The notes under the pieces: generated by a model
What the model was told of the DNA's origin: nothing
What the model saw: only the letters and a program-made list of their open reading frames with translations
The model's database searches: none
Assembly: GCA_023417885.1 (NCBI GenBank)
Contig: JAEZED010000140.1
Location: forward strand, 1 to 22,583
Source of the DNA: Planctomycetota bacterium
Lineage (GTDB): Bacteria; Planctomycetota; Phycisphaerae; Tepidisphaerales; Tepidisphaeraceae
Reading direction: 5' to 3'
Length of the DNA stretch: 22,583 nucleotides
Translations under genes and position numbers: made by a program
Shown here: positions 1-22,583 of the stretch, one piece after another
Layout of the letters: the number at the start of each line of letters is the position of its first letter
How positions within the stretch are numbered: the stretch's first letter is position 1

Positions 1-100
1 GCAAGCTTTCTCGCCGTCGCGGCGGCATGCGCCGCGGCGATCTGGCTCGGTACGCTCGGAGCGGACCTGGAGGTCTACGAGCTTCCGCCGATGTGAGCGT

Positions 101-2044
101 TCAGAAGGGGAGAGACTGGTCCATCCAGTCGTCGCTGCGGAGGACCTGCTTGCGGTGGAAGCGGGCGAGCTTCTCGGCGCGGGCCTGGGCGATGCCGATG
201 AGCCTTTCCGGGCCGATCGCGCGCCAGCGCTTGCGCAGCTTGTCGGCGTGGCGCTTCAGCAGATCGTCGTCGGCGCTGGCGAACATCTGCGCCACGCCCG
301 GATCTCCCTGGCGGGCGGCGCGACCGAAGAGCTGGCGATCCACCCGCCCGCTGCCGTGCGGCTCCGTCGCGATGACATGAAGCCCGCCGTTCTCGGCGAC
401 GCCGCGGCCGAGGTGGATGTCGGTGCCGCGCCCGGCCATGTTGGTGGCGACGGTGATCGCGCCCGGCTGCCCGGCTTCGGTGACGATCTGCGCCTCCTCC
501 CGGTCCTGCCGCGCGTTGAGGACGCGGTGCGGGAGGTTGCGCGCGGTGAGGCGGCGATCCACCTCCTCGCTCGACCAGACGCTGCGCGTGCCGATCAGCA
601 CGGGAACGCCCTTGCGGTGAAGTTCTTCGACGCGCTGGGCGACCGCCTCCCACTTCTCCTCGGCAGTCTCGAAGAAGCGCATCGGAAGCTGCTGCCGGAT
701 GCACGGCTTGTTCGTGGGAATGCGGACGACGGCGCGGTTGTAAATCTGCCACAACTCGCCGCGCGCCTCCCAGGCCGTACCCGTCATGCCCCCCATGATC
801 GGATACTGCCGGAAGAACCGCTGGAAGCTGAGGCGGGCGAGATTCTCCTTGTCGCTCGTGACCGCCAGCCCCTCCTTGATCTCCATCGCCTGGTGGAGGC
901 CGGAGCGCCAGGAGCGGTCGGGCATGGTGCGCCCGGTGAACTCGTCGATGATGACGATCTTCCCGTCCTCGCTGATCAGGTACTGCTCGTCCTTGTGGAA
1001 GCAGTTCTCCGCGACCAGCGCCTGCGTCACCAGTTCCTCCCGCCGGCGCCGCCCCGCCCAGAAGCCCTCGTCACGCTGCATCGACTCCGCCAGCTCGTGC
1101 AGCCGCGTCTTGCCGCGTCCCGTGAGATCGGCCTTCCGGTCGGTGCGATCGACGGTGTAGTCGCGACCCTCCTCCAGCCGCAGCGCCAAGTCGCGCGCCT
1201 CGCGGTAGAGCGGCTCGTTGGCGTTGCCGTCCGGCGAGTTGCTGATGATCAGCGGCGTGACCGCCTCGTCGATCAGCAGGGAGTCGGCCTCGTCCACGAT
1301 CGCCCGGAACAGGCCCGGCACGAGGCACGGCCGCGCCCCCTGCCCCGCCAGCATTGAGACGGCCGTCGAGGTGGAGCTGCGCCGGTCGCCGAGCTGGATC
1401 TGGTCGCGCAGAAAGTCGGCGACGAGCTCCTTGCTGGTGCTGTAGACCACGCCGCTGCGGTAGGCCTGGAAGCGCTCCTGCGGCGTCGTATCGTGGATCA
1501 CGTGCGCCACGCGCAGGCCGAGCATCTCGTAGAGCGGCCGGTTCCACTGCGCGTCGCGCGCCACGAGGTAGTCGTTGACCGTGATCACGTGCACCGGCCG
1601 GCCCGACCAACCCCAGATCGCCGCCGCGATGGCCGCGGTCAGCGTCTTGCCCTCGCCGGTGGCCATCTCGGAGATGTATCCGCGCGTCATGCCTGCGGCG
1701 CCCATGATCTGCACGTCGAAGGGGCGCTTCTCAAGCGTGCGGACCGCCGCCTCGCGCACGACGGCGAAGGCGCGCTCCAGGTCTCGCCCCTCCAGCTTGC
1801 CGAGCCGCGCCAGCGAGCGGAGGCGATTGACCTCCTCGCGGAACGCGCTGCTCCCCAGCTTCTTCACCTCCGGCTCGTGCTCCCCCACCGCGTCGGCAAA
1901 CGCGCGCAGCGATCGCAGCACGGGCGTCTTGTGGCGCACCCAGCCGACCAGCGCGTTGGCGGCCGTGTCCAGCCCCTTGACCTCAGGGGCCTTGACGCGG
2001 CGCGCGTCGAAGATGTGAAAGAGTTCGCCGGCGGCTGAGCTCAT
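101..2044 (-). CDS. SecA-like ATPase paralog, C-terminally minimal: nucleotide-binding domains 1 and 2 plus the preprotein cross-linking domain only, with no helical scaffold, wing, two-helix finger or C-terminal tail
   Basis: The 647-aa translation aligns by eye to the SecA N-terminal two-thirds: Walker A MATGEGKTLTAA, the VDEADSLLIDEAVTPLIIS (DEAD-like) motif, and TNMAGRGTDI with LHVIATEPHGSGRVDRQLFGRAARQGD of NBD2. The protein ends at ...ARFHRKQVLRSDDWMDQSLPF, which corresponds to the very start of the long HSD helix of E. coli SecA. There is a clean TGA stop at 101..103. GAGGG lies 8 nt upstream of the ATG, which is only 18 nt after the stop of the upstream gene. Confidence 0.85.
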   Translation of the reverse strand: MSSAAGELFHIFDARRVKAPEVKGLDTAANALVGWVRHKTPVLRSLRAFADAVGEHEPEVKKLGSSAFREEVNRLRSLARLGKLEGRDLERAFAVVREAAVRTLEKRPFDVQIMGAAGMTRGYISEMATGEGKTLTAAIAAAIWGWSGRPVHVITVNDYLVARDAQWNRPLYEMLGLRVAHVIHDTTPQERFQAYRSGVVYSTSKELVADFLRDQIQLGDRRSSTSTAVSMLAGQGARPCLVPGLFRAIVDEADSLLIDEAVTPLIISNSPDGNANEPLYREARDLALRLEEGRDYTVDRTDRKADLTGRGKTRLHELAESMQRDEGFWAGRRRREELVTQALVAENCFHKDEQYLISEDGKIVIIDEFTGRTMPDRSWRSGLHQAMEIKEGLAVTSDKENLARLSFQRFFRQYPIMGGMTGTAWEARGELWQIYNRAVVRIPTNKPCIRQQLPMRFFETAEEKWEAVAQRVEELHRKGVPVLIGTRSVWSSEEVDRRLTARNLPHRVLNARQDREEAQIVTEAGQPGAITVATNMAGRGTDIHLGRGVAENGGLHVIATEPHGSGRVDRQLFGRAARQGDPGVAQMFASADDDLLKRHADKLRKRWRAIGPERLIGIAQARAEKLARFHRKQVLRSDDWMDQSLPF

Positions 2045-2062
2045 GGAAAAACCCTCAACCCT

Positions 2063-4300
2063 CTACTGCTGCTGCTGCATGCCGCGCGTGGTGCGCTGCG
2101 TCTGGATGAGCTGGAGGAAGCCGCGCCACCACTGTCGCGCCAGCGGCTCGTCGTCCAGCTTCACGCGGACGTAGGCCCGCTGACCCGGCAGACACTCGCG
2201 TCCCCCGTCGGCGGCGACCGGGTTGTCCAGGATCACGCGCATCTCGAACTGGTCCAGCGCCGTCTTGTTCGGATCGCGCGGGTCGGGCGCCAGCGTTCCC
2301 CCGCCGGCGTACGTCAGCGACGGGTTGCGAACCTCGTTCTTGGCCGACTGGAGCAGCCGGATCTCATCGAGATTCAGCCCCTCCAGGTCGGTGGCGTAGC
2401 GGATCTCGTCGATCTCGCTGGCAAGCCGCACCTGGACCGTCCGGGTGGGGTCCGCCAGGATGCGTTGGAAGTCCTCCTGGCCGACGGTCACAAAGACCTC
2501 CAGCCGCTCGTCGTTCCGCACCTCGCCGATCGTCTGCCCGCGCTTCAGGTGACGCCCCAGCGCCTGGTCGATGTCGGGCGCGATAAGCTCGCCGGCGTTG
2601 GGCGCGACGACCGTCAGCTCCGCCACCTCGCGCTCCAGGACGGCCAGCGCCTCGTGCGCGGCCGTCACCTGCTGGCGGACGACGTCCGCCTCGGCGGCGC
2701 TGCTGTGCAGCTGGGCGGCGGCGAGCAGGATGCGGGCGCGGTTCAGCTCGATGCGCGCGACCTCCAGGCGCGTCGCCAGCGTCGGGTTCTCCAGGCGCAG
2801 CAGCACCTGCCCCGCCTCGACCTGCTCCCCGTCGCGGACGAGCACCTCCACGACCTGTCCGGGCGAGCGCACGACCGCGCGCCCGCGCTCCAGCGGCTCG
2901 CTGATCCCCTCGGCGCGCACGGCGCTGGGGAACGGGATGATCGCCAGCAGCACGACGGCGGCGCTCGCGACCGCCAGGGTGAAGCCCCAGGCGCGCGTGC
3001 GCTTGCGGTGCAGCTCCGGATCGGTGGTCAGGTACTTGAAGAGCTTGAAGAACGGAACGACGAAGAACGTCGTGATGGCCCCCGCGGCCAGGAAGAGCCC
3101 GACGATCTGGGCCCATTCCGGCAGCTGGTACATCACCATGATGATGATCGCAAAGCCGATGAAGATGCGGTAGATCGTGCTGGCGACGCTGTAGAAGACC
3201 AGCCACGCTTTCTGCCGCAGGGTCGGCGGGAGCGGCTGCGTCGTCTTCACGCGGAACACGTACCGCTTGATCAGCCCCAGCGTGTATTCGCGGCTCTTCT
3301 GCTGGAGGTTGGGGATCTCCAGCCAGTCGCTGAGCATGTAGTACCCGTCATACCGCAGCAGCGGGTTGGCGTTGAACAGGATGGTGCTGACCGAGGCGAT
3401 CAGGATCGTGTAGTAGGCGATCTGGTGAACCGGGTGGTTCTCGCCCGTCGCCGCCCACACGAAGACCGCGATGGCCGCCACGAACAGCTCGGCGATCATT
3501 CCGCCCGCCGCCACGAGGATGCGCTTCCACTTGCTGGGGAAGCCCCAGGCCGTGCTGGCGTCCACGTACGGGCAGGGCATCAGCACCAGGAACATGATGC
3601 CGACCTCGTGCACCTCCCCGCCGAACTTGCGGTTGAGGAAGGCGTGCCCCATCTCGTGCAGGAACTTGGTCACGAGGAAGGTCGCACCCAGCACCAGCCA
3701 CATCTCGATGCTGCCGCTGTTCAGGAAGTCGGTCGTCTGCGCGTAGAAGTCATCCAGCCGCGGCAGGATCACCGCCAGCGCCAGCAGCATGGTGGCGATC
3801 CACAGCATCCCGCCCCACTTCGTGATGAACGGCCCGACCAGCGGCATCCACCGCTTCAGGTAGTAGTCCGGATCCCAGAGCGGGATGCGCGGGAACAGGA
3901 TGTTCATCAGCCGGCCCTGGAACTTGCGCTGGCGCTGCTTCTTGTGGCGGCGCAGGAGCACCTGGGCGTCGGGGCTGATATTCGTCTCGATCAGGTTCGC
4001 AGCGTAAAGCTGCGTCAGGATCTGGATGATCTCCGGCTGCGTCGGCGCGTCGTCGGCAAGCTGCCCGCCCACCAGCTCCCACGCGTCGCCGACCGTCCGC
4101 GTCCCGTCGAGCAGGCCCACGAACCGGTAGGCGACGTCCGAGAGCCGGTGGAACTGGTTGCCCGCGGGATCGCGCACCACGTACCAGCGCTCACCGCGGT
4201 ACCACTGGCGTGAGATCTGTGCCGCGGCGCGCAGCCGAGGCTTGAGGTCCTTGACGCGGTACCAGCTCTCGCTGAAGGTTGGCCGGAGTTGGAGGGTCAT
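2063..4300 (-). CDS. Tripartite membrane protein: N-terminal PqqD-like (RRE-like) peptide-binding region, peptidase M50 (site-2 protease family) polytopic core, and C-terminal HlyD-type periplasmic adaptor domain
   Basis: 745-aa ORF. Residues ~30-108 (WYVVRDPAGNQFHRLSDVAYRFVGLLDGTRTVGDAWELV...EIIQILTQLYAANLIE) fit the PqqD/RRE pattern. About 8 predicted TM helices carry the zincin motif FLHEMGHAF and the second S2P motif NANPLLRYDGYY (NxxPxxxxDG). The C-terminal ~300 aa has a biotin-lipoyl-like hairpin (VVRSPGQVVEVLVRDGEQVEAGQVLLRLEN), a coiled coil and a beta-barrel typical of HlyD/MFP adaptors. Confidence 0.85.
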   Translation of the reverse strand: MTLQLRPTFSESWYRVKDLKPRLRAAAQISRQWYRGERWYVVRDPAGNQFHRLSDVAYRFVGLLDGTRTVGDAWELVGGQLADDAPTQPEIIQILTQLYAANLIETNISPDAQVLLRRHKKQRQRKFQGRLMNILFPRIPLWDPDYYLKRWMPLVGPFITKWGGMLWIATMLLALAVILPRLDDFYAQTTDFLNSGSIEMWLVLGATFLVTKFLHEMGHAFLNRKFGGEVHEVGIMFLVLMPCPYVDASTAWGFPSKWKRILVAAGGMIAELFVAAIAVFVWAATGENHPVHQIAYYTILIASVSTILFNANPLLRYDGYYMLSDWLEIPNLQQKSREYTLGLIKRYVFRVKTTQPLPPTLRQKAWLVFYSVASTIYRIFIGFAIIIMVMYQLPEWAQIVGLFLAAGAITTFFVVPFFKLFKYLTTDPELHRKRTRAWGFTLAVASAAVVLLAIIPFPSAVRAEGISEPLERGRAVVRSPGQVVEVLVRDGEQVEAGQVLLRLENPTLATRLEVARIELNRARILLAAAQLHSSAAEADVVRQQVTAAHEALAVLEREVAELTVVAPNAGELIAPDIDQALGRHLKRGQTIGEVRNDERLEVFVTVGQEDFQRILADPTRTVQVRLASEIDEIRYATDLEGLNLDEIRLLQSAKNEVRNPSLTYAGGGTLAPDPRDPNKTALDQFEMRVILDNPVAADGGRECLPGQRAYVRVKLDDEPLARQWWRGFLQLIQTQRTTRGMQQQQ

Positions 4301-4310
4301 TGGTAGAAAA

Positions 4311-4331
4311 GCGAGAAGCGAGAAGCGAGAA
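4311..4331 (-). repeat. Three perfect tandem copies of the heptamer GCGAGAA (plus strand), equal to UUCUCGC x3 on the minus-strand transcript; the array ends ~10 nt upstream of the start codon of the M50 fusion gene
   Basis: Direct reading gives aaaGCGAGAAGCGAGAAGCGAGAAacc. On the coding (minus) strand this is a pyrimidine-rich tract occupying the position where a Shine-Dalgarno sequence would normally sit. Confidence 0.9.
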
Positions 4332-4397
4332 ACCGGAGCGGGGCAGGAGGCGGAGTCGAGCAGGCGCGGAGCGCTGCATCGTCTTCTGGGTCCTGGC

Positions 4398-4415
4398 TTC
4401 CCGCTTCCCGCTCCT
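4398..4415 (-). repeat. Two tandem copies of GCGGGAA on the minus strand (TTCCCGC x2 on plus), immediately after the stop of the GAF-HlyD gene. They are complementary, allowing G-U wobbles, to the UUCUCGC array ~66 nt downstream in the same transcript
   Basis: Plus strand reads cttcccgcttcccgctcc. In RNA, 5'-GCGGGAAGCGGGAAGC pairs with 3'-CGCUCUUCGCUCUUCG as 16 bp including 2 G-U pairs. Confidence 0.8.
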
Positions 4416-4421
4416 TCTGAA

Positions 4422-6383
4422 CTAGATCCACAGCTTGAGGCGCACCCAGTCGGTCAGGCGGTGCGTCCACTGCCAGATGAGCGGGCGCTTGCCCACGTCG
4501 AGGCGCACCTCGCCGGTTCCGCCGGGACGCCAGAACTGGTCGGGCTCTCCGACAGGCGAGGCGTAGACGGTGAAGGCGTTGGTGCCCTGCGTCGCCTCCG
4601 CGGCCTCGATGATGCGATCGACCTTGATCGGCACCTTCAGGTCCGGCCGGGCGGCGGTGGCGAGCGTGCCGGTGCGACCTTCAGCGATGTCGTCGATATC
4701 GCGGTCGGCGACGGCGATCTCGATGCGCAGGTGGCTCGGATCGCCCACCAGAAGCAGCTCGTCGCCGAGCTGGACGCTGGTGTTCACCCGCTCGCGCAAG
4801 TCCGCGGCGCCGGGCACCTGGAGCACGACGCCGTTCATCGGCGCCTTGAGCGTGGCGCGGTCGATCTCGCGCTGGAGGTTGTCGATCTCGTGCTGGAGCG
4901 CCTTTGCCGACTCCTCCTCGGCGTCGGCCTCGGCGATGGCCGACGGGTTCTCACTGCGGCGCTGCCGGTAGGCGTAGGCGCGGGCCAGGGCCGACCGGCG
5001 CTCGCTCTGCTTCTGGCTCAGTTCCGACTCGAGCTGGCGGGTGTCGAGCTTCAGGAGCGGCTGGCCCGCGGTGACGGTGTCGCCGATGTCAACGAAGACC
5101 TGCTCGATGGTGCTGGCGAAGGGGGCGTCGACAATGCGGCGCTCCAGCGGGACGAAGCTGAAGGGGGCCGAGACGCGGTACATCGGCGAGTAGAGGCACA
5201 GGAAGAGCACCAGCGCGATGGCCGAGGCGATCAGCACCTTCGCCAGCGTGTGCTGGCGCAGGCCGAAGACCTTTTTCGTCGTGCGCTTCGTGCTCAGGCC
5301 CGCCTTGGTGATCAGGTATCGGTCGTTCTCGTACCGGTCGTAGAGCTGGGGCGCCAGCAGCTCGGCGGCGACGGCCAGGGCCGTCGATTCCTGAGGCGTG
5401 CTGGGCTTCTCCGGCGGGAACTCGAGCGTGAGAACGCCGACGATCTCGTCCTTGCGGCGCAGCGGGATGCTGGCGACGCGGTTGTTCCCCTCCATCTGCG
5501 AAAGGGTCATCGCCTCGCGGGTGACGTTGTCGGTGGAGGCGCCGGCCGGGTCGAACTGCGTGAACTCGTCCTGGTCGAGGCACTCCTCCATCACCTTGAC
5601 GATCTGGACGGAGAGCTCCTGCTTCTTGTCGAACTCTTCGGTGTGGCTGATCGCCTGGAGCTTGACGTGTCGGCCCCGTACCCAACCGATGGCGACGCGG
5701 GCGGCGCCGGCGCGCGTCGCCAGCTCGTTGCAGAGGCCGGCGGCCGAGGCGTGGAAGTTCTCGCCCGTGGCGACGGAGCTTGCGAATTGGAAGACATCCT
5801 GGTGGGTCTTGGCGACCTGCCGGGCCTGCTCGTTCTGCCGTTTCAGAAGGAAGAAGTCGAAGTACCCCGCGACGAGCTGCATCGTGTTGAGCCGCTGGAG
5901 GGCACGGCTCTGGTCCTTGCAGCGCGTTACGACCGCCGTCGCGGCGACGACGCGGTTCTCGTTGCGAAGCAGGGTAACGAGGCAGAACTGCGGATCGACG
6001 TCGTCGGTCCCCTCGCCGACGCGCAGGGCCCCGTCCTTGTCCTCGAGGATGCACTGGGTGACGATTTCCCGGAAGGCCATGATCGCCTGCCGGCGGATCG
6101 CCTCCTCGGAGTTGTCCGGACGCACGTGGGCGACGGTGCGCAGCTCCGGCTTGCCGTCACCGGTCTGCCCCTCGAGGAGAAAGGCGGCCGCCTCGGTGCC
6201 TGCGACGACGATCGCCTGCGTGGTGATCAGGTCGTGCATGAACTCGGGCAGGTTGCCGTCGTTGGCGACCAGCCGCTGGACGAGCCGGGCCCGCGCGATG
6301 CGGTTCTCCTGCTTTTTCTGTTCTTCCTGCTGCCGCTGTTGCTCCTCCGGCTGGGGGGCGTACGGCTGGGCGACGGATGCCAT
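4422..6383 (-). CDS. HlyD-family adaptor with N-terminal tandem GAF-like cytoplasmic sensor domains (GAF-GAF-TM-HlyD)
   Basis: 653-aa ORF. The N-terminal ~380 aa form two ~150-aa alpha/beta blocks with a GAF-like pattern, which is an inference. A single TM follows (VLIASAIALVLFLCLYSPM). After it come a biotin-lipoyl-like motif (IEQVFVDIGDTVTAGQPLLKLD), a long coiled coil and a beta-barrel/MP domain (LKAPMNGVVLQVPG...). GAGG lies 9 nt upstream of the ATG. Confidence 0.8.
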   Translation of the reverse strand: MASVAQPYAPQPEEQQRQQEEQKKQENRIARARLVQRLVANDGNLPEFMHDLITTQAIVVAGTEAAAFLLEGQTGDGKPELRTVAHVRPDNSEEAIRRQAIMAFREIVTQCILEDKDGALRVGEGTDDVDPQFCLVTLLRNENRVVAATAVVTRCKDQSRALQRLNTMQLVAGYFDFFLLKRQNEQARQVAKTHQDVFQFASSVATGENFHASAAGLCNELATRAGAARVAIGWVRGRHVKLQAISHTEEFDKKQELSVQIVKVMEECLDQDEFTQFDPAGASTDNVTREAMTLSQMEGNNRVASIPLRRKDEIVGVLTLEFPPEKPSTPQESTALAVAAELLAPQLYDRYENDRYLITKAGLSTKRTTKKVFGLRQHTLAKVLIASAIALVLFLCLYSPMYRVSAPFSFVPLERRIVDAPFASTIEQVFVDIGDTVTAGQPLLKLDTRQLESELSQKQSERRSALARAYAYRQRRSENPSAIAEADAEEESAKALQHEIDNLQREIDRATLKAPMNGVVLQVPGAADLRERVNTSVQLGDELLLVGDPSHLRIEIAVADRDIDDIAEGRTGTLATAARPDLKVPIKVDRIIEAAEATQGTNAFTVYASPVGEPDQFWRPGGTGEVRLDVGKRPLIWQWTHRLTDWVRLKLWI

Positions 6384-6647
6384 AGGAGGGCCTCACACTG
6401 CGAGTGACATCGATTCGGCGCCCCTTTCAGGGGACGGGAACCAGATGATGGAACGGACGCTCGTCGCGAATGGGACGAATCGGGGCAGGCGGAGGTTCAT
6501 CTCCTGCCAAACCCCACCTTGCCTTCTTGAACCTGCTGGCCGGCTTGCCGGGCGGCGCCCCGGCCCCTGCTTCAACGCTAAGTCTAGCAACCTCCCCGCT
6601 CTTTCTGCCCGCGGAAACGCCAAATGGTCGCGGCGCACGCCGTCCGA

Positions 6648-7544
6648 TTAAGCCCCGTCCTGCCCGGGAAGGCGCACTTCGACCCGCAGGCCTGCCGGAC
6701 GACCCTCCGGATTGGACAGCTCCGCCCGGAACGGCAGGCGGGAGGTCGTGCCCGAGGGGTTGCCCACCGGGTTGATGAAGACGATTGTCGCGTCGCGCCA
6801 CTGGTCCTCCCCCTCGTAGCGCACCTGGATCGTGTCGCCGAGCTTCAACGCCATCACCTCGCGGGCCGGCACCGTCGGTATCTCTACGTAAAGCGGGTCG
6901 ATCTTCACGACACGCATGGCGGGCGTCTGGGGGCCAAAGACCTCACCCACGGTCGCCTCGATTTGCTGGACCACCCCGGTCTCGGGGCTGCGCAGGGTCT
7001 TTTGCTCGACGATGTACTGCTGCTCCTCCGCCCGGTGCGTTGCAACCTGCCCCAGCCGCTGCTCCTCGAGGATCCGCGTGTCCGCCGCCTTCACCTCGAG
7101 TTGGGCGCGCTCCGCCTCGAGCGGGGAGAGCGCAGGCCCGGCCTCCTCGGCGGCCTTGAGCTCGACACGCGCCAGGTCCGCCTGCGTGCGGGCAAGATCG
7201 ACGCGATCCCCGACGTTGGCCTCCAGCTGAAGGGCCTGGAGCCGGGCGATGTCGGCCCGGATGTCCTGCACCATCAGCACCTGCCCGGCTTCCACCTGGT
7301 CCCCCTCCTTCACGTTCACTTCCAGGATCTGCCCCAGGTTCGGGAAGGCCAGATCCATCTCGCGGCTGGGGATGGTGTTCCCCTCGAACAACGCCGCCGC
7401 CTCCTGCGACGGGCGATATTCCTGGGTGCTGGCGCGATCCTGCGCCACGAGCGCCCCGGCGGTGAGGAGGATCATCGGCACGGCCAGGAGCCCCGGTGGG
7501 CGGGCGGGGGGCGCTCGGGGCCGGTCTTGGGTCGATAGTGTCAT
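6648..7544 (-). CDS. HlyD/membrane-fusion-protein family periplasmic adaptor subunit; first gene of the operon
   Basis: 298-aa ORF with N-terminal signal/TM (LLAVPMILLTAGALVA), a lipoyl-like hairpin (GQILEVNVKEGDQVEAGQVLMVQD), a coiled coil, a beta-barrel (LRSPETGVVQQIEATVGEVF) and a C-terminal MP domain. Confidence 0.8.
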   Translation of the reverse strand: MTLSTQDRPRAPPARPPGLLAVPMILLTAGALVAQDRASTQEYRPSQEAAALFEGNTIPSREMDLAFPNLGQILEVNVKEGDQVEAGQVLMVQDIRADIARLQALQLEANVGDRVDLARTQADLARVELKAAEEAGPALSPLEAERAQLEVKAADTRILEEQRLGQVATHRAEEQQYIVEQKTLRSPETGVVQQIEATVGEVFGPQTPAMRVVKIDPLYVEIPTVPAREVMALKLGDTIQVRYEGEDQWRDATIVFINPVGNPSGTTSRLPFRAELSNPEGRPAGLRVEVRLPGQDGA

Positions 7545-7835
7545 TTCTTCGTGTCCGTTGAGGAGTGGGGGGAAGGCCCGGGGCCTGTGAAGACCACCAT
7601 CCTTCGCGCTGGGTTAGGGGCTTATACAGACGGGACGGCCCGCCGCGAAGTTCACCGCATTATCAGGCGTTTCCGTCACAAGTCACGCCAAACCACCCGG
7701 GGAAGAGCGTCACGCACCCGCCCCGCCACCCGCGACGAGCGCAAAAACCGCTTCCAAAGCCCGCGCGACAGCCTGGGAAGTCGGTGGCGCGGGCGATTCT
7801 GGAGGTGCGAATCGCGTGCGGTTAGGCTGTGGCCG

Positions 7836-8054
7836 ATGGGGACCGGCCTGATCGCAGCCGAGCGGATTCGGATGCGGCGCGTGACGCGCCGGCGATGGAC
7901 GATCGGGCTGAGCCTGATGGTGCTGGCGGCGCTGACGGTTGCGGCCGGCGTCGTGATGGCGCTATTCGAGTTTTCGGAGGGCCAGCGGGCGATGGAGGTC
8001 GCAGGTAGCGGCGTGGCCCTCTGGTGGCTGGGCTTCTTCTGGTGCCGCGAGTGA
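7836..8054 (+). CDS. Possible small membrane protein (about 72 aa, or 61 aa from the internal ATG): basic N-terminus followed by two hydrophobic helices
   Basis: This is the 3' third of track ORF 7551..8054. Only this part has genome-typical codon usage (strong G/C third positions: ctg, gcg, gtg) and hydrophobic segments (IGLSLMVLAALTVAAGVVMALF and VALWWLGFFW). The upstream two-thirds is R-rich nonsense. There is no clear RBS and the start is uncertain. Confidence 0.3.
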   Translation: MGTGLIAAERIRMRRVTRRRWTIGLSLMVLAALTVAAGVVMALFEFSEGQRAMEVAGSGVALWWLGFFWCRE

Positions 8055-8067
8055 GCGTTGCGCAGGG

Positions 8068-8451
8068 TCAGGCGTATCCCAGTTCCTCGAGGTCGTCCTC
8101 GTCGAGGCCGAAATGGTGGCCCAGCTCGTGGAGGAGGGTGATCCGCACCTGTTCCACGAGGTCCTCCCTGTCCTCGCTGGCGTCCTCGATGTCCTCCCTG
8201 AAGAGCGTGATCACGTCCGGGAGGCGGGCGTGATCCTCGATATGCCGGTCGGTCAGAGGAACGCCTTCGTAGAGGCCCAGGAGCAGCTCATCGTCCGCCA
8301 TCCCCAGCTCCCGGAGCTTGCGGCGGGAGGGGCGCGGCTCGATCCGGATCGGCACTTCCGCCTCGATCGTGGCGCGCCATCGCTCCGGCAGGCGAGAAAT
8401 TGCCTGGGCAACAAGGTCCGAGAACTCGACATCGGTCACGTCAAACGGCAT
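8068..8451 (-). CDS. Zincin_1-like (DUF1025) mini metallopeptidase family protein
   Basis: C-terminal TLLHELGHHFGLDEDDLEELGYA matches the HExxH-containing signature of small ~120-aa Zincin_1 proteins. The start is taken at the internal ATG (MPFDVTDVEF...), because the upstream part of the track ORF is R/P-rich with poor codon usage. Confidence 0.6.
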   Translation of the reverse strand: MPFDVTDVEFSDLVAQAISRLPERWRATIEAEVPIRIEPRPSRRKLRELGMADDELLLGLYEGVPLTDRHIEDHARLPDVITLFREDIEDASEDREDLVEQVRITLLHELGHHFGLDEDDLEELGYA

Positions 8452-8552
8452 GATGCACCGCACATCGTAGTTCGAAGACCCCACCGGCCGCGCCCCACGC
8501 GACGGCCGCGACGCCCCGGAACGGATTCCCGGGCAGAAACGAGGCCGGCCCC

Positions 8553-9566
8553 ATGCCAAAGCCGCTTGCACTTTCAGGGATGATGTTTCTCGTGCTGGGT
8601 CTGCTCAGCGGATGCTCCATCCCCAGCTTTCTCATCACGCCCGTCTCCAGCAGCCCCGAGCTGAAGGAGACGGTCGTCGCCGACGGCACGCGCAAGCACA
8701 AGATCGCCATCATCCCCGTCGAGGGGATGCTCATGAACACCCGCATGGGCTCGGGCGGAATTCTCGGCGCCGAGGAAAACAAGGTCAGCCTCTTCAAGCA
8801 GCAACTCGACGCCGCGGCCGCGGATGATCGCGTCGAAGCGGTCATCCTCCGCATCAACAGCCCGGGCGGCACCGTCGCGGCAAGCGACCTGATGTACGAG
8901 CTGGTGCGCGACTTCAAGCAGAAGACGGGCAAGCCCGTCGTTGCCACCTGCCAGGACGTCTGCGCCAGCGGCGGCTACTACATCGCCAGCGCCGCCGACG
9001 AGATCCATGTCCTTCCCACGAGCGTGGTCGGGAGCATCGGGGTGATCTTCGAGACATTCGACATCTCCCCCCTTCTCGACAAGATCGGGGTCCGGATCAC
9101 GCCGCTCCAGAGCGGGCGGTACAAGGACTTGGGCAGCCCGTTCAACGGCCTGTCGGACGACGAGCGGGAGATCATGCAGGGGATGGTGGACGAGTTCTAC
9201 GCCCGTTTTGTGGGAGTGGTCCGTGACTCGCGCCAGGTGCGCGACGAGGAGATCGCCTTCGACGGGCGGGTCTTTACCGGACAGCAGGCCTACGAGCAGA
9301 ACCTCGTGGACGCCGTCTGCCAGCTTCCCGAAACGATCGCCCGCGTGAAGGGGATGATCGGGGAGCGGGATGCCCGGGTGGTGATGTATCGCCGGCCGTA
9401 TGGATACACCGGCAGCATTTACGCCAGAAGCGGCGACCTGTCGCCGCGCGCGTCCGAGTCAGCGGCTGGCGCGGATGACCCTTCAGCATGGGTATCGCGC
9501 CTGCCGATGGTAAATCAGGTGAGCCAGGCCCTGGAGCCGGGCTTTTACTACCTGTGGATGCCGTAG
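8553..9566 (+). CDS. sppA: Signal peptide peptidase SppA (36K type), predicted lipoprotein
   Basis: Lipobox LLSGC. ClpP/crotonase-fold motifs of SppA are present: IAIIPVEGML, RINSPGGTVAAS, the catalytic Ser context CASGGYYIASAADEI, and a Lys in PLQSGRYKDLGSP. ACGAGG lies 9 nt upstream of the ATG. Confidence 0.85.
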   Translation: MPKPLALSGMMFLVLGLLSGCSIPSFLITPVSSSPELKETVVADGTRKHKIAIIPVEGMLMNTRMGSGGILGAEENKVSLFKQQLDAAAADDRVEAVILRINSPGGTVAASDLMYELVRDFKQKTGKPVVATCQDVCASGGYYIASAADEIHVLPTSVVGSIGVIFETFDISPLLDKIGVRITPLQSGRYKDLGSPFNGLSDDEREIMQGMVDEFYARFVGVVRDSRQVRDEEIAFDGRVFTGQQAYEQNLVDAVCQLPETIARVKGMIGERDARVVMYRRPYGYTGSIYARSGDLSPRASESAAGADDPSAWVSRLPMVNQVSQALEPGFYYLWMP

Positions 9567-9590
9567 CCCGAAGCCGAGGAGGATACCGGC

Positions 9591-10007
9591 ATGATCGCGT
9601 TGCGGTGCAACAGCTGCGGGCAGGAACAGGAACTGGATGACGCGTTCATCGGCAGCGTGTGCCGTTGCCGCGCGTGCGCCGCCATCCAGGCCGTTCCGGA
9701 ACTCCCCGCCCCACTCGATTCTTCAGCAAGACTTCCCGCACCGGTGATGGAAGGGACGCTGCTTTACTGTCCCGCCCCGGCCGGCGAGCGAAGCAACCGC
9801 CCCAGGACCTGCGCCCTTCCCCAGCGCAAGGCTCCGGCGTCGGCCGACCGGACACTCATCATGGCGATCGGCCTGGCTGCCGCGCTGGCGCTGGGCGCCG
9901 CCGGCGCCGCCATCGCCGTCATCGTCGCCGCCGAAAGGCCGATGGTGCCCGAGTCGCCGCCGCATGTGGCGGTGGATGTCCTGGCCCGATCGATCGACGG
10001 GCCGTAA
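9591..10007 (+). CDS. Hypothetical zinc-ribbon protein with a C-terminal transmembrane helix
   Basis: N-terminal CxxC...CxxC pattern (CNSCGQEQELDDAFIGSVCRCRAC), a Pro-rich linker, then the hydrophobic helix IMAIGLAAALALGAAGAAIAVIVAA. A strong RBS, GAGGAGGA, sits 8 nt upstream of the ATG. Confidence 0.5.
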   Translation: MIALRCNSCGQEQELDDAFIGSVCRCRACAAIQAVPELPAPLDSSARLPAPVMEGTLLYCPAPAGERSNRPRTCALPQRKAPASADRTLIMAIGLAAALALGAAGAAIAVIVAAERPMVPESPPHVAVDVLARSIDGP

Positions 10008-10168
10008 CACGACACTTCCAAAAGCAGGCGCGGTTTGGCCGCGAATGCGGGCGCCGGTAACATCCGCCCGCTGCCGGCGGGCAGGCCGTGCCTCTTCTTT
10101 CTGCACCTCTCACCTCTTTGTCGTCGCCACGGAAGGTTTGCCTCGTGCCCAAGGTCGCATCGCGTGCC

Positions 10169-10837
10169 ATGCCCCGTTCCACCGCCAAGCGCGTGACGCG
10201 ATCGACCCGGGCCAAGCGCCCCGCCTCGCGCGGCGGCAAGGGACAGCGCTCGCCGGCCGCGGGCCTGCCGCGCGGCGTGATCGTCGGTGGAGCGCTGCTG
10301 GCGGCCCTGGGGGTGACGTGCATCCTGCTGGCGATCCTCTCTCCCTCGCCGCTGACGCCCGACGTCACGGCCCGCCTCTTCGTCACGAGCACCGGCGTCG
10401 AGCCGCTGGAGTCGGTGGTCGCCCCGGCTGCCCCCGGCCGCTGGGACACGATCTACATCCACCACAGCAAGACGCCCGGCGGGGACACCTCGACGCTTGC
10501 CGACCTTGCCCGGGCGCGTGGAATCGTCGGCCCGCCGGACCACTTCGTGATCGGCAACGGGGACGGGATGGGGGATGGGGAGGTGCAGGTGACGAGCCGG
10601 TGGAGCGAGCAGTCCCCCGCCGCCTCGCCGGCCCCGGGGGCGCGGATCGAGCCGGGGTGCATCAGCATCTGCCTGATCGGCGATTTTGACCGGATGCGGC
10701 CGACGGAGGCGCAGCGGGCGTCGCTGGCGCGGCTCCTGGGCGTGCTGGAGGATCGCCTGCAACTGGGGGCGGACCGGGTGCTGCAATTGTCACAGGAAGG
10801 ATCGGCGGCCGGGGTCGGTCGGCATTTTGTCCGATGA
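10169..10837 (+). CDS. N-acetylmuramoyl-L-alanine amidase (Amidase_2/PGRP-like) domain protein with a basic N-terminal tail and TM anchor
   Basis: WDTIYIHHSKTP...HFVIGNGDGMGDGEVQVTSRW...CISICLIGDF...PTEAQRASLARLLGVLEDRLQL follows the Amidase_2 pattern (IxIHHT ... HFxI ... GIxLxG ... Q...L). The track ORF begins at 10088, but its first 27 codons have atypically low GC3, so the start is more likely ATG ~10169 or GTG ~10145, the latter preceded by GGAAGG. Confidence 0.5.
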   Translation: MPRSTAKRVTRSTRAKRPASRGGKGQRSPAAGLPRGVIVGGALLAALGVTCILLAILSPSPLTPDVTARLFVTSTGVEPLESVVAPAAPGRWDTIYIHHSKTPGGDTSTLADLARARGIVGPPDHFVIGNGDGMGDGEVQVTSRWSEQSPAASPAPGARIEPGCISICLIGDFDRMRPTEAQRASLARLLGVLEDRLQLGADRVLQLSQEGSAAGVGRHFVR

Positions 10838-11159
10838 AGGAATGGTGATCGGTAAGTCCCGGGTTGGCCGGGGCATGAGGCGCGCGGACGAAATGCGTCG
10901 CCGGCGGCGTTTTGGTGACGGGGGGAGCAGGACGTCCCGTAGAATGCGAAGCGGGCATGCACCGCAGGGTGGTGTGTTGGCGCAGCGCGAGTGGGTGAAT
11001 GTGCGTAAGGGGTGCGCTAAGCTACGCTACTCGGGTCGGCACCGTGTTGCCGTCGGCCGGGACGGAGGGCTCGGCCGGGGAGGAAGAGGGTCTGTCGCCG
11101 ACAGCCCGCGCGGCCCAGATTGGTGCCGGATACCGCAGCAGATTTAGCGTCATACGTTC

Positions 11160-11987
11160 ATGCCTGAACAACTGCTCCACTACAAGATCCTTGACGTCCT
11201 GGGGAAAGGTGCCGCCAGCACCATCTATCGTGCGCAGGATCTGAACACCGGGCGCGTCGTCGCGCTGAAGCACGTCACCCGGGTGAAGCAGAAGGACATT
11301 CGCTACATCGAGCAGATGGAGACCGAGTACGAGGTCTCCAAGTCGTTCACGCACCCGAACTTGCGCCGGGCGCTGATGCTCCGCATCAACAAGACCCTCC
11401 TGATGAAGGTCACCGAGGCGATCCTCGCCCTCGAGTACGTCGATGCCAAGCCGCTCGAGCGCGCCCTACCGCCCGACCTGAACGACGTGCTGGACATCTT
11501 CCTCCAGGCAGCCCTCGGGCTTCAGGCGATGCACCGCATGGGCTACGCCCACTGCGACATCAAGCCCAGCAACCTCCTGGTCGACGGGCAGATGCAGGTC
11601 AAGGTGATCGACTTCGGCCAGGCCTGCCGGATCGGAACCGTCAAGGAGCGCATCCAGGGCACGCCCGACTACATCGCCCCCGAGCAGGTCACCCGCCAGC
11701 CCGTCACCGAGGCGACTGACGTTTTTAATCTCGGCGCCACCCTCTACTGGGCCAGCACCGGCAAGCACATCCCCACCGCCTATCACGCCAAGCGGAAGGG
11801 GGAGAACAGCTTCCTCGTCGACAGCCTCTTCAAGACGCCGCGCGACCTGAACCCGGAGGTGCCGCTTCCGGTCAGCGAGGCGATCATGCAGTCGGTCGCC
11901 ACCAGTCCCAAGCACCGCCCCCAGACGATGGACGAGTTCATCCGCAAGCTCGAGCTCGGAAGGCACGTGCTCAAGGCCGCCCACTGA
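11160..11987 (+). CDS. Stand-alone Ser/Thr protein kinase (Hanks-type catalytic domain only)
   Basis: Glycine loop LGKGAASTIY, VALKHV (VAIK), catalytic loop HCDIKPSNLL, DFG as IDFGQA, APE as YIAPEQV. 275 aa, with no TM or sensor domains. Confidence 0.85.
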   Translation: MPEQLLHYKILDVLGKGAASTIYRAQDLNTGRVVALKHVTRVKQKDIRYIEQMETEYEVSKSFTHPNLRRALMLRINKTLLMKVTEAILALEYVDAKPLERALPPDLNDVLDIFLQAALGLQAMHRMGYAHCDIKPSNLLVDGQMQVKVIDFGQACRIGTVKERIQGTPDYIAPEQVTRQPVTEATDVFNLGATLYWASTGKHIPTAYHAKRKGENSFLVDSLFKTPRDLNPEVPLPVSEAIMQSVATSPKHRPQTMDEFIRKLELGRHVLKAAH

Positions 11988-12031
11988 CAGACATCCGCGC
12001 GGCGGAGCTTTTCCGTCGTCGTTCGCACAGA

Positions 12032-12063
12032 AGCCGGGGCCACGCGCCCCGGCTTTTCATTTT
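12032..12063 (+). terminator. Rho-independent terminator downstream of the kinase gene
   Basis: AGCCGGGGC-cacgc-GCCCCGGCT gives a perfect 9-bp GC-rich stem with a 5-nt loop, followed by TTTTCATTTT. It lies 45 nt after the kinase stop. Confidence 0.55.
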
Positions 12064-12108
12064 CGTCGCACCTCCGCGGGGCGCGGCGGACTCCTAGCAT
12101 GCCGCGCG

Positions 12109-13329
12109 ATGGCAGAATCACCCAGGAAGATCATCCTTGCCTACTCCGGCGGCCTCGACACCAGCGTCATCCTCCCATGGCTCAAGGAGCGATACCCGGG
12201 CGTGAAGCTCGTGGCCTTCGCCTGCGAACTGGGCCAGGGCAGCGAGCTGGCAGGCGTCGAGGAAAAGGCCAGGAAGAGCGGCGCCGACGAGGTGATCGTC
12301 GCAGACCTCCGCCGGGAGTTCGCAGAGCAGTATTGCTTCCCGATGCTTCGCGCCCACGCGATTTATGAGCGTGACTACCTGCTCGGCACGAGCATCGCGC
12401 GCCCGCTGATCGCCAAGGCGCAGGTCGAGGCGGCTCGGCAGACCGGCGCGGACGCCGTCGCCCACGGCGCCACCGGCAAGGGAAACGACCAGGTGCGCTT
12501 CGAGCTGACCTACATGGCCCTGGCGCCGGACCTGAAGATCATCAGCCCCTGGAAGATGGCCGACTTCGAGCTGCGCGACCGCGAATCCGCCGTCGAGTAT
12601 GCCCAGAAGCACGGCATCCCGATCGCCCAGACGAAGGAGAAGATCTACTCCCAGGACCGCAACCTCTGGCACATCAGCCACGAGGGGGCGGAGATCGAGC
12701 ATCCGGACCAGGAGCCGGCGTGGGATCGCTGCCTGACGATGAGCGTTCCACCGGAGCAGGCGCCCGACGAGCCGGAGACCGTGACAATCCAGTTCGAGCA
12801 GGGCAACCCGCGCGCCGTCAACGGGGCCGCGCTGGATGGCGATGCCCTGATCGCGCGCCTCAACGAGATCGGCGGCCGGCACGGCGTGGGCGTCACCGTG
12901 CTCGTCGAGAACCGCCTCGTCGGCATGAAGAGCCGGGGCGTCTACGAGACGCCGGGCGGGACGATTCTCTACGCCGCCCACAACGCGCTCGAGCAGCTCA
13001 CCCTCGAGCGCGACCTGTTCCACTTCAAGGAGCAGATGGCGCTGCGCTACGCGGAGCTGGTCTACTACGGGCAGTGGTTCCACCCGCTGCGCCAGAGCAT
13101 GCAGGCGTTCATCGACCACGCCAGCCGCAGCGTGACGGGCGAGGTGACGGTCAAGCTCTTCAAGGGCCGCGCCACCGCCGTCAGTGCGACCAGCCCCAAC
13201 AGCCTCTACGACCCAGGCCTGGCCAGCTTCAGCATGGAGGGCTACGACGTGACAGCGGCCCGCGGCTTCATCGACTGCTTCGGCCTCCCGATGAAAGTTG
13301 CCGGCCTGCGCGAGCGACAGCCGCGGTGA
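12109..13329 (+). CDS. argG: Argininosuccinate synthase
   Basis: N-terminal PP-loop IILAYSGGLDTSVIL and conserved blocks (AHGATGKGNDQVRFE, NLWHISHEG, ENRLVGMKSRGVYETPGGTIL). 406 aa is the typical length. Confidence 0.95.
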   Translation: MAESPRKIILAYSGGLDTSVILPWLKERYPGVKLVAFACELGQGSELAGVEEKARKSGADEVIVADLRREFAEQYCFPMLRAHAIYERDYLLGTSIARPLIAKAQVEAARQTGADAVAHGATGKGNDQVRFELTYMALAPDLKIISPWKMADFELRDRESAVEYAQKHGIPIAQTKEKIYSQDRNLWHISHEGAEIEHPDQEPAWDRCLTMSVPPEQAPDEPETVTIQFEQGNPRAVNGAALDGDALIARLNEIGGRHGVGVTVLVENRLVGMKSRGVYETPGGTILYAAHNALEQLTLERDLFHFKEQMALRYAELVYYGQWFHPLRQSMQAFIDHASRSVTGEVTVKLFKGRATAVSATSPNSLYDPGLASFSMEGYDVTAARGFIDCFGLPMKVAGLRERQPR

Positions 13330-13390
13330 CCGCCGAAATGTCGCAAGCACCGGCGGTGCAGGCGGCATGCGCCTTGCCCCACTGTGACGC

Positions 13391-13906
13391 ATGAGTGCGA
13401 CTGATGTGGCCAACGTCGAGGTGGAGGCGATCAACCTGCCGCCGGGCGAGGATGTGCCGAATCATCCGCGCTGGCCGTTGCTGCTGTACCGGCAGGCCGT
13501 CCCGCACAACGCCGGCGAGGTGGAGCGGCTGATCGAGTCCAACAAATGGGCCGGCGTCTGGCGCAACGGCGTTCATTCCTATCACCACTTCCACACCACC
13601 GCGCATGAGGTGCTGGCGGTCGTGGCCGGACGGGCGACGTTGCAGTTCGGCGGGGAGAACGGGCAAGCGGTCGCCCTCTCGGCTGGTGACGTTGCGATTC
13701 TTCCTGCGGGTACCGGTCACAAGCGCCTCGACGCGAGCAACGACTTTCTCCTCGTCGGTGCATACCCGCAGGGGCAGGAGGATTACGACCTCCAGCGCGC
13801 GCCACCCGGTGACGCCCAGCGCAAGCGCGTGGCGCGGACGCCTCGCCCCGCCGCCGATCCGATCTTCGGCGCTCGCGGCCCGCTCATGCAACGCTGGGCC
13901 GAGTGA
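13391..13906 (+). CDS. Cupin-fold protein, YjlB-like family
   Basis: PNHPRWPLLLYRQAV near the N-terminus and a His-rich cupin core (VHSYHHFHTTAHEVLAVVAGRATLQFGG...GDVAILPAGTGH). Confidence 0.65.
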   Translation: MSATDVANVEVEAINLPPGEDVPNHPRWPLLLYRQAVPHNAGEVERLIESNKWAGVWRNGVHSYHHFHTTAHEVLAVVAGRATLQFGGENGQAVALSAGDVAILPAGTGHKRLDASNDFLLVGAYPQGQEDYDLQRAPPGDAQRKRVARTPRPAADPIFGARGPLMQRWAE

Positions 13907-13958
13907 TCAGCGGTGGTCGTCACCACCGCGTCATCGCCACCCACGGCATCAGCCTGCC

Positions 13959-16900
13959 CTACCGCCGACGACGCATGCACAGCAGACCCGCGAGCGGCGC
14001 CAGAAGCAGCGATCCCGGCTCCGGCACCGCCGACACGCTCAGGCGATACACCTCGTTGCCCATGTCGTCGAACGCGATCCCGTAGCTGTAGATCGCGGCG
14101 TCCGGCAGGCCGAGCACCATCACGTTATCGAACGCCCCGCCGATGCCGTCGGGCTGATCCGTGCGGATCAGGTCGAAGACGTCGCCCGCCGTCGGGAGGA
14201 ACGTGAACTCAGCGACCAGCATCCCCCCGCCGATTGCTGCGGCATGGGCGTCGATCGCGCTGTACAGCCCGGGTTGCGGGTTTCCGTCCGTGCGATCCGG
14301 GCCGGCGATCTCGAAGATCAGCTCCCCGCCGGCGCCGATCACGAGGCTTGCCTGCGTGATCGCGAGGGCGTTGCGCAGCTCGAGGCGGCCGCTCGCCAGC
14401 GGCGCGTCGAAGTGCGGCGCGATCGCGATGTCTCCTGTGGTGGTGAGCACACTTTCCGTCAACTCAACCGCAGCGATCGCCTCGCCCGCCGGATCGCCGG
14501 TGCCGTTCCAGCCGATGAGCGCCGTTCCGCCGACCGAGATGACGGACTGCTCCGCACGAACGAGGCCTTGGGCGCGGCTCCCGCCGCTGGAGAGCTCGCC
14601 CACGCGTAAGCCGTCGCTGACAAGGAAGGCATCGCGCAAGGTGAGGCTGCCGCTGGCCTGGCCGGCGACGGAGGAACGGCCCACGTTCACGGCGCCGGCG
14701 AAGGTGCTGAAGCCATCGTGGAGCGTGACCTCCCCCACCGCCTCGCCACCCGACGATTGGCCGACGCTGAGCCCGGTGTAGCCGTTGATGTCGCCGACGA
14801 CGCGAAGCTCGCCCTGCGCATCGCCGGCGCCTGTCGTGACGCCGACCGTGATGCCGGACAGGCCATTGCCACTGATCCCGCCGGAAGTCACCTCGAGCGC
14901 GCCTTGGGCCAGACCTGTCGCCTGCGGAAACGCGCTGGCGATCCGGATCGAGGAGAACCCGGTGATGCCGGCGCCGACCTCCACGCTACCAAGCGCCTGG
15001 CCGTTTGTGCTCCCACTGGATACCGTTCCGAGCAGTCCGATGCCGAGGCCGGGCCAGGTGCTGTTCGGCGTGGGCATCGCCGCCGTCAGCGCCCCCTGCA
15101 CCTCGACACGACCATCGACCGAGCCGGTCCCGACGAGCATCTCGCCCACCCGCAGGCCAACGACACTGCCGGCGCCGTCCACGGTGATCGAGTTGGCGGC
15201 AAGCCGACCGACGGCGGTTCCGTTATCCGAGAAGCCAACGTCGATGAGCGACGCCGTCACGTCCGCCTGCGTCAGGAACTGGCCAACTGCGCTGCCACCC
15301 GCGCTGTAGCCGACGCGGATGTTGCTGCCCGTCACGGTTCCACTCCCGGCGGTGAAGGAGCCCGTCGCCCCGCCGGCCGTGGAGAAGCCGATGTTGTGCG
15401 CGCCCGTGTGGCTGATATTGACGCTCCCGTTGACGATCACGGACCCGCTGGCGCCACCCGTCGACACGGCATAGCCGACGGTAAGGGGGCCATTCAGCAG
15501 GTCGAGCGAACCGTTCTCAAGCTCCACGCTGCCCGAGGCACTGCCCGCGGCGCTGCTGAAACCGACGCTTAACGACTGGTAACCGGTGAGGTCGCCCACC
15601 TGGATCCGGAGATCTCCATTCGTCGACGCGCCGCTCGTGGCGTAGCCGACCAGCGCGGATCCGGAGGTGCCGGGCGTCGCCGCGATGTCGCCGAAGCCGC
15701 TGATGAGCGTTCCCTGCGCGAAGCCCGAGTCCGCGTTGGCCGCGAAGCCGACCCGCAGGTTGGAGAATCCGATGATCCCTTCGGCGACGGTGAGAAGGCC
15801 CTCGGCGTCGCCGGAGGTGATCCCCTCCGACAGGCCGTTCATCGCGCCGACCTGGAGATAGGTGGAGGGCCCGGCGGGTGTCAGGTTGCGAACGGTGCCC
15901 GGAATGATCGCGTAACCGCTGGCTGAGCCGGCGCCGGCTTCGAGAACGCCCACGAACGTGTAGAGCCAGGGCGCTGCATCGCCGCCCGTGAGGGAACCGG
16001 CCAGGAACGTCCCGTCCGCGTTCCCACCCATGTAGGCGGTGCCGACGTAGAAGCCATCGAGGCCGGTGTAGGCATTGAGCGTCTCGTAACTGCCCGATGC
16101 GACGCCACCATTGAGCGCGCGCCCGACATACGCCCGGCTGAGCGCAACGTTCAGGCCCGGGCCGTCGGCGTTGACGGCTCCGCCGGCCACCCCGCCGGTC
16201 GAGTACCCGACGCGCACCTGGCCGCCATCGCCATAGTGGAGAGAGCCGCCTGCATTGATGTTGCCGGCAGCGACGCTCGTTTGATCCACCATGCCGACGG
16301 TGAGGCCCGACCCGGTGAGGGTGAGGTCACCGGCGACGTCCAGGCTTCCCTGCGCCGACGTCGTGCCGATGGCACTGCCGACCGTGAGGGAGCCGGCGGA
16401 GAGCGACCCGGTGGAGACGGTGAAGCTCCCGTCCGCGAAGGCACCCTGGCCCGGATTGTCCGGCGCCAGCGCTATGCCGATCGACAGGCCGCTCGTGAAG
16501 CTGGCGTTCCCGCCGTTGATTAGCACTGATCCCGTCGCCTGCGACGCGCCGTCGCGCGCAACGCCGACAGACGAGGTTCCGGCGTTCACCTCAAGATCTC
16601 CACCCGTGATCTGGAGCGAACCGTGGGTGCTGCCGCCCAGCGCGGAATAGCCGGCGACCAGCGTGTTGTTGGTGAAGACATCAAGGTTGTTCACCTGCAC
16701 GTGCCCCGTGGCGCCGGGCGGTTGGCTCCCATCCACGATCGCCACGCCCAAGTGGAGGAAGCCCGTCTGGATCGGCCCGCCGGTGTAGAGCGGACTGGTC
16801 GGATCGGCGATTGCCGTACCGCCGTTGTCGATGAAGACCGGGAAGTAGGGATAGGGCCCGCTCCCCGCCCAGTTGGCCGGGTCGAACCAGTCGCCGACGC

Positions 16901-17012
16901 CCGGATTGGTCCAGGTGTCGGCGTAGGCCGTGGTGCTGCCAAGAGACACCGCGGCAACCGCCGCAACGAGTGCACGCGACGAAATCTTCATTGTCATCTT
17001 CTTGCTTGTCAC
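13959..17012 (-). CDS. Large secreted Gly/Ser/Thr-rich beta-helical repeat protein with a C-terminal PEP-CTERM sorting signal (exosortase substrate)
   Basis: Signal peptide MKISSRALVAAVAAVSLGSTTAYA. About 900 aa of degenerate ~25-30-aa repeats (LxVGYS/VGFS...GxASGS). The C-terminus VPEPGSLLLAPLAGLLCMRRRR is a PEP motif followed by a TM helix and an Arg cluster. AAGGGGG lies 8 nt upstream of the first ATG. Confidence 0.8.
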   Translation of the reverse strand: MTSKKMTMKISSRALVAAVAAVSLGSTTAYADTWTNPGVGDWFDPANWAGSGPYPYFPVFIDNGGTAIADPTSPLYTGGPIQTGFLHLGVAIVDGSQPPGATGHVQVNNLDVFTNNTLVAGYSALGGSTHGSLQITGGDLEVNAGTSSVGVARDGASQATGSVLINGGNASFTSGLSIGIALAPDNPGQGAFADGSFTVSTGSLSAGSLTVGSAIGTTSAQGSLDVAGDLTLTGSGLTVGMVDQTSVAAGNINAGGSLHYGDGGQVRVGYSTGGVAGGAVNADGPGLNVALSRAYVGRALNGGVASGSYETLNAYTGLDGFYVGTAYMGGNADGTFLAGSLTGGDAAPWLYTFVGVLEAGAGSASGYAIIPGTVRNLTPAGPSTYLQVGAMNGLSEGITSGDAEGLLTVAEGIIGFSNLRVGFAANADSGFAQGTLISGFGDIAATPGTSGSALVGYATSGASTNGDLRIQVGDLTGYQSLSVGFSSAAGSASGSVELENGSLDLLNGPLTVGYAVSTGGASGSVIVNGSVNISHTGAHNIGFSTAGGATGSFTAGSGTVTGSNIRVGYSAGGSAVGQFLTQADVTASLIDVGFSDNGTAVGRLAANSITVDGAGSVVGLRVGEMLVGTGSVDGRVEVQGALTAAMPTPNSTWPGLGIGLLGTVSSGSTNGQALGSVEVGAGITGFSSIRIASAFPQATGLAQGALEVTSGGISGNGLSGITVGVTTGAGDAQGELRVVGDINGYTGLSVGQSSGGEAVGEVTLHDGFSTFAGAVNVGRSSVAGQASGSLTLRDAFLVSDGLRVGELSSGGSRAQGLVRAEQSVISVGGTALIGWNGTGDPAGEAIAAVELTESVLTTTGDIAIAPHFDAPLASGRLELRNALAITQASLVIGAGGELIFEIAGPDRTDGNPQPGLYSAIDAHAAAIGGGMLVAEFTFLPTAGDVFDLIRTDQPDGIGGAFDNVMVLGLPDAAIYSYGIAFDDMGNEVYRLSVSAVPEPGSLLLAPLAGLLCMRRRR

Positions 17013-17176
17013 AAATGCCCCCTTTGCCCCGGGAGAAGTTCGCCAAAACCTACACGATCAACAGCGCCTCGCAAAGCTCATGATCGGAAGTAAGGCGCGC
17101 CTTTGAGCGCGGGCGGGACGGTCGTGCGGGGTTTTCCGGTATTTGCGGCGCGATGTCGGCGGCACGCTAACCTTGT

Positions 17177-17581
17177 GTGATGACCGGCGACGATCCTTTC
17201 GCTCCACTCTTCGCATCCGATCTCGCCCAGCAGGTGCGGGAGACGTTCGAGGAGATGATGGAGTTTGGCGCCAGCGTGACGGCGGCGACGCAGGAGACGG
17301 TTCATCGCTTCGAGGGGACGCTCAACCACGAACAGGAAGGGCCGGTGGTGATCCTCGCGCTGGCGGCGCTCCAGGTGAAGCACCGTGAGATCCACGCCTC
17401 GATCCGCGATGCGGCGCTGGAGCTGCTGCGATCGGGCGAGGCCGACAAGCTGGTCGCCGCCGAGCCGACGGCGCGGCGACAGGTTCGCCCGCTCCTCGCC
17501 GATCTGGAGGCAATTCTCGAAGCGCTGGAGGACGAGGAAGAGGAGGACGACGAGGACCTCGACGATGAAGACAGCCAGTGA
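17177..17581 (+). CDS. Hypothetical small acidic protein (poly-Glu/Asp C-terminal tail), possible first gene of the NfeD-flotillin operon
   Basis: 134 aa with genome-typical codon usage, ending ...LEDEEEEDDEDLDDEDSQ. Track ORF 17385..18563 overlaps it in another frame; that overlap is judged spurious. Confidence 0.5.
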   Translation: MMTGDDPFAPLFASDLAQQVRETFEEMMEFGASVTAATQETVHRFEGTLNHEQEGPVVILALAALQVKHREIHASIRDAALELLRSGEADKLVAAEPTARRQVRPLLADLEAILEALEDEEEEDDEDLDDEDSQ

Positions 17582-17696
17582 CTGGCCGGGCCGGTCGCCC
17601 ATCCAGCCCCCCTGCGGCTGTTCTCCCATCCCGAACCTCTATCCCCGCCGGCCCGGCCCGCGGGCGGCGCCGGGGGCTGAATTTCGCGCCTCCTCC

Positions 17697-18563
17697 ATGC
17701 AAGGCGTCCCGGTATCCGGTAGCATCGTGCGCGCGATGGACGCGCAGTGGCTGTTGGCATGGTGGAACGTGATCTACGTCCTGCCCTTCGGGCTGGCGCT
17801 GGTCTACCTGTTCGCCTATGCCGCCAGCGGGTGGACGTTCGGCGAGATGGGTGCCGACGTCGATGCCGACGCTGATGCCGGCGTTCACGTCGGTGCCGAT
17901 GTCGAGGCGGAGTTAGAATCCGAGGTGGCCGACGCCGGGGATGCGGTCGCGGGCGATGCCTCGGATCATGGCCTGCACACGCCGGGGACGGACGTCGATG
18001 CCGACTCCGATCCGACCGCGACGAAGGGCGTGCTGGAGTCGCTCGCCTGGCTCGGCGTCGGGCGCGTGCCGCTGTCGATCCTGCTGATGGTGCTCCTGCT
18101 GACATTCGGCGCGATCGGCTTCGTGGTAAACCAGCTTGCCCGGGAGTTGATGCCGGAGCACCTGGTCTGGCTGGTCTCCTTCCCCCTGGCCCTGGGGGGC
18201 TCCTTCGCCCTGACGTCCGTGATCGCGCGGAGCCTCTCGCGGTGGATGCCGATGACCGAAACCTCCGCCCGCCGCCGTCGCGAGCTGGTGGGGCTGCGGG
18301 CGACGAGCATCTTCCGGGTGGACGAGGTCCAGGGCGTCGCGATGGTGCGTGACTTTGGCGGGGATCGTTACCAGGTCGCCTGCCGTACCCTTCCCGGCCG
18401 TCCGGCGATCGACGGCGGAACAGAGGTCATTCTGGTGGGGTACGAATCGGAACGTGGCTTCTTCCGCGTGGTGCCGAGCGGCCTGGAGGAAGCGGCGGGC
18501 CTGCCGGGCGGCGACGACGCCACGGGCGGCGCGAGCGGCCGGGCATTGGGCGAGATGGCATGA
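17697..18563 (+). CDS. NfeD/YqiJ-like membrane protein (DUF1449-type, with C-terminal OB-fold)
   Basis: N-terminal TM (WLLAWWNVIYVLPFGLALVYLFAYAA), an acidic DADADAG linker, two further TMs, and a C-terminal NfeD-like beta domain (LRATSIFRVDEVQGVAMVRDFGGDRYQVACRTL...VILVGYESERGFFRVVP). It sits immediately upstream of the flotillin gene, as in yqiJ-yqiK. The start could be ATG 17697 or ATG 17736. Confidence 0.75.
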   Translation: MQGVPVSGSIVRAMDAQWLLAWWNVIYVLPFGLALVYLFAYAASGWTFGEMGADVDADADAGVHVGADVEAELESEVADAGDAVAGDASDHGLHTPGTDVDADSDPTATKGVLESLAWLGVGRVPLSILLMVLLLTFGAIGFVVNQLARELMPEHLVWLVSFPLALGGSFALTSVIARSLSRWMPMTETSARRRRELVGLRATSIFRVDEVQGVAMVRDFGGDRYQVACRTLPGRPAIDGGTEVILVGYESERGFFRVVPSGLEEAAGLPGGDDATGGASGRALGEMA

Positions 18564-18616
18564 CGCAACAGGCGCGGCGGTGAGCGTCGGGCCGCGGAAC
18601 AGGAAATGGAGACGAG

Positions 18617-20554
18617 ATGGTACTGATCATTCTGTTGGTTGTCGGAGCGTTCCTGGCGATCGCGCCGTGGGCTGCGCCGTTCGACGTGCCGTGGATCACG
18701 CAGGTGATCTCGACGGCCGCGGGGCTGACGGTCATCCTGGCGGCGGCGATTGCCATGGTCGTGACGCGGCTCTACCACAAGTCCAGCGCGAACATGGCGT
18801 TCGTTCGGACGGGGATGGGCGGGATCAAGCCGATCAAGGACGGCGGGACGATCGTGCTGCCGGTGGTGCACCAGGTGATCCCGGTGTCGCTGGAGACGAT
18901 GCGGCTGAACGTCGAGCGCCGCGGCCCGCACGCGCTGATCACCAGGGACAACCTGCGCGTGGACCTGGCGGCGGAGTTCTACATCCGCGTGCAGGCGAAC
19001 ACGGACGACATCATCAACGCCGCCCGCTCGCTGGGCAGCCGGAACGTCAACCCCCAGAGCGTCTCGGAGCTGGTGCAGGAGAAGCTCGTCAGCGCGCTGC
19101 GCACGGTGGCGGCCACGCAGGACCTGGTGGAGCTCCACAGCAAGCGTGACGAGTTCGCCGGCAAGGTGCAGGCGATCGTGACGCACGACCTGGCGAGCAA
19201 CGGGCTGACGCTGGAGTCGGTGACGATCAGCGCGCTGGATCAGACGGATCCGACGCAGCTCCAGGAGCGCAACGTCTTTGACGCCCAGGGCCTGCGCAAG
19301 ATCGCGGAGATCACCCAGAAGGCCAAGGTGGAGCGCAACGAGATCGAGCAGGAGGCCCAGCAGCAGATCACCGACAAGAACGTCGCGGTGCGGAAGCAGA
19401 TCCTGGACATGCAGCGCGACCAGGCGGAGTTCGAGGCCGAGCAGCGCGCCAGGGTCGCCAACGTCCAGGCGGCGCGTGAACGCGAGATCCAGGAGTTCAA
19501 GCTCGCCCAGGACGAGGCCGTCGCCCGTCGCGACATCGACCGCCAGCGCGAGATCGAGACCGCCGAGGTGCAGCGCCGGCTCACCGTCGAGCAGGCCGAG
19601 ATCCAGAAGCAGGTCGCCCTTGTCGAGCGCCAGCGCGAGCGCGAGACGGCGGAGGTGCAGAAGCAGCAGGCGATCGAGGTCGCCCAGCGTCTGCGCGAGG
19701 CGGCGATCGCCGCCAAGGAGCAGGAGCGGGCCGCCGCCCAAGCCGCGGCGCTCCAAACCGAGGCCGATCGCGAGGCGGCGCGGCAGCGCGTGCTGACCGT
19801 GGAGGTCGAGGCGCAGGCGGAGCGGGAGGCGAGTCAGAAGCTCATTGCCGCCAAGCAGGTGATCAACGAGAACCGGATCCGCGAGGAGACGGAGGCGGAG
19901 GTGCTCGCCTTCCAGCGCGTGAAGGAGGCCGAGGCGGATCGCCAGGCGGCCCAGCTTCAGTACGAGGCCAAGCTCAAGCTCGCGACCGCTGACGCCGAGT
20001 CGGAGCAGAAGCGCGCCGAGGGCGACCGCGCCCGCAAGCTCGTGGACGTCCAGGTGGAGCGCGAGCGCGTGGACGTCGAATCGCAGCGCGTCGAGGTGCT
20101 CCGCCAGGACCTGGCCAACAAGAGCGAGTTCGAGGAGGCCGCCCTCCGCTTCGAACTGGACAAGCTGCGCATCGAGGCGGACAAGCAGGTGCGCATCGCC
20201 GCCGCCCAGGCCCTGGGCCACATGCTTTCCAAGGCCAACATGCAGATCTTCGGCGACCCGGAGACCATGGCCAAGATGAGCAACCGCTTCATGCAGGCCG
20301 CCAGCATCGGCAACAGCGTCGACGGATTCCTAAAGGCCCTCCCGCCCCAGGCGCGCGATCTCCTCGGGCAGATCGGCGGAAAACTCGGCGTCGAGGACAT
20401 CGGGATCGACGGCGACACGTCCCCCGCCGCCGCGAACGGCTCCCACGGCGCGCCCCACGACGCTCCGCCGGAAGACGGCGTGTCCACGCCGCAGCCGGCC
20501 CCGTCCGCTGCCGACGGCGCGTCGGCCAGGGGCCGCAAGAAGCCACCAGCCTGA
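18617..20554 (+). CDS. Flotillin / SPFH (band 7) domain protein, YqiK/FloT-like
   Basis: N-terminal membrane hairpin, then an SPFH domain (IVLPVVHQVIPVSLETMRLNVERRGPHALITRDNLRVDLAAEFYIRV). A ~300-aa E/A/Q/R-rich coiled coil follows, then the C-terminal flotillin region. GGAG lies 5 nt upstream of the ATG. Confidence 0.9.
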   Translation: MVLIILLVVGAFLAIAPWAAPFDVPWITQVISTAAGLTVILAAAIAMVVTRLYHKSSANMAFVRTGMGGIKPIKDGGTIVLPVVHQVIPVSLETMRLNVERRGPHALITRDNLRVDLAAEFYIRVQANTDDIINAARSLGSRNVNPQSVSELVQEKLVSALRTVAATQDLVELHSKRDEFAGKVQAIVTHDLASNGLTLESVTISALDQTDPTQLQERNVFDAQGLRKIAEITQKAKVERNEIEQEAQQQITDKNVAVRKQILDMQRDQAEFEAEQRARVANVQAAREREIQEFKLAQDEAVARRDIDRQREIETAEVQRRLTVEQAEIQKQVALVERQRERETAEVQKQQAIEVAQRLREAAIAAKEQERAAAQAAALQTEADREAARQRVLTVEVEAQAEREASQKLIAAKQVINENRIREETEAEVLAFQRVKEAEADRQAAQLQYEAKLKLATADAESEQKRAEGDRARKLVDVQVERERVDVESQRVEVLRQDLANKSEFEEAALRFELDKLRIEADKQVRIAAAQALGHMLSKANMQIFGDPETMAKMSNRFMQAASIGNSVDGFLKALPPQARDLLGQIGGKLGVEDIGIDGDTSPAAANGSHGAPHDAPPEDGVSTPQPAPSAADGASARGRKKPPA

Positions 20555-20649
20555 TCGCGACCGCCCTGCGCCGCGACGGCCCCGCCGTCCATGTGGCCAG
20601 CCGGCGTGGCACACGACTGCACACCAACCGCAATCGTACAATGGAGTGA

Positions 20650-21594
20650 ATGTCCTCCGCCGCCGCACCACGCGCCCAGCGCCCGCCGCTGGTCGAGCCC
20701 GGGCAGATCGACCACCACGTTGCCGACATGGCCGTCACCGTCGCGGCCGACGTGACGCTGGGCGCGCTCCACGAGCGCCTCGCCGAAGCGGGCCAGTGGG
20801 TCGCGCTCGACGGCGCGCCCGATGCGCCGCTGGGTGAGCTGCTCCAGCACGACTCGACCGGTCCGCTGCGCCTGGGCTACGGCGGATGGCGGGACCTGCT
20901 CACCGGCGTCCAGTTCACAGGCGGCGACGACGAGCTCGTCACCGTCGGCGGGGTCACGGTGAAGAACGTCGCCGGCTACGACCTGGTGAAGTTCATGGTC
21001 GGGTCGCACGGGTGCTTCGGTCGCCCCGTCTCCGCCACGCTGCGGACCAATCGCCGGCCCGAGCACGCCCTGGCGGTGACGCTTGATCCGGACGATGTGC
21101 ACATTCCCAGCCTGATTGCGGCGGACGCCCCGCCGCAATGGCTGTTGCTGACGCCGCGTGGCCTTCGCGCCGGATGGCTGGGGCGCGCCCGGGAGATCGA
21201 GCGGCTGGCCCCGGAGGTGCGCGCCCTCGTGGAGGTCGAGCCGGAGCTTCGGTCGCTGAAGGCGGACGAAGAGGAGCGCCGCCGCCTGCTGGACGTGGGC
21301 ACCGAGCGCCTTCGAATCCACCTGGCCCCGGCCGAGGTCAGGAGATTCCTGAGGGAGGCGCCCGCGCGGGACTACGCGGCGGACCCGGTTTTCGGCGTGG
21401 TCTGGATGCGGGTGCCCGAGCGGCTGTCGGACGTGTTGCGAAGCGTGGAGGCGTTGGGTGGTGACGCCGTCTGGAGCGGTCGTGACGGCATTCGGGCTTA
21501 TGGGCTCTCCGCGTCCCAGAGGACACTGCTGGAGCGGCTCAAGGCGCGCCTCGATCCAAACCTGCGGCTTCCGGGGCTGCCTTTTGCCGGGTAG
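20650..21594 (+). CDS. glcE: Glycolate oxidase FAD-binding subunit GlcE-like (FAD_binding_4 / PCMH domain)
   Basis: GGVTVKNVAGYDLVKFMVGSHGCFG is the FAD-binding PCMH motif. The size (314 aa) and its position directly upstream of a GlcF-type Fe-S subunit fit GlcE. GGAGTGA immediately precedes the ATG. Confidence 0.7.
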   Translation: MSSAAAPRAQRPPLVEPGQIDHHVADMAVTVAADVTLGALHERLAEAGQWVALDGAPDAPLGELLQHDSTGPLRLGYGGWRDLLTGVQFTGGDDELVTVGGVTVKNVAGYDLVKFMVGSHGCFGRPVSATLRTNRRPEHALAVTLDPDDVHIPSLIAADAPPQWLLLTPRGLRAGWLGRAREIERLAPEVRALVEVEPELRSLKADEEERRRLLDVGTERLRIHLAPAEVRRFLREAPARDYAADPVFGVVWMRVPERLSDVLRSVEALGGDAVWSGRDGIRAYGLSASQRTLLERLKARLDPNLRLPGLPFAG

Positions 21595-21606
21595 ATAGGT
21601 TTACTG

Positions 21607-22583
21607 ATGAGCATGCGGTCCTCCCTCGACGAACCGGCAAGCGCCCGCCTCACCGCCGGCGAAGATGTGAACGATGGTGAGAACGGGCTCGCCAGCGGCC
21701 TGGAGAATCGGCGGCTCGACGGCTCCGGCATCGACGGGGAGGCCGCCTCCTCCGCTCCGCCCGATAACCGCTCCACGCAACCCTCCGCTCCGCAGGTCCC
21801 GGCGGCCGGCGAGCGCCATTCCTTGCCCGTCGACGCCAGGCGGCACGCGGGCGCCACGATCCAGCTCAACGCCGCCGCCTACGCCGCCGGCAATGCCTGC
21901 GTGCAATGCGGGCTCTGCCTCCCCGCCTGTCCGACCTACCTCGAGACCGGCAACGAGGCGGACAGCCCGCGCGGACGCATCCGGCAGATGCTCGGACTGC
22001 ATGAAGGGGAAGTCGAATACACGCCGGCGGGCCAGGAGCATCTCGATCGCTGCCTCGATTGCCGCGCCTGCGAAACGGCTTGCCCCAGCGGCGTGGAATA
22101 CCACCGCCTCATCGAGGATGCGCGCCACAAGCTCGAGCCGGTGCGCCTCGAACGCGCCGGCGTCCCGTCGGCGGGAACGCGGTTCCGAAAGTGGTTCTTC
22201 TACAACGTGCTGACGCAGCCGTCGCGACTCCGGCTGGCGCTGCTGCCGGCGCGCGTCCTCCAGAAGCTCGGGCTCTGGTCGCTGGCGCGCCGCATCGGGC
22301 TCATGCGCCTGCTCCCCGCGAGCCTGCGCGGCATGGAACGCATGCTCCCGCCCGGCGGGGCCCTCTGGCCGCGCCCCTTGCCCGCCCACTCCCGCGCCGG
22401 CGGGATCGACATGGTCGTGACGATGCTGAACCCCACCGCCGAGGCGGAGCGCCCGCGTGTCCTGGTCGGCTTCTTCGAGGGGTGCGTTGCCGCCGTGATG
22501 AACGCCGACGTCCACCGCAAGGCCGCCGAGCTGTTGTGCGCAAGCGGCGCGGACGTGATCTCCCCGCCGCAGCAGGCCTGCTG
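21607..22583 (+). CDS. glcF: Glycolate oxidase iron-sulfur subunit GlcF-like (4Fe-4S dicluster plus CCG domain), 3'-truncated by the window end
   Basis: Frame-1 translation from 21607 gives ...NACVQCGLCLPACPTYLETGNEADSPRGRIRQM...CLDCRACETACPSGVEY...: two CxxCxxCxxxCP clusters and the SPRGRI motif diagnostic of GlcF. There is no stop before 22583. The first ~90 codons form a low-complexity N-terminal extension, so the real start may be downstream. Confidence 0.75.
   Translation, partial: MSMRSSLDEPASARLTAGEDVNDGENGLASGLENRRLDGSGIDGEAASSAPPDNRSTQPSAPQVPAAGERHSLPVDARRHAGATIQLNAAAYAAGNACVQCGLCLPACPTYLETGNEADSPRGRIRQMLGLHEGEVEYTPAGQEHLDRCLDCRACETACPSGVEYHRLIEDARHKLEPVRLERAGVPSAGTRFRKWFFYNVLTQPSRLRLALLPARVLQKLGLWSLARRIGLMRLLPASLRGMERMLPPGGALWPRPLPAHSRAGGIDMVVTMLNPTAEAERPRVLVGFFEGCVAAVMNADVHRKAAELLCASGADVISPPQQAC

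Follow-up and report, generated by a model that had tools for sequence, protein, structure and literature searches.

The window (the whole stretch of DNA that was analysed, 22,583 nucleotides) carries at one end four co-directional genes on the minus strand. Their products, in order from 7544 to 101, are a HlyD adaptor, a protein joining GAF to HlyD, a fusion of PqqD/RRE, M50 and HlyD, and finally a SecA paralog that ends soon after NBD2. The features of the locus are as follows.

7659..7686, minus strand: sigma-70-like promoter match, 9/12 consensus matches, 5' of the first operon gene
6648..7544, minus strand: HlyD1, small membrane-fusion (periplasmic adaptor) protein, 298 aa (Pfam HlyD_D23, HlyD_3)
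4422..6383, minus strand: GAF-HlyD, 653 aa (Pfam GAF, HlyD_3, HlyD_D23)
2063..4300, minus strand: RRE(PqqD-like)-M50-HlyD fusion, 745 aa (Pfam M50, PqqD, HlyD)
101..2044, minus strand: SecA-like ATPase, 647 aa (Pfam SecA_DEAD, SecA_PP_bind, P-loop_SecA)

The genes are separated by 264, 121 and 18 nt. An earlier sequence-only reading had located all four ORFs correctly and gave the two shorter spacers as found here, the longest being off by one (265 nt). The ORFs have a GC3 of 0.88-0.95 and a GC2 of 0.41-0.46, as in real genes of a window with 68% GC. No credible gene lies on the plus strand inside 101..7544, in keeping with the earlier claim of no opposing genes. A promoter-like site is present solely upstream of the operon (7686..7659) and no terminator-like site was found inside it, which agrees with the single transcriptional unit proposed before. 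Two sigma-70-like sites occur in 8.6 kb against 0.3 expected, and the site is a putative promoter by consensus match alone. The four genes form one co-directional unit. The sole spacer ORF in the window, 6393..6638, is Arg/Gly-rich and probably a spurious frame. The operon contains no ABC, RND or MFS pump, and the 22.6-kb window no TolC-family gene. The window also lacks a substrate-like gene, DUF3467 and SapC; its sequence 3' of the SecA-like gene ends after 100 nt.

The SecA-like protein is composed of NBD1, the preprotein cross-linking domain and NBD2, followed by a 64-residue C-terminal tail (Pfam SecA_DEAD, E 2.4e-87; SecA_PP_bind, E 6.8e-26; P-loop_SecA, E 9e-53). The sole part of B. subtilis SecA that aligns to it is residues 34-550. 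The helical wing domain, two-helix finger, C-terminal linker and zinc site are absent, and neither a SecA_SW match (Pfam) nor a TM segment (hydrophobicity scan) was detected. With the alignment ending at residue 550 and the finger, wing and tail of SecA missing, the protein is the finger-less paralog that had been claimed. Walker A, Walker B and motifs III, V and VI are conserved in the family, and 64-81 residues follow motif VI in all 15 SecA-like sequences compared, one of which, the 5'-truncated ORF of locus L020, lacks the Walker A region. As a canonical SecA the protein was rejected (TIGR00963 and NF009538, 561 and 545 bits against cut-offs of 814 and 800), and likewise as an accessory SecA2 (TIGR03714, TIGR04221, TIGR04397 and NF012136, 355-505 bits against 725-1100). 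None of the loci examined encodes a SecY-like gene.

The fusion protein consists of an RRE-like domain (residues ~20-105), an M50 core (~145-455) and a periplasmic adaptor, in which residues 506-560 form a short alpha-hairpin. Peptidase_M50 scores 29.7 bits in Pfam, above the cut-off of 27.2, and a multi-TM core spans residues 164-457 in the hydrophobicity scan. The motifs HEMGH (215-219) and NANPLLRYDG (310-319, with the Asp ligand D318) are intact, as noted before. With HExxH, NxxPxxxxDG and a polytopic core, the protein is by sequence a site-2 protease of the Peptidase M50 family. H215, E216, H219 and D318 are invariant in 238/238 homologs, and the protease site is kept in 14/14 diverged loci that share 21-56% identity; this conservation pattern marks the predicted zinc site as being under strict selection. 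The Pfam M50 model matches 66/66 family members, and the family counts 4,318 representatives of 50%-identity clusters at E<=1e-30. In the AF2 model (pLDDT 91.7) the core is helical and the HExxH helix is followed by a beta-hairpin; a Foldseek search with the adaptor part retrieves AcrA, MexA and MacA (E 1e-13).

The N-terminal domain of the fusion has a beta-beta-beta-alpha-alpha-alpha arrangement in the AF2 model. It resembles the leader-bound lasso B1 proteins 6jx3_B and 5v1u (Foldseek, TMt 0.6-0.68), with further matches to TglHI, ThcOx and CteB. The Pfam PqqD model reaches 21.5 bits in the window protein, slightly under the cut-off of 23.4, and matches 20/66 homologs; the Methylosinus ortholog matches PQQ_PqqD at E 1e-5. 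The modeled domain has the RRE fold (a PqqD-like wHTH), with a putative role in peptide binding, and the PqqD/RRE-like module suggested earlier is thus upheld.

HlyD1 has an N-terminal membrane anchor at residues 16-34, and GAF-HlyD combines a cytoplasmic N-terminal region, containing a GAF domain (215-344), with a TM helix (379-397) and a periplasmic HlyD adaptor (411-633). The hydrophobicity scan detects one TM segment in each. The adaptor domains are matched by HlyD_D23 (E 4e-14) and HlyD_3 (E 1.2e-13) in HlyD1, and by HlyD_3 (E 1.8e-12) and HlyD_D23 (E 2.2e-11) in GAF-HlyD. GAF domains in the plural had been claimed; a single one is detectable, above the Pfam cut-off (24.4 against 22.4 bits). 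The N-terminal 356 residues of GAF-HlyD have no PDB relative by sequence. Orthologs of GAF-HlyD are present in nearly all loci compared, and those of HlyD1 in L001, L005, L006, L007, L008, L013, L015, L019, L024 and L025. Together with the fusion, HlyD_D23 and HlyD_3 are matched in three of the four operon proteins, as had been read from the sequence. All three adaptors score under the cut-off of TIGR01730 RND_mfp (41-69 bits, with 69 for HlyD1, against 94.9) and far under that of TIGR01843 type_I_hlyD (22-42 bits against 208). Annotation pipelines name all three 'efflux RND transporter periplasmic adaptor subunit'. In the profile searches, the M50, HlyD, GAF, PqqD and SecA assignments all hold.

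The same cassette occurs in more than 20 loci of Planctomycetota, Verrucomicrobiota and Alphaproteobacteria. The flanks of these loci are unrelated, so the arrangement is not a chance juxtaposition. The synteny is conserved, and the gene order of the window is repeated in L001, L005, L006, L026, L027 and L028. Carriers of the cassette also include Ruegeria pomeroyi (SPO2714-2718), Bordetella avium (BAV1940-43) and Planctopirus/Rhodopirellula. Identity to alphaproteobacterial loci of similar layout is 29-36% for the M50 protein and 43-49% for the SecA-like protein. Genes for an OEP/TolC protein lie inside or next to the cassette in Verrucomicrobia (L004), Mariniblastus (L023), Rhodopirellula (L024), Methylosinus (L007) and Thalassospira (L016). 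The sequence-only reading had the cassette encode neither a pump nor a TolC-like channel; this stands for ABC, RND and MFS pumps, but the absence of TolC holds for the window only. No ABC protein was found in the homologous cassettes and no RND, ABC or MFS pump recurs in them. In the annotated plasmid loci, neither the cassette nor the stretch separating it from the neighboring giant gene has an annotated ABC exporter. A SecA-less variant with a DUF4347 giant, TolC, two HlyD proteins and M50-HlyD is found on IncF plasmids of E. coli and Citrobacter and in Azospirillum, and no SecA-like gene lies near the cassette in Thalassospira and L025. The motor is thus not always linked to the cassette.

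A module of secondary SecA_DEAD, M50-HlyD, GAF-HlyD, HlyD and sometimes OEP was described by Kamneva et al. in 2015, who proposed type-I-like secretion in which SecA_DEAD supplies the ATPase and M50 the membrane component (PMC4452313). Its truncated SecA_DEAD lacks all or most of the wing/scaffold domain and forms a clade beside actinobacterial SecA2 (PMC4452313). Members include META1p2399-2402 of M. extorquens and the Phycisphaera locus PSMK_16490/16500 (P. mikurensis); in exponentially growing M. extorquens, only the GAF gene of the module is clearly expressed (PMC4452313). The window contains the same wing/scaffold-less SecA_DEAD with adjacent, co-directional M50-HlyD, GAF-HlyD and HlyD genes. 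The four protein types, the phyla and the functional proposal match and nothing differs in gene content. The window is a further instance of the 2015 module, and its cassette is presumably orthologous to the published members, judging from the identical architecture and the alphaproteobacterial identities. The claim of an undescribed system is therefore overturned, since the same genes and the same idea of their role are already published (PMC4452313). That work was purely computational, apart from the re-analysis of one microarray set (PMC4452313), and we found no experimental follow-up in the literature; the system is thus named but uncharacterised, and only in its experimental side does it fall short of being a known one. 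The PqqD/RRE domain, the substrates and the giant neighboring genes go unmentioned in the main text of the 2015 paper (PMC4452313). New here are the invariant HExxH/Asp residues, the RRE fold, the SecA tail lengths, the linkage to TolC and the giant neighbors with an LExRxL[LF] motif.

These neighbors are the candidate substrates. On alphaproteobacterial plasmids, the cassette has a giant ORF immediately upstream in 8/8 assessable loci (L007, L008, L013, L014, L015, L016, L019 and L021), although these loci may share descent and are then not eight independent events. The ORFs encode at least 2,547 aa where cut and reach 38.7 kb (~12,900 aa). Four N-termini were read, with LEPRFLLSAD, LEPRVLLNAD, LEPRLLLSAD and IEPRILLSAD, all above the NF012209 cut-off, and a fifth giant (L019) carries the annotation of an LEPR-XLL protein. 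Proteins bearing LEPR-XLL adjoin the cassette in L007, L008, L015, L016 and L019. We take the LExRxL[LF] motif to be the one covered by NCBIfam 'LEPR-XLL' (NF012209) and Pfam 'Planc_extracel' (PF07595); it would sit in a short leader, within roughly the first 70 residues, and was reportedly noted in 2004 as the 'planctomycete extracellular' motif.

In Mariniblastus L023, a 7,782-aa DUF4347 giant beside the cassette starts with ...QLEDRVLFDG, a motif matched by eye and regex only, and a 3,135-aa DUF4347 protein adjoins the Rhodopirellula cassette; LEPR-8K does not match DUF4347-type N-termini. In L028, a close relative of the window cassette, the SecA-like gene is followed directly by one for an RTX protein containing ...EPLEPRLLLA (LEPR-8K 14.9 bits, under the cut-off of 17), and the locus also encodes an M23 peptidase starting ...ELLERRLLLA. 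The close relatives L001, L005, L026 and L027 have no motif-bearing neighbor. On inspection by eye, the candidate substrates show no Sec signal peptide. The linkage of motif-bearing neighbors to the cassette extends across M50 identities of 21-48% and three phyla, which is hard to reconcile with hitch-hiking. A small peptide substrate had been anticipated; none was found in any locus, the recurrent neighbors being giant or RTX proteins with LExRxL[LF].

We propose, at even confidence, that the four genes encode the core, in the inner membrane and periplasm, of a type-I-like exporter that works without an ABC transporter, likely for LExRxL[LF]-tagged and often giant surface proteins, a substrate link that we infer from the gene neighborhoods. 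The cytoplasmic PqqD/RRE domain of M50-HlyD would bind the N-terminal leader of the substrate. The soluble SecA-like ATPase, whose ATPase motifs and clamp domain are intact and whose SecY-engaging finger is absent, would clamp the unfolded chain through the preprotein cross-linking domain and feed it N-to-C towards the polytopic M50 core, maybe co-translationally. By homology to RRE-bearing RiPP leader peptidases, the M50 zinc site would then remove the leader. The three HlyD adaptors, all different, may build a periplasmic duct that docks TolC/OEP, as their AcrA-like fold and the OEP genes near the cassette suggest; this channel is presumably encoded elsewhere in the lineage of the window and within the locus in others. 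The cytoplasmic GAF domain could gate export in response to a ligand.

Of the earlier interpretation, the domains, the single unit, the finger-less SecA and the synteny carry over into this proposal; the novelty and the small peptide do not. More tentatively, at somewhat less than even confidence, the cassette may represent a distinct diderm secretion pathway, with an RRE-read LExRxL[LF] leader, M50 clipping, a finger-less SecA motor and a three-adaptor/TolC duct, and without ABC or SecYEG. Its cargo would then reach ~12,900 aa (38.7 kb gene), possibly exported during translation. Alternatively, the giants may leave the cell by a conventional T1SS via a C-terminal signal.

A RiPP or bacteriocin-type system, in which the RRE recognizes a small peptide leader, M50 cuts it off and the HlyD duct exports the peptide, would come close to the earlier reading and parallel PCAT/HlyD bacteriocin exporters or daptide/epipeptide maturation. 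The fold of the fusion N-terminus resembles RiPP recognition elements, PGAP names the proteobacterial orthologs 'PqqD family peptide modification chaperone', and the best NCBIfam matches are the RRE-bearing M50 leader peptidases daptide_HExxH (NF041824, E 6e-46 over residues 22-415) and YydH/LiaK (NF058609, E 2.8e-11), which share the PqqD-like domain followed by a polytopic HExxH core. These matches fall far short of equivalog level (157 bits with a cut-off of 300, and 43.5 bits with one of 225), the former at about half, and the cassette protein adds a C-terminal HlyD adaptor. With giant proteins rather than RiPP biosynthetic genes as neighbors, it was rejected as a daptide or YydH/LiaK leader protease. 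In more than 20 loci, small precursor-like genes do not recur beside the cassette, and neither do tailoring enzymes such as radical-SAM enzymes or cyclodehydratases; the spacer ORF of the window is no convincing precursor, being probably spurious. A SecA-type motor with a preprotein clamp, next to giant genes, suits protein over peptide export, and we regard the RiPP explanation as unlikely. PCATs with HlyD partners share with our proposal the logic of leader recognition, cleavage and export in one envelope machine. They employ a C39 cysteine protease and an ABC motor on peptides, whereas the cassette has an M50 zinc protease, a SecA-type motor and proposed cargo of up to ~12,900 aa.

The site-2-protease fold and motifs would also fit a signaling device, in which M50 cuts a membrane-anchored regulator upon a GAF-sensed signal, as RseP/SpoIVFB do, the HlyD domains provide a scaffold or sensor in the periplasm and the SecA-like protein extracts or unfolds the substrate. 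[quoted passage not shown] However, OEP/TolC genes and giant extracellular-type proteins recur in the neighborhoods while no sigma/anti-sigma pair or other membrane-tethered regulator does, and three AcrA-like adaptors with TolC-docking hairpins have no obvious signaling role, making this explanation quite improbable. Small-molecule, lipid or polymer efflux or envelope maintenance, with the HlyD proteins serving a pump encoded elsewhere, M50 and the SecA-like protein in quality control and the giant genes kept nearby by something else, for instance co-mobilisation on one island, accords with the pipeline names, the SecA-less variants and the lack of a substrate gene in the window and most close relatives, but is very improbable given the sub-threshold RND_mfp scores, the absence of a recurrent pump and the breadth of the linkage to motif-bearing proteins.

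The proposed exporter resembles two further known systems. The accessory SecA2 systems of Gram-positives and mycobacteria likewise reserve a SecA paralog for particular substrates, which in streptococci are very large serine-rich adhesins. The cassette differs in having HlyD and M50 partners instead of SecY2 or Asp proteins, and its SecA-like protein lacks the entire C-terminal third and, with it, the two-helix finger, which in SecA enters SecY. With the classical T1SS (HlyB-HlyD-TolC; LapBCE, SiiCDF) it shares HlyD/AcrA-fold adaptors, a TolC-family channel in the loci that encode one, and a genomic position next to extracellular proteins that are very large and repetitive, often of RTX or Ig-like type. 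It has no HlyB-type ABC transporter, and its putative signal (LExRxL[LF]) is N-terminal whereas that of T1SS is C-terminal. Instead of one membrane-fusion protein there are three different ones, two of them fused to cytoplasmic domains, and the machinery is extended by an intramembrane metalloprotease and a motor of the SecA type.

The most likely role of the operon is to supply the inner-membrane and periplasmic core of an envelope-spanning, ABC-less apparatus of type-I-like design. Proteins with an LExRxL[LF] tag near the N-terminus are the likely cargo. Four consecutive ORFs (window GC ~68%) make up the unit:

7544..6648, minus strand: HlyD adaptor, 298 aa
6383..4422, minus strand: GAF-HlyD protein, 653 aa
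4300..2063, minus strand: PqqD-like/M50/HlyD fusion, 745 aa
2044..101, minus strand: SecA-like protein, 647 aa

The genes are separated by 264, 121 and 18 nt. Their codon-position GC (GC3 0.88-0.95) indicates that all four are real, and no credible gene was found on the opposite strand, in agreement with the single co-directional unit described in the sequence-only reading. A promoter-like match is present only ahead of the first gene, no terminator-like site was found within the unit, and scanning the window for Rfam RNA elements and tRNAs returned none. A small substrate gene, contemplated in the same reading, did not materialize in the operon. Its sole candidate, the 6393..6638 spacer ORF, was rejected as an Arg/Gly-rich frame with no homolog, located in a spacer that is missing in relatives.

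Pfam and NCBIfam searches recovered every domain that had been named. HlyD_D23 and HlyD_3 match three of the proteins. The GAF-HlyD protein had been credited with several GAF domains; one was detected (residues 215-344; 24.4 bits, cut-off 22.4), while a second was not demonstrated. A sequence search found no PDB relative of this region. The fusion protein matches Peptidase_M50 (29.7 bits, cut-off 27.2) and contains HEMGH at 215-219 and NANPLLRYDG at 310-319, so that the HExxH and NxxPxxxxDG motifs are intact as reported. In an alignment of full-length homologs from two planctomycete clades, which are 23-77% identical to the window protein, residues H215, E216, H219 and D318 are invariant (238/238), indicating strict selection on the protease site. 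Both motifs are also kept in 14/14 diverged orthologs of the substrate-linked loci. By hydrophobicity scan, the two smaller adaptors have a single membrane anchor each, the M50 protein has a polytopic core (164-457) and the SecA-like protein lacks TM segments. The predicted topology fits cytoplasmic GAF, RRE and SecA-like parts and periplasmic adaptor domains.

In the AlphaFold2 model of the M50 fusion (87 sequences, pLDDT 91.7, pTM 0.78), the C-terminal third resembles AcrA, MexA and MacA (Foldseek E ~1e-13), and residues 506-560 of the adaptor part form a short alpha-hairpin. Modelled on its own (pLDDT 80.7), the N-terminal domain shows a beta-beta-beta-alpha-alpha-alpha topology. GdmN chains, which are not RRE proteins, rank highest among its Foldseek matches (E 3e-4). 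RRE-bearing proteins also occur among the matches: TglHI, ThcOx, CteB and the leader-bound lasso-peptide B1 proteins 6jx3_B and 5v1u (target TM 0.6-0.68 for these two). The PqqD score of the window protein (21.5 bits) is slightly below the Pfam cut-off. PqqD is detected in 20/66 members of the M50-HlyD family, which spans at least Planctomycetota, Verrucomicrobiota and Proteobacteria and comprises 4,318 representatives of 50%-identity clusters at E<=1e-30, and the Methylosinus ortholog matches PQQ_PqqD with an E of 1e-5. Among curated families, RiPP leader metalloproteases of the daptide and YydH/LiaK types come closest over residues 22-415, scoring roughly half of what their cut-offs require. 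This RRE-M50 homology fits a RiPP or bacteriocin exporter, toward which the sequence-only reading leaned; precursor or tailoring genes, however, recur in no locus, and we consider such a role unlikely.

The SecA-like protein gives strong matches to SecA_DEAD, SecA_PP_bind and P-loop_SecA, whereas all equivalog models for canonical SecA and SecA2 remain below cut-off. Its alignment to B. subtilis SecA is limited to residues 34-550. Fifteen sequences were compared, including a 5'-truncated ORF from homologous locus L020; where they cover the region, they conserve Walker A and B as well as motifs III, V and VI. The protein keeps its preprotein cross-linking clamp. Only 64-81 residues follow motif VI, indicating that the helical wing domain, the SecY-inserting two-helix finger and the C-terminal tail are missing family-wide, and the description as a finger-less SecA paralog was accurate. 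Across phyla this short tail (window 101..295, minus strand) follows the pattern ...AQxRAE...R+xxLxxDxxLxxxLxF, often with an F-x-G end. It is probably an amphipathic helix with a docking motif, standing in for the scaffold and finger domains.

Neighbourhoods were collected from plasmids and by exact-protein look-ups. The same genes cluster in identical order in a Tepidisphaerales MAG (L001). The cassette also occurs in five more Phycisphaerae-like contigs (L005, L006, L026, L027, L028), a verrucomicrobial MAG (L004), Pirellulales (L002, L023, L024, L025) and on many alphaproteobacterial plasmids. Flanking genes differ among these loci, so the conserved synteny rules out chance juxtaposition of the four genes.

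The observation made from the sequence was thus confirmed and its interpretation borne out in part, while the claim of an undescribed combination was wrong. Kamneva, Poudel and Ward (PLoS One 2015; PMC4452313) described 'secondary SecA_DEAD domain proteins' that lack the wing/scaffold domain, encoded in a conserved locus with Peptidase_M50-HlyD, GAF-HlyD, HlyD and at times OEP. In their proposal, SecA_DEAD serves as the ATPase of a type-I-like secretion system and M50 as its membrane component. Phycisphaera mikurensis, Rhodopirellula baltica (RB142-146), Methylobacterium extorquens AM1 (META1p2399-2402), Bordetella avium, Ruegeria pomeroyi, Magnetococcus and Nitrospira defluvii are among the entries of their S2 Table, which also records two frequent neighbours, SapC and a small hypothetical protein. 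Substrates, giant proteins, PqqD and SapC are absent from the main text (PMC4452313). In the openly accessible literature searched, the locus is treated by this study alone and no follow-up was found; the searchable literature holds no experimental study of any M50-HlyD family member. The window locus is a further instance of this computationally described kind, unusual and experimentally uncharacterized.

No TolC is encoded in the window. OEP/TolC genes lie within or beside the cassette in the verrucomicrobial MAG, Mariniblastus fucicola (L023), Rhodopirellula islandica (L024), Methylosinus (L007) and Thalassospira (L016). An S2P-like protease combined with a GAF domain would suit a regulated-proteolysis signalling device, but three TolC-type adaptors and the OEP linkage do not fit it, which leaves that explanation with a slightly smaller probability than the RiPP exporter.

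Export of LExRxL[LF] proteins is the reading to which the neighbouring genes point. A giant ORF ends directly upstream of the cassette in 8/8 alphaproteobacterial plasmid loci with an assessable upstream flank:

L007, Methylosinus: 26.5 kb, LamG-like jellyroll fold protein
L008, Pseudosulfitobacter: 38.7 kb, LEPR-XLL
L013, Ensifer: at least 3,357 aa (cut), not annotated in the record
L014, Rhodobacteraceae M382: at least 3,317 aa (cut), not annotated in the record
L015, Mesorhizobium: 31.5 kb, Ig-like domain protein
L016, Thalassospira: 12.1 kb, LEPR-XLL
L019, Pontibrevibacter: 31.8 kb, LEPR-XLL
L021, Pseudohalocynthiibacter: at least 2,547 aa (cut), not annotated in the record

The four readable giant N-termini contain ...EALEPRFLLSAD..., ...DTLEPRVLLNAD..., ...EALEPRLLLSAD... 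and ...EPIEPRILLSAD...; an example 25-mer leader is KMEALEPRFLLSADPAP. The motif follows a basic stretch, 36-66 residues from the start, and no Sec-type hydrophobic core is apparent by eye. All four exceed the cut-off of NF012209 'LEPR-XLL domain' (27.5-34.1 bits vs 17), and one weakly matches PF07595 'Planctomycete extracellular'. Studholme et al. 2004, as cited in PMC8567305, considered the motif a planctomycete-specific cell-surface signal.

Similar proteins adjoin cassettes outside the alphaproteobacterial loci, which are perhaps not independent cases. In Mariniblastus, a 7,782-aa DUF4347 protein that starts with MANRRIGKRSKLDFISIVEQLEDRVLFDG is encoded divergently beside the cassette, and the Rhodopirellula cassette comes after a 3,135-aa DUF4347 protein; the DUF4347-type motif was identified by eye and regex rather than by a curated model. 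In L028, a member of the window's clade (M50 protein 56% identical), the SecA-like gene is followed directly by one for a 554-aa RTX protein carrying ...PQSEPLEPRLLLAFAH... (LEPR-8K 14.9 bits, slightly below cut-off), and an M23 peptidase starts with ...FELLERRLLLARPD. The M50 proteins of substrate-linked loci share only 21-56% identity, so the linkage persists over deep divergence. The window contains no LExRxL[LF] ORF, with only 100 nt downstream of the SecA-like gene, and a motif-bearing neighbour is missing in most close relatives of its cassette too. Of the explanations considered, the least probable is a general efflux or envelope function on which the giant genes hitch-hike.

Accessory genes vary between loci. 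Five alphaproteobacterial loci encode a DUF3467 protein of ~100 aa in the space between the cassette and the giant LEPR-XLL gene (L007:7726-8046, L015:8790-9095, L016:9717-10013, L019:9848-10129, L021:7641-7985). This protein is probably 'cluster 5' of Kamneva 2015 and could be a dedicated chaperone; sequence search found no PDB relative. A SapC family gene lies between the M50-HlyD and SecA-like genes at L008:12245-13066 (PF07277, E 1e-72) and L013:14262-14960. By tblastn, neither DUF3467 nor SapC was found in the window or PVC loci. A 2026 Chlorochromatium preprint reports SapC and TolC genes flanking the giant Cag_663/Cag_665 of Chlorobium chlorochromatii and a horizontally acquired extra secA, none of them tied to an M50-HlyD cassette.

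A relative without SecA and GAF consists of a giant DUF4347/Ig-like protein followed by TolC, two HlyD and the M50-HlyD fusion. IncF plasmids of E. coli and Citrobacter carry it, including the E. coli IncFIA/FIB plasmid NZ_CP081687.1 (L009), as does an Azospirillum plasmid (L022). A tblastn search matched plasmid records from Escherichia (17) and Citrobacter (8), of which one E. coli record was inspected. The giant gene (13.4-14.9 kb) bears ...ALESRQLFDGAA, the E. coli N-terminus being ...FALESRQLFDGAA, and the E. coli fusion matches daptide_HExxH with an E of 1e-50. Together with Thalassospira and the Pirellulales locus L025, these variants indicate that the SecA-like motor is not always linked.

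In the mechanism we propose, the RRE would bind the leader and the SecA-like clamp would drive the unfolded chain N-to-C. The M50 site would cleave off the leader, the three adaptors would build a duct to TolC, and the GAF domain may gate export. An N-terminal signal would let export start co-translationally, an appealing feature when the chain is ~10,000 residues long. That the machine exports LExRxL[LF] proteins we regard as an evenly balanced proposition; each mechanistic step, taken singly, falls short of that. If the substrate link is right, it would explain the purpose of the 'Planc_extracel'/LEPR-XLL motif and the export route of some of the largest bacterial proteins, up to ~12,900 aa (38.7 kb gene), which have no adjacent C-terminal-signal ABC system. 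The motor would be the first of the SecA family to act outside SecYEG, and the protease the first of the site-2 type to serve as a secretion leader peptidase. The link found here provides a hypothesis for the exit of giant LEPR-XLL/'Planc_extracel' proteins that is directly testable in tractable carriers (Methylobacterium extorquens AM1, Ruegeria pomeroyi DSS-3, Bordetella avium).

Further genes of the window include:

8068..8451, minus strand: Zincin_1 metallopeptidase-like protein, 127 aa (PF06262, E 3e-31)
8553..9566, plus strand: SppA (Peptidase_S49)
10088..10837, plus strand: possible Amidase_2 protein (25.7 bits, cut-off 26)
11160..11987, plus strand: Ser/Thr protein kinase
12109..13329, plus strand: argininosuccinate synthase
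13391..13906, plus strand: cupin
13959..17012, minus strand: 1,017-aa protein with a signal peptide
17385..18563, plus strand: YqiJ/NfeD-like membrane protein (PF21001)
18617..20554, plus strand: SPFH/Band 7 (flotillin-like) protein, 645 aa, with a long Glu/Ala/Arg/Gln-rich coiled coil

The Zincin_1 gene, upstream of and co-directional with the operon, is set apart from it by a 523-nt gap and the promoter-like site, and adjoins the divergent SppA gene. The order SppA/Zincin_1/HlyD/GAF-HlyD/M50-HlyD/SecA-like is retained in L026 and L028, not in L005, L006 or L027, and is probably lineage synteny rather than a sign of system components. The plus-strand genes in 9591..13906 are ordinary housekeeping neighbours, none common to other cassette loci, and those in 17385..20554 are the usual NfeD-flotillin pair. 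The 1,017-aa protein contains a long Gly/Ser/Thr/Ala-rich repetitive stretch without a Pfam match. Its C-terminus, VPEPGSLLLAPLAGLLCMRRRR, is a PEP-CTERM-type sorting signal, implying an exosortase system in the organism, and a comparable PEP-CTERM protein lies near the L026 cassette (16628-19906).

What the first reader, a model, noticed from the sequence alone, without database searches (positions are those of the whole stretch)
101..2044. SecA paralog terminating exactly at the start of the helical scaffold: motor and preprotein clamp without the two-helix finger or Zn tail
The alignment landmarks are all present: Walker A, the DEAD-like motif, PPXD and the NBD2 GRGTD block. The ORF nonetheless stops at ...FHRKQVLRSDDWMDQ, which is equivalent to E. 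coli ...NFDIRKQLLEYDDVANDQ where the long HSD helix begins. The protein therefore lacks HSD, HWD, IRA1 (the finger that inserts into SecY) and the SecB/Zn-binding tail. It retains the ATPase and the preprotein-binding clamp but should not drive translocation through SecYEG in the canonical way. That is consistent with a repurposed motor dedicated to the co-encoded M50/HlyD machinery. Only ~100 nt follow the stop inside the window, so the alternative is a split gene whose second half lies beyond the window edge.
Basis: partly seen in the sequence, partly recalled or inferred. Interest (0 to 1): 0.7.

Follow-up and report, generated by a model that had tools for sequence, protein, structure and literature searches.

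The report
Naturally truncated SecA motor, M50/HlyD operon
This is an intact, widely conserved short copy of the protein-export motor SecA that keeps the ATPase and the substrate clamp but lacks the parts that work with the SecY channel. It sits in an operon with a membrane protease and periplasmic adaptor proteins, an arrangement already described from genome comparisons in 2015 and never tested experimentally.

Summary
Window 101..2044 (-) is a 647-aa ORF with SecA_DEAD, the preprotein cross-linking domain and the SecA P-loop domain, and no scaffold/wing domain. Profile alignment to solved SecA structures ends at B. subtilis residue 606. [quoted passage not shown]

It is not a split gene or pseudogene. 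A convergent gene ends 4 nt after its stop codon. Downstream genes differ between relatives and none carries the missing domains. More than 390 listed homologues, down to about 40% identity, are almost all 595-721 aa and share a conserved tail.

The operon HlyD, GAF-HlyD, PqqD-like/M50/HlyD, SecA-like recurs in every related locus examined, sometimes beside TolC-like genes.

Kamneva et al. [quoted passage not shown] The finding is correct but already known, and its function is still untested.

Most likely it is the ATPase of a SecYEG-independent, T1SS/PCAT-like exporter. That mechanism is inferred, not shown.

The parts
101..2044 (-). SecA-like ATPase ('secondary SecA_DEAD domain protein'), 647 aa, soluble: NBD1 - PPXD - NBD2 - short scaffold-helix stub
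   Evidence: ORF; Pfam SecA_DEAD/PP_bind/P-loop_SecA; below every NCBIfam SecA and SecA2 cut-off; no hydrophobic segment; AlphaFold2 model matches solved SecA structures.
1643..1666 (-). Walker A, MATGEGKT (res 127-134)
   Evidence: Translation; T129-K133 invariant in 71 family sequences.
1280..1294 (-). Walker B / DEAD-like motif, DEADS (res 251-255)
   Evidence: Translation; D251, E252 and D254 invariant.
881..1216 (-). Preprotein cross-linking domain (PPXD, res 277-388), including the conserved DEFTGR...GLHQA.E.KEG stretch
   Evidence: Pfam PF01043 E=6.8e-26; D367, G371, R372 and E391 invariant.
419..433 (-). NBD2 motif GRGTD (res 538-542)
   Evidence: Translation; G538, R539 and G540 invariant.
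104..211 (-). Scaffold-helix stub and family-specific conserved C-terminal tail (res 612-647; ...AQARAEKLARFHRKQVLRSDDWMDQSLPF)
   Evidence: Aligns to B. subtilis SecA up to residue 606. Predicted single helix 612-644. W640, M641, D642, P646 and F647 are invariant in close relatives. The pattern AQ.RAE...R..VL..D.WL...L.F is seen across distant representatives.
2063..4300 (-). 745-aa fusion protein. Cytoplasmic PqqD/RRE-like domain (about res 20-105), polytopic M50 (site-2-protease type) metalloprotease domain with HEMGH and NANPLLRYDG motifs, then a periplasmic HlyD/MexA-like adaptor with alpha-hairpin (about res 456-745)
   Evidence: Pfam M50, PqqD, HlyD. NCBIfam daptide_HExxH E=6e-46 over res 22-415, below its cut-off, repeated in four orthologues. 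Catalytic residues invariant in 40 sequences. Hydrophobic segments. AlphaFold2 pLDDT 82.9. Foldseek top hits MexA/AcrA/MacA.
4422..6383 (-). 653-aa protein: cytoplasmic N-terminal region with GAF domain (res 1-378), one transmembrane helix (379-397), periplasmic HlyD-type adaptor
   Evidence: Pfam GAF, HlyD_3, HlyD_D23; hydrophobicity; conserved upstream of the M50 gene in all related loci.
6648..7544 (-). 298-aa HlyD-family periplasmic adaptor with N-terminal membrane anchor; first gene of the operon
   Evidence: Pfam HlyD_D23, HlyD_3; hydrophobic segment 16-34.
1..96 (+). 3' end of a convergent gene (300-aa predicted membrane protein in the full contig) whose stop codon lies 4 nt from the SecA-like stop codon
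   Evidence: Translation ...LEVYELPPM*; full gene in L001 11949-12851; no SecA_SW similarity.

Best explanation
The ORF is an intact, selectively maintained, naturally truncated SecA paralogue. [quoted passage not shown] It keeps the DEAD-type ATPase motor (NBD1/NBD2), the preprotein cross-linking domain and about 30 residues of the scaffold helix, followed by a family-specific conserved tail. It has no wing domain, no two-helix finger/IRA1 and no Zn/SecB-binding tail.

It is the last gene of a four-gene operon. The other three genes each carry a periplasmic HlyD/MexA-type adaptor module:
- a small anchored adaptor;
- a protein with a large cytoplasmic GAF-containing region;
- a polytopic M50 intramembrane metalloprotease with an N-terminal cytoplasmic PqqD/RRE-like peptide-recognition domain.

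Most likely mechanism (inferred). The SecA-like protein is the cytoplasmic ATPase of a SecYEG-independent, type-I-secretion-like export machine that spans the envelope. It would be analogous to a peptidase-containing ABC exporter, with the ABC ATPase replaced by a SecA motor and the C39 peptidase replaced by an RRE-M50 protease.
1. The RRE-like domain recognises a leader on an unfolded peptide or protein cargo.
2. The SecA-like clamp and motor hold and thread the cargo.
3. The M50 domain cleaves the leader and provides or gates the inner-membrane passage.
4. The three adaptor modules bridge to a TolC-like outer-membrane channel encoded elsewhere.
5. With IRA1 absent, ATPase control must come from partners, possibly the GAF protein.

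Shown: gene integrity, domain content, conservation, gene linkage, intact catalytic motifs, topology and fold predictions. Inferred: physical association, cargo, direction of transport and independence from SecYEG.
For: Domain content and truncation point.

Integrity and selection. The 120 closest homologues are 643-669 aa at 66-88% identity. The best 150 representatives of 50%-identity clusters are almost all 595-721 aa. A further 120 profile hits are 641-684 aa, apart from one of 830 aa. ATPase motifs are invariant and the C-terminal tail is conserved.

Not split. A convergent gene lies 4 nt downstream. Downstream genes vary and none has SecA_SW similarity.

Linkage. The same order, HlyD / GAF-HlyD / M50-HlyD / SecA-like, is found in L001-L004, L010, L011 and L012, with start/stop overlap in L010 and L011. 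More than 20 homologue pairs of the two proteins share the same longest-contig length.

TolC-like genes are adjacent in L009 and L010.

M50 protein. HExxH and NxxPxxxxDG motifs are invariant. The first 415 residues are homologous over their whole length to RiPP leader-peptide intramembrane metalloproteases, E about 1e-41 to 1e-46 in five orthologues. A PqqD hit recurs at residues 40-104 in four of five orthologues. The model shows an RRE-like beta3/alpha3 N-terminus and a MexA/AcrA-like adaptor with alpha-hairpin.

Topology puts the RRE and GAF regions in the cytoplasm with the soluble ATPase.

Literature. The same module and the same ATPase-co-option idea appear in PMC4452313. The M50 protease EpeP is thought to both cleave and export its peptide (PMC10885120). 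E. coli SecA-N68 has constitutive ATPase activity and cannot translocate (PMC5603524). IRA1 loss deregulates the ATPase (PMC3101351).
Against: There is no experimental evidence for any step. No follow-up to the 2015 paper was found in the library.

No cargo gene is conserved next to the operon. The only small ORF nearby (72 aa, window 7836-8054) is not conserved in L003 or L004.

No TolC-like gene lies in the window or within 10 kb in four of the loci.

The PqqD hits are below Pfam's gathering score, and the daptide-protease hit is below NCBIfam's equivalog cut-off.

The PPXD stretch that contacts SecY in canonical SecA (DEFTGR...GLHQA.E.KEG) is fully conserved here, and SecA-N68 still binds SecYEG tightly. 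Action at SecYEG is therefore not excluded.

In M. extorquens AM1 the M50, SecA-like and HlyD genes were barely expressed in exponential growth.
Confidence: 0.55

Rival explanations
1. Accessory SecA working at SecYEG, similar to a 'SecA2-only' system. The truncated protein would dock on the housekeeping SecYEG channel, alone or with full-length SecA, and deliver a special client set. The M50/HlyD proteins would then act on those clients in the membrane or periplasm.
For: E. coli SecA-N68, nearly the same fragment, binds SecYEG with high affinity and binds signal peptides (PMC5603524). The PPXD segment that contacts SecY is conserved. The closest sequence relatives outside the family are SecA and SecA2.
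Against: SecA-N68 cannot catalyse translocation, and the two-helix finger and most of the scaffold are absent. The gene is translationally coupled to a polytopic membrane protein of its own and is never seen beside secY/secE/secG in the loci read. It scores below all NCBIfam SecA2 cut-offs.
Confidence: 0.2
2. ATP-driven regulated intramembrane proteolysis or signalling rather than export. The SecA-like motor would act as an unfoldase that feeds a cytoplasmic or membrane substrate into the M50 site-2-type protease under control of the GAF sensor, by analogy with AAA+ domains feeding FtsH.
For: M50 proteases classically perform regulated intramembrane proteolysis. A GAF sensor domain is part of the module. 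The catalytic site is invariant. No cargo or transporter gene lies in the operon.
Against: All three partner proteins carry periplasmic adaptor modules of the kind that dock to TolC-type channels, and one has a clear alpha-hairpin. TolC-like genes are adjacent in some loci. Such adaptors have no obvious role in a purely proteolytic signalling device. No sigma or anti-sigma pair is conserved nearby.
Confidence: 0.15
3. Broken gene: a frameshifted or split secA whose C-terminal half is encoded elsewhere, or a decaying pseudogene.
For: Only that the window ends 100 nt after the stop codon.
Against: A convergent gene starts 4 nt after the stop codon. Length and C-terminal tail are conserved in hundreds of homologues across cluster representatives down to about 40% identity. 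Catalytic motifs are invariant. No neighbour shows SecA_SW similarity.
Confidence: 0.02

Closest known systems
Secondary SecA_DEAD domain proteins and their T1SS-related neighbours (Kamneva, Poudel & Ward 2015, PLoS One, PMC4452313)
   Same: Same architecture: SecA_DEAD plus PPXD, with the scaffold/wing domain absent or reduced to a fragment. Same phylum among the carriers (Planctomycetes). Same neighbours: a HlyD protein, a GAF-HlyD protein and a weak-M50/HlyD protein, with OEP genes occasionally nearby. Same hypothesis that the ATPase is co-opted in place of an ABC transporter.
   Different: Nothing essential; this locus is one more member, from an uncultured Tepidisphaeraceae-like genome. 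Added here, and not in that paper: the exact truncation point; the conserved C-terminal tail; the PqqD/RRE-like domain; the homology of the M50 part to RiPP leader peptidases; and the size of the family in current metagenomes.
E. coli SecA-N68 (engineered truncation at residue 610; PDB 5K9T)
   Same: Same domain set: NBD1, PPXD, NBD2. Lacks wing, IRA1/two-helix finger and Zn tail. It appears among the structural matches. Its known behaviour is constitutive ATPase activity, binding of SecYEG and signal peptides, and no translocation.
   Different: N68 is a laboratory fragment. The window protein is a natural, conserved gene with about 30 extra scaffold-helix residues, a conserved tail, an N-terminal extension of about 30 aa, and dedicated membrane partners.
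SecA2 of Gram-positive bacteria and mycobacteria
   Same: A second, specialised SecA paralogue present alongside the housekeeping SecA. Sequence similarity is high (NCBIfam E 1e-106 to 1e-151).
   Different: SecA2 proteins keep the scaffold and two-helix finger; solved SecA2 chains are 778-786 aa. They work with SecYEG or SecY2. The window protein scores below all SecA2 cut-offs and has M50/HlyD partners instead.
Type I secretion and peptidase-containing ABC exporters (HlyB-HlyD-TolC; bacteriocin PCATs)
   Same: A cytoplasmic ATPase, a leader-processing peptidase, HlyD-type periplasmic adaptors and (in some loci) a TolC-like channel. The overall logic is one-step export with leader removal.
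   Different: There is no ABC, RND or MFS transporter. The ATPase is a SecA-type superfamily-2 motor. The peptidase is an intramembrane M50 metalloprotease rather than a C39 cysteine protease. There are three different adaptor-bearing proteins instead of one.
RiPP intramembrane M50 leader peptidases (daptide protease NF041824; YydH/EpeP/LiaK NF058609)
   Same: The first 415 residues of the M50-HlyD protein are homologous along their whole length. HExxH is intact. EpeP is thought to both cleave and export its peptide.
   Different: Scores are below the equivalog cut-offs. This protein is fused to a periplasmic adaptor. No precursor peptide or modifying enzymes are nearby.
SecA-like domains of giant Omnitrophota/Actinobacteria proteins (bioRxiv 10.1101/2023.11.21.568195)
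   Same: SecA DEAD plus preprotein-binding domains without the scaffold/wing domain, proposed to act apart from canonical SecA.
   Different: Those domains are embedded in proteins of tens of thousands of residues with their own transmembrane segments. This one is a free-standing protein of about 650 aa in a four-gene operon.

Membership tests
Canonical housekeeping SecA | DEAD-type motor NBD1/NBD2 with Walker A/B and arginine-finger motifs | tested here: met
   Pfam SecA_DEAD 2.4e-87 and P-loop_SecA 9.1e-53; motifs present and invariant.
Canonical housekeeping SecA | Preprotein cross-linking domain inserted in NBD1 | tested here: met
   PF01043 E=6.8e-26, res 277-388.
Canonical housekeeping SecA | Complete helical scaffold with two-helix finger/IRA1, plus helical wing domain (Pfam SecA_SW) | tested here: not met
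   No SecA_SW hit at E<=10. The alignment to solved SecA ends at B. subtilis residue 606 of 841. Only about 30 scaffold residues are kept.
Canonical housekeeping SecA | C-terminal linker with Zn/SecB-binding motif | tested here: not met
   The protein ends ...DDWMDQSLPF with no Cys/His cluster.
Canonical housekeeping SecA | Score above the NCBIfam equivalog cut-off | tested here: not met
   PRK12904 scores 561 bits against a cut-off of 814; TIGR00963 scores 545 against 800.
SecA2 (accessory Sec systems) | Score above a SecA2 equivalog cut-off; scaffold and two-helix finger retained | tested here: not met
   TIGR04397 505/1085, TIGR04221 454/725, TIGR03714 452/930, NF012136 355/1100. Solved SecA2 chains are 778-786 aa.
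SecA2 (accessory Sec systems) | Linked SecY2/Asp genes, or dependence on SecYEG | tested here: not met
   No secY-like or asp-like gene in the window or in the related loci read. Dependence on SecYEG is not testable here.
Secondary SecA_DEAD domain proteins (Kamneva et al. 2015) | SecA_DEAD (plus PPXD) protein with SecA_SW absent or only a small fragment | tested here: met
   definition.
Secondary SecA_DEAD domain proteins (Kamneva et al. 2015) | Conserved neighbourhood: HlyD protein, GAF-HlyD protein, M50-like/HlyD protein | tested here: met
   Window operon and seven related loci; definition.
Secondary SecA_DEAD domain proteins (Kamneva et al. 2015) | Present in addition to a full-length canonical SecA in the same genome | not testable with these tools
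   Only a 50.8-kb contig of this genome is available. The paper reports this co-occurrence for the planctomycete genomes it analysed.
Secondary SecA_DEAD domain proteins (Kamneva et al. 2015) | Phylogenetic placement inside the published clade (for example with M. extorquens META1p2400) | not tested
   The reference sequences from the paper could not be fetched. Indirect support: relatives are Planctomycetota plus one MAG labelled Burkholderiales, all with the same operon.
Type I secretion / tripartite efflux systems | Periplasmic adaptor (membrane fusion protein) with alpha-hairpin | tested here: met
   Three HlyD-domain proteins. The model of the M50-HlyD C-terminus matches MexA/AcrA/MacA with E about 1e-14, hairpin at 506-560.
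Type I secretion / tripartite efflux systems | TolC-family outer-membrane channel | tested here: inconclusive
   None in the window. OEP-domain genes are adjacent in L009 and L010.
Type I secretion / tripartite efflux systems | ABC, RND or MFS inner-membrane transporter as energising component | tested here: not met
   No such gene in the operon in any locus read. It should therefore not be filed as a canonical T1SS.
RiPP intramembrane M50 leader peptidases (daptide / YydH-EpeP type), for the neighbouring 745-aa protein | HExxH and NxxPxxxxDG catalytic motifs in a polytopic domain | tested here: met
   HEMGH at 215-219 and NANPLLRYDG at 310-319, invariant in 40 sequences.
RiPP intramembrane M50 leader peptidases (daptide / YydH-EpeP type), for the neighbouring 745-aa protein | Score above the equivalog cut-off; precursor peptide and modification genes nearby | tested here: not met
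   157 bits against a cut-off of 300. No precursor or tailoring genes in the window.

The most novel reading that the evidence does not exclude
The operon encodes an uncharacterised class of secretion machine that does not use SecYEG. A SecA-type polypeptide motor, not an ABC transporter, would power one-step export through an inner-membrane RRE-M50 protease gate, a hetero-oligomeric ring of three different HlyD-type adaptors and a TolC-like channel, with leader recognition and cleavage built into the gate. The conserved C-terminal tail (...DDW[LM]D..L.F) of the motor would be its docking element.
Probability: 0.35. Interest if true: 0.8.

Novelty: already known. Interest (0 to 1): 0.35.

Why it matters
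SecA is normally thought of only as the motor of the SecYEG channel. A large, conserved family keeps just the motor and substrate clamp and is always linked to a membrane protease and TolC-docking adaptors. More than 150 clusters at 50% identity are visible here. This suggests the SecA motor has been reused for a different export route in Gram-negative bacteria.

That idea has been in print since 2015 but has never been tested, so the locus is a good experimental target rather than a discovery. This analysis adds four things: the exact truncation point (a natural 'N68 plus 30 residues'); a conserved C-terminal tail; a peptide-recognition-like domain on the M50 protease together with its kinship to RiPP leader peptidases; and the resulting analogy to peptidase-containing ABC exporters. 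Together these give concrete, testable predictions.

Tried and rejected
(1) Split gene or pseudogene. Rejected using the extended contig, the variable downstream genes and family-wide length conservation.

(2) Missing scaffold/wing domains supplied by a neighbour. A Pfam scan at E<=10 of the GAF-HlyD N-terminus, the M50-HlyD protein, the small HlyD protein and the convergent gene gave no SecA_SW hit. The 515-aa gene downstream in Humisphaera borealis has no Pfam hit.

(3) Full-length secA in the same genome.

(4) Experimental follow-up of the 2015 paper. Five literature searches found none. The Chem Rev review of tripartite systems does not mention the module in the part of its text that is held.

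(5) Cargo gene. No small ORF is conserved next to the operon. The 72-aa ORF at 7836-8054 looks like a small membrane protein and is absent from L003 and L004.

(6) Anti-phage defence. A PADLOC scan gave only one insignificant hit (PbeA, E about 1e-3, no separate stretch).

(7) Single-sequence alignment of the last 47 residues to solved SecA failed. A 71-sequence family profile was needed to show that the tail is the start of the scaffold helix.

(8) Foldseek on the whole M50-HlyD model was dominated by the adaptor part. It gave no independent structural test of the RRE-like or M50 parts.
Full report
**What is in the sequence**

The window has a 647-codon ORF at 101..2044 on the minus strand.
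- Pfam finds SecA_DEAD (E=2.4e-87, res 40-432), the preprotein cross-linking domain (E=6.8e-26, res 277-388) and the SecA P-loop domain (E=9.1e-53). It finds nothing for the scaffold/wing domain, and still nothing when the last 99 residues are scanned at E<=10.
- Walker A (MATGEGKT, 127-134), DEADS (251-255) and GRGTD (538-542) are present.
- phmmer against solved structures gives SecA chains at E about 1e-120, aligned only to the N-terminal two-thirds of those chains.
- An AlphaFold2 model (mean pLDDT 74.7) matches B. subtilis SecA with Foldseek E about 1e-42 and TM 0.63-0.66. The engineered fragment SecA-N68 is among the hits.
- The protein has no hydrophobic segment.

**Where exactly it ends**

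A single-sequence search aligns residue 614 with E. coli SecA residue 606 and then loses the signal. A profile built from 71 family members at 39-64% identity aligns through B. subtilis residue 606. It pairs the family tail '...aqrraer..rqRrsvlrsdewlde' with '...[25 protein letters not shown]'.

The E. coli scaffold is defined as residues 611-670 plus 755-835, and the wing as 671-754 (PMC5603524). On that definition the protein keeps about 29-30 residues of the first scaffold helix. It lacks the remainder of the scaffold, the wing, the IRA1/two-helix finger and the Zn tail. The model shows one long helix at 612-644 whose exposed end has low confidence.

However, the cut lies about 30 residues inside the scaffold rather than at its first residue, and the protein ends four residues later (SLPF).

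**Not a broken gene**

The first 96 nt of the window are the 3' end of a convergent gene, whose stop codon lies 4 nt from the SecA-like stop codon. The same contig, recovered with more flank (L001 and L002), shows this is a 300-aa membrane-protein gene with no SecA similarity.

In relatives the downstream gene differs:
- a co-directional 515-aa gene with no Pfam hit in Humisphaera borealis;
- a convergent 194-aa gene in L004;
- an esterase-like gene in L010;
- a PEP-CTERM protein in L011.

None encodes the missing domains.

Length is conserved across the family.
- The 120 nearest homologues (66-88% identity; Tepidisphaeraceae, Phycisphaerae, H. borealis) are 643-669 aa.
- The best 150 representatives of 50%-identity clusters are almost all 595-721 aa.
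- 120 more profile hits are 641-684 aa, apart from one of 830 aa.
- A 41%-identical relative is 640 aa.

The ATPase motifs are invariant. The C-terminus is conserved: W640, M641, D642, P646 and F647 are invariant among close relatives. The pattern AQ.RAE...R..VL..D.WL...L.F(A/S)G is visible across distant representatives. This is a stable, selected architecture.

**Context**

The gene is the last of four co-directional genes, at 7544..101 on the minus strand.
1. A 298-aa HlyD-type adaptor with an N-terminal anchor.
2. A 653-aa protein with a cytoplasmic region of about 378 aa containing a GAF domain, one transmembrane helix and a periplasmic HlyD-type adaptor.
3. A 745-aa protein with a cytoplasmic N-terminal domain, a polytopic M50 domain and a periplasmic HlyD-type adaptor.
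4. The SecA-like gene, starting 18 nt after the M50 gene's stop codon.

This is supported.

The same order recurs in H. borealis (L003), L004, L010, L011 and a MAG labelled Burkholderiales (L012). In L010 and L011 the M50 and SecA-like genes abut or overlap. More than twenty homologue pairs of the two proteins come from contigs of identical length. TolC-like (OEP) genes lie directly upstream in L009 and 2.5 kb downstream in L010. There is none in the window.

**The M50 partner**

Its catalytic motifs HEMGH (215-219) and NANPLLRYDG (310-319) are invariant in 40 homologues.

Residues 22-415 match, along the whole model, the NCBIfam model for the daptide-biosynthesis intramembrane metalloprotease (E=6e-46). 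They match the YydH/LiaK epipeptide protease model more weakly. Both are below the equivalog cut-offs. The same holds in four orthologues.

A sub-threshold PqqD hit at residues 40-104 recurs in four of five orthologues. The AlphaFold2 model (pLDDT 82.9) has three strands followed by three helices there, the layout of a RiPP recognition element. I did not get an independent structural match for this domain.

The C-terminal part matches MexA, AcrA and MacA with E about 1e-14 and has an alpha-hairpin at 506-560. One such M50 protease, EpeP, is thought to both cleave and export its peptide (PMC10885120).

**What is already known**

[quoted passage not shown] These proteins lack the SecA_SW domain or keep only a small fragment of it.

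The paper showed that they form a clade separate from the canonical SecA of the same genomes. It also showed that they sit in a conserved locus with HlyD proteins, a GAF-HlyD protein and a weak-M50/HlyD protein, sometimes with OEP genes nearby.

The authors proposed that the ATPase is co-opted in place of an ABC transporter, with the M50 protein as a possible membrane pore. They stressed that the function is unknown.

Five further literature searches found no experimental follow-up.

**Mechanism**

Experiments on the E. coli fragment SecA-N68 (residues 1-610) show constitutive ATPase activity, tight binding to SecYEG and signal-peptide binding, but no translocation. IRA1, part of the scaffold, is the brake on the ATPase. 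By inference, a natural 'N68 plus 30 residues' is a competent polypeptide-binding ATPase. It cannot push substrates through SecY on its own, and its ATPase must be regulated by something else.

The best-supported reading combines several facts:
- obligate linkage to a polytopic protease that carries a cytoplasmic peptide-recognition-like domain;
- three TolC-docking-type adaptor modules;
- occasional adjacent TolC-like genes.

On that reading it is the motor of a SecYEG-independent, T1SS/PCAT-like exporter. In this machine a SecA-type motor replaces the ABC ATPase and an RRE-M50 protease replaces the C39 peptidase. I put about 0.95 on the identity statement and about 0.4-0.5 on this mechanism.

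Rivals:
- Action at SecYEG as an accessory SecA. The SecY-contacting PPXD stretch is conserved and N68 binds SecYEG.
- An ATP-fed intramembrane proteolysis or signalling device without export. The GAF sensor and classical M50 roles favour it; the three adaptor modules argue against it.
- A broken gene, which is effectively excluded.

**Membership**

It is not a canonical SecA: scaffold, wing and tail are absent, and it scores 561 bits against a cut-off of 814. It is not a SecA2, as it falls below all four cut-offs. It is not a canonical T1SS, since there is no ABC, RND or MFS transporter.

It meets the two defining features of the 2015 family that could be tested, namely architecture and neighbourhood. 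Co-occurrence with a full-length secA could not be tested: only a 50.8-kb contig is available, and the single genome scan returned only truncated relatives.

**Verdict**

Novelty is 'already known' at the level of comparative genomics, and the function is still open. Interest is modest as a finding, but the locus remains a worthwhile experimental target.

Noticed in passing
proteins P0278, P0282, P0288, P0340: NCBI records name several members of this truncated-SecA family 'prepilin peptidase', which looks like a propagated misannotation. Others are named 'preprotein translocase subunit SecA' or 'hypothetical protein'.
   Followed up: no
L011 5481-5861 (+), and L011 3638-4330 and 12372-13022: In one marine-sediment relative a DUF3467 gene (126 aa, E=5e-18) sits inside the operon between the small HlyD and GAF-HlyD genes. 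Two PEP-CTERM-domain proteins flank the operon and are possible accessory or cargo candidates.
   Followed up: partly
L009 330-3176 (+) and L010 14530-17191 (-): A 948-aa protein with TolC-type OEP repeats lies directly upstream of a 640-aa SecA-like gene (41% identical). In L010 an OEP gene and a further small HlyD gene lie 2.5 kb downstream of the operon.
   Followed up: partly
window 2044 down to about 1925 (-), residues 1-40 of the SecA-like protein: The family has an N-terminal extension of about 30 residues relative to canonical SecA. Several positions are invariant among close relatives (E7, F12, R15, V17, K18, P20, D26, G34), and a GLD motif is kept in distant ones. It could be a docking or membrane-binding element.
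   Followed up: no
window 17385-18563 (+) and 18617-20554 (+): A YqiJ_N/NfeD-like membrane protein is followed by a 645-aa SPFH/Band-7 (flotillin-like) protein, a typical NfeD-SPFH pair. Separately, an S49/NfeD-type peptidase lies at 8553-9566 (+), next to a Zincin_1 gene at 8068-8451 (-). This second pair is syntenic with the operon in Humisphaera borealis.
   Followed up: no
window 13959-17012 (-): A 1017-aa ORF has no Pfam match at E<=0.001. The adjacent 183-aa ORF (17078-17629, -) also has no match.
   Followed up: no
window 7836-8054 (+): A 72-aa ORF divergent from the operon is Arg-rich at the N-terminus and has two hydrophobic stretches. It has no Pfam hit and is not conserved upstream of the operon in L003 or L004.
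   Followed up: partly
L008 about 9800-12000: The SecA-like region of this 2.5-Mb MAG contig (53% identity) is broken into several overlapping ORFs. This is probably long-read frameshift error rather than real decay.
   Followed up: no
protein P0271: An 830-aa protein gives the best score to the family profile but covers only 74% of the query in BLASTP. It may be a longer or fused variant of the family.
   Followed up: no
window 11160-11987 (+): A 275-aa Ser/Thr protein kinase domain protein is followed by argininosuccinate synthase (12109-13329, +) and a cupin (13391-13906, +). These are ordinary housekeeping context.
   Followed up: no

Follow-up and report, generated by a model that had tools for sequence, protein, structure and literature searches.

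To our knowledge, RRE domains have so far been known almost only from RiPP biosynthesis. PqqD and the lasso-peptide B1 proteins TfuB1 and TbiB1 are stand-alone RREs, and MpaP, which guided daptide discovery, is an RRE–site-2 protease (S2P) fusion (PMC10028931). For the M50 epipeptide proteases EpeP/YydH-LiaK, which have neither an RRE nor a HlyD part, a combination of cleavage and export has also been proposed (PMC10885120). Analogous recognition and cleavage of a leader with export through a membrane-fusion protein and a TolC duct are found in the peptidase-containing ABC transporters with HlyD (bacteriocin/T1SS) and in the RTX-adhesin T1SS, whose cargo is a giant repeat protein.

Kamneva, Poudel & Ward (2015) described a secondary SecA_DEAD / type-I-secretion-like module, proposed its M50 component as a pore, and called the role of the module completely unknown (PMC4452313). 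The PqqD/RRE domain has 0 occurrences in that paper, and in the passages searched no substrate is named and giant LEPR-XLL neighbors go unmentioned.

We analyzed a window of 22,583 nucleotides, the whole stretch of Planctomycetota DNA presented here, and found the same four genes (Peptidase_M50-HlyD, HlyD, GAF-HlyD, and SecA_DEAD) as in the module of Kamneva et al.; the phyla overlap as well (Planctomycetes, Proteobacteria, and others). The M50-HlyD gene encodes a 745-aa protein in which a winged helix of the PqqD/RRE type is followed by an M50 intramembrane metalloprotease, whose catalytic motifs are intact, and by a membrane-fusion domain resembling that of MexA. Like MpaP, it has an N-terminal RRE followed by M50, with collinear homology over residues 22–415 (NF041824, daptide_HExxH; E 6e-46), and in both the RRE is presumed to hand a leader over to the protease in the membrane (PMC10028931). 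With 157.3 bits against a curated cutoff of 300 for this equivalog model, the protein is a homolog but not a member, and, unlike it, MpaP lacks a HlyD domain at its C-terminus. The window also differs from daptide loci in having no MpaA/B/C/D/M-type neighbors, the partners being a SecA-like ATPase and HlyD proteins, and the candidate substrates are large proteins rather than peptides of about 40 aa. In contrast to PqqD, TfuB1, and TbiB1, the RRE is fused to a membrane protease and preceded by an extra conserved motif (residues 1–17), and neither radical-SAM nor lasso machinery is present. With EpeP/YydH-LiaK (NF058609) the protein shares a homologous M50 core, aligned over residues 192–338 (E 2.8e-11), although the score of 43.5 is far under the cutoff of 225. 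Whereas the ABC exporters use an ABC transporter and a C39 peptidase, neither is present here, and the SecA-like ATPase is presumably the energy source; the candidate signal (LEPR-XLL) is N-terminal, as opposed to the double-glycine leader or C-terminal RTX signal of T1SS-type exporters. The RRE domain call is in itself ordinary, as PGAP already labels homologs "PqqD family protein" and RRE–S2P fusions are published. The RRE–M50 fusion is thus not new, and what is added here is a testable function for the module.

Results

An RRE, a Protease, and a Membrane-Fusion Domain in One Chain

The sequence-only reading had taken the N-terminus for a PqqD/RRE module, and both Pfam scoring and structure prediction bore this out. 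Residues 1–125 alone matched Pfam PqqD (PF05402) with 25.0 bits (E 2.5e-5) and residues 1–130 with 24.8 bits, passing the gathering cutoff of 23.4 bits; the match spans residues 40–104 and the full 67-position model, and on the whole 745-aa protein the score was 21.5 bits, slightly under the cutoff. PqqD was matched by 62 of 71 diverse family N-termini (best E 1.4e-9). A profile of the family N-terminus matched solved PqqD structures end to end (5sxy, E 3.6e-4; 3g2b, E 6.8e-4) and the lasso RRE TfuB1 weakly (E 0.68). The family profile was required to reach the PqqD structures, since a single-sequence search of PDB sequences with residues 1–125 gave no significant match, the best being the winged-helix region of GdmN (E 0.18). 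AlphaFold2 (AF2) modeled residues 1–130 (pLDDT 88, pTM 0.78) as a winged-helix fold with a three-stranded sheet and three helices, in the order β1 (28–34), β2 (37–44), β3 (49–53), α1 (55–61), α2 (70–84), and α3 (88–100). The peptide on which the first assignment was based lies on the minus strand (window 4213..3977) and corresponds to residues 30–108 of the ORF; while the stretch is present as described, the domain really starts near residue 18 and has a further conserved motif before it (Table 1).

The RRE is the most conserved region of the protein, with 87% identity vs. 61% for M50 and 38% for HlyD. The near-invariant residues, R52 in β3 and A85, P86, Q88, L95, and L98 at or in α3, fall in the canonical leader groove, and this pattern of conservation argues for a conserved ligand. 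Ahead of the domain, residues 3–16 are very conserved and W13 is invariant in the alignments, and AF2 confidently places residues 1–17 beside the RRE.

The next part of the protein matched Pfam Peptidase_M50 (PF02163) with 29.7 bits vs. a cutoff of 27.2. Both protease motifs lie in transmembrane helices, and H215, E216, H219, N310, P313, D318, and G319 are invariant among 89 aligned sequences. The third zinc ligand of S2P enzymes comes from the NxxPxxxxDG motif. Invariance of HExxH and NxxPxxxxDG supports the M50 domain being an active protease. The C-terminal part matched HlyD_3 (26.6 bits vs. 22.2) as well as Biotin_lipoyl_2 and HlyD_D23, and Foldseek matched it to MexA, AcrA, and MacA (E ~1e-12, TMt about 0.7); it shows the lipoyl domain, alpha-hairpin (506–560), and beta-barrel of membrane-fusion proteins. 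The fusions to an intramembrane protease and to a genuine HlyD/MexA-like adaptor were thus correctly recognized from the letters, and, with the three parts confirmed in one chain, the role suggested along with them, a single polypeptide that recognizes and cleaves a leader and is linked to export, is a reasonable reading.

The full-length AF2 model had pLDDT 89 and pTM 0.71, and more than 4,500 homologs were found. Topology and active-site position were deduced from hydropathy and AF2 secondary structure rather than from coordinates. These suggest a cytoplasmic location for the RRE and for the basic linker, in keeping with the positive charge of the latter. About seven transmembrane helices would put the HlyD part in the periplasm, and HExxH and NPxxxxDG probably sit at cytoplasmic helix ends, on the RRE side of the membrane.

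Table 1. Features of the module in the window and of the RRE-M50-HlyD protein
Feature	Position	Strand	Description and basis
HlyD-type adaptor gene	6648..7544	(-)	298 aa, first gene of the module; Pfam HlyD_D23 4e-14, HlyD_3 1e-13
GAF-HlyD gene	4422..6383	(-)	653 aa, upstream; cytoplasmic GAF, transmembrane segment, HlyD adaptor; Pfam GAF, HlyD_3, HlyD_D23
RRE-M50-HlyD fusion gene	2063..4300	(-)	745 aa, stop codon counted in; ORF list and translation
Conserved N-terminal motif LRPTFSESWYRV, residues 1–17	4250..4300	(-)	Short helix 9–16; alignments and AF2 secondary structure
PqqD/RRE winged-helix domain, residues 18–108	3977..4249	(-)	β1-β2-β3-α1-α2-α3; best-conserved part of the protein
Basic linker helix (RRHKKQRQRKFQGR...), residues 109–160, up to the first transmembrane helix	3821..3976	(-)	AF2 helices 112–135 and 144–159
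Polytopic M50/site-2 protease domain, residues 161–460	2921..3820	(-)	~7 transmembrane helices; Pfam, NF041824, hydropathy, AF2
HExxH zinc-binding/catalytic motif, H215 E216 M G H219	3644..3658	(-)	Invariant, 89 aligned sequences
NxxPxxxxDG motif, N310...P313...D318 G319	3344..3373	(-)	Invariant, 89 aligned sequences
Periplasmic membrane-fusion (HlyD/MexA-like) domain, residues 461–745	2066..2920	(-)	Alpha-hairpin 506–560; Pfam, Foldseek, AF2
Truncated SecA-like ATPase gene	101..2044	(-)	647 aa, downstream; NBD1, preprotein cross-linking domain, NBD2

A Conserved Four-Gene Module without RiPP Genes

The 745-aa protein is the central inner-membrane subunit of a HlyD / GAF-HlyD / RRE-M50-HlyD / SecA-like ATPase module, all four genes of which are encoded on the minus strand (101 to 7544), as expected for the module of Kamneva et al. 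The gene order is constant in about 80 Tepidisphaerales/Phycisphaerae loci with varying flanking genes; the GAF-HlyD gene is kept in 82 loci and the 298-aa HlyD gene in 66. The 647-aa protein, which is 62–76% identical between loci, matched Pfam SecA_DEAD (2.4e-87), SecA_PP_bind (6.8e-26), and P-loop_SecA (9e-53), and scored 561 bits with NCBIfam SecA models, well under the equivalog cutoff of 814. We found the module in Planctomycetota and Proteobacteria, and it has also been reported from Verrucomicrobia, Nitrospirae, and Chlorobi (PMC4452313). TolC genes are present in some proteobacterial loci and a gene for a small DUF3467 protein is frequent in them. Neither the window nor the module holds an ABC transporter or OEP gene as in classical type I secretion.

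From the RRE, the sequence-only reading had also predicted a small RiPP-type substrate, such as NHLP, Nif11-like, or double-glycine peptides, and recommended a search for short ORFs. This expectation failed: when 13,365 ORFs taken from 81 loci were clustered all against all, just shadow ORFs inside module genes came out, and neither a conserved short precursor nor a modifying enzyme was found beside the RRE gene in the ~80 related loci and the window.

Giant LEPR-XLL Proteins beside the Module

LEPR-XLL (NCBIfam NF012209) is a sequence of about 24 aa, ..LEPRxLLSA.., with a cutoff of 17 bits. We examined 10 alphaproteobacterial plasmid loci with full-length homologs of 31–36% identity, and in all 10 a very large ORF ends directly upstream of the module, the annotated giant genes ranging from 4,033 to about 12,900 aa. 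LEPR-XLL is shown or named for five of the N-termini. Three scanned ones passed NF012209 (Pontibrevibacter, 28.7 bits and also named LEPR-XLL by PGAP; Methylosinus, 29.1 bits; Mesorhizobium, 34.1 bits), and the Pseudosulfitobacter and Thalassospira giants, their starts unread, are LEPR-XLL by PGAP name alone. The giant-protein N-termini that were read show no obvious hydrophobic Sec-type signal segment.

A reduced subtype, carried by plasmid p2 of Azospirillum brasilense Sp7 and by IncF plasmids of E. coli, pairs M50-HlyD with a giant protein and, in the loci examined, goes without the SecA-like, GAF, and DUF3467 genes; its giant proteins begin MALEPRFMFDAAG and ..ALESRQLFDGAA. The N-terminus of the Azospirillum M50-HlyD is a diverged homolog of the RRE of the window (hhalign E 1.4e-5) and that of E. 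coli a weak match (E 0.027), both relations being detected by hhalign only, as Pfam PqqD did not match either N-terminus. Of the components that the reduced subtype shares, RRE-M50-HlyD is the main one to have a recognizable cytoplasmic domain.

In the clade of the window, LExRxLL occurs in ORF N-termini only (4 vs. 0 in ORF bodies; Fisher P = 0.013). Three Tepidisphaerales loci (L009, L013, and L067) have a motif-bearing gene directly downstream of the SecA-like gene, most of these then showing RTX-type repeats, and an adjacent candidate is seen in just a few of about 65 Tepidisphaerales loci. Of four candidates scanned with NF012209, two scored under the cutoff of 17 (16.5 and 13.3) and two gave no match. 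At the locus studied here, no LEPR-XLL gene stands beside the module, the motif being absent from the window in all six frames and from the 10 kb downstream on the source contig. A search of the literature on LEPR-XLL, DUF3467, DUF4347, and RREs with site-2 proteases, including papers citing Kamneva et al., turned up no functional study.

Discussion

The SecA-like motor, the two additional HlyD partners, and the very large neighbors in Alphaproteobacteria indicate that the likely ligand of the RRE is a leader on large secreted proteins, likely encoded in trans for this locus. From comparative context and gene neighborhood, we give nearly even chances to a route in which the RRE captures an N-terminal LEPR-XLL leader, the M50 protease clips it, and the SecA-like motor and a HlyD duct export the protein. 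The RRE would bind the short leader, found on surface or RTX-type proteins of large or giant size, by beta-strand addition to β3/α3, and M50 would clip the leader after this capture. The SecA-like ATPase would clamp and push the unfolded chain, for which the three HlyD-type proteins and a TolC-like channel would form a duct to the outside. The substrates for this locus would be encoded elsewhere in the genome. The putative link from the RRE to the LEPR-XLL leader is drawn from gene neighborhood, and the leader could instead be read by the PPXD of the SecA-like protein, by the small DUF3467 protein, or by the middle HlyD protein through its cytoplasmic part. The classical export of RTX-type proteins, by ABC-type T1SS via C-terminal signals, also counts against this route. 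Taken as a whole, the broader proposal, in which the RRE receives the signal for a distinct kind of trans-envelope secretion, one that has no ABC transporter and combines LEPR-XLL capture, S2P cleavage, a SecA-like drive, and a duct of three HlyD proteins and TolC, is tentative and falls somewhat short of an even bet.

The groove could also hold something other than a substrate. PqqD contacts its enzyme partner PqqE besides PqqA, and the RRE may likewise serve for docking or regulation, binding a peptide segment from elsewhere in the machine and thereby assembling or gating it, candidate segments being the tail of the SecA-like ATPase, the cytoplasmic domain of GAF-HlyD, a DUF3467-type chaperone, and the protein's own residues 3–16. 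That the RRE is so highly conserved would be in line with coevolution with the equally conserved SecA-like protein, and the conserved residues 1–17 are confidently predicted beside the domain. However, the conserved residues fall in the usual leader groove (β3/α3), and the reduced subtype, which in the loci examined lacks the SecA-like, GAF, and DUF3467 genes, keeps an RRE-like N-terminus and a LEPR-motif giant partner, so that we regard docking as unlikely, though worth keeping in mind. Less probable still is maturation and export of a RiPP, in which the RRE would bind the leader of a small peptide (bacteriocin-like, NHLP, Nif11, or daptide-like), M50 would remove the leader, and the HlyD part would export the product. 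RRE–S2P fusions such as MpaP are known RiPP leader peptidases (PMC10028931), M50 proteases function in epipeptide and pearlin pathways (PMC10885120), the matches of the RRE fold are nearly all RiPP proteins, and NF041824 aligns over most of the RRE and M50 parts. Yet the NF041824 score is far under its cutoff, and the absence of conserved short ORFs and modifying enzymes extends from the ~80 loci and the window to the plasmid loci. The constant partners are instead a protein-translocation ATPase and two extra HlyD proteins, joined in Proteobacteria by a very large gene. RiPP leader/RRE pairs, moreover, diverge fast, unlike this extremely conserved RRE.

RseP, SpoIVFB, and other classical S2P enzymes cleave membrane-anchored regulators, and M50 enzymes are best known from signaling cascades. 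With a GAF sensor protein encoded within the module, the protease might perform regulated intramembrane proteolysis of such a regulator, the RRE sensing a peptide signal and secretion not being the main function. This we consider very improbable: no locus has a sigma/anti-sigma gene with the module, and a trans-envelope duct is indicated by the covalently attached membrane-fusion domain, by the two additional HlyD proteins, and by TolC as a frequent neighbor.

If leader capture and secretion are the true function, an RRE would be working in protein secretion and not in the synthesis of peptide natural products, and a SecA paralog would be driving a secretion route gated by an intramembrane protease. 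That would suggest an exit route for very large proteins (4,000–12,900 aa) whose N-termini have no obvious Sec-type signal, and give a function both to the LEPR-XLL tag and to a module for which none was known in 2015. Versions of the system are found in tractable hosts: in Methylobacterium extorquens AM1, as genes META1p2399-2402, in Azospirillum brasilense Sp7, and in E. coli with IncF plasmids.

Some other genes were noted at these loci. A 1017-aa ORF of the window (13959–17012, minus strand; no Pfam match) was considered as a substrate and rejected for its classical Sec signal peptide. One locus (L003) has two small genes (102 and 109 aa), with no Pfam or NCBIfam match, between the M50-HlyD and SecA-like genes. 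In the clustering of ORFs from 81 loci, the sole recurrent neighbor outside the module was an upstream Zincin_1 gene, present in 36 loci.

The N Terminus of the 745-aa Protein

The N terminus of the 745-aa protein is almost certainly an RRE domain of the PqqD type. Residues 1–125, the segment for which the sequence-only reading had proposed profile scoring, reached 25.0 bits against PqqD (PF05402; cut-off 23.4), the Pfam alignment covering residues 40–104 and all 67 model positions; the full-length protein scored 21.5 bits against the cut-off of 23.4. As the score was borderline, we aligned a diverse set of 71 family N termini (40–84% identity to the query). PqqD was matched individually by 62 of them (best E 1.4e-9), and the alignment profile gave matches over essentially the full length to two solved PqqD structures, 5sxy (E 3.6e-4) and 3g2b (E 6.8e-4). 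Structure prediction, proposed likewise, gave b1-b2-b3-a1-a2-a3 in the AlphaFold2 model of residues 1–130 (pLDDT 88, pTM 0.78), with b1 at 28–34, b2 at 37–44, b3 at 49–53, a1 at 55–61, a2 at 70–84 and a3 at 88–100. The domain had been placed at 4213..3977, which does encode residues 30–108 with the quoted sequence, though on the minus strand only, and it starts earlier than proposed, near residue 18. The residues before it (1–17) hold a strongly conserved motif, LRPTFSESWYRV, that forms a short helix, has no counterpart in PqqD and contains W13, the sole invariant column among the 71 N termini; it could act as a lid, lie at the membrane interface as a helix or contact a partner.

Among 120 full-length homologues retrieved with the whole protein as query, conservation is highest in the RRE, with a mean identity of 87% in comparison with 61% for the M50 and 38% for the HlyD part. 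The near-invariant residues include R52 in b3 and A85, P86, Q88, L95 and L98 at or in a3; b3 and a3 are the leader-binding elements in solved RREs. RiPP leader/RRE pairs diverge rapidly, and the contrasting conservation seen here points to a ligand that is probably itself conserved.

Protease, Adaptor and Module

The proposed combination of RRE, M50 protease and HlyD adaptor in one polypeptide was borne out, all three domains being identified. All 89 homologues compared share H215-E216-x-x-H219 and N310..P313..D318-G319 without variation, and the catalytic motifs are, judged from sequence, intact. The C-terminal part resembles MexA, AcrA and MacA (Foldseek, E about 1e-12, TMt about 0.7), has an alpha-hairpin at residues 506–560, and is a genuine membrane-fusion protein. 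About seven transmembrane helices, suggested by hydropathy and the AlphaFold2 helices, together with the basic linker RRHKKQRQRKFQGR would put the RRE on the cytoplasmic and the HlyD part on the periplasmic side, with HExxH and NxxPxxxxDG at the cytoplasmic helix ends, on the RRE side.

Four co-directional genes, of which this is the third, form a fixed module: their order is identical in ~80 loci, every one of them on a Tepidisphaerales/Phycisphaerae (Planctomycetota) MAG, and the genes on either side vary. The GAF-HlyD protein has a cytoplasmic N-terminal region of ~380 aa containing the GAF domain, which suggests small-molecule or signal control of the secretion module. The SecA-like protein, whose stop codon lies 100 bp from the window edge, comprises a DEAD motor, preprotein cross-linking domain (PPXD) and NBD2; it scored 561 bits in comparison with the SecA equivalog cut-off of 814, and its Walker A (GEGKT) and DEAD-box (DEAD) motifs are intact.

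Features of the window, the 745-aa protein and related plasmid loci
Feature	Position or length	Strand	Basis or annotation
HlyD	6648-7544	-	module gene 1
GAF-HlyD	4422-6383	-	module gene 2
RRE-M50-HlyD gene, 745 aa	2063..4300	-	ORF and translation
Truncated SecA-like ATPase, 647 aa	101-2044	-	module gene 4
Pre-RRE motif, residues 3-16 (within 1-17)	4250-4300	-	conservation
M50 site-2 protease domain	residues ~161-460	-	Pfam and invariant motifs
Membrane-fusion (HlyD) domain	residues 461-745	-	Foldseek and AlphaFold2
Zincin_1 (PF06262) metallopeptidase-like gene	8068-8571	-	directly upstream of module, same strand
S49/NfeD-type peptidase	8553-9566	+	
YqiJ-like membrane protein	17385-18563	+	
SPFH/Band-7 protein, 645 aa	18617-20554	+	
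Pontibrevibacter plasmid, upstream gene	31.8 kb		PGAP: LEPR-XLL domain-containing protein
Pseudosulfitobacter plasmid, upstream gene	38.7 kb		PGAP: LEPR-XLL domain-containing protein
Thalassospira plasmid, upstream gene	12.1 kb		PGAP: LEPR-XLL domain-containing protein
Methylosinus plasmid, upstream gene	26.5 kb		LamG-like
Mesorhizobium plasmid, upstream gene	31.5 kb		Ig-like
Alisedimentitalea plasmid, upstream gene	24.4 kb		calcium-binding protein
Ensifer, Rhizobium WSM1274, Rhodobacteraceae M382, Pseudohalocynthiibacter, upstream open frame	1,579-2,414 aa		unannotated, running past fetched flank
SecA-like gene, plasmid locus L085	11204-13120		PGAP: prepilin peptidase
SecA-like gene, plasmid locus L091	11059-13083		PGAP: prepilin peptidase

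Neither the RRE-protease fusion nor the gene set is new. The intramembrane metalloprotease of daptides, MpaP (NCBIfam NF041824), is collinear with query residues 22–415 (E 6e-46), but the query scores 157 bits, far under the 300-bit equivalog cut-off. A PF05402 match is precomputed for several close homologues, and PGAP names proteobacterial ones "PqqD family protein" or "PqqD family peptide modification chaperone". The four genes are the module of Kamneva, Poudel and Ward 2015 (PMC4452313), whose account notes HlyD, M50, GAF and SecA_DEAD domains, does not mention PqqD and calls the biological role completely unknown; no follow-up study appeared in the literature searched. The query protein is best described as an RRE-S2P variant with an added membrane-fusion domain, embedded in a SecA-paralogue secretion module.

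Candidate Substrates

The sequence-only reading had expected a small RiPP-type peptide substrate. Clustering of all ORFs of at least 30 aa from 81 loci gave no conserved short ORF or RiPP-modifying enzyme, the recurrent clusters being only shadow ORFs and the upstream Zincin_1 gene (36 loci). The fusion behind that expectation is real, but the nearby peptide was not found; the RiPP reading holds only in part, and a true small-peptide RiPP exporter now seems improbable.

Annotated plasmids supplied the decisive lead. In all ten alphaproteobacterial plasmid loci examined, which carry full-length homologues with 31–36% identity to the query, the end of a very large ORF immediately precedes the module; genes for a small DUF3467 protein and for TolC are frequent there. 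The giant-protein N termini ..RRAAWRLMLDPMEPRVLLSADP, ..RRAKIIFDTLEPRVLLNADV and ..RAVHFEALEPRLLLSADF from Pontibrevibacter, Methylosinus and Mesorhizobium scored 28.7, 29.1 and 34.1 bits, respectively, on NF012209 (LEPR-8K, 24 positions, cut-off 17 bits), and these three showed no obvious hydrophobic Sec-type signal segment. In Proteobacteria, the module is associated with genes for very large proteins with LEPR-XLL starts. This link is unpublished and testable.

A reduced subtype occurs on Azospirillum brasilense Sp7 plasmid p2 (L100) and E. coli IncF plasmids (L087, NZ_CP081687), with 18 E. coli and 8 Citrobacter plasmid records. The gene for a giant DUF4347 or Ig-like protein comes first, and those for TolC, two HlyD proteins and M50-HlyD come after it; a SecA-like or GAF gene is absent from the Azospirillum and E. 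coli loci. At their N termini the giant proteins read MALEPRFMFDAAG and ..RFALESRQLFDGAA, a LEPR-like start. Pfam PqqD matched neither M50-HlyD N terminus; in comparison with the query RRE, that of Azospirillum is a diverged homologue (hhalign probability 80%, E 1.4e-5), and that of E. coli gave E 0.027, suggestive only. As the LEPR-type start is kept without the SecA-like, GAF and DUF3467 genes, we infer that the shared RRE-M50-HlyD protein is its most economical candidate receptor.

Within the window's own clade (~1.4 Mb of Tepidisphaerales loci, ORFs of at least 150 aa), LExRxLL[SATNG][AGVSI] occurred four times in N-terminal heads (first 110 residues) and never in 502,015 body residues (Fisher p = 0.013). 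Three genes bearing this motif, or a variant close to it, are located directly downstream of the SecA-like gene (loci L009, L013 and L067), most with RTX-type GGxGxD repeats behind it; where matched, genes of this type scored 16.5 and 13.3 bits on NF012209, under the cut-off of 17. A LEPR-type ORF is absent from the window and from the 10 kb that follow the SecA-like gene on the source contig (ena:ERZ27269073:k141_384873, 50.8 kb), and any substrate of the query locus would therefore be encoded in trans.

Together these observations are consistent with a scheme in which the RRE, on the cytoplasmic side, would capture the LEPR-XLL leader, M50 would cleave it, and the SecA-like ATPase would power translocation through a duct that three membrane-fusion proteins would form together with TolC. 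We advance the full scheme tentatively, at slightly less than even confidence. That the RRE is instead an inter-subunit docking or gating module is rather unlikely, though less so than RiPP export, and a signaling S2P is highly improbable.

Neighboring Genes and Annotation

The Zincin_1 homologue lies upstream of the module in 36 of the ~80 loci and may reflect local synteny or an accessory gene. In one Tepidisphaeraceae lineage (locus L003, 12170-12821, plus strand), two small genes, whose 102- and 109-aa products lack a Pfam or NCBIfam match, separate the M50-HlyD and SecA-like genes; the proteobacterial DUF3467 protein (~100 aa) may be an analogous chaperone. The ORF at 13959-17012 on the minus strand (~1,010–1,017 aa) encodes a classical Sec signal peptide, matches nothing in Pfam and appears unrelated to the module. 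The S49/NfeD, YqiJ-like and SPFH/Band-7 genes belong to membrane-protein quality control, with no evident tie to the module. In two plasmid records the SecA-like protein carries the PGAP name "prepilin peptidase", and in others it is called "DEAD/DEAH box helicase"; for L085, where Pfam was run, the former name looks like a misannotation because its domains (SecA_DEAD, PP_bind, P-loop_SecA) are SecA-type.
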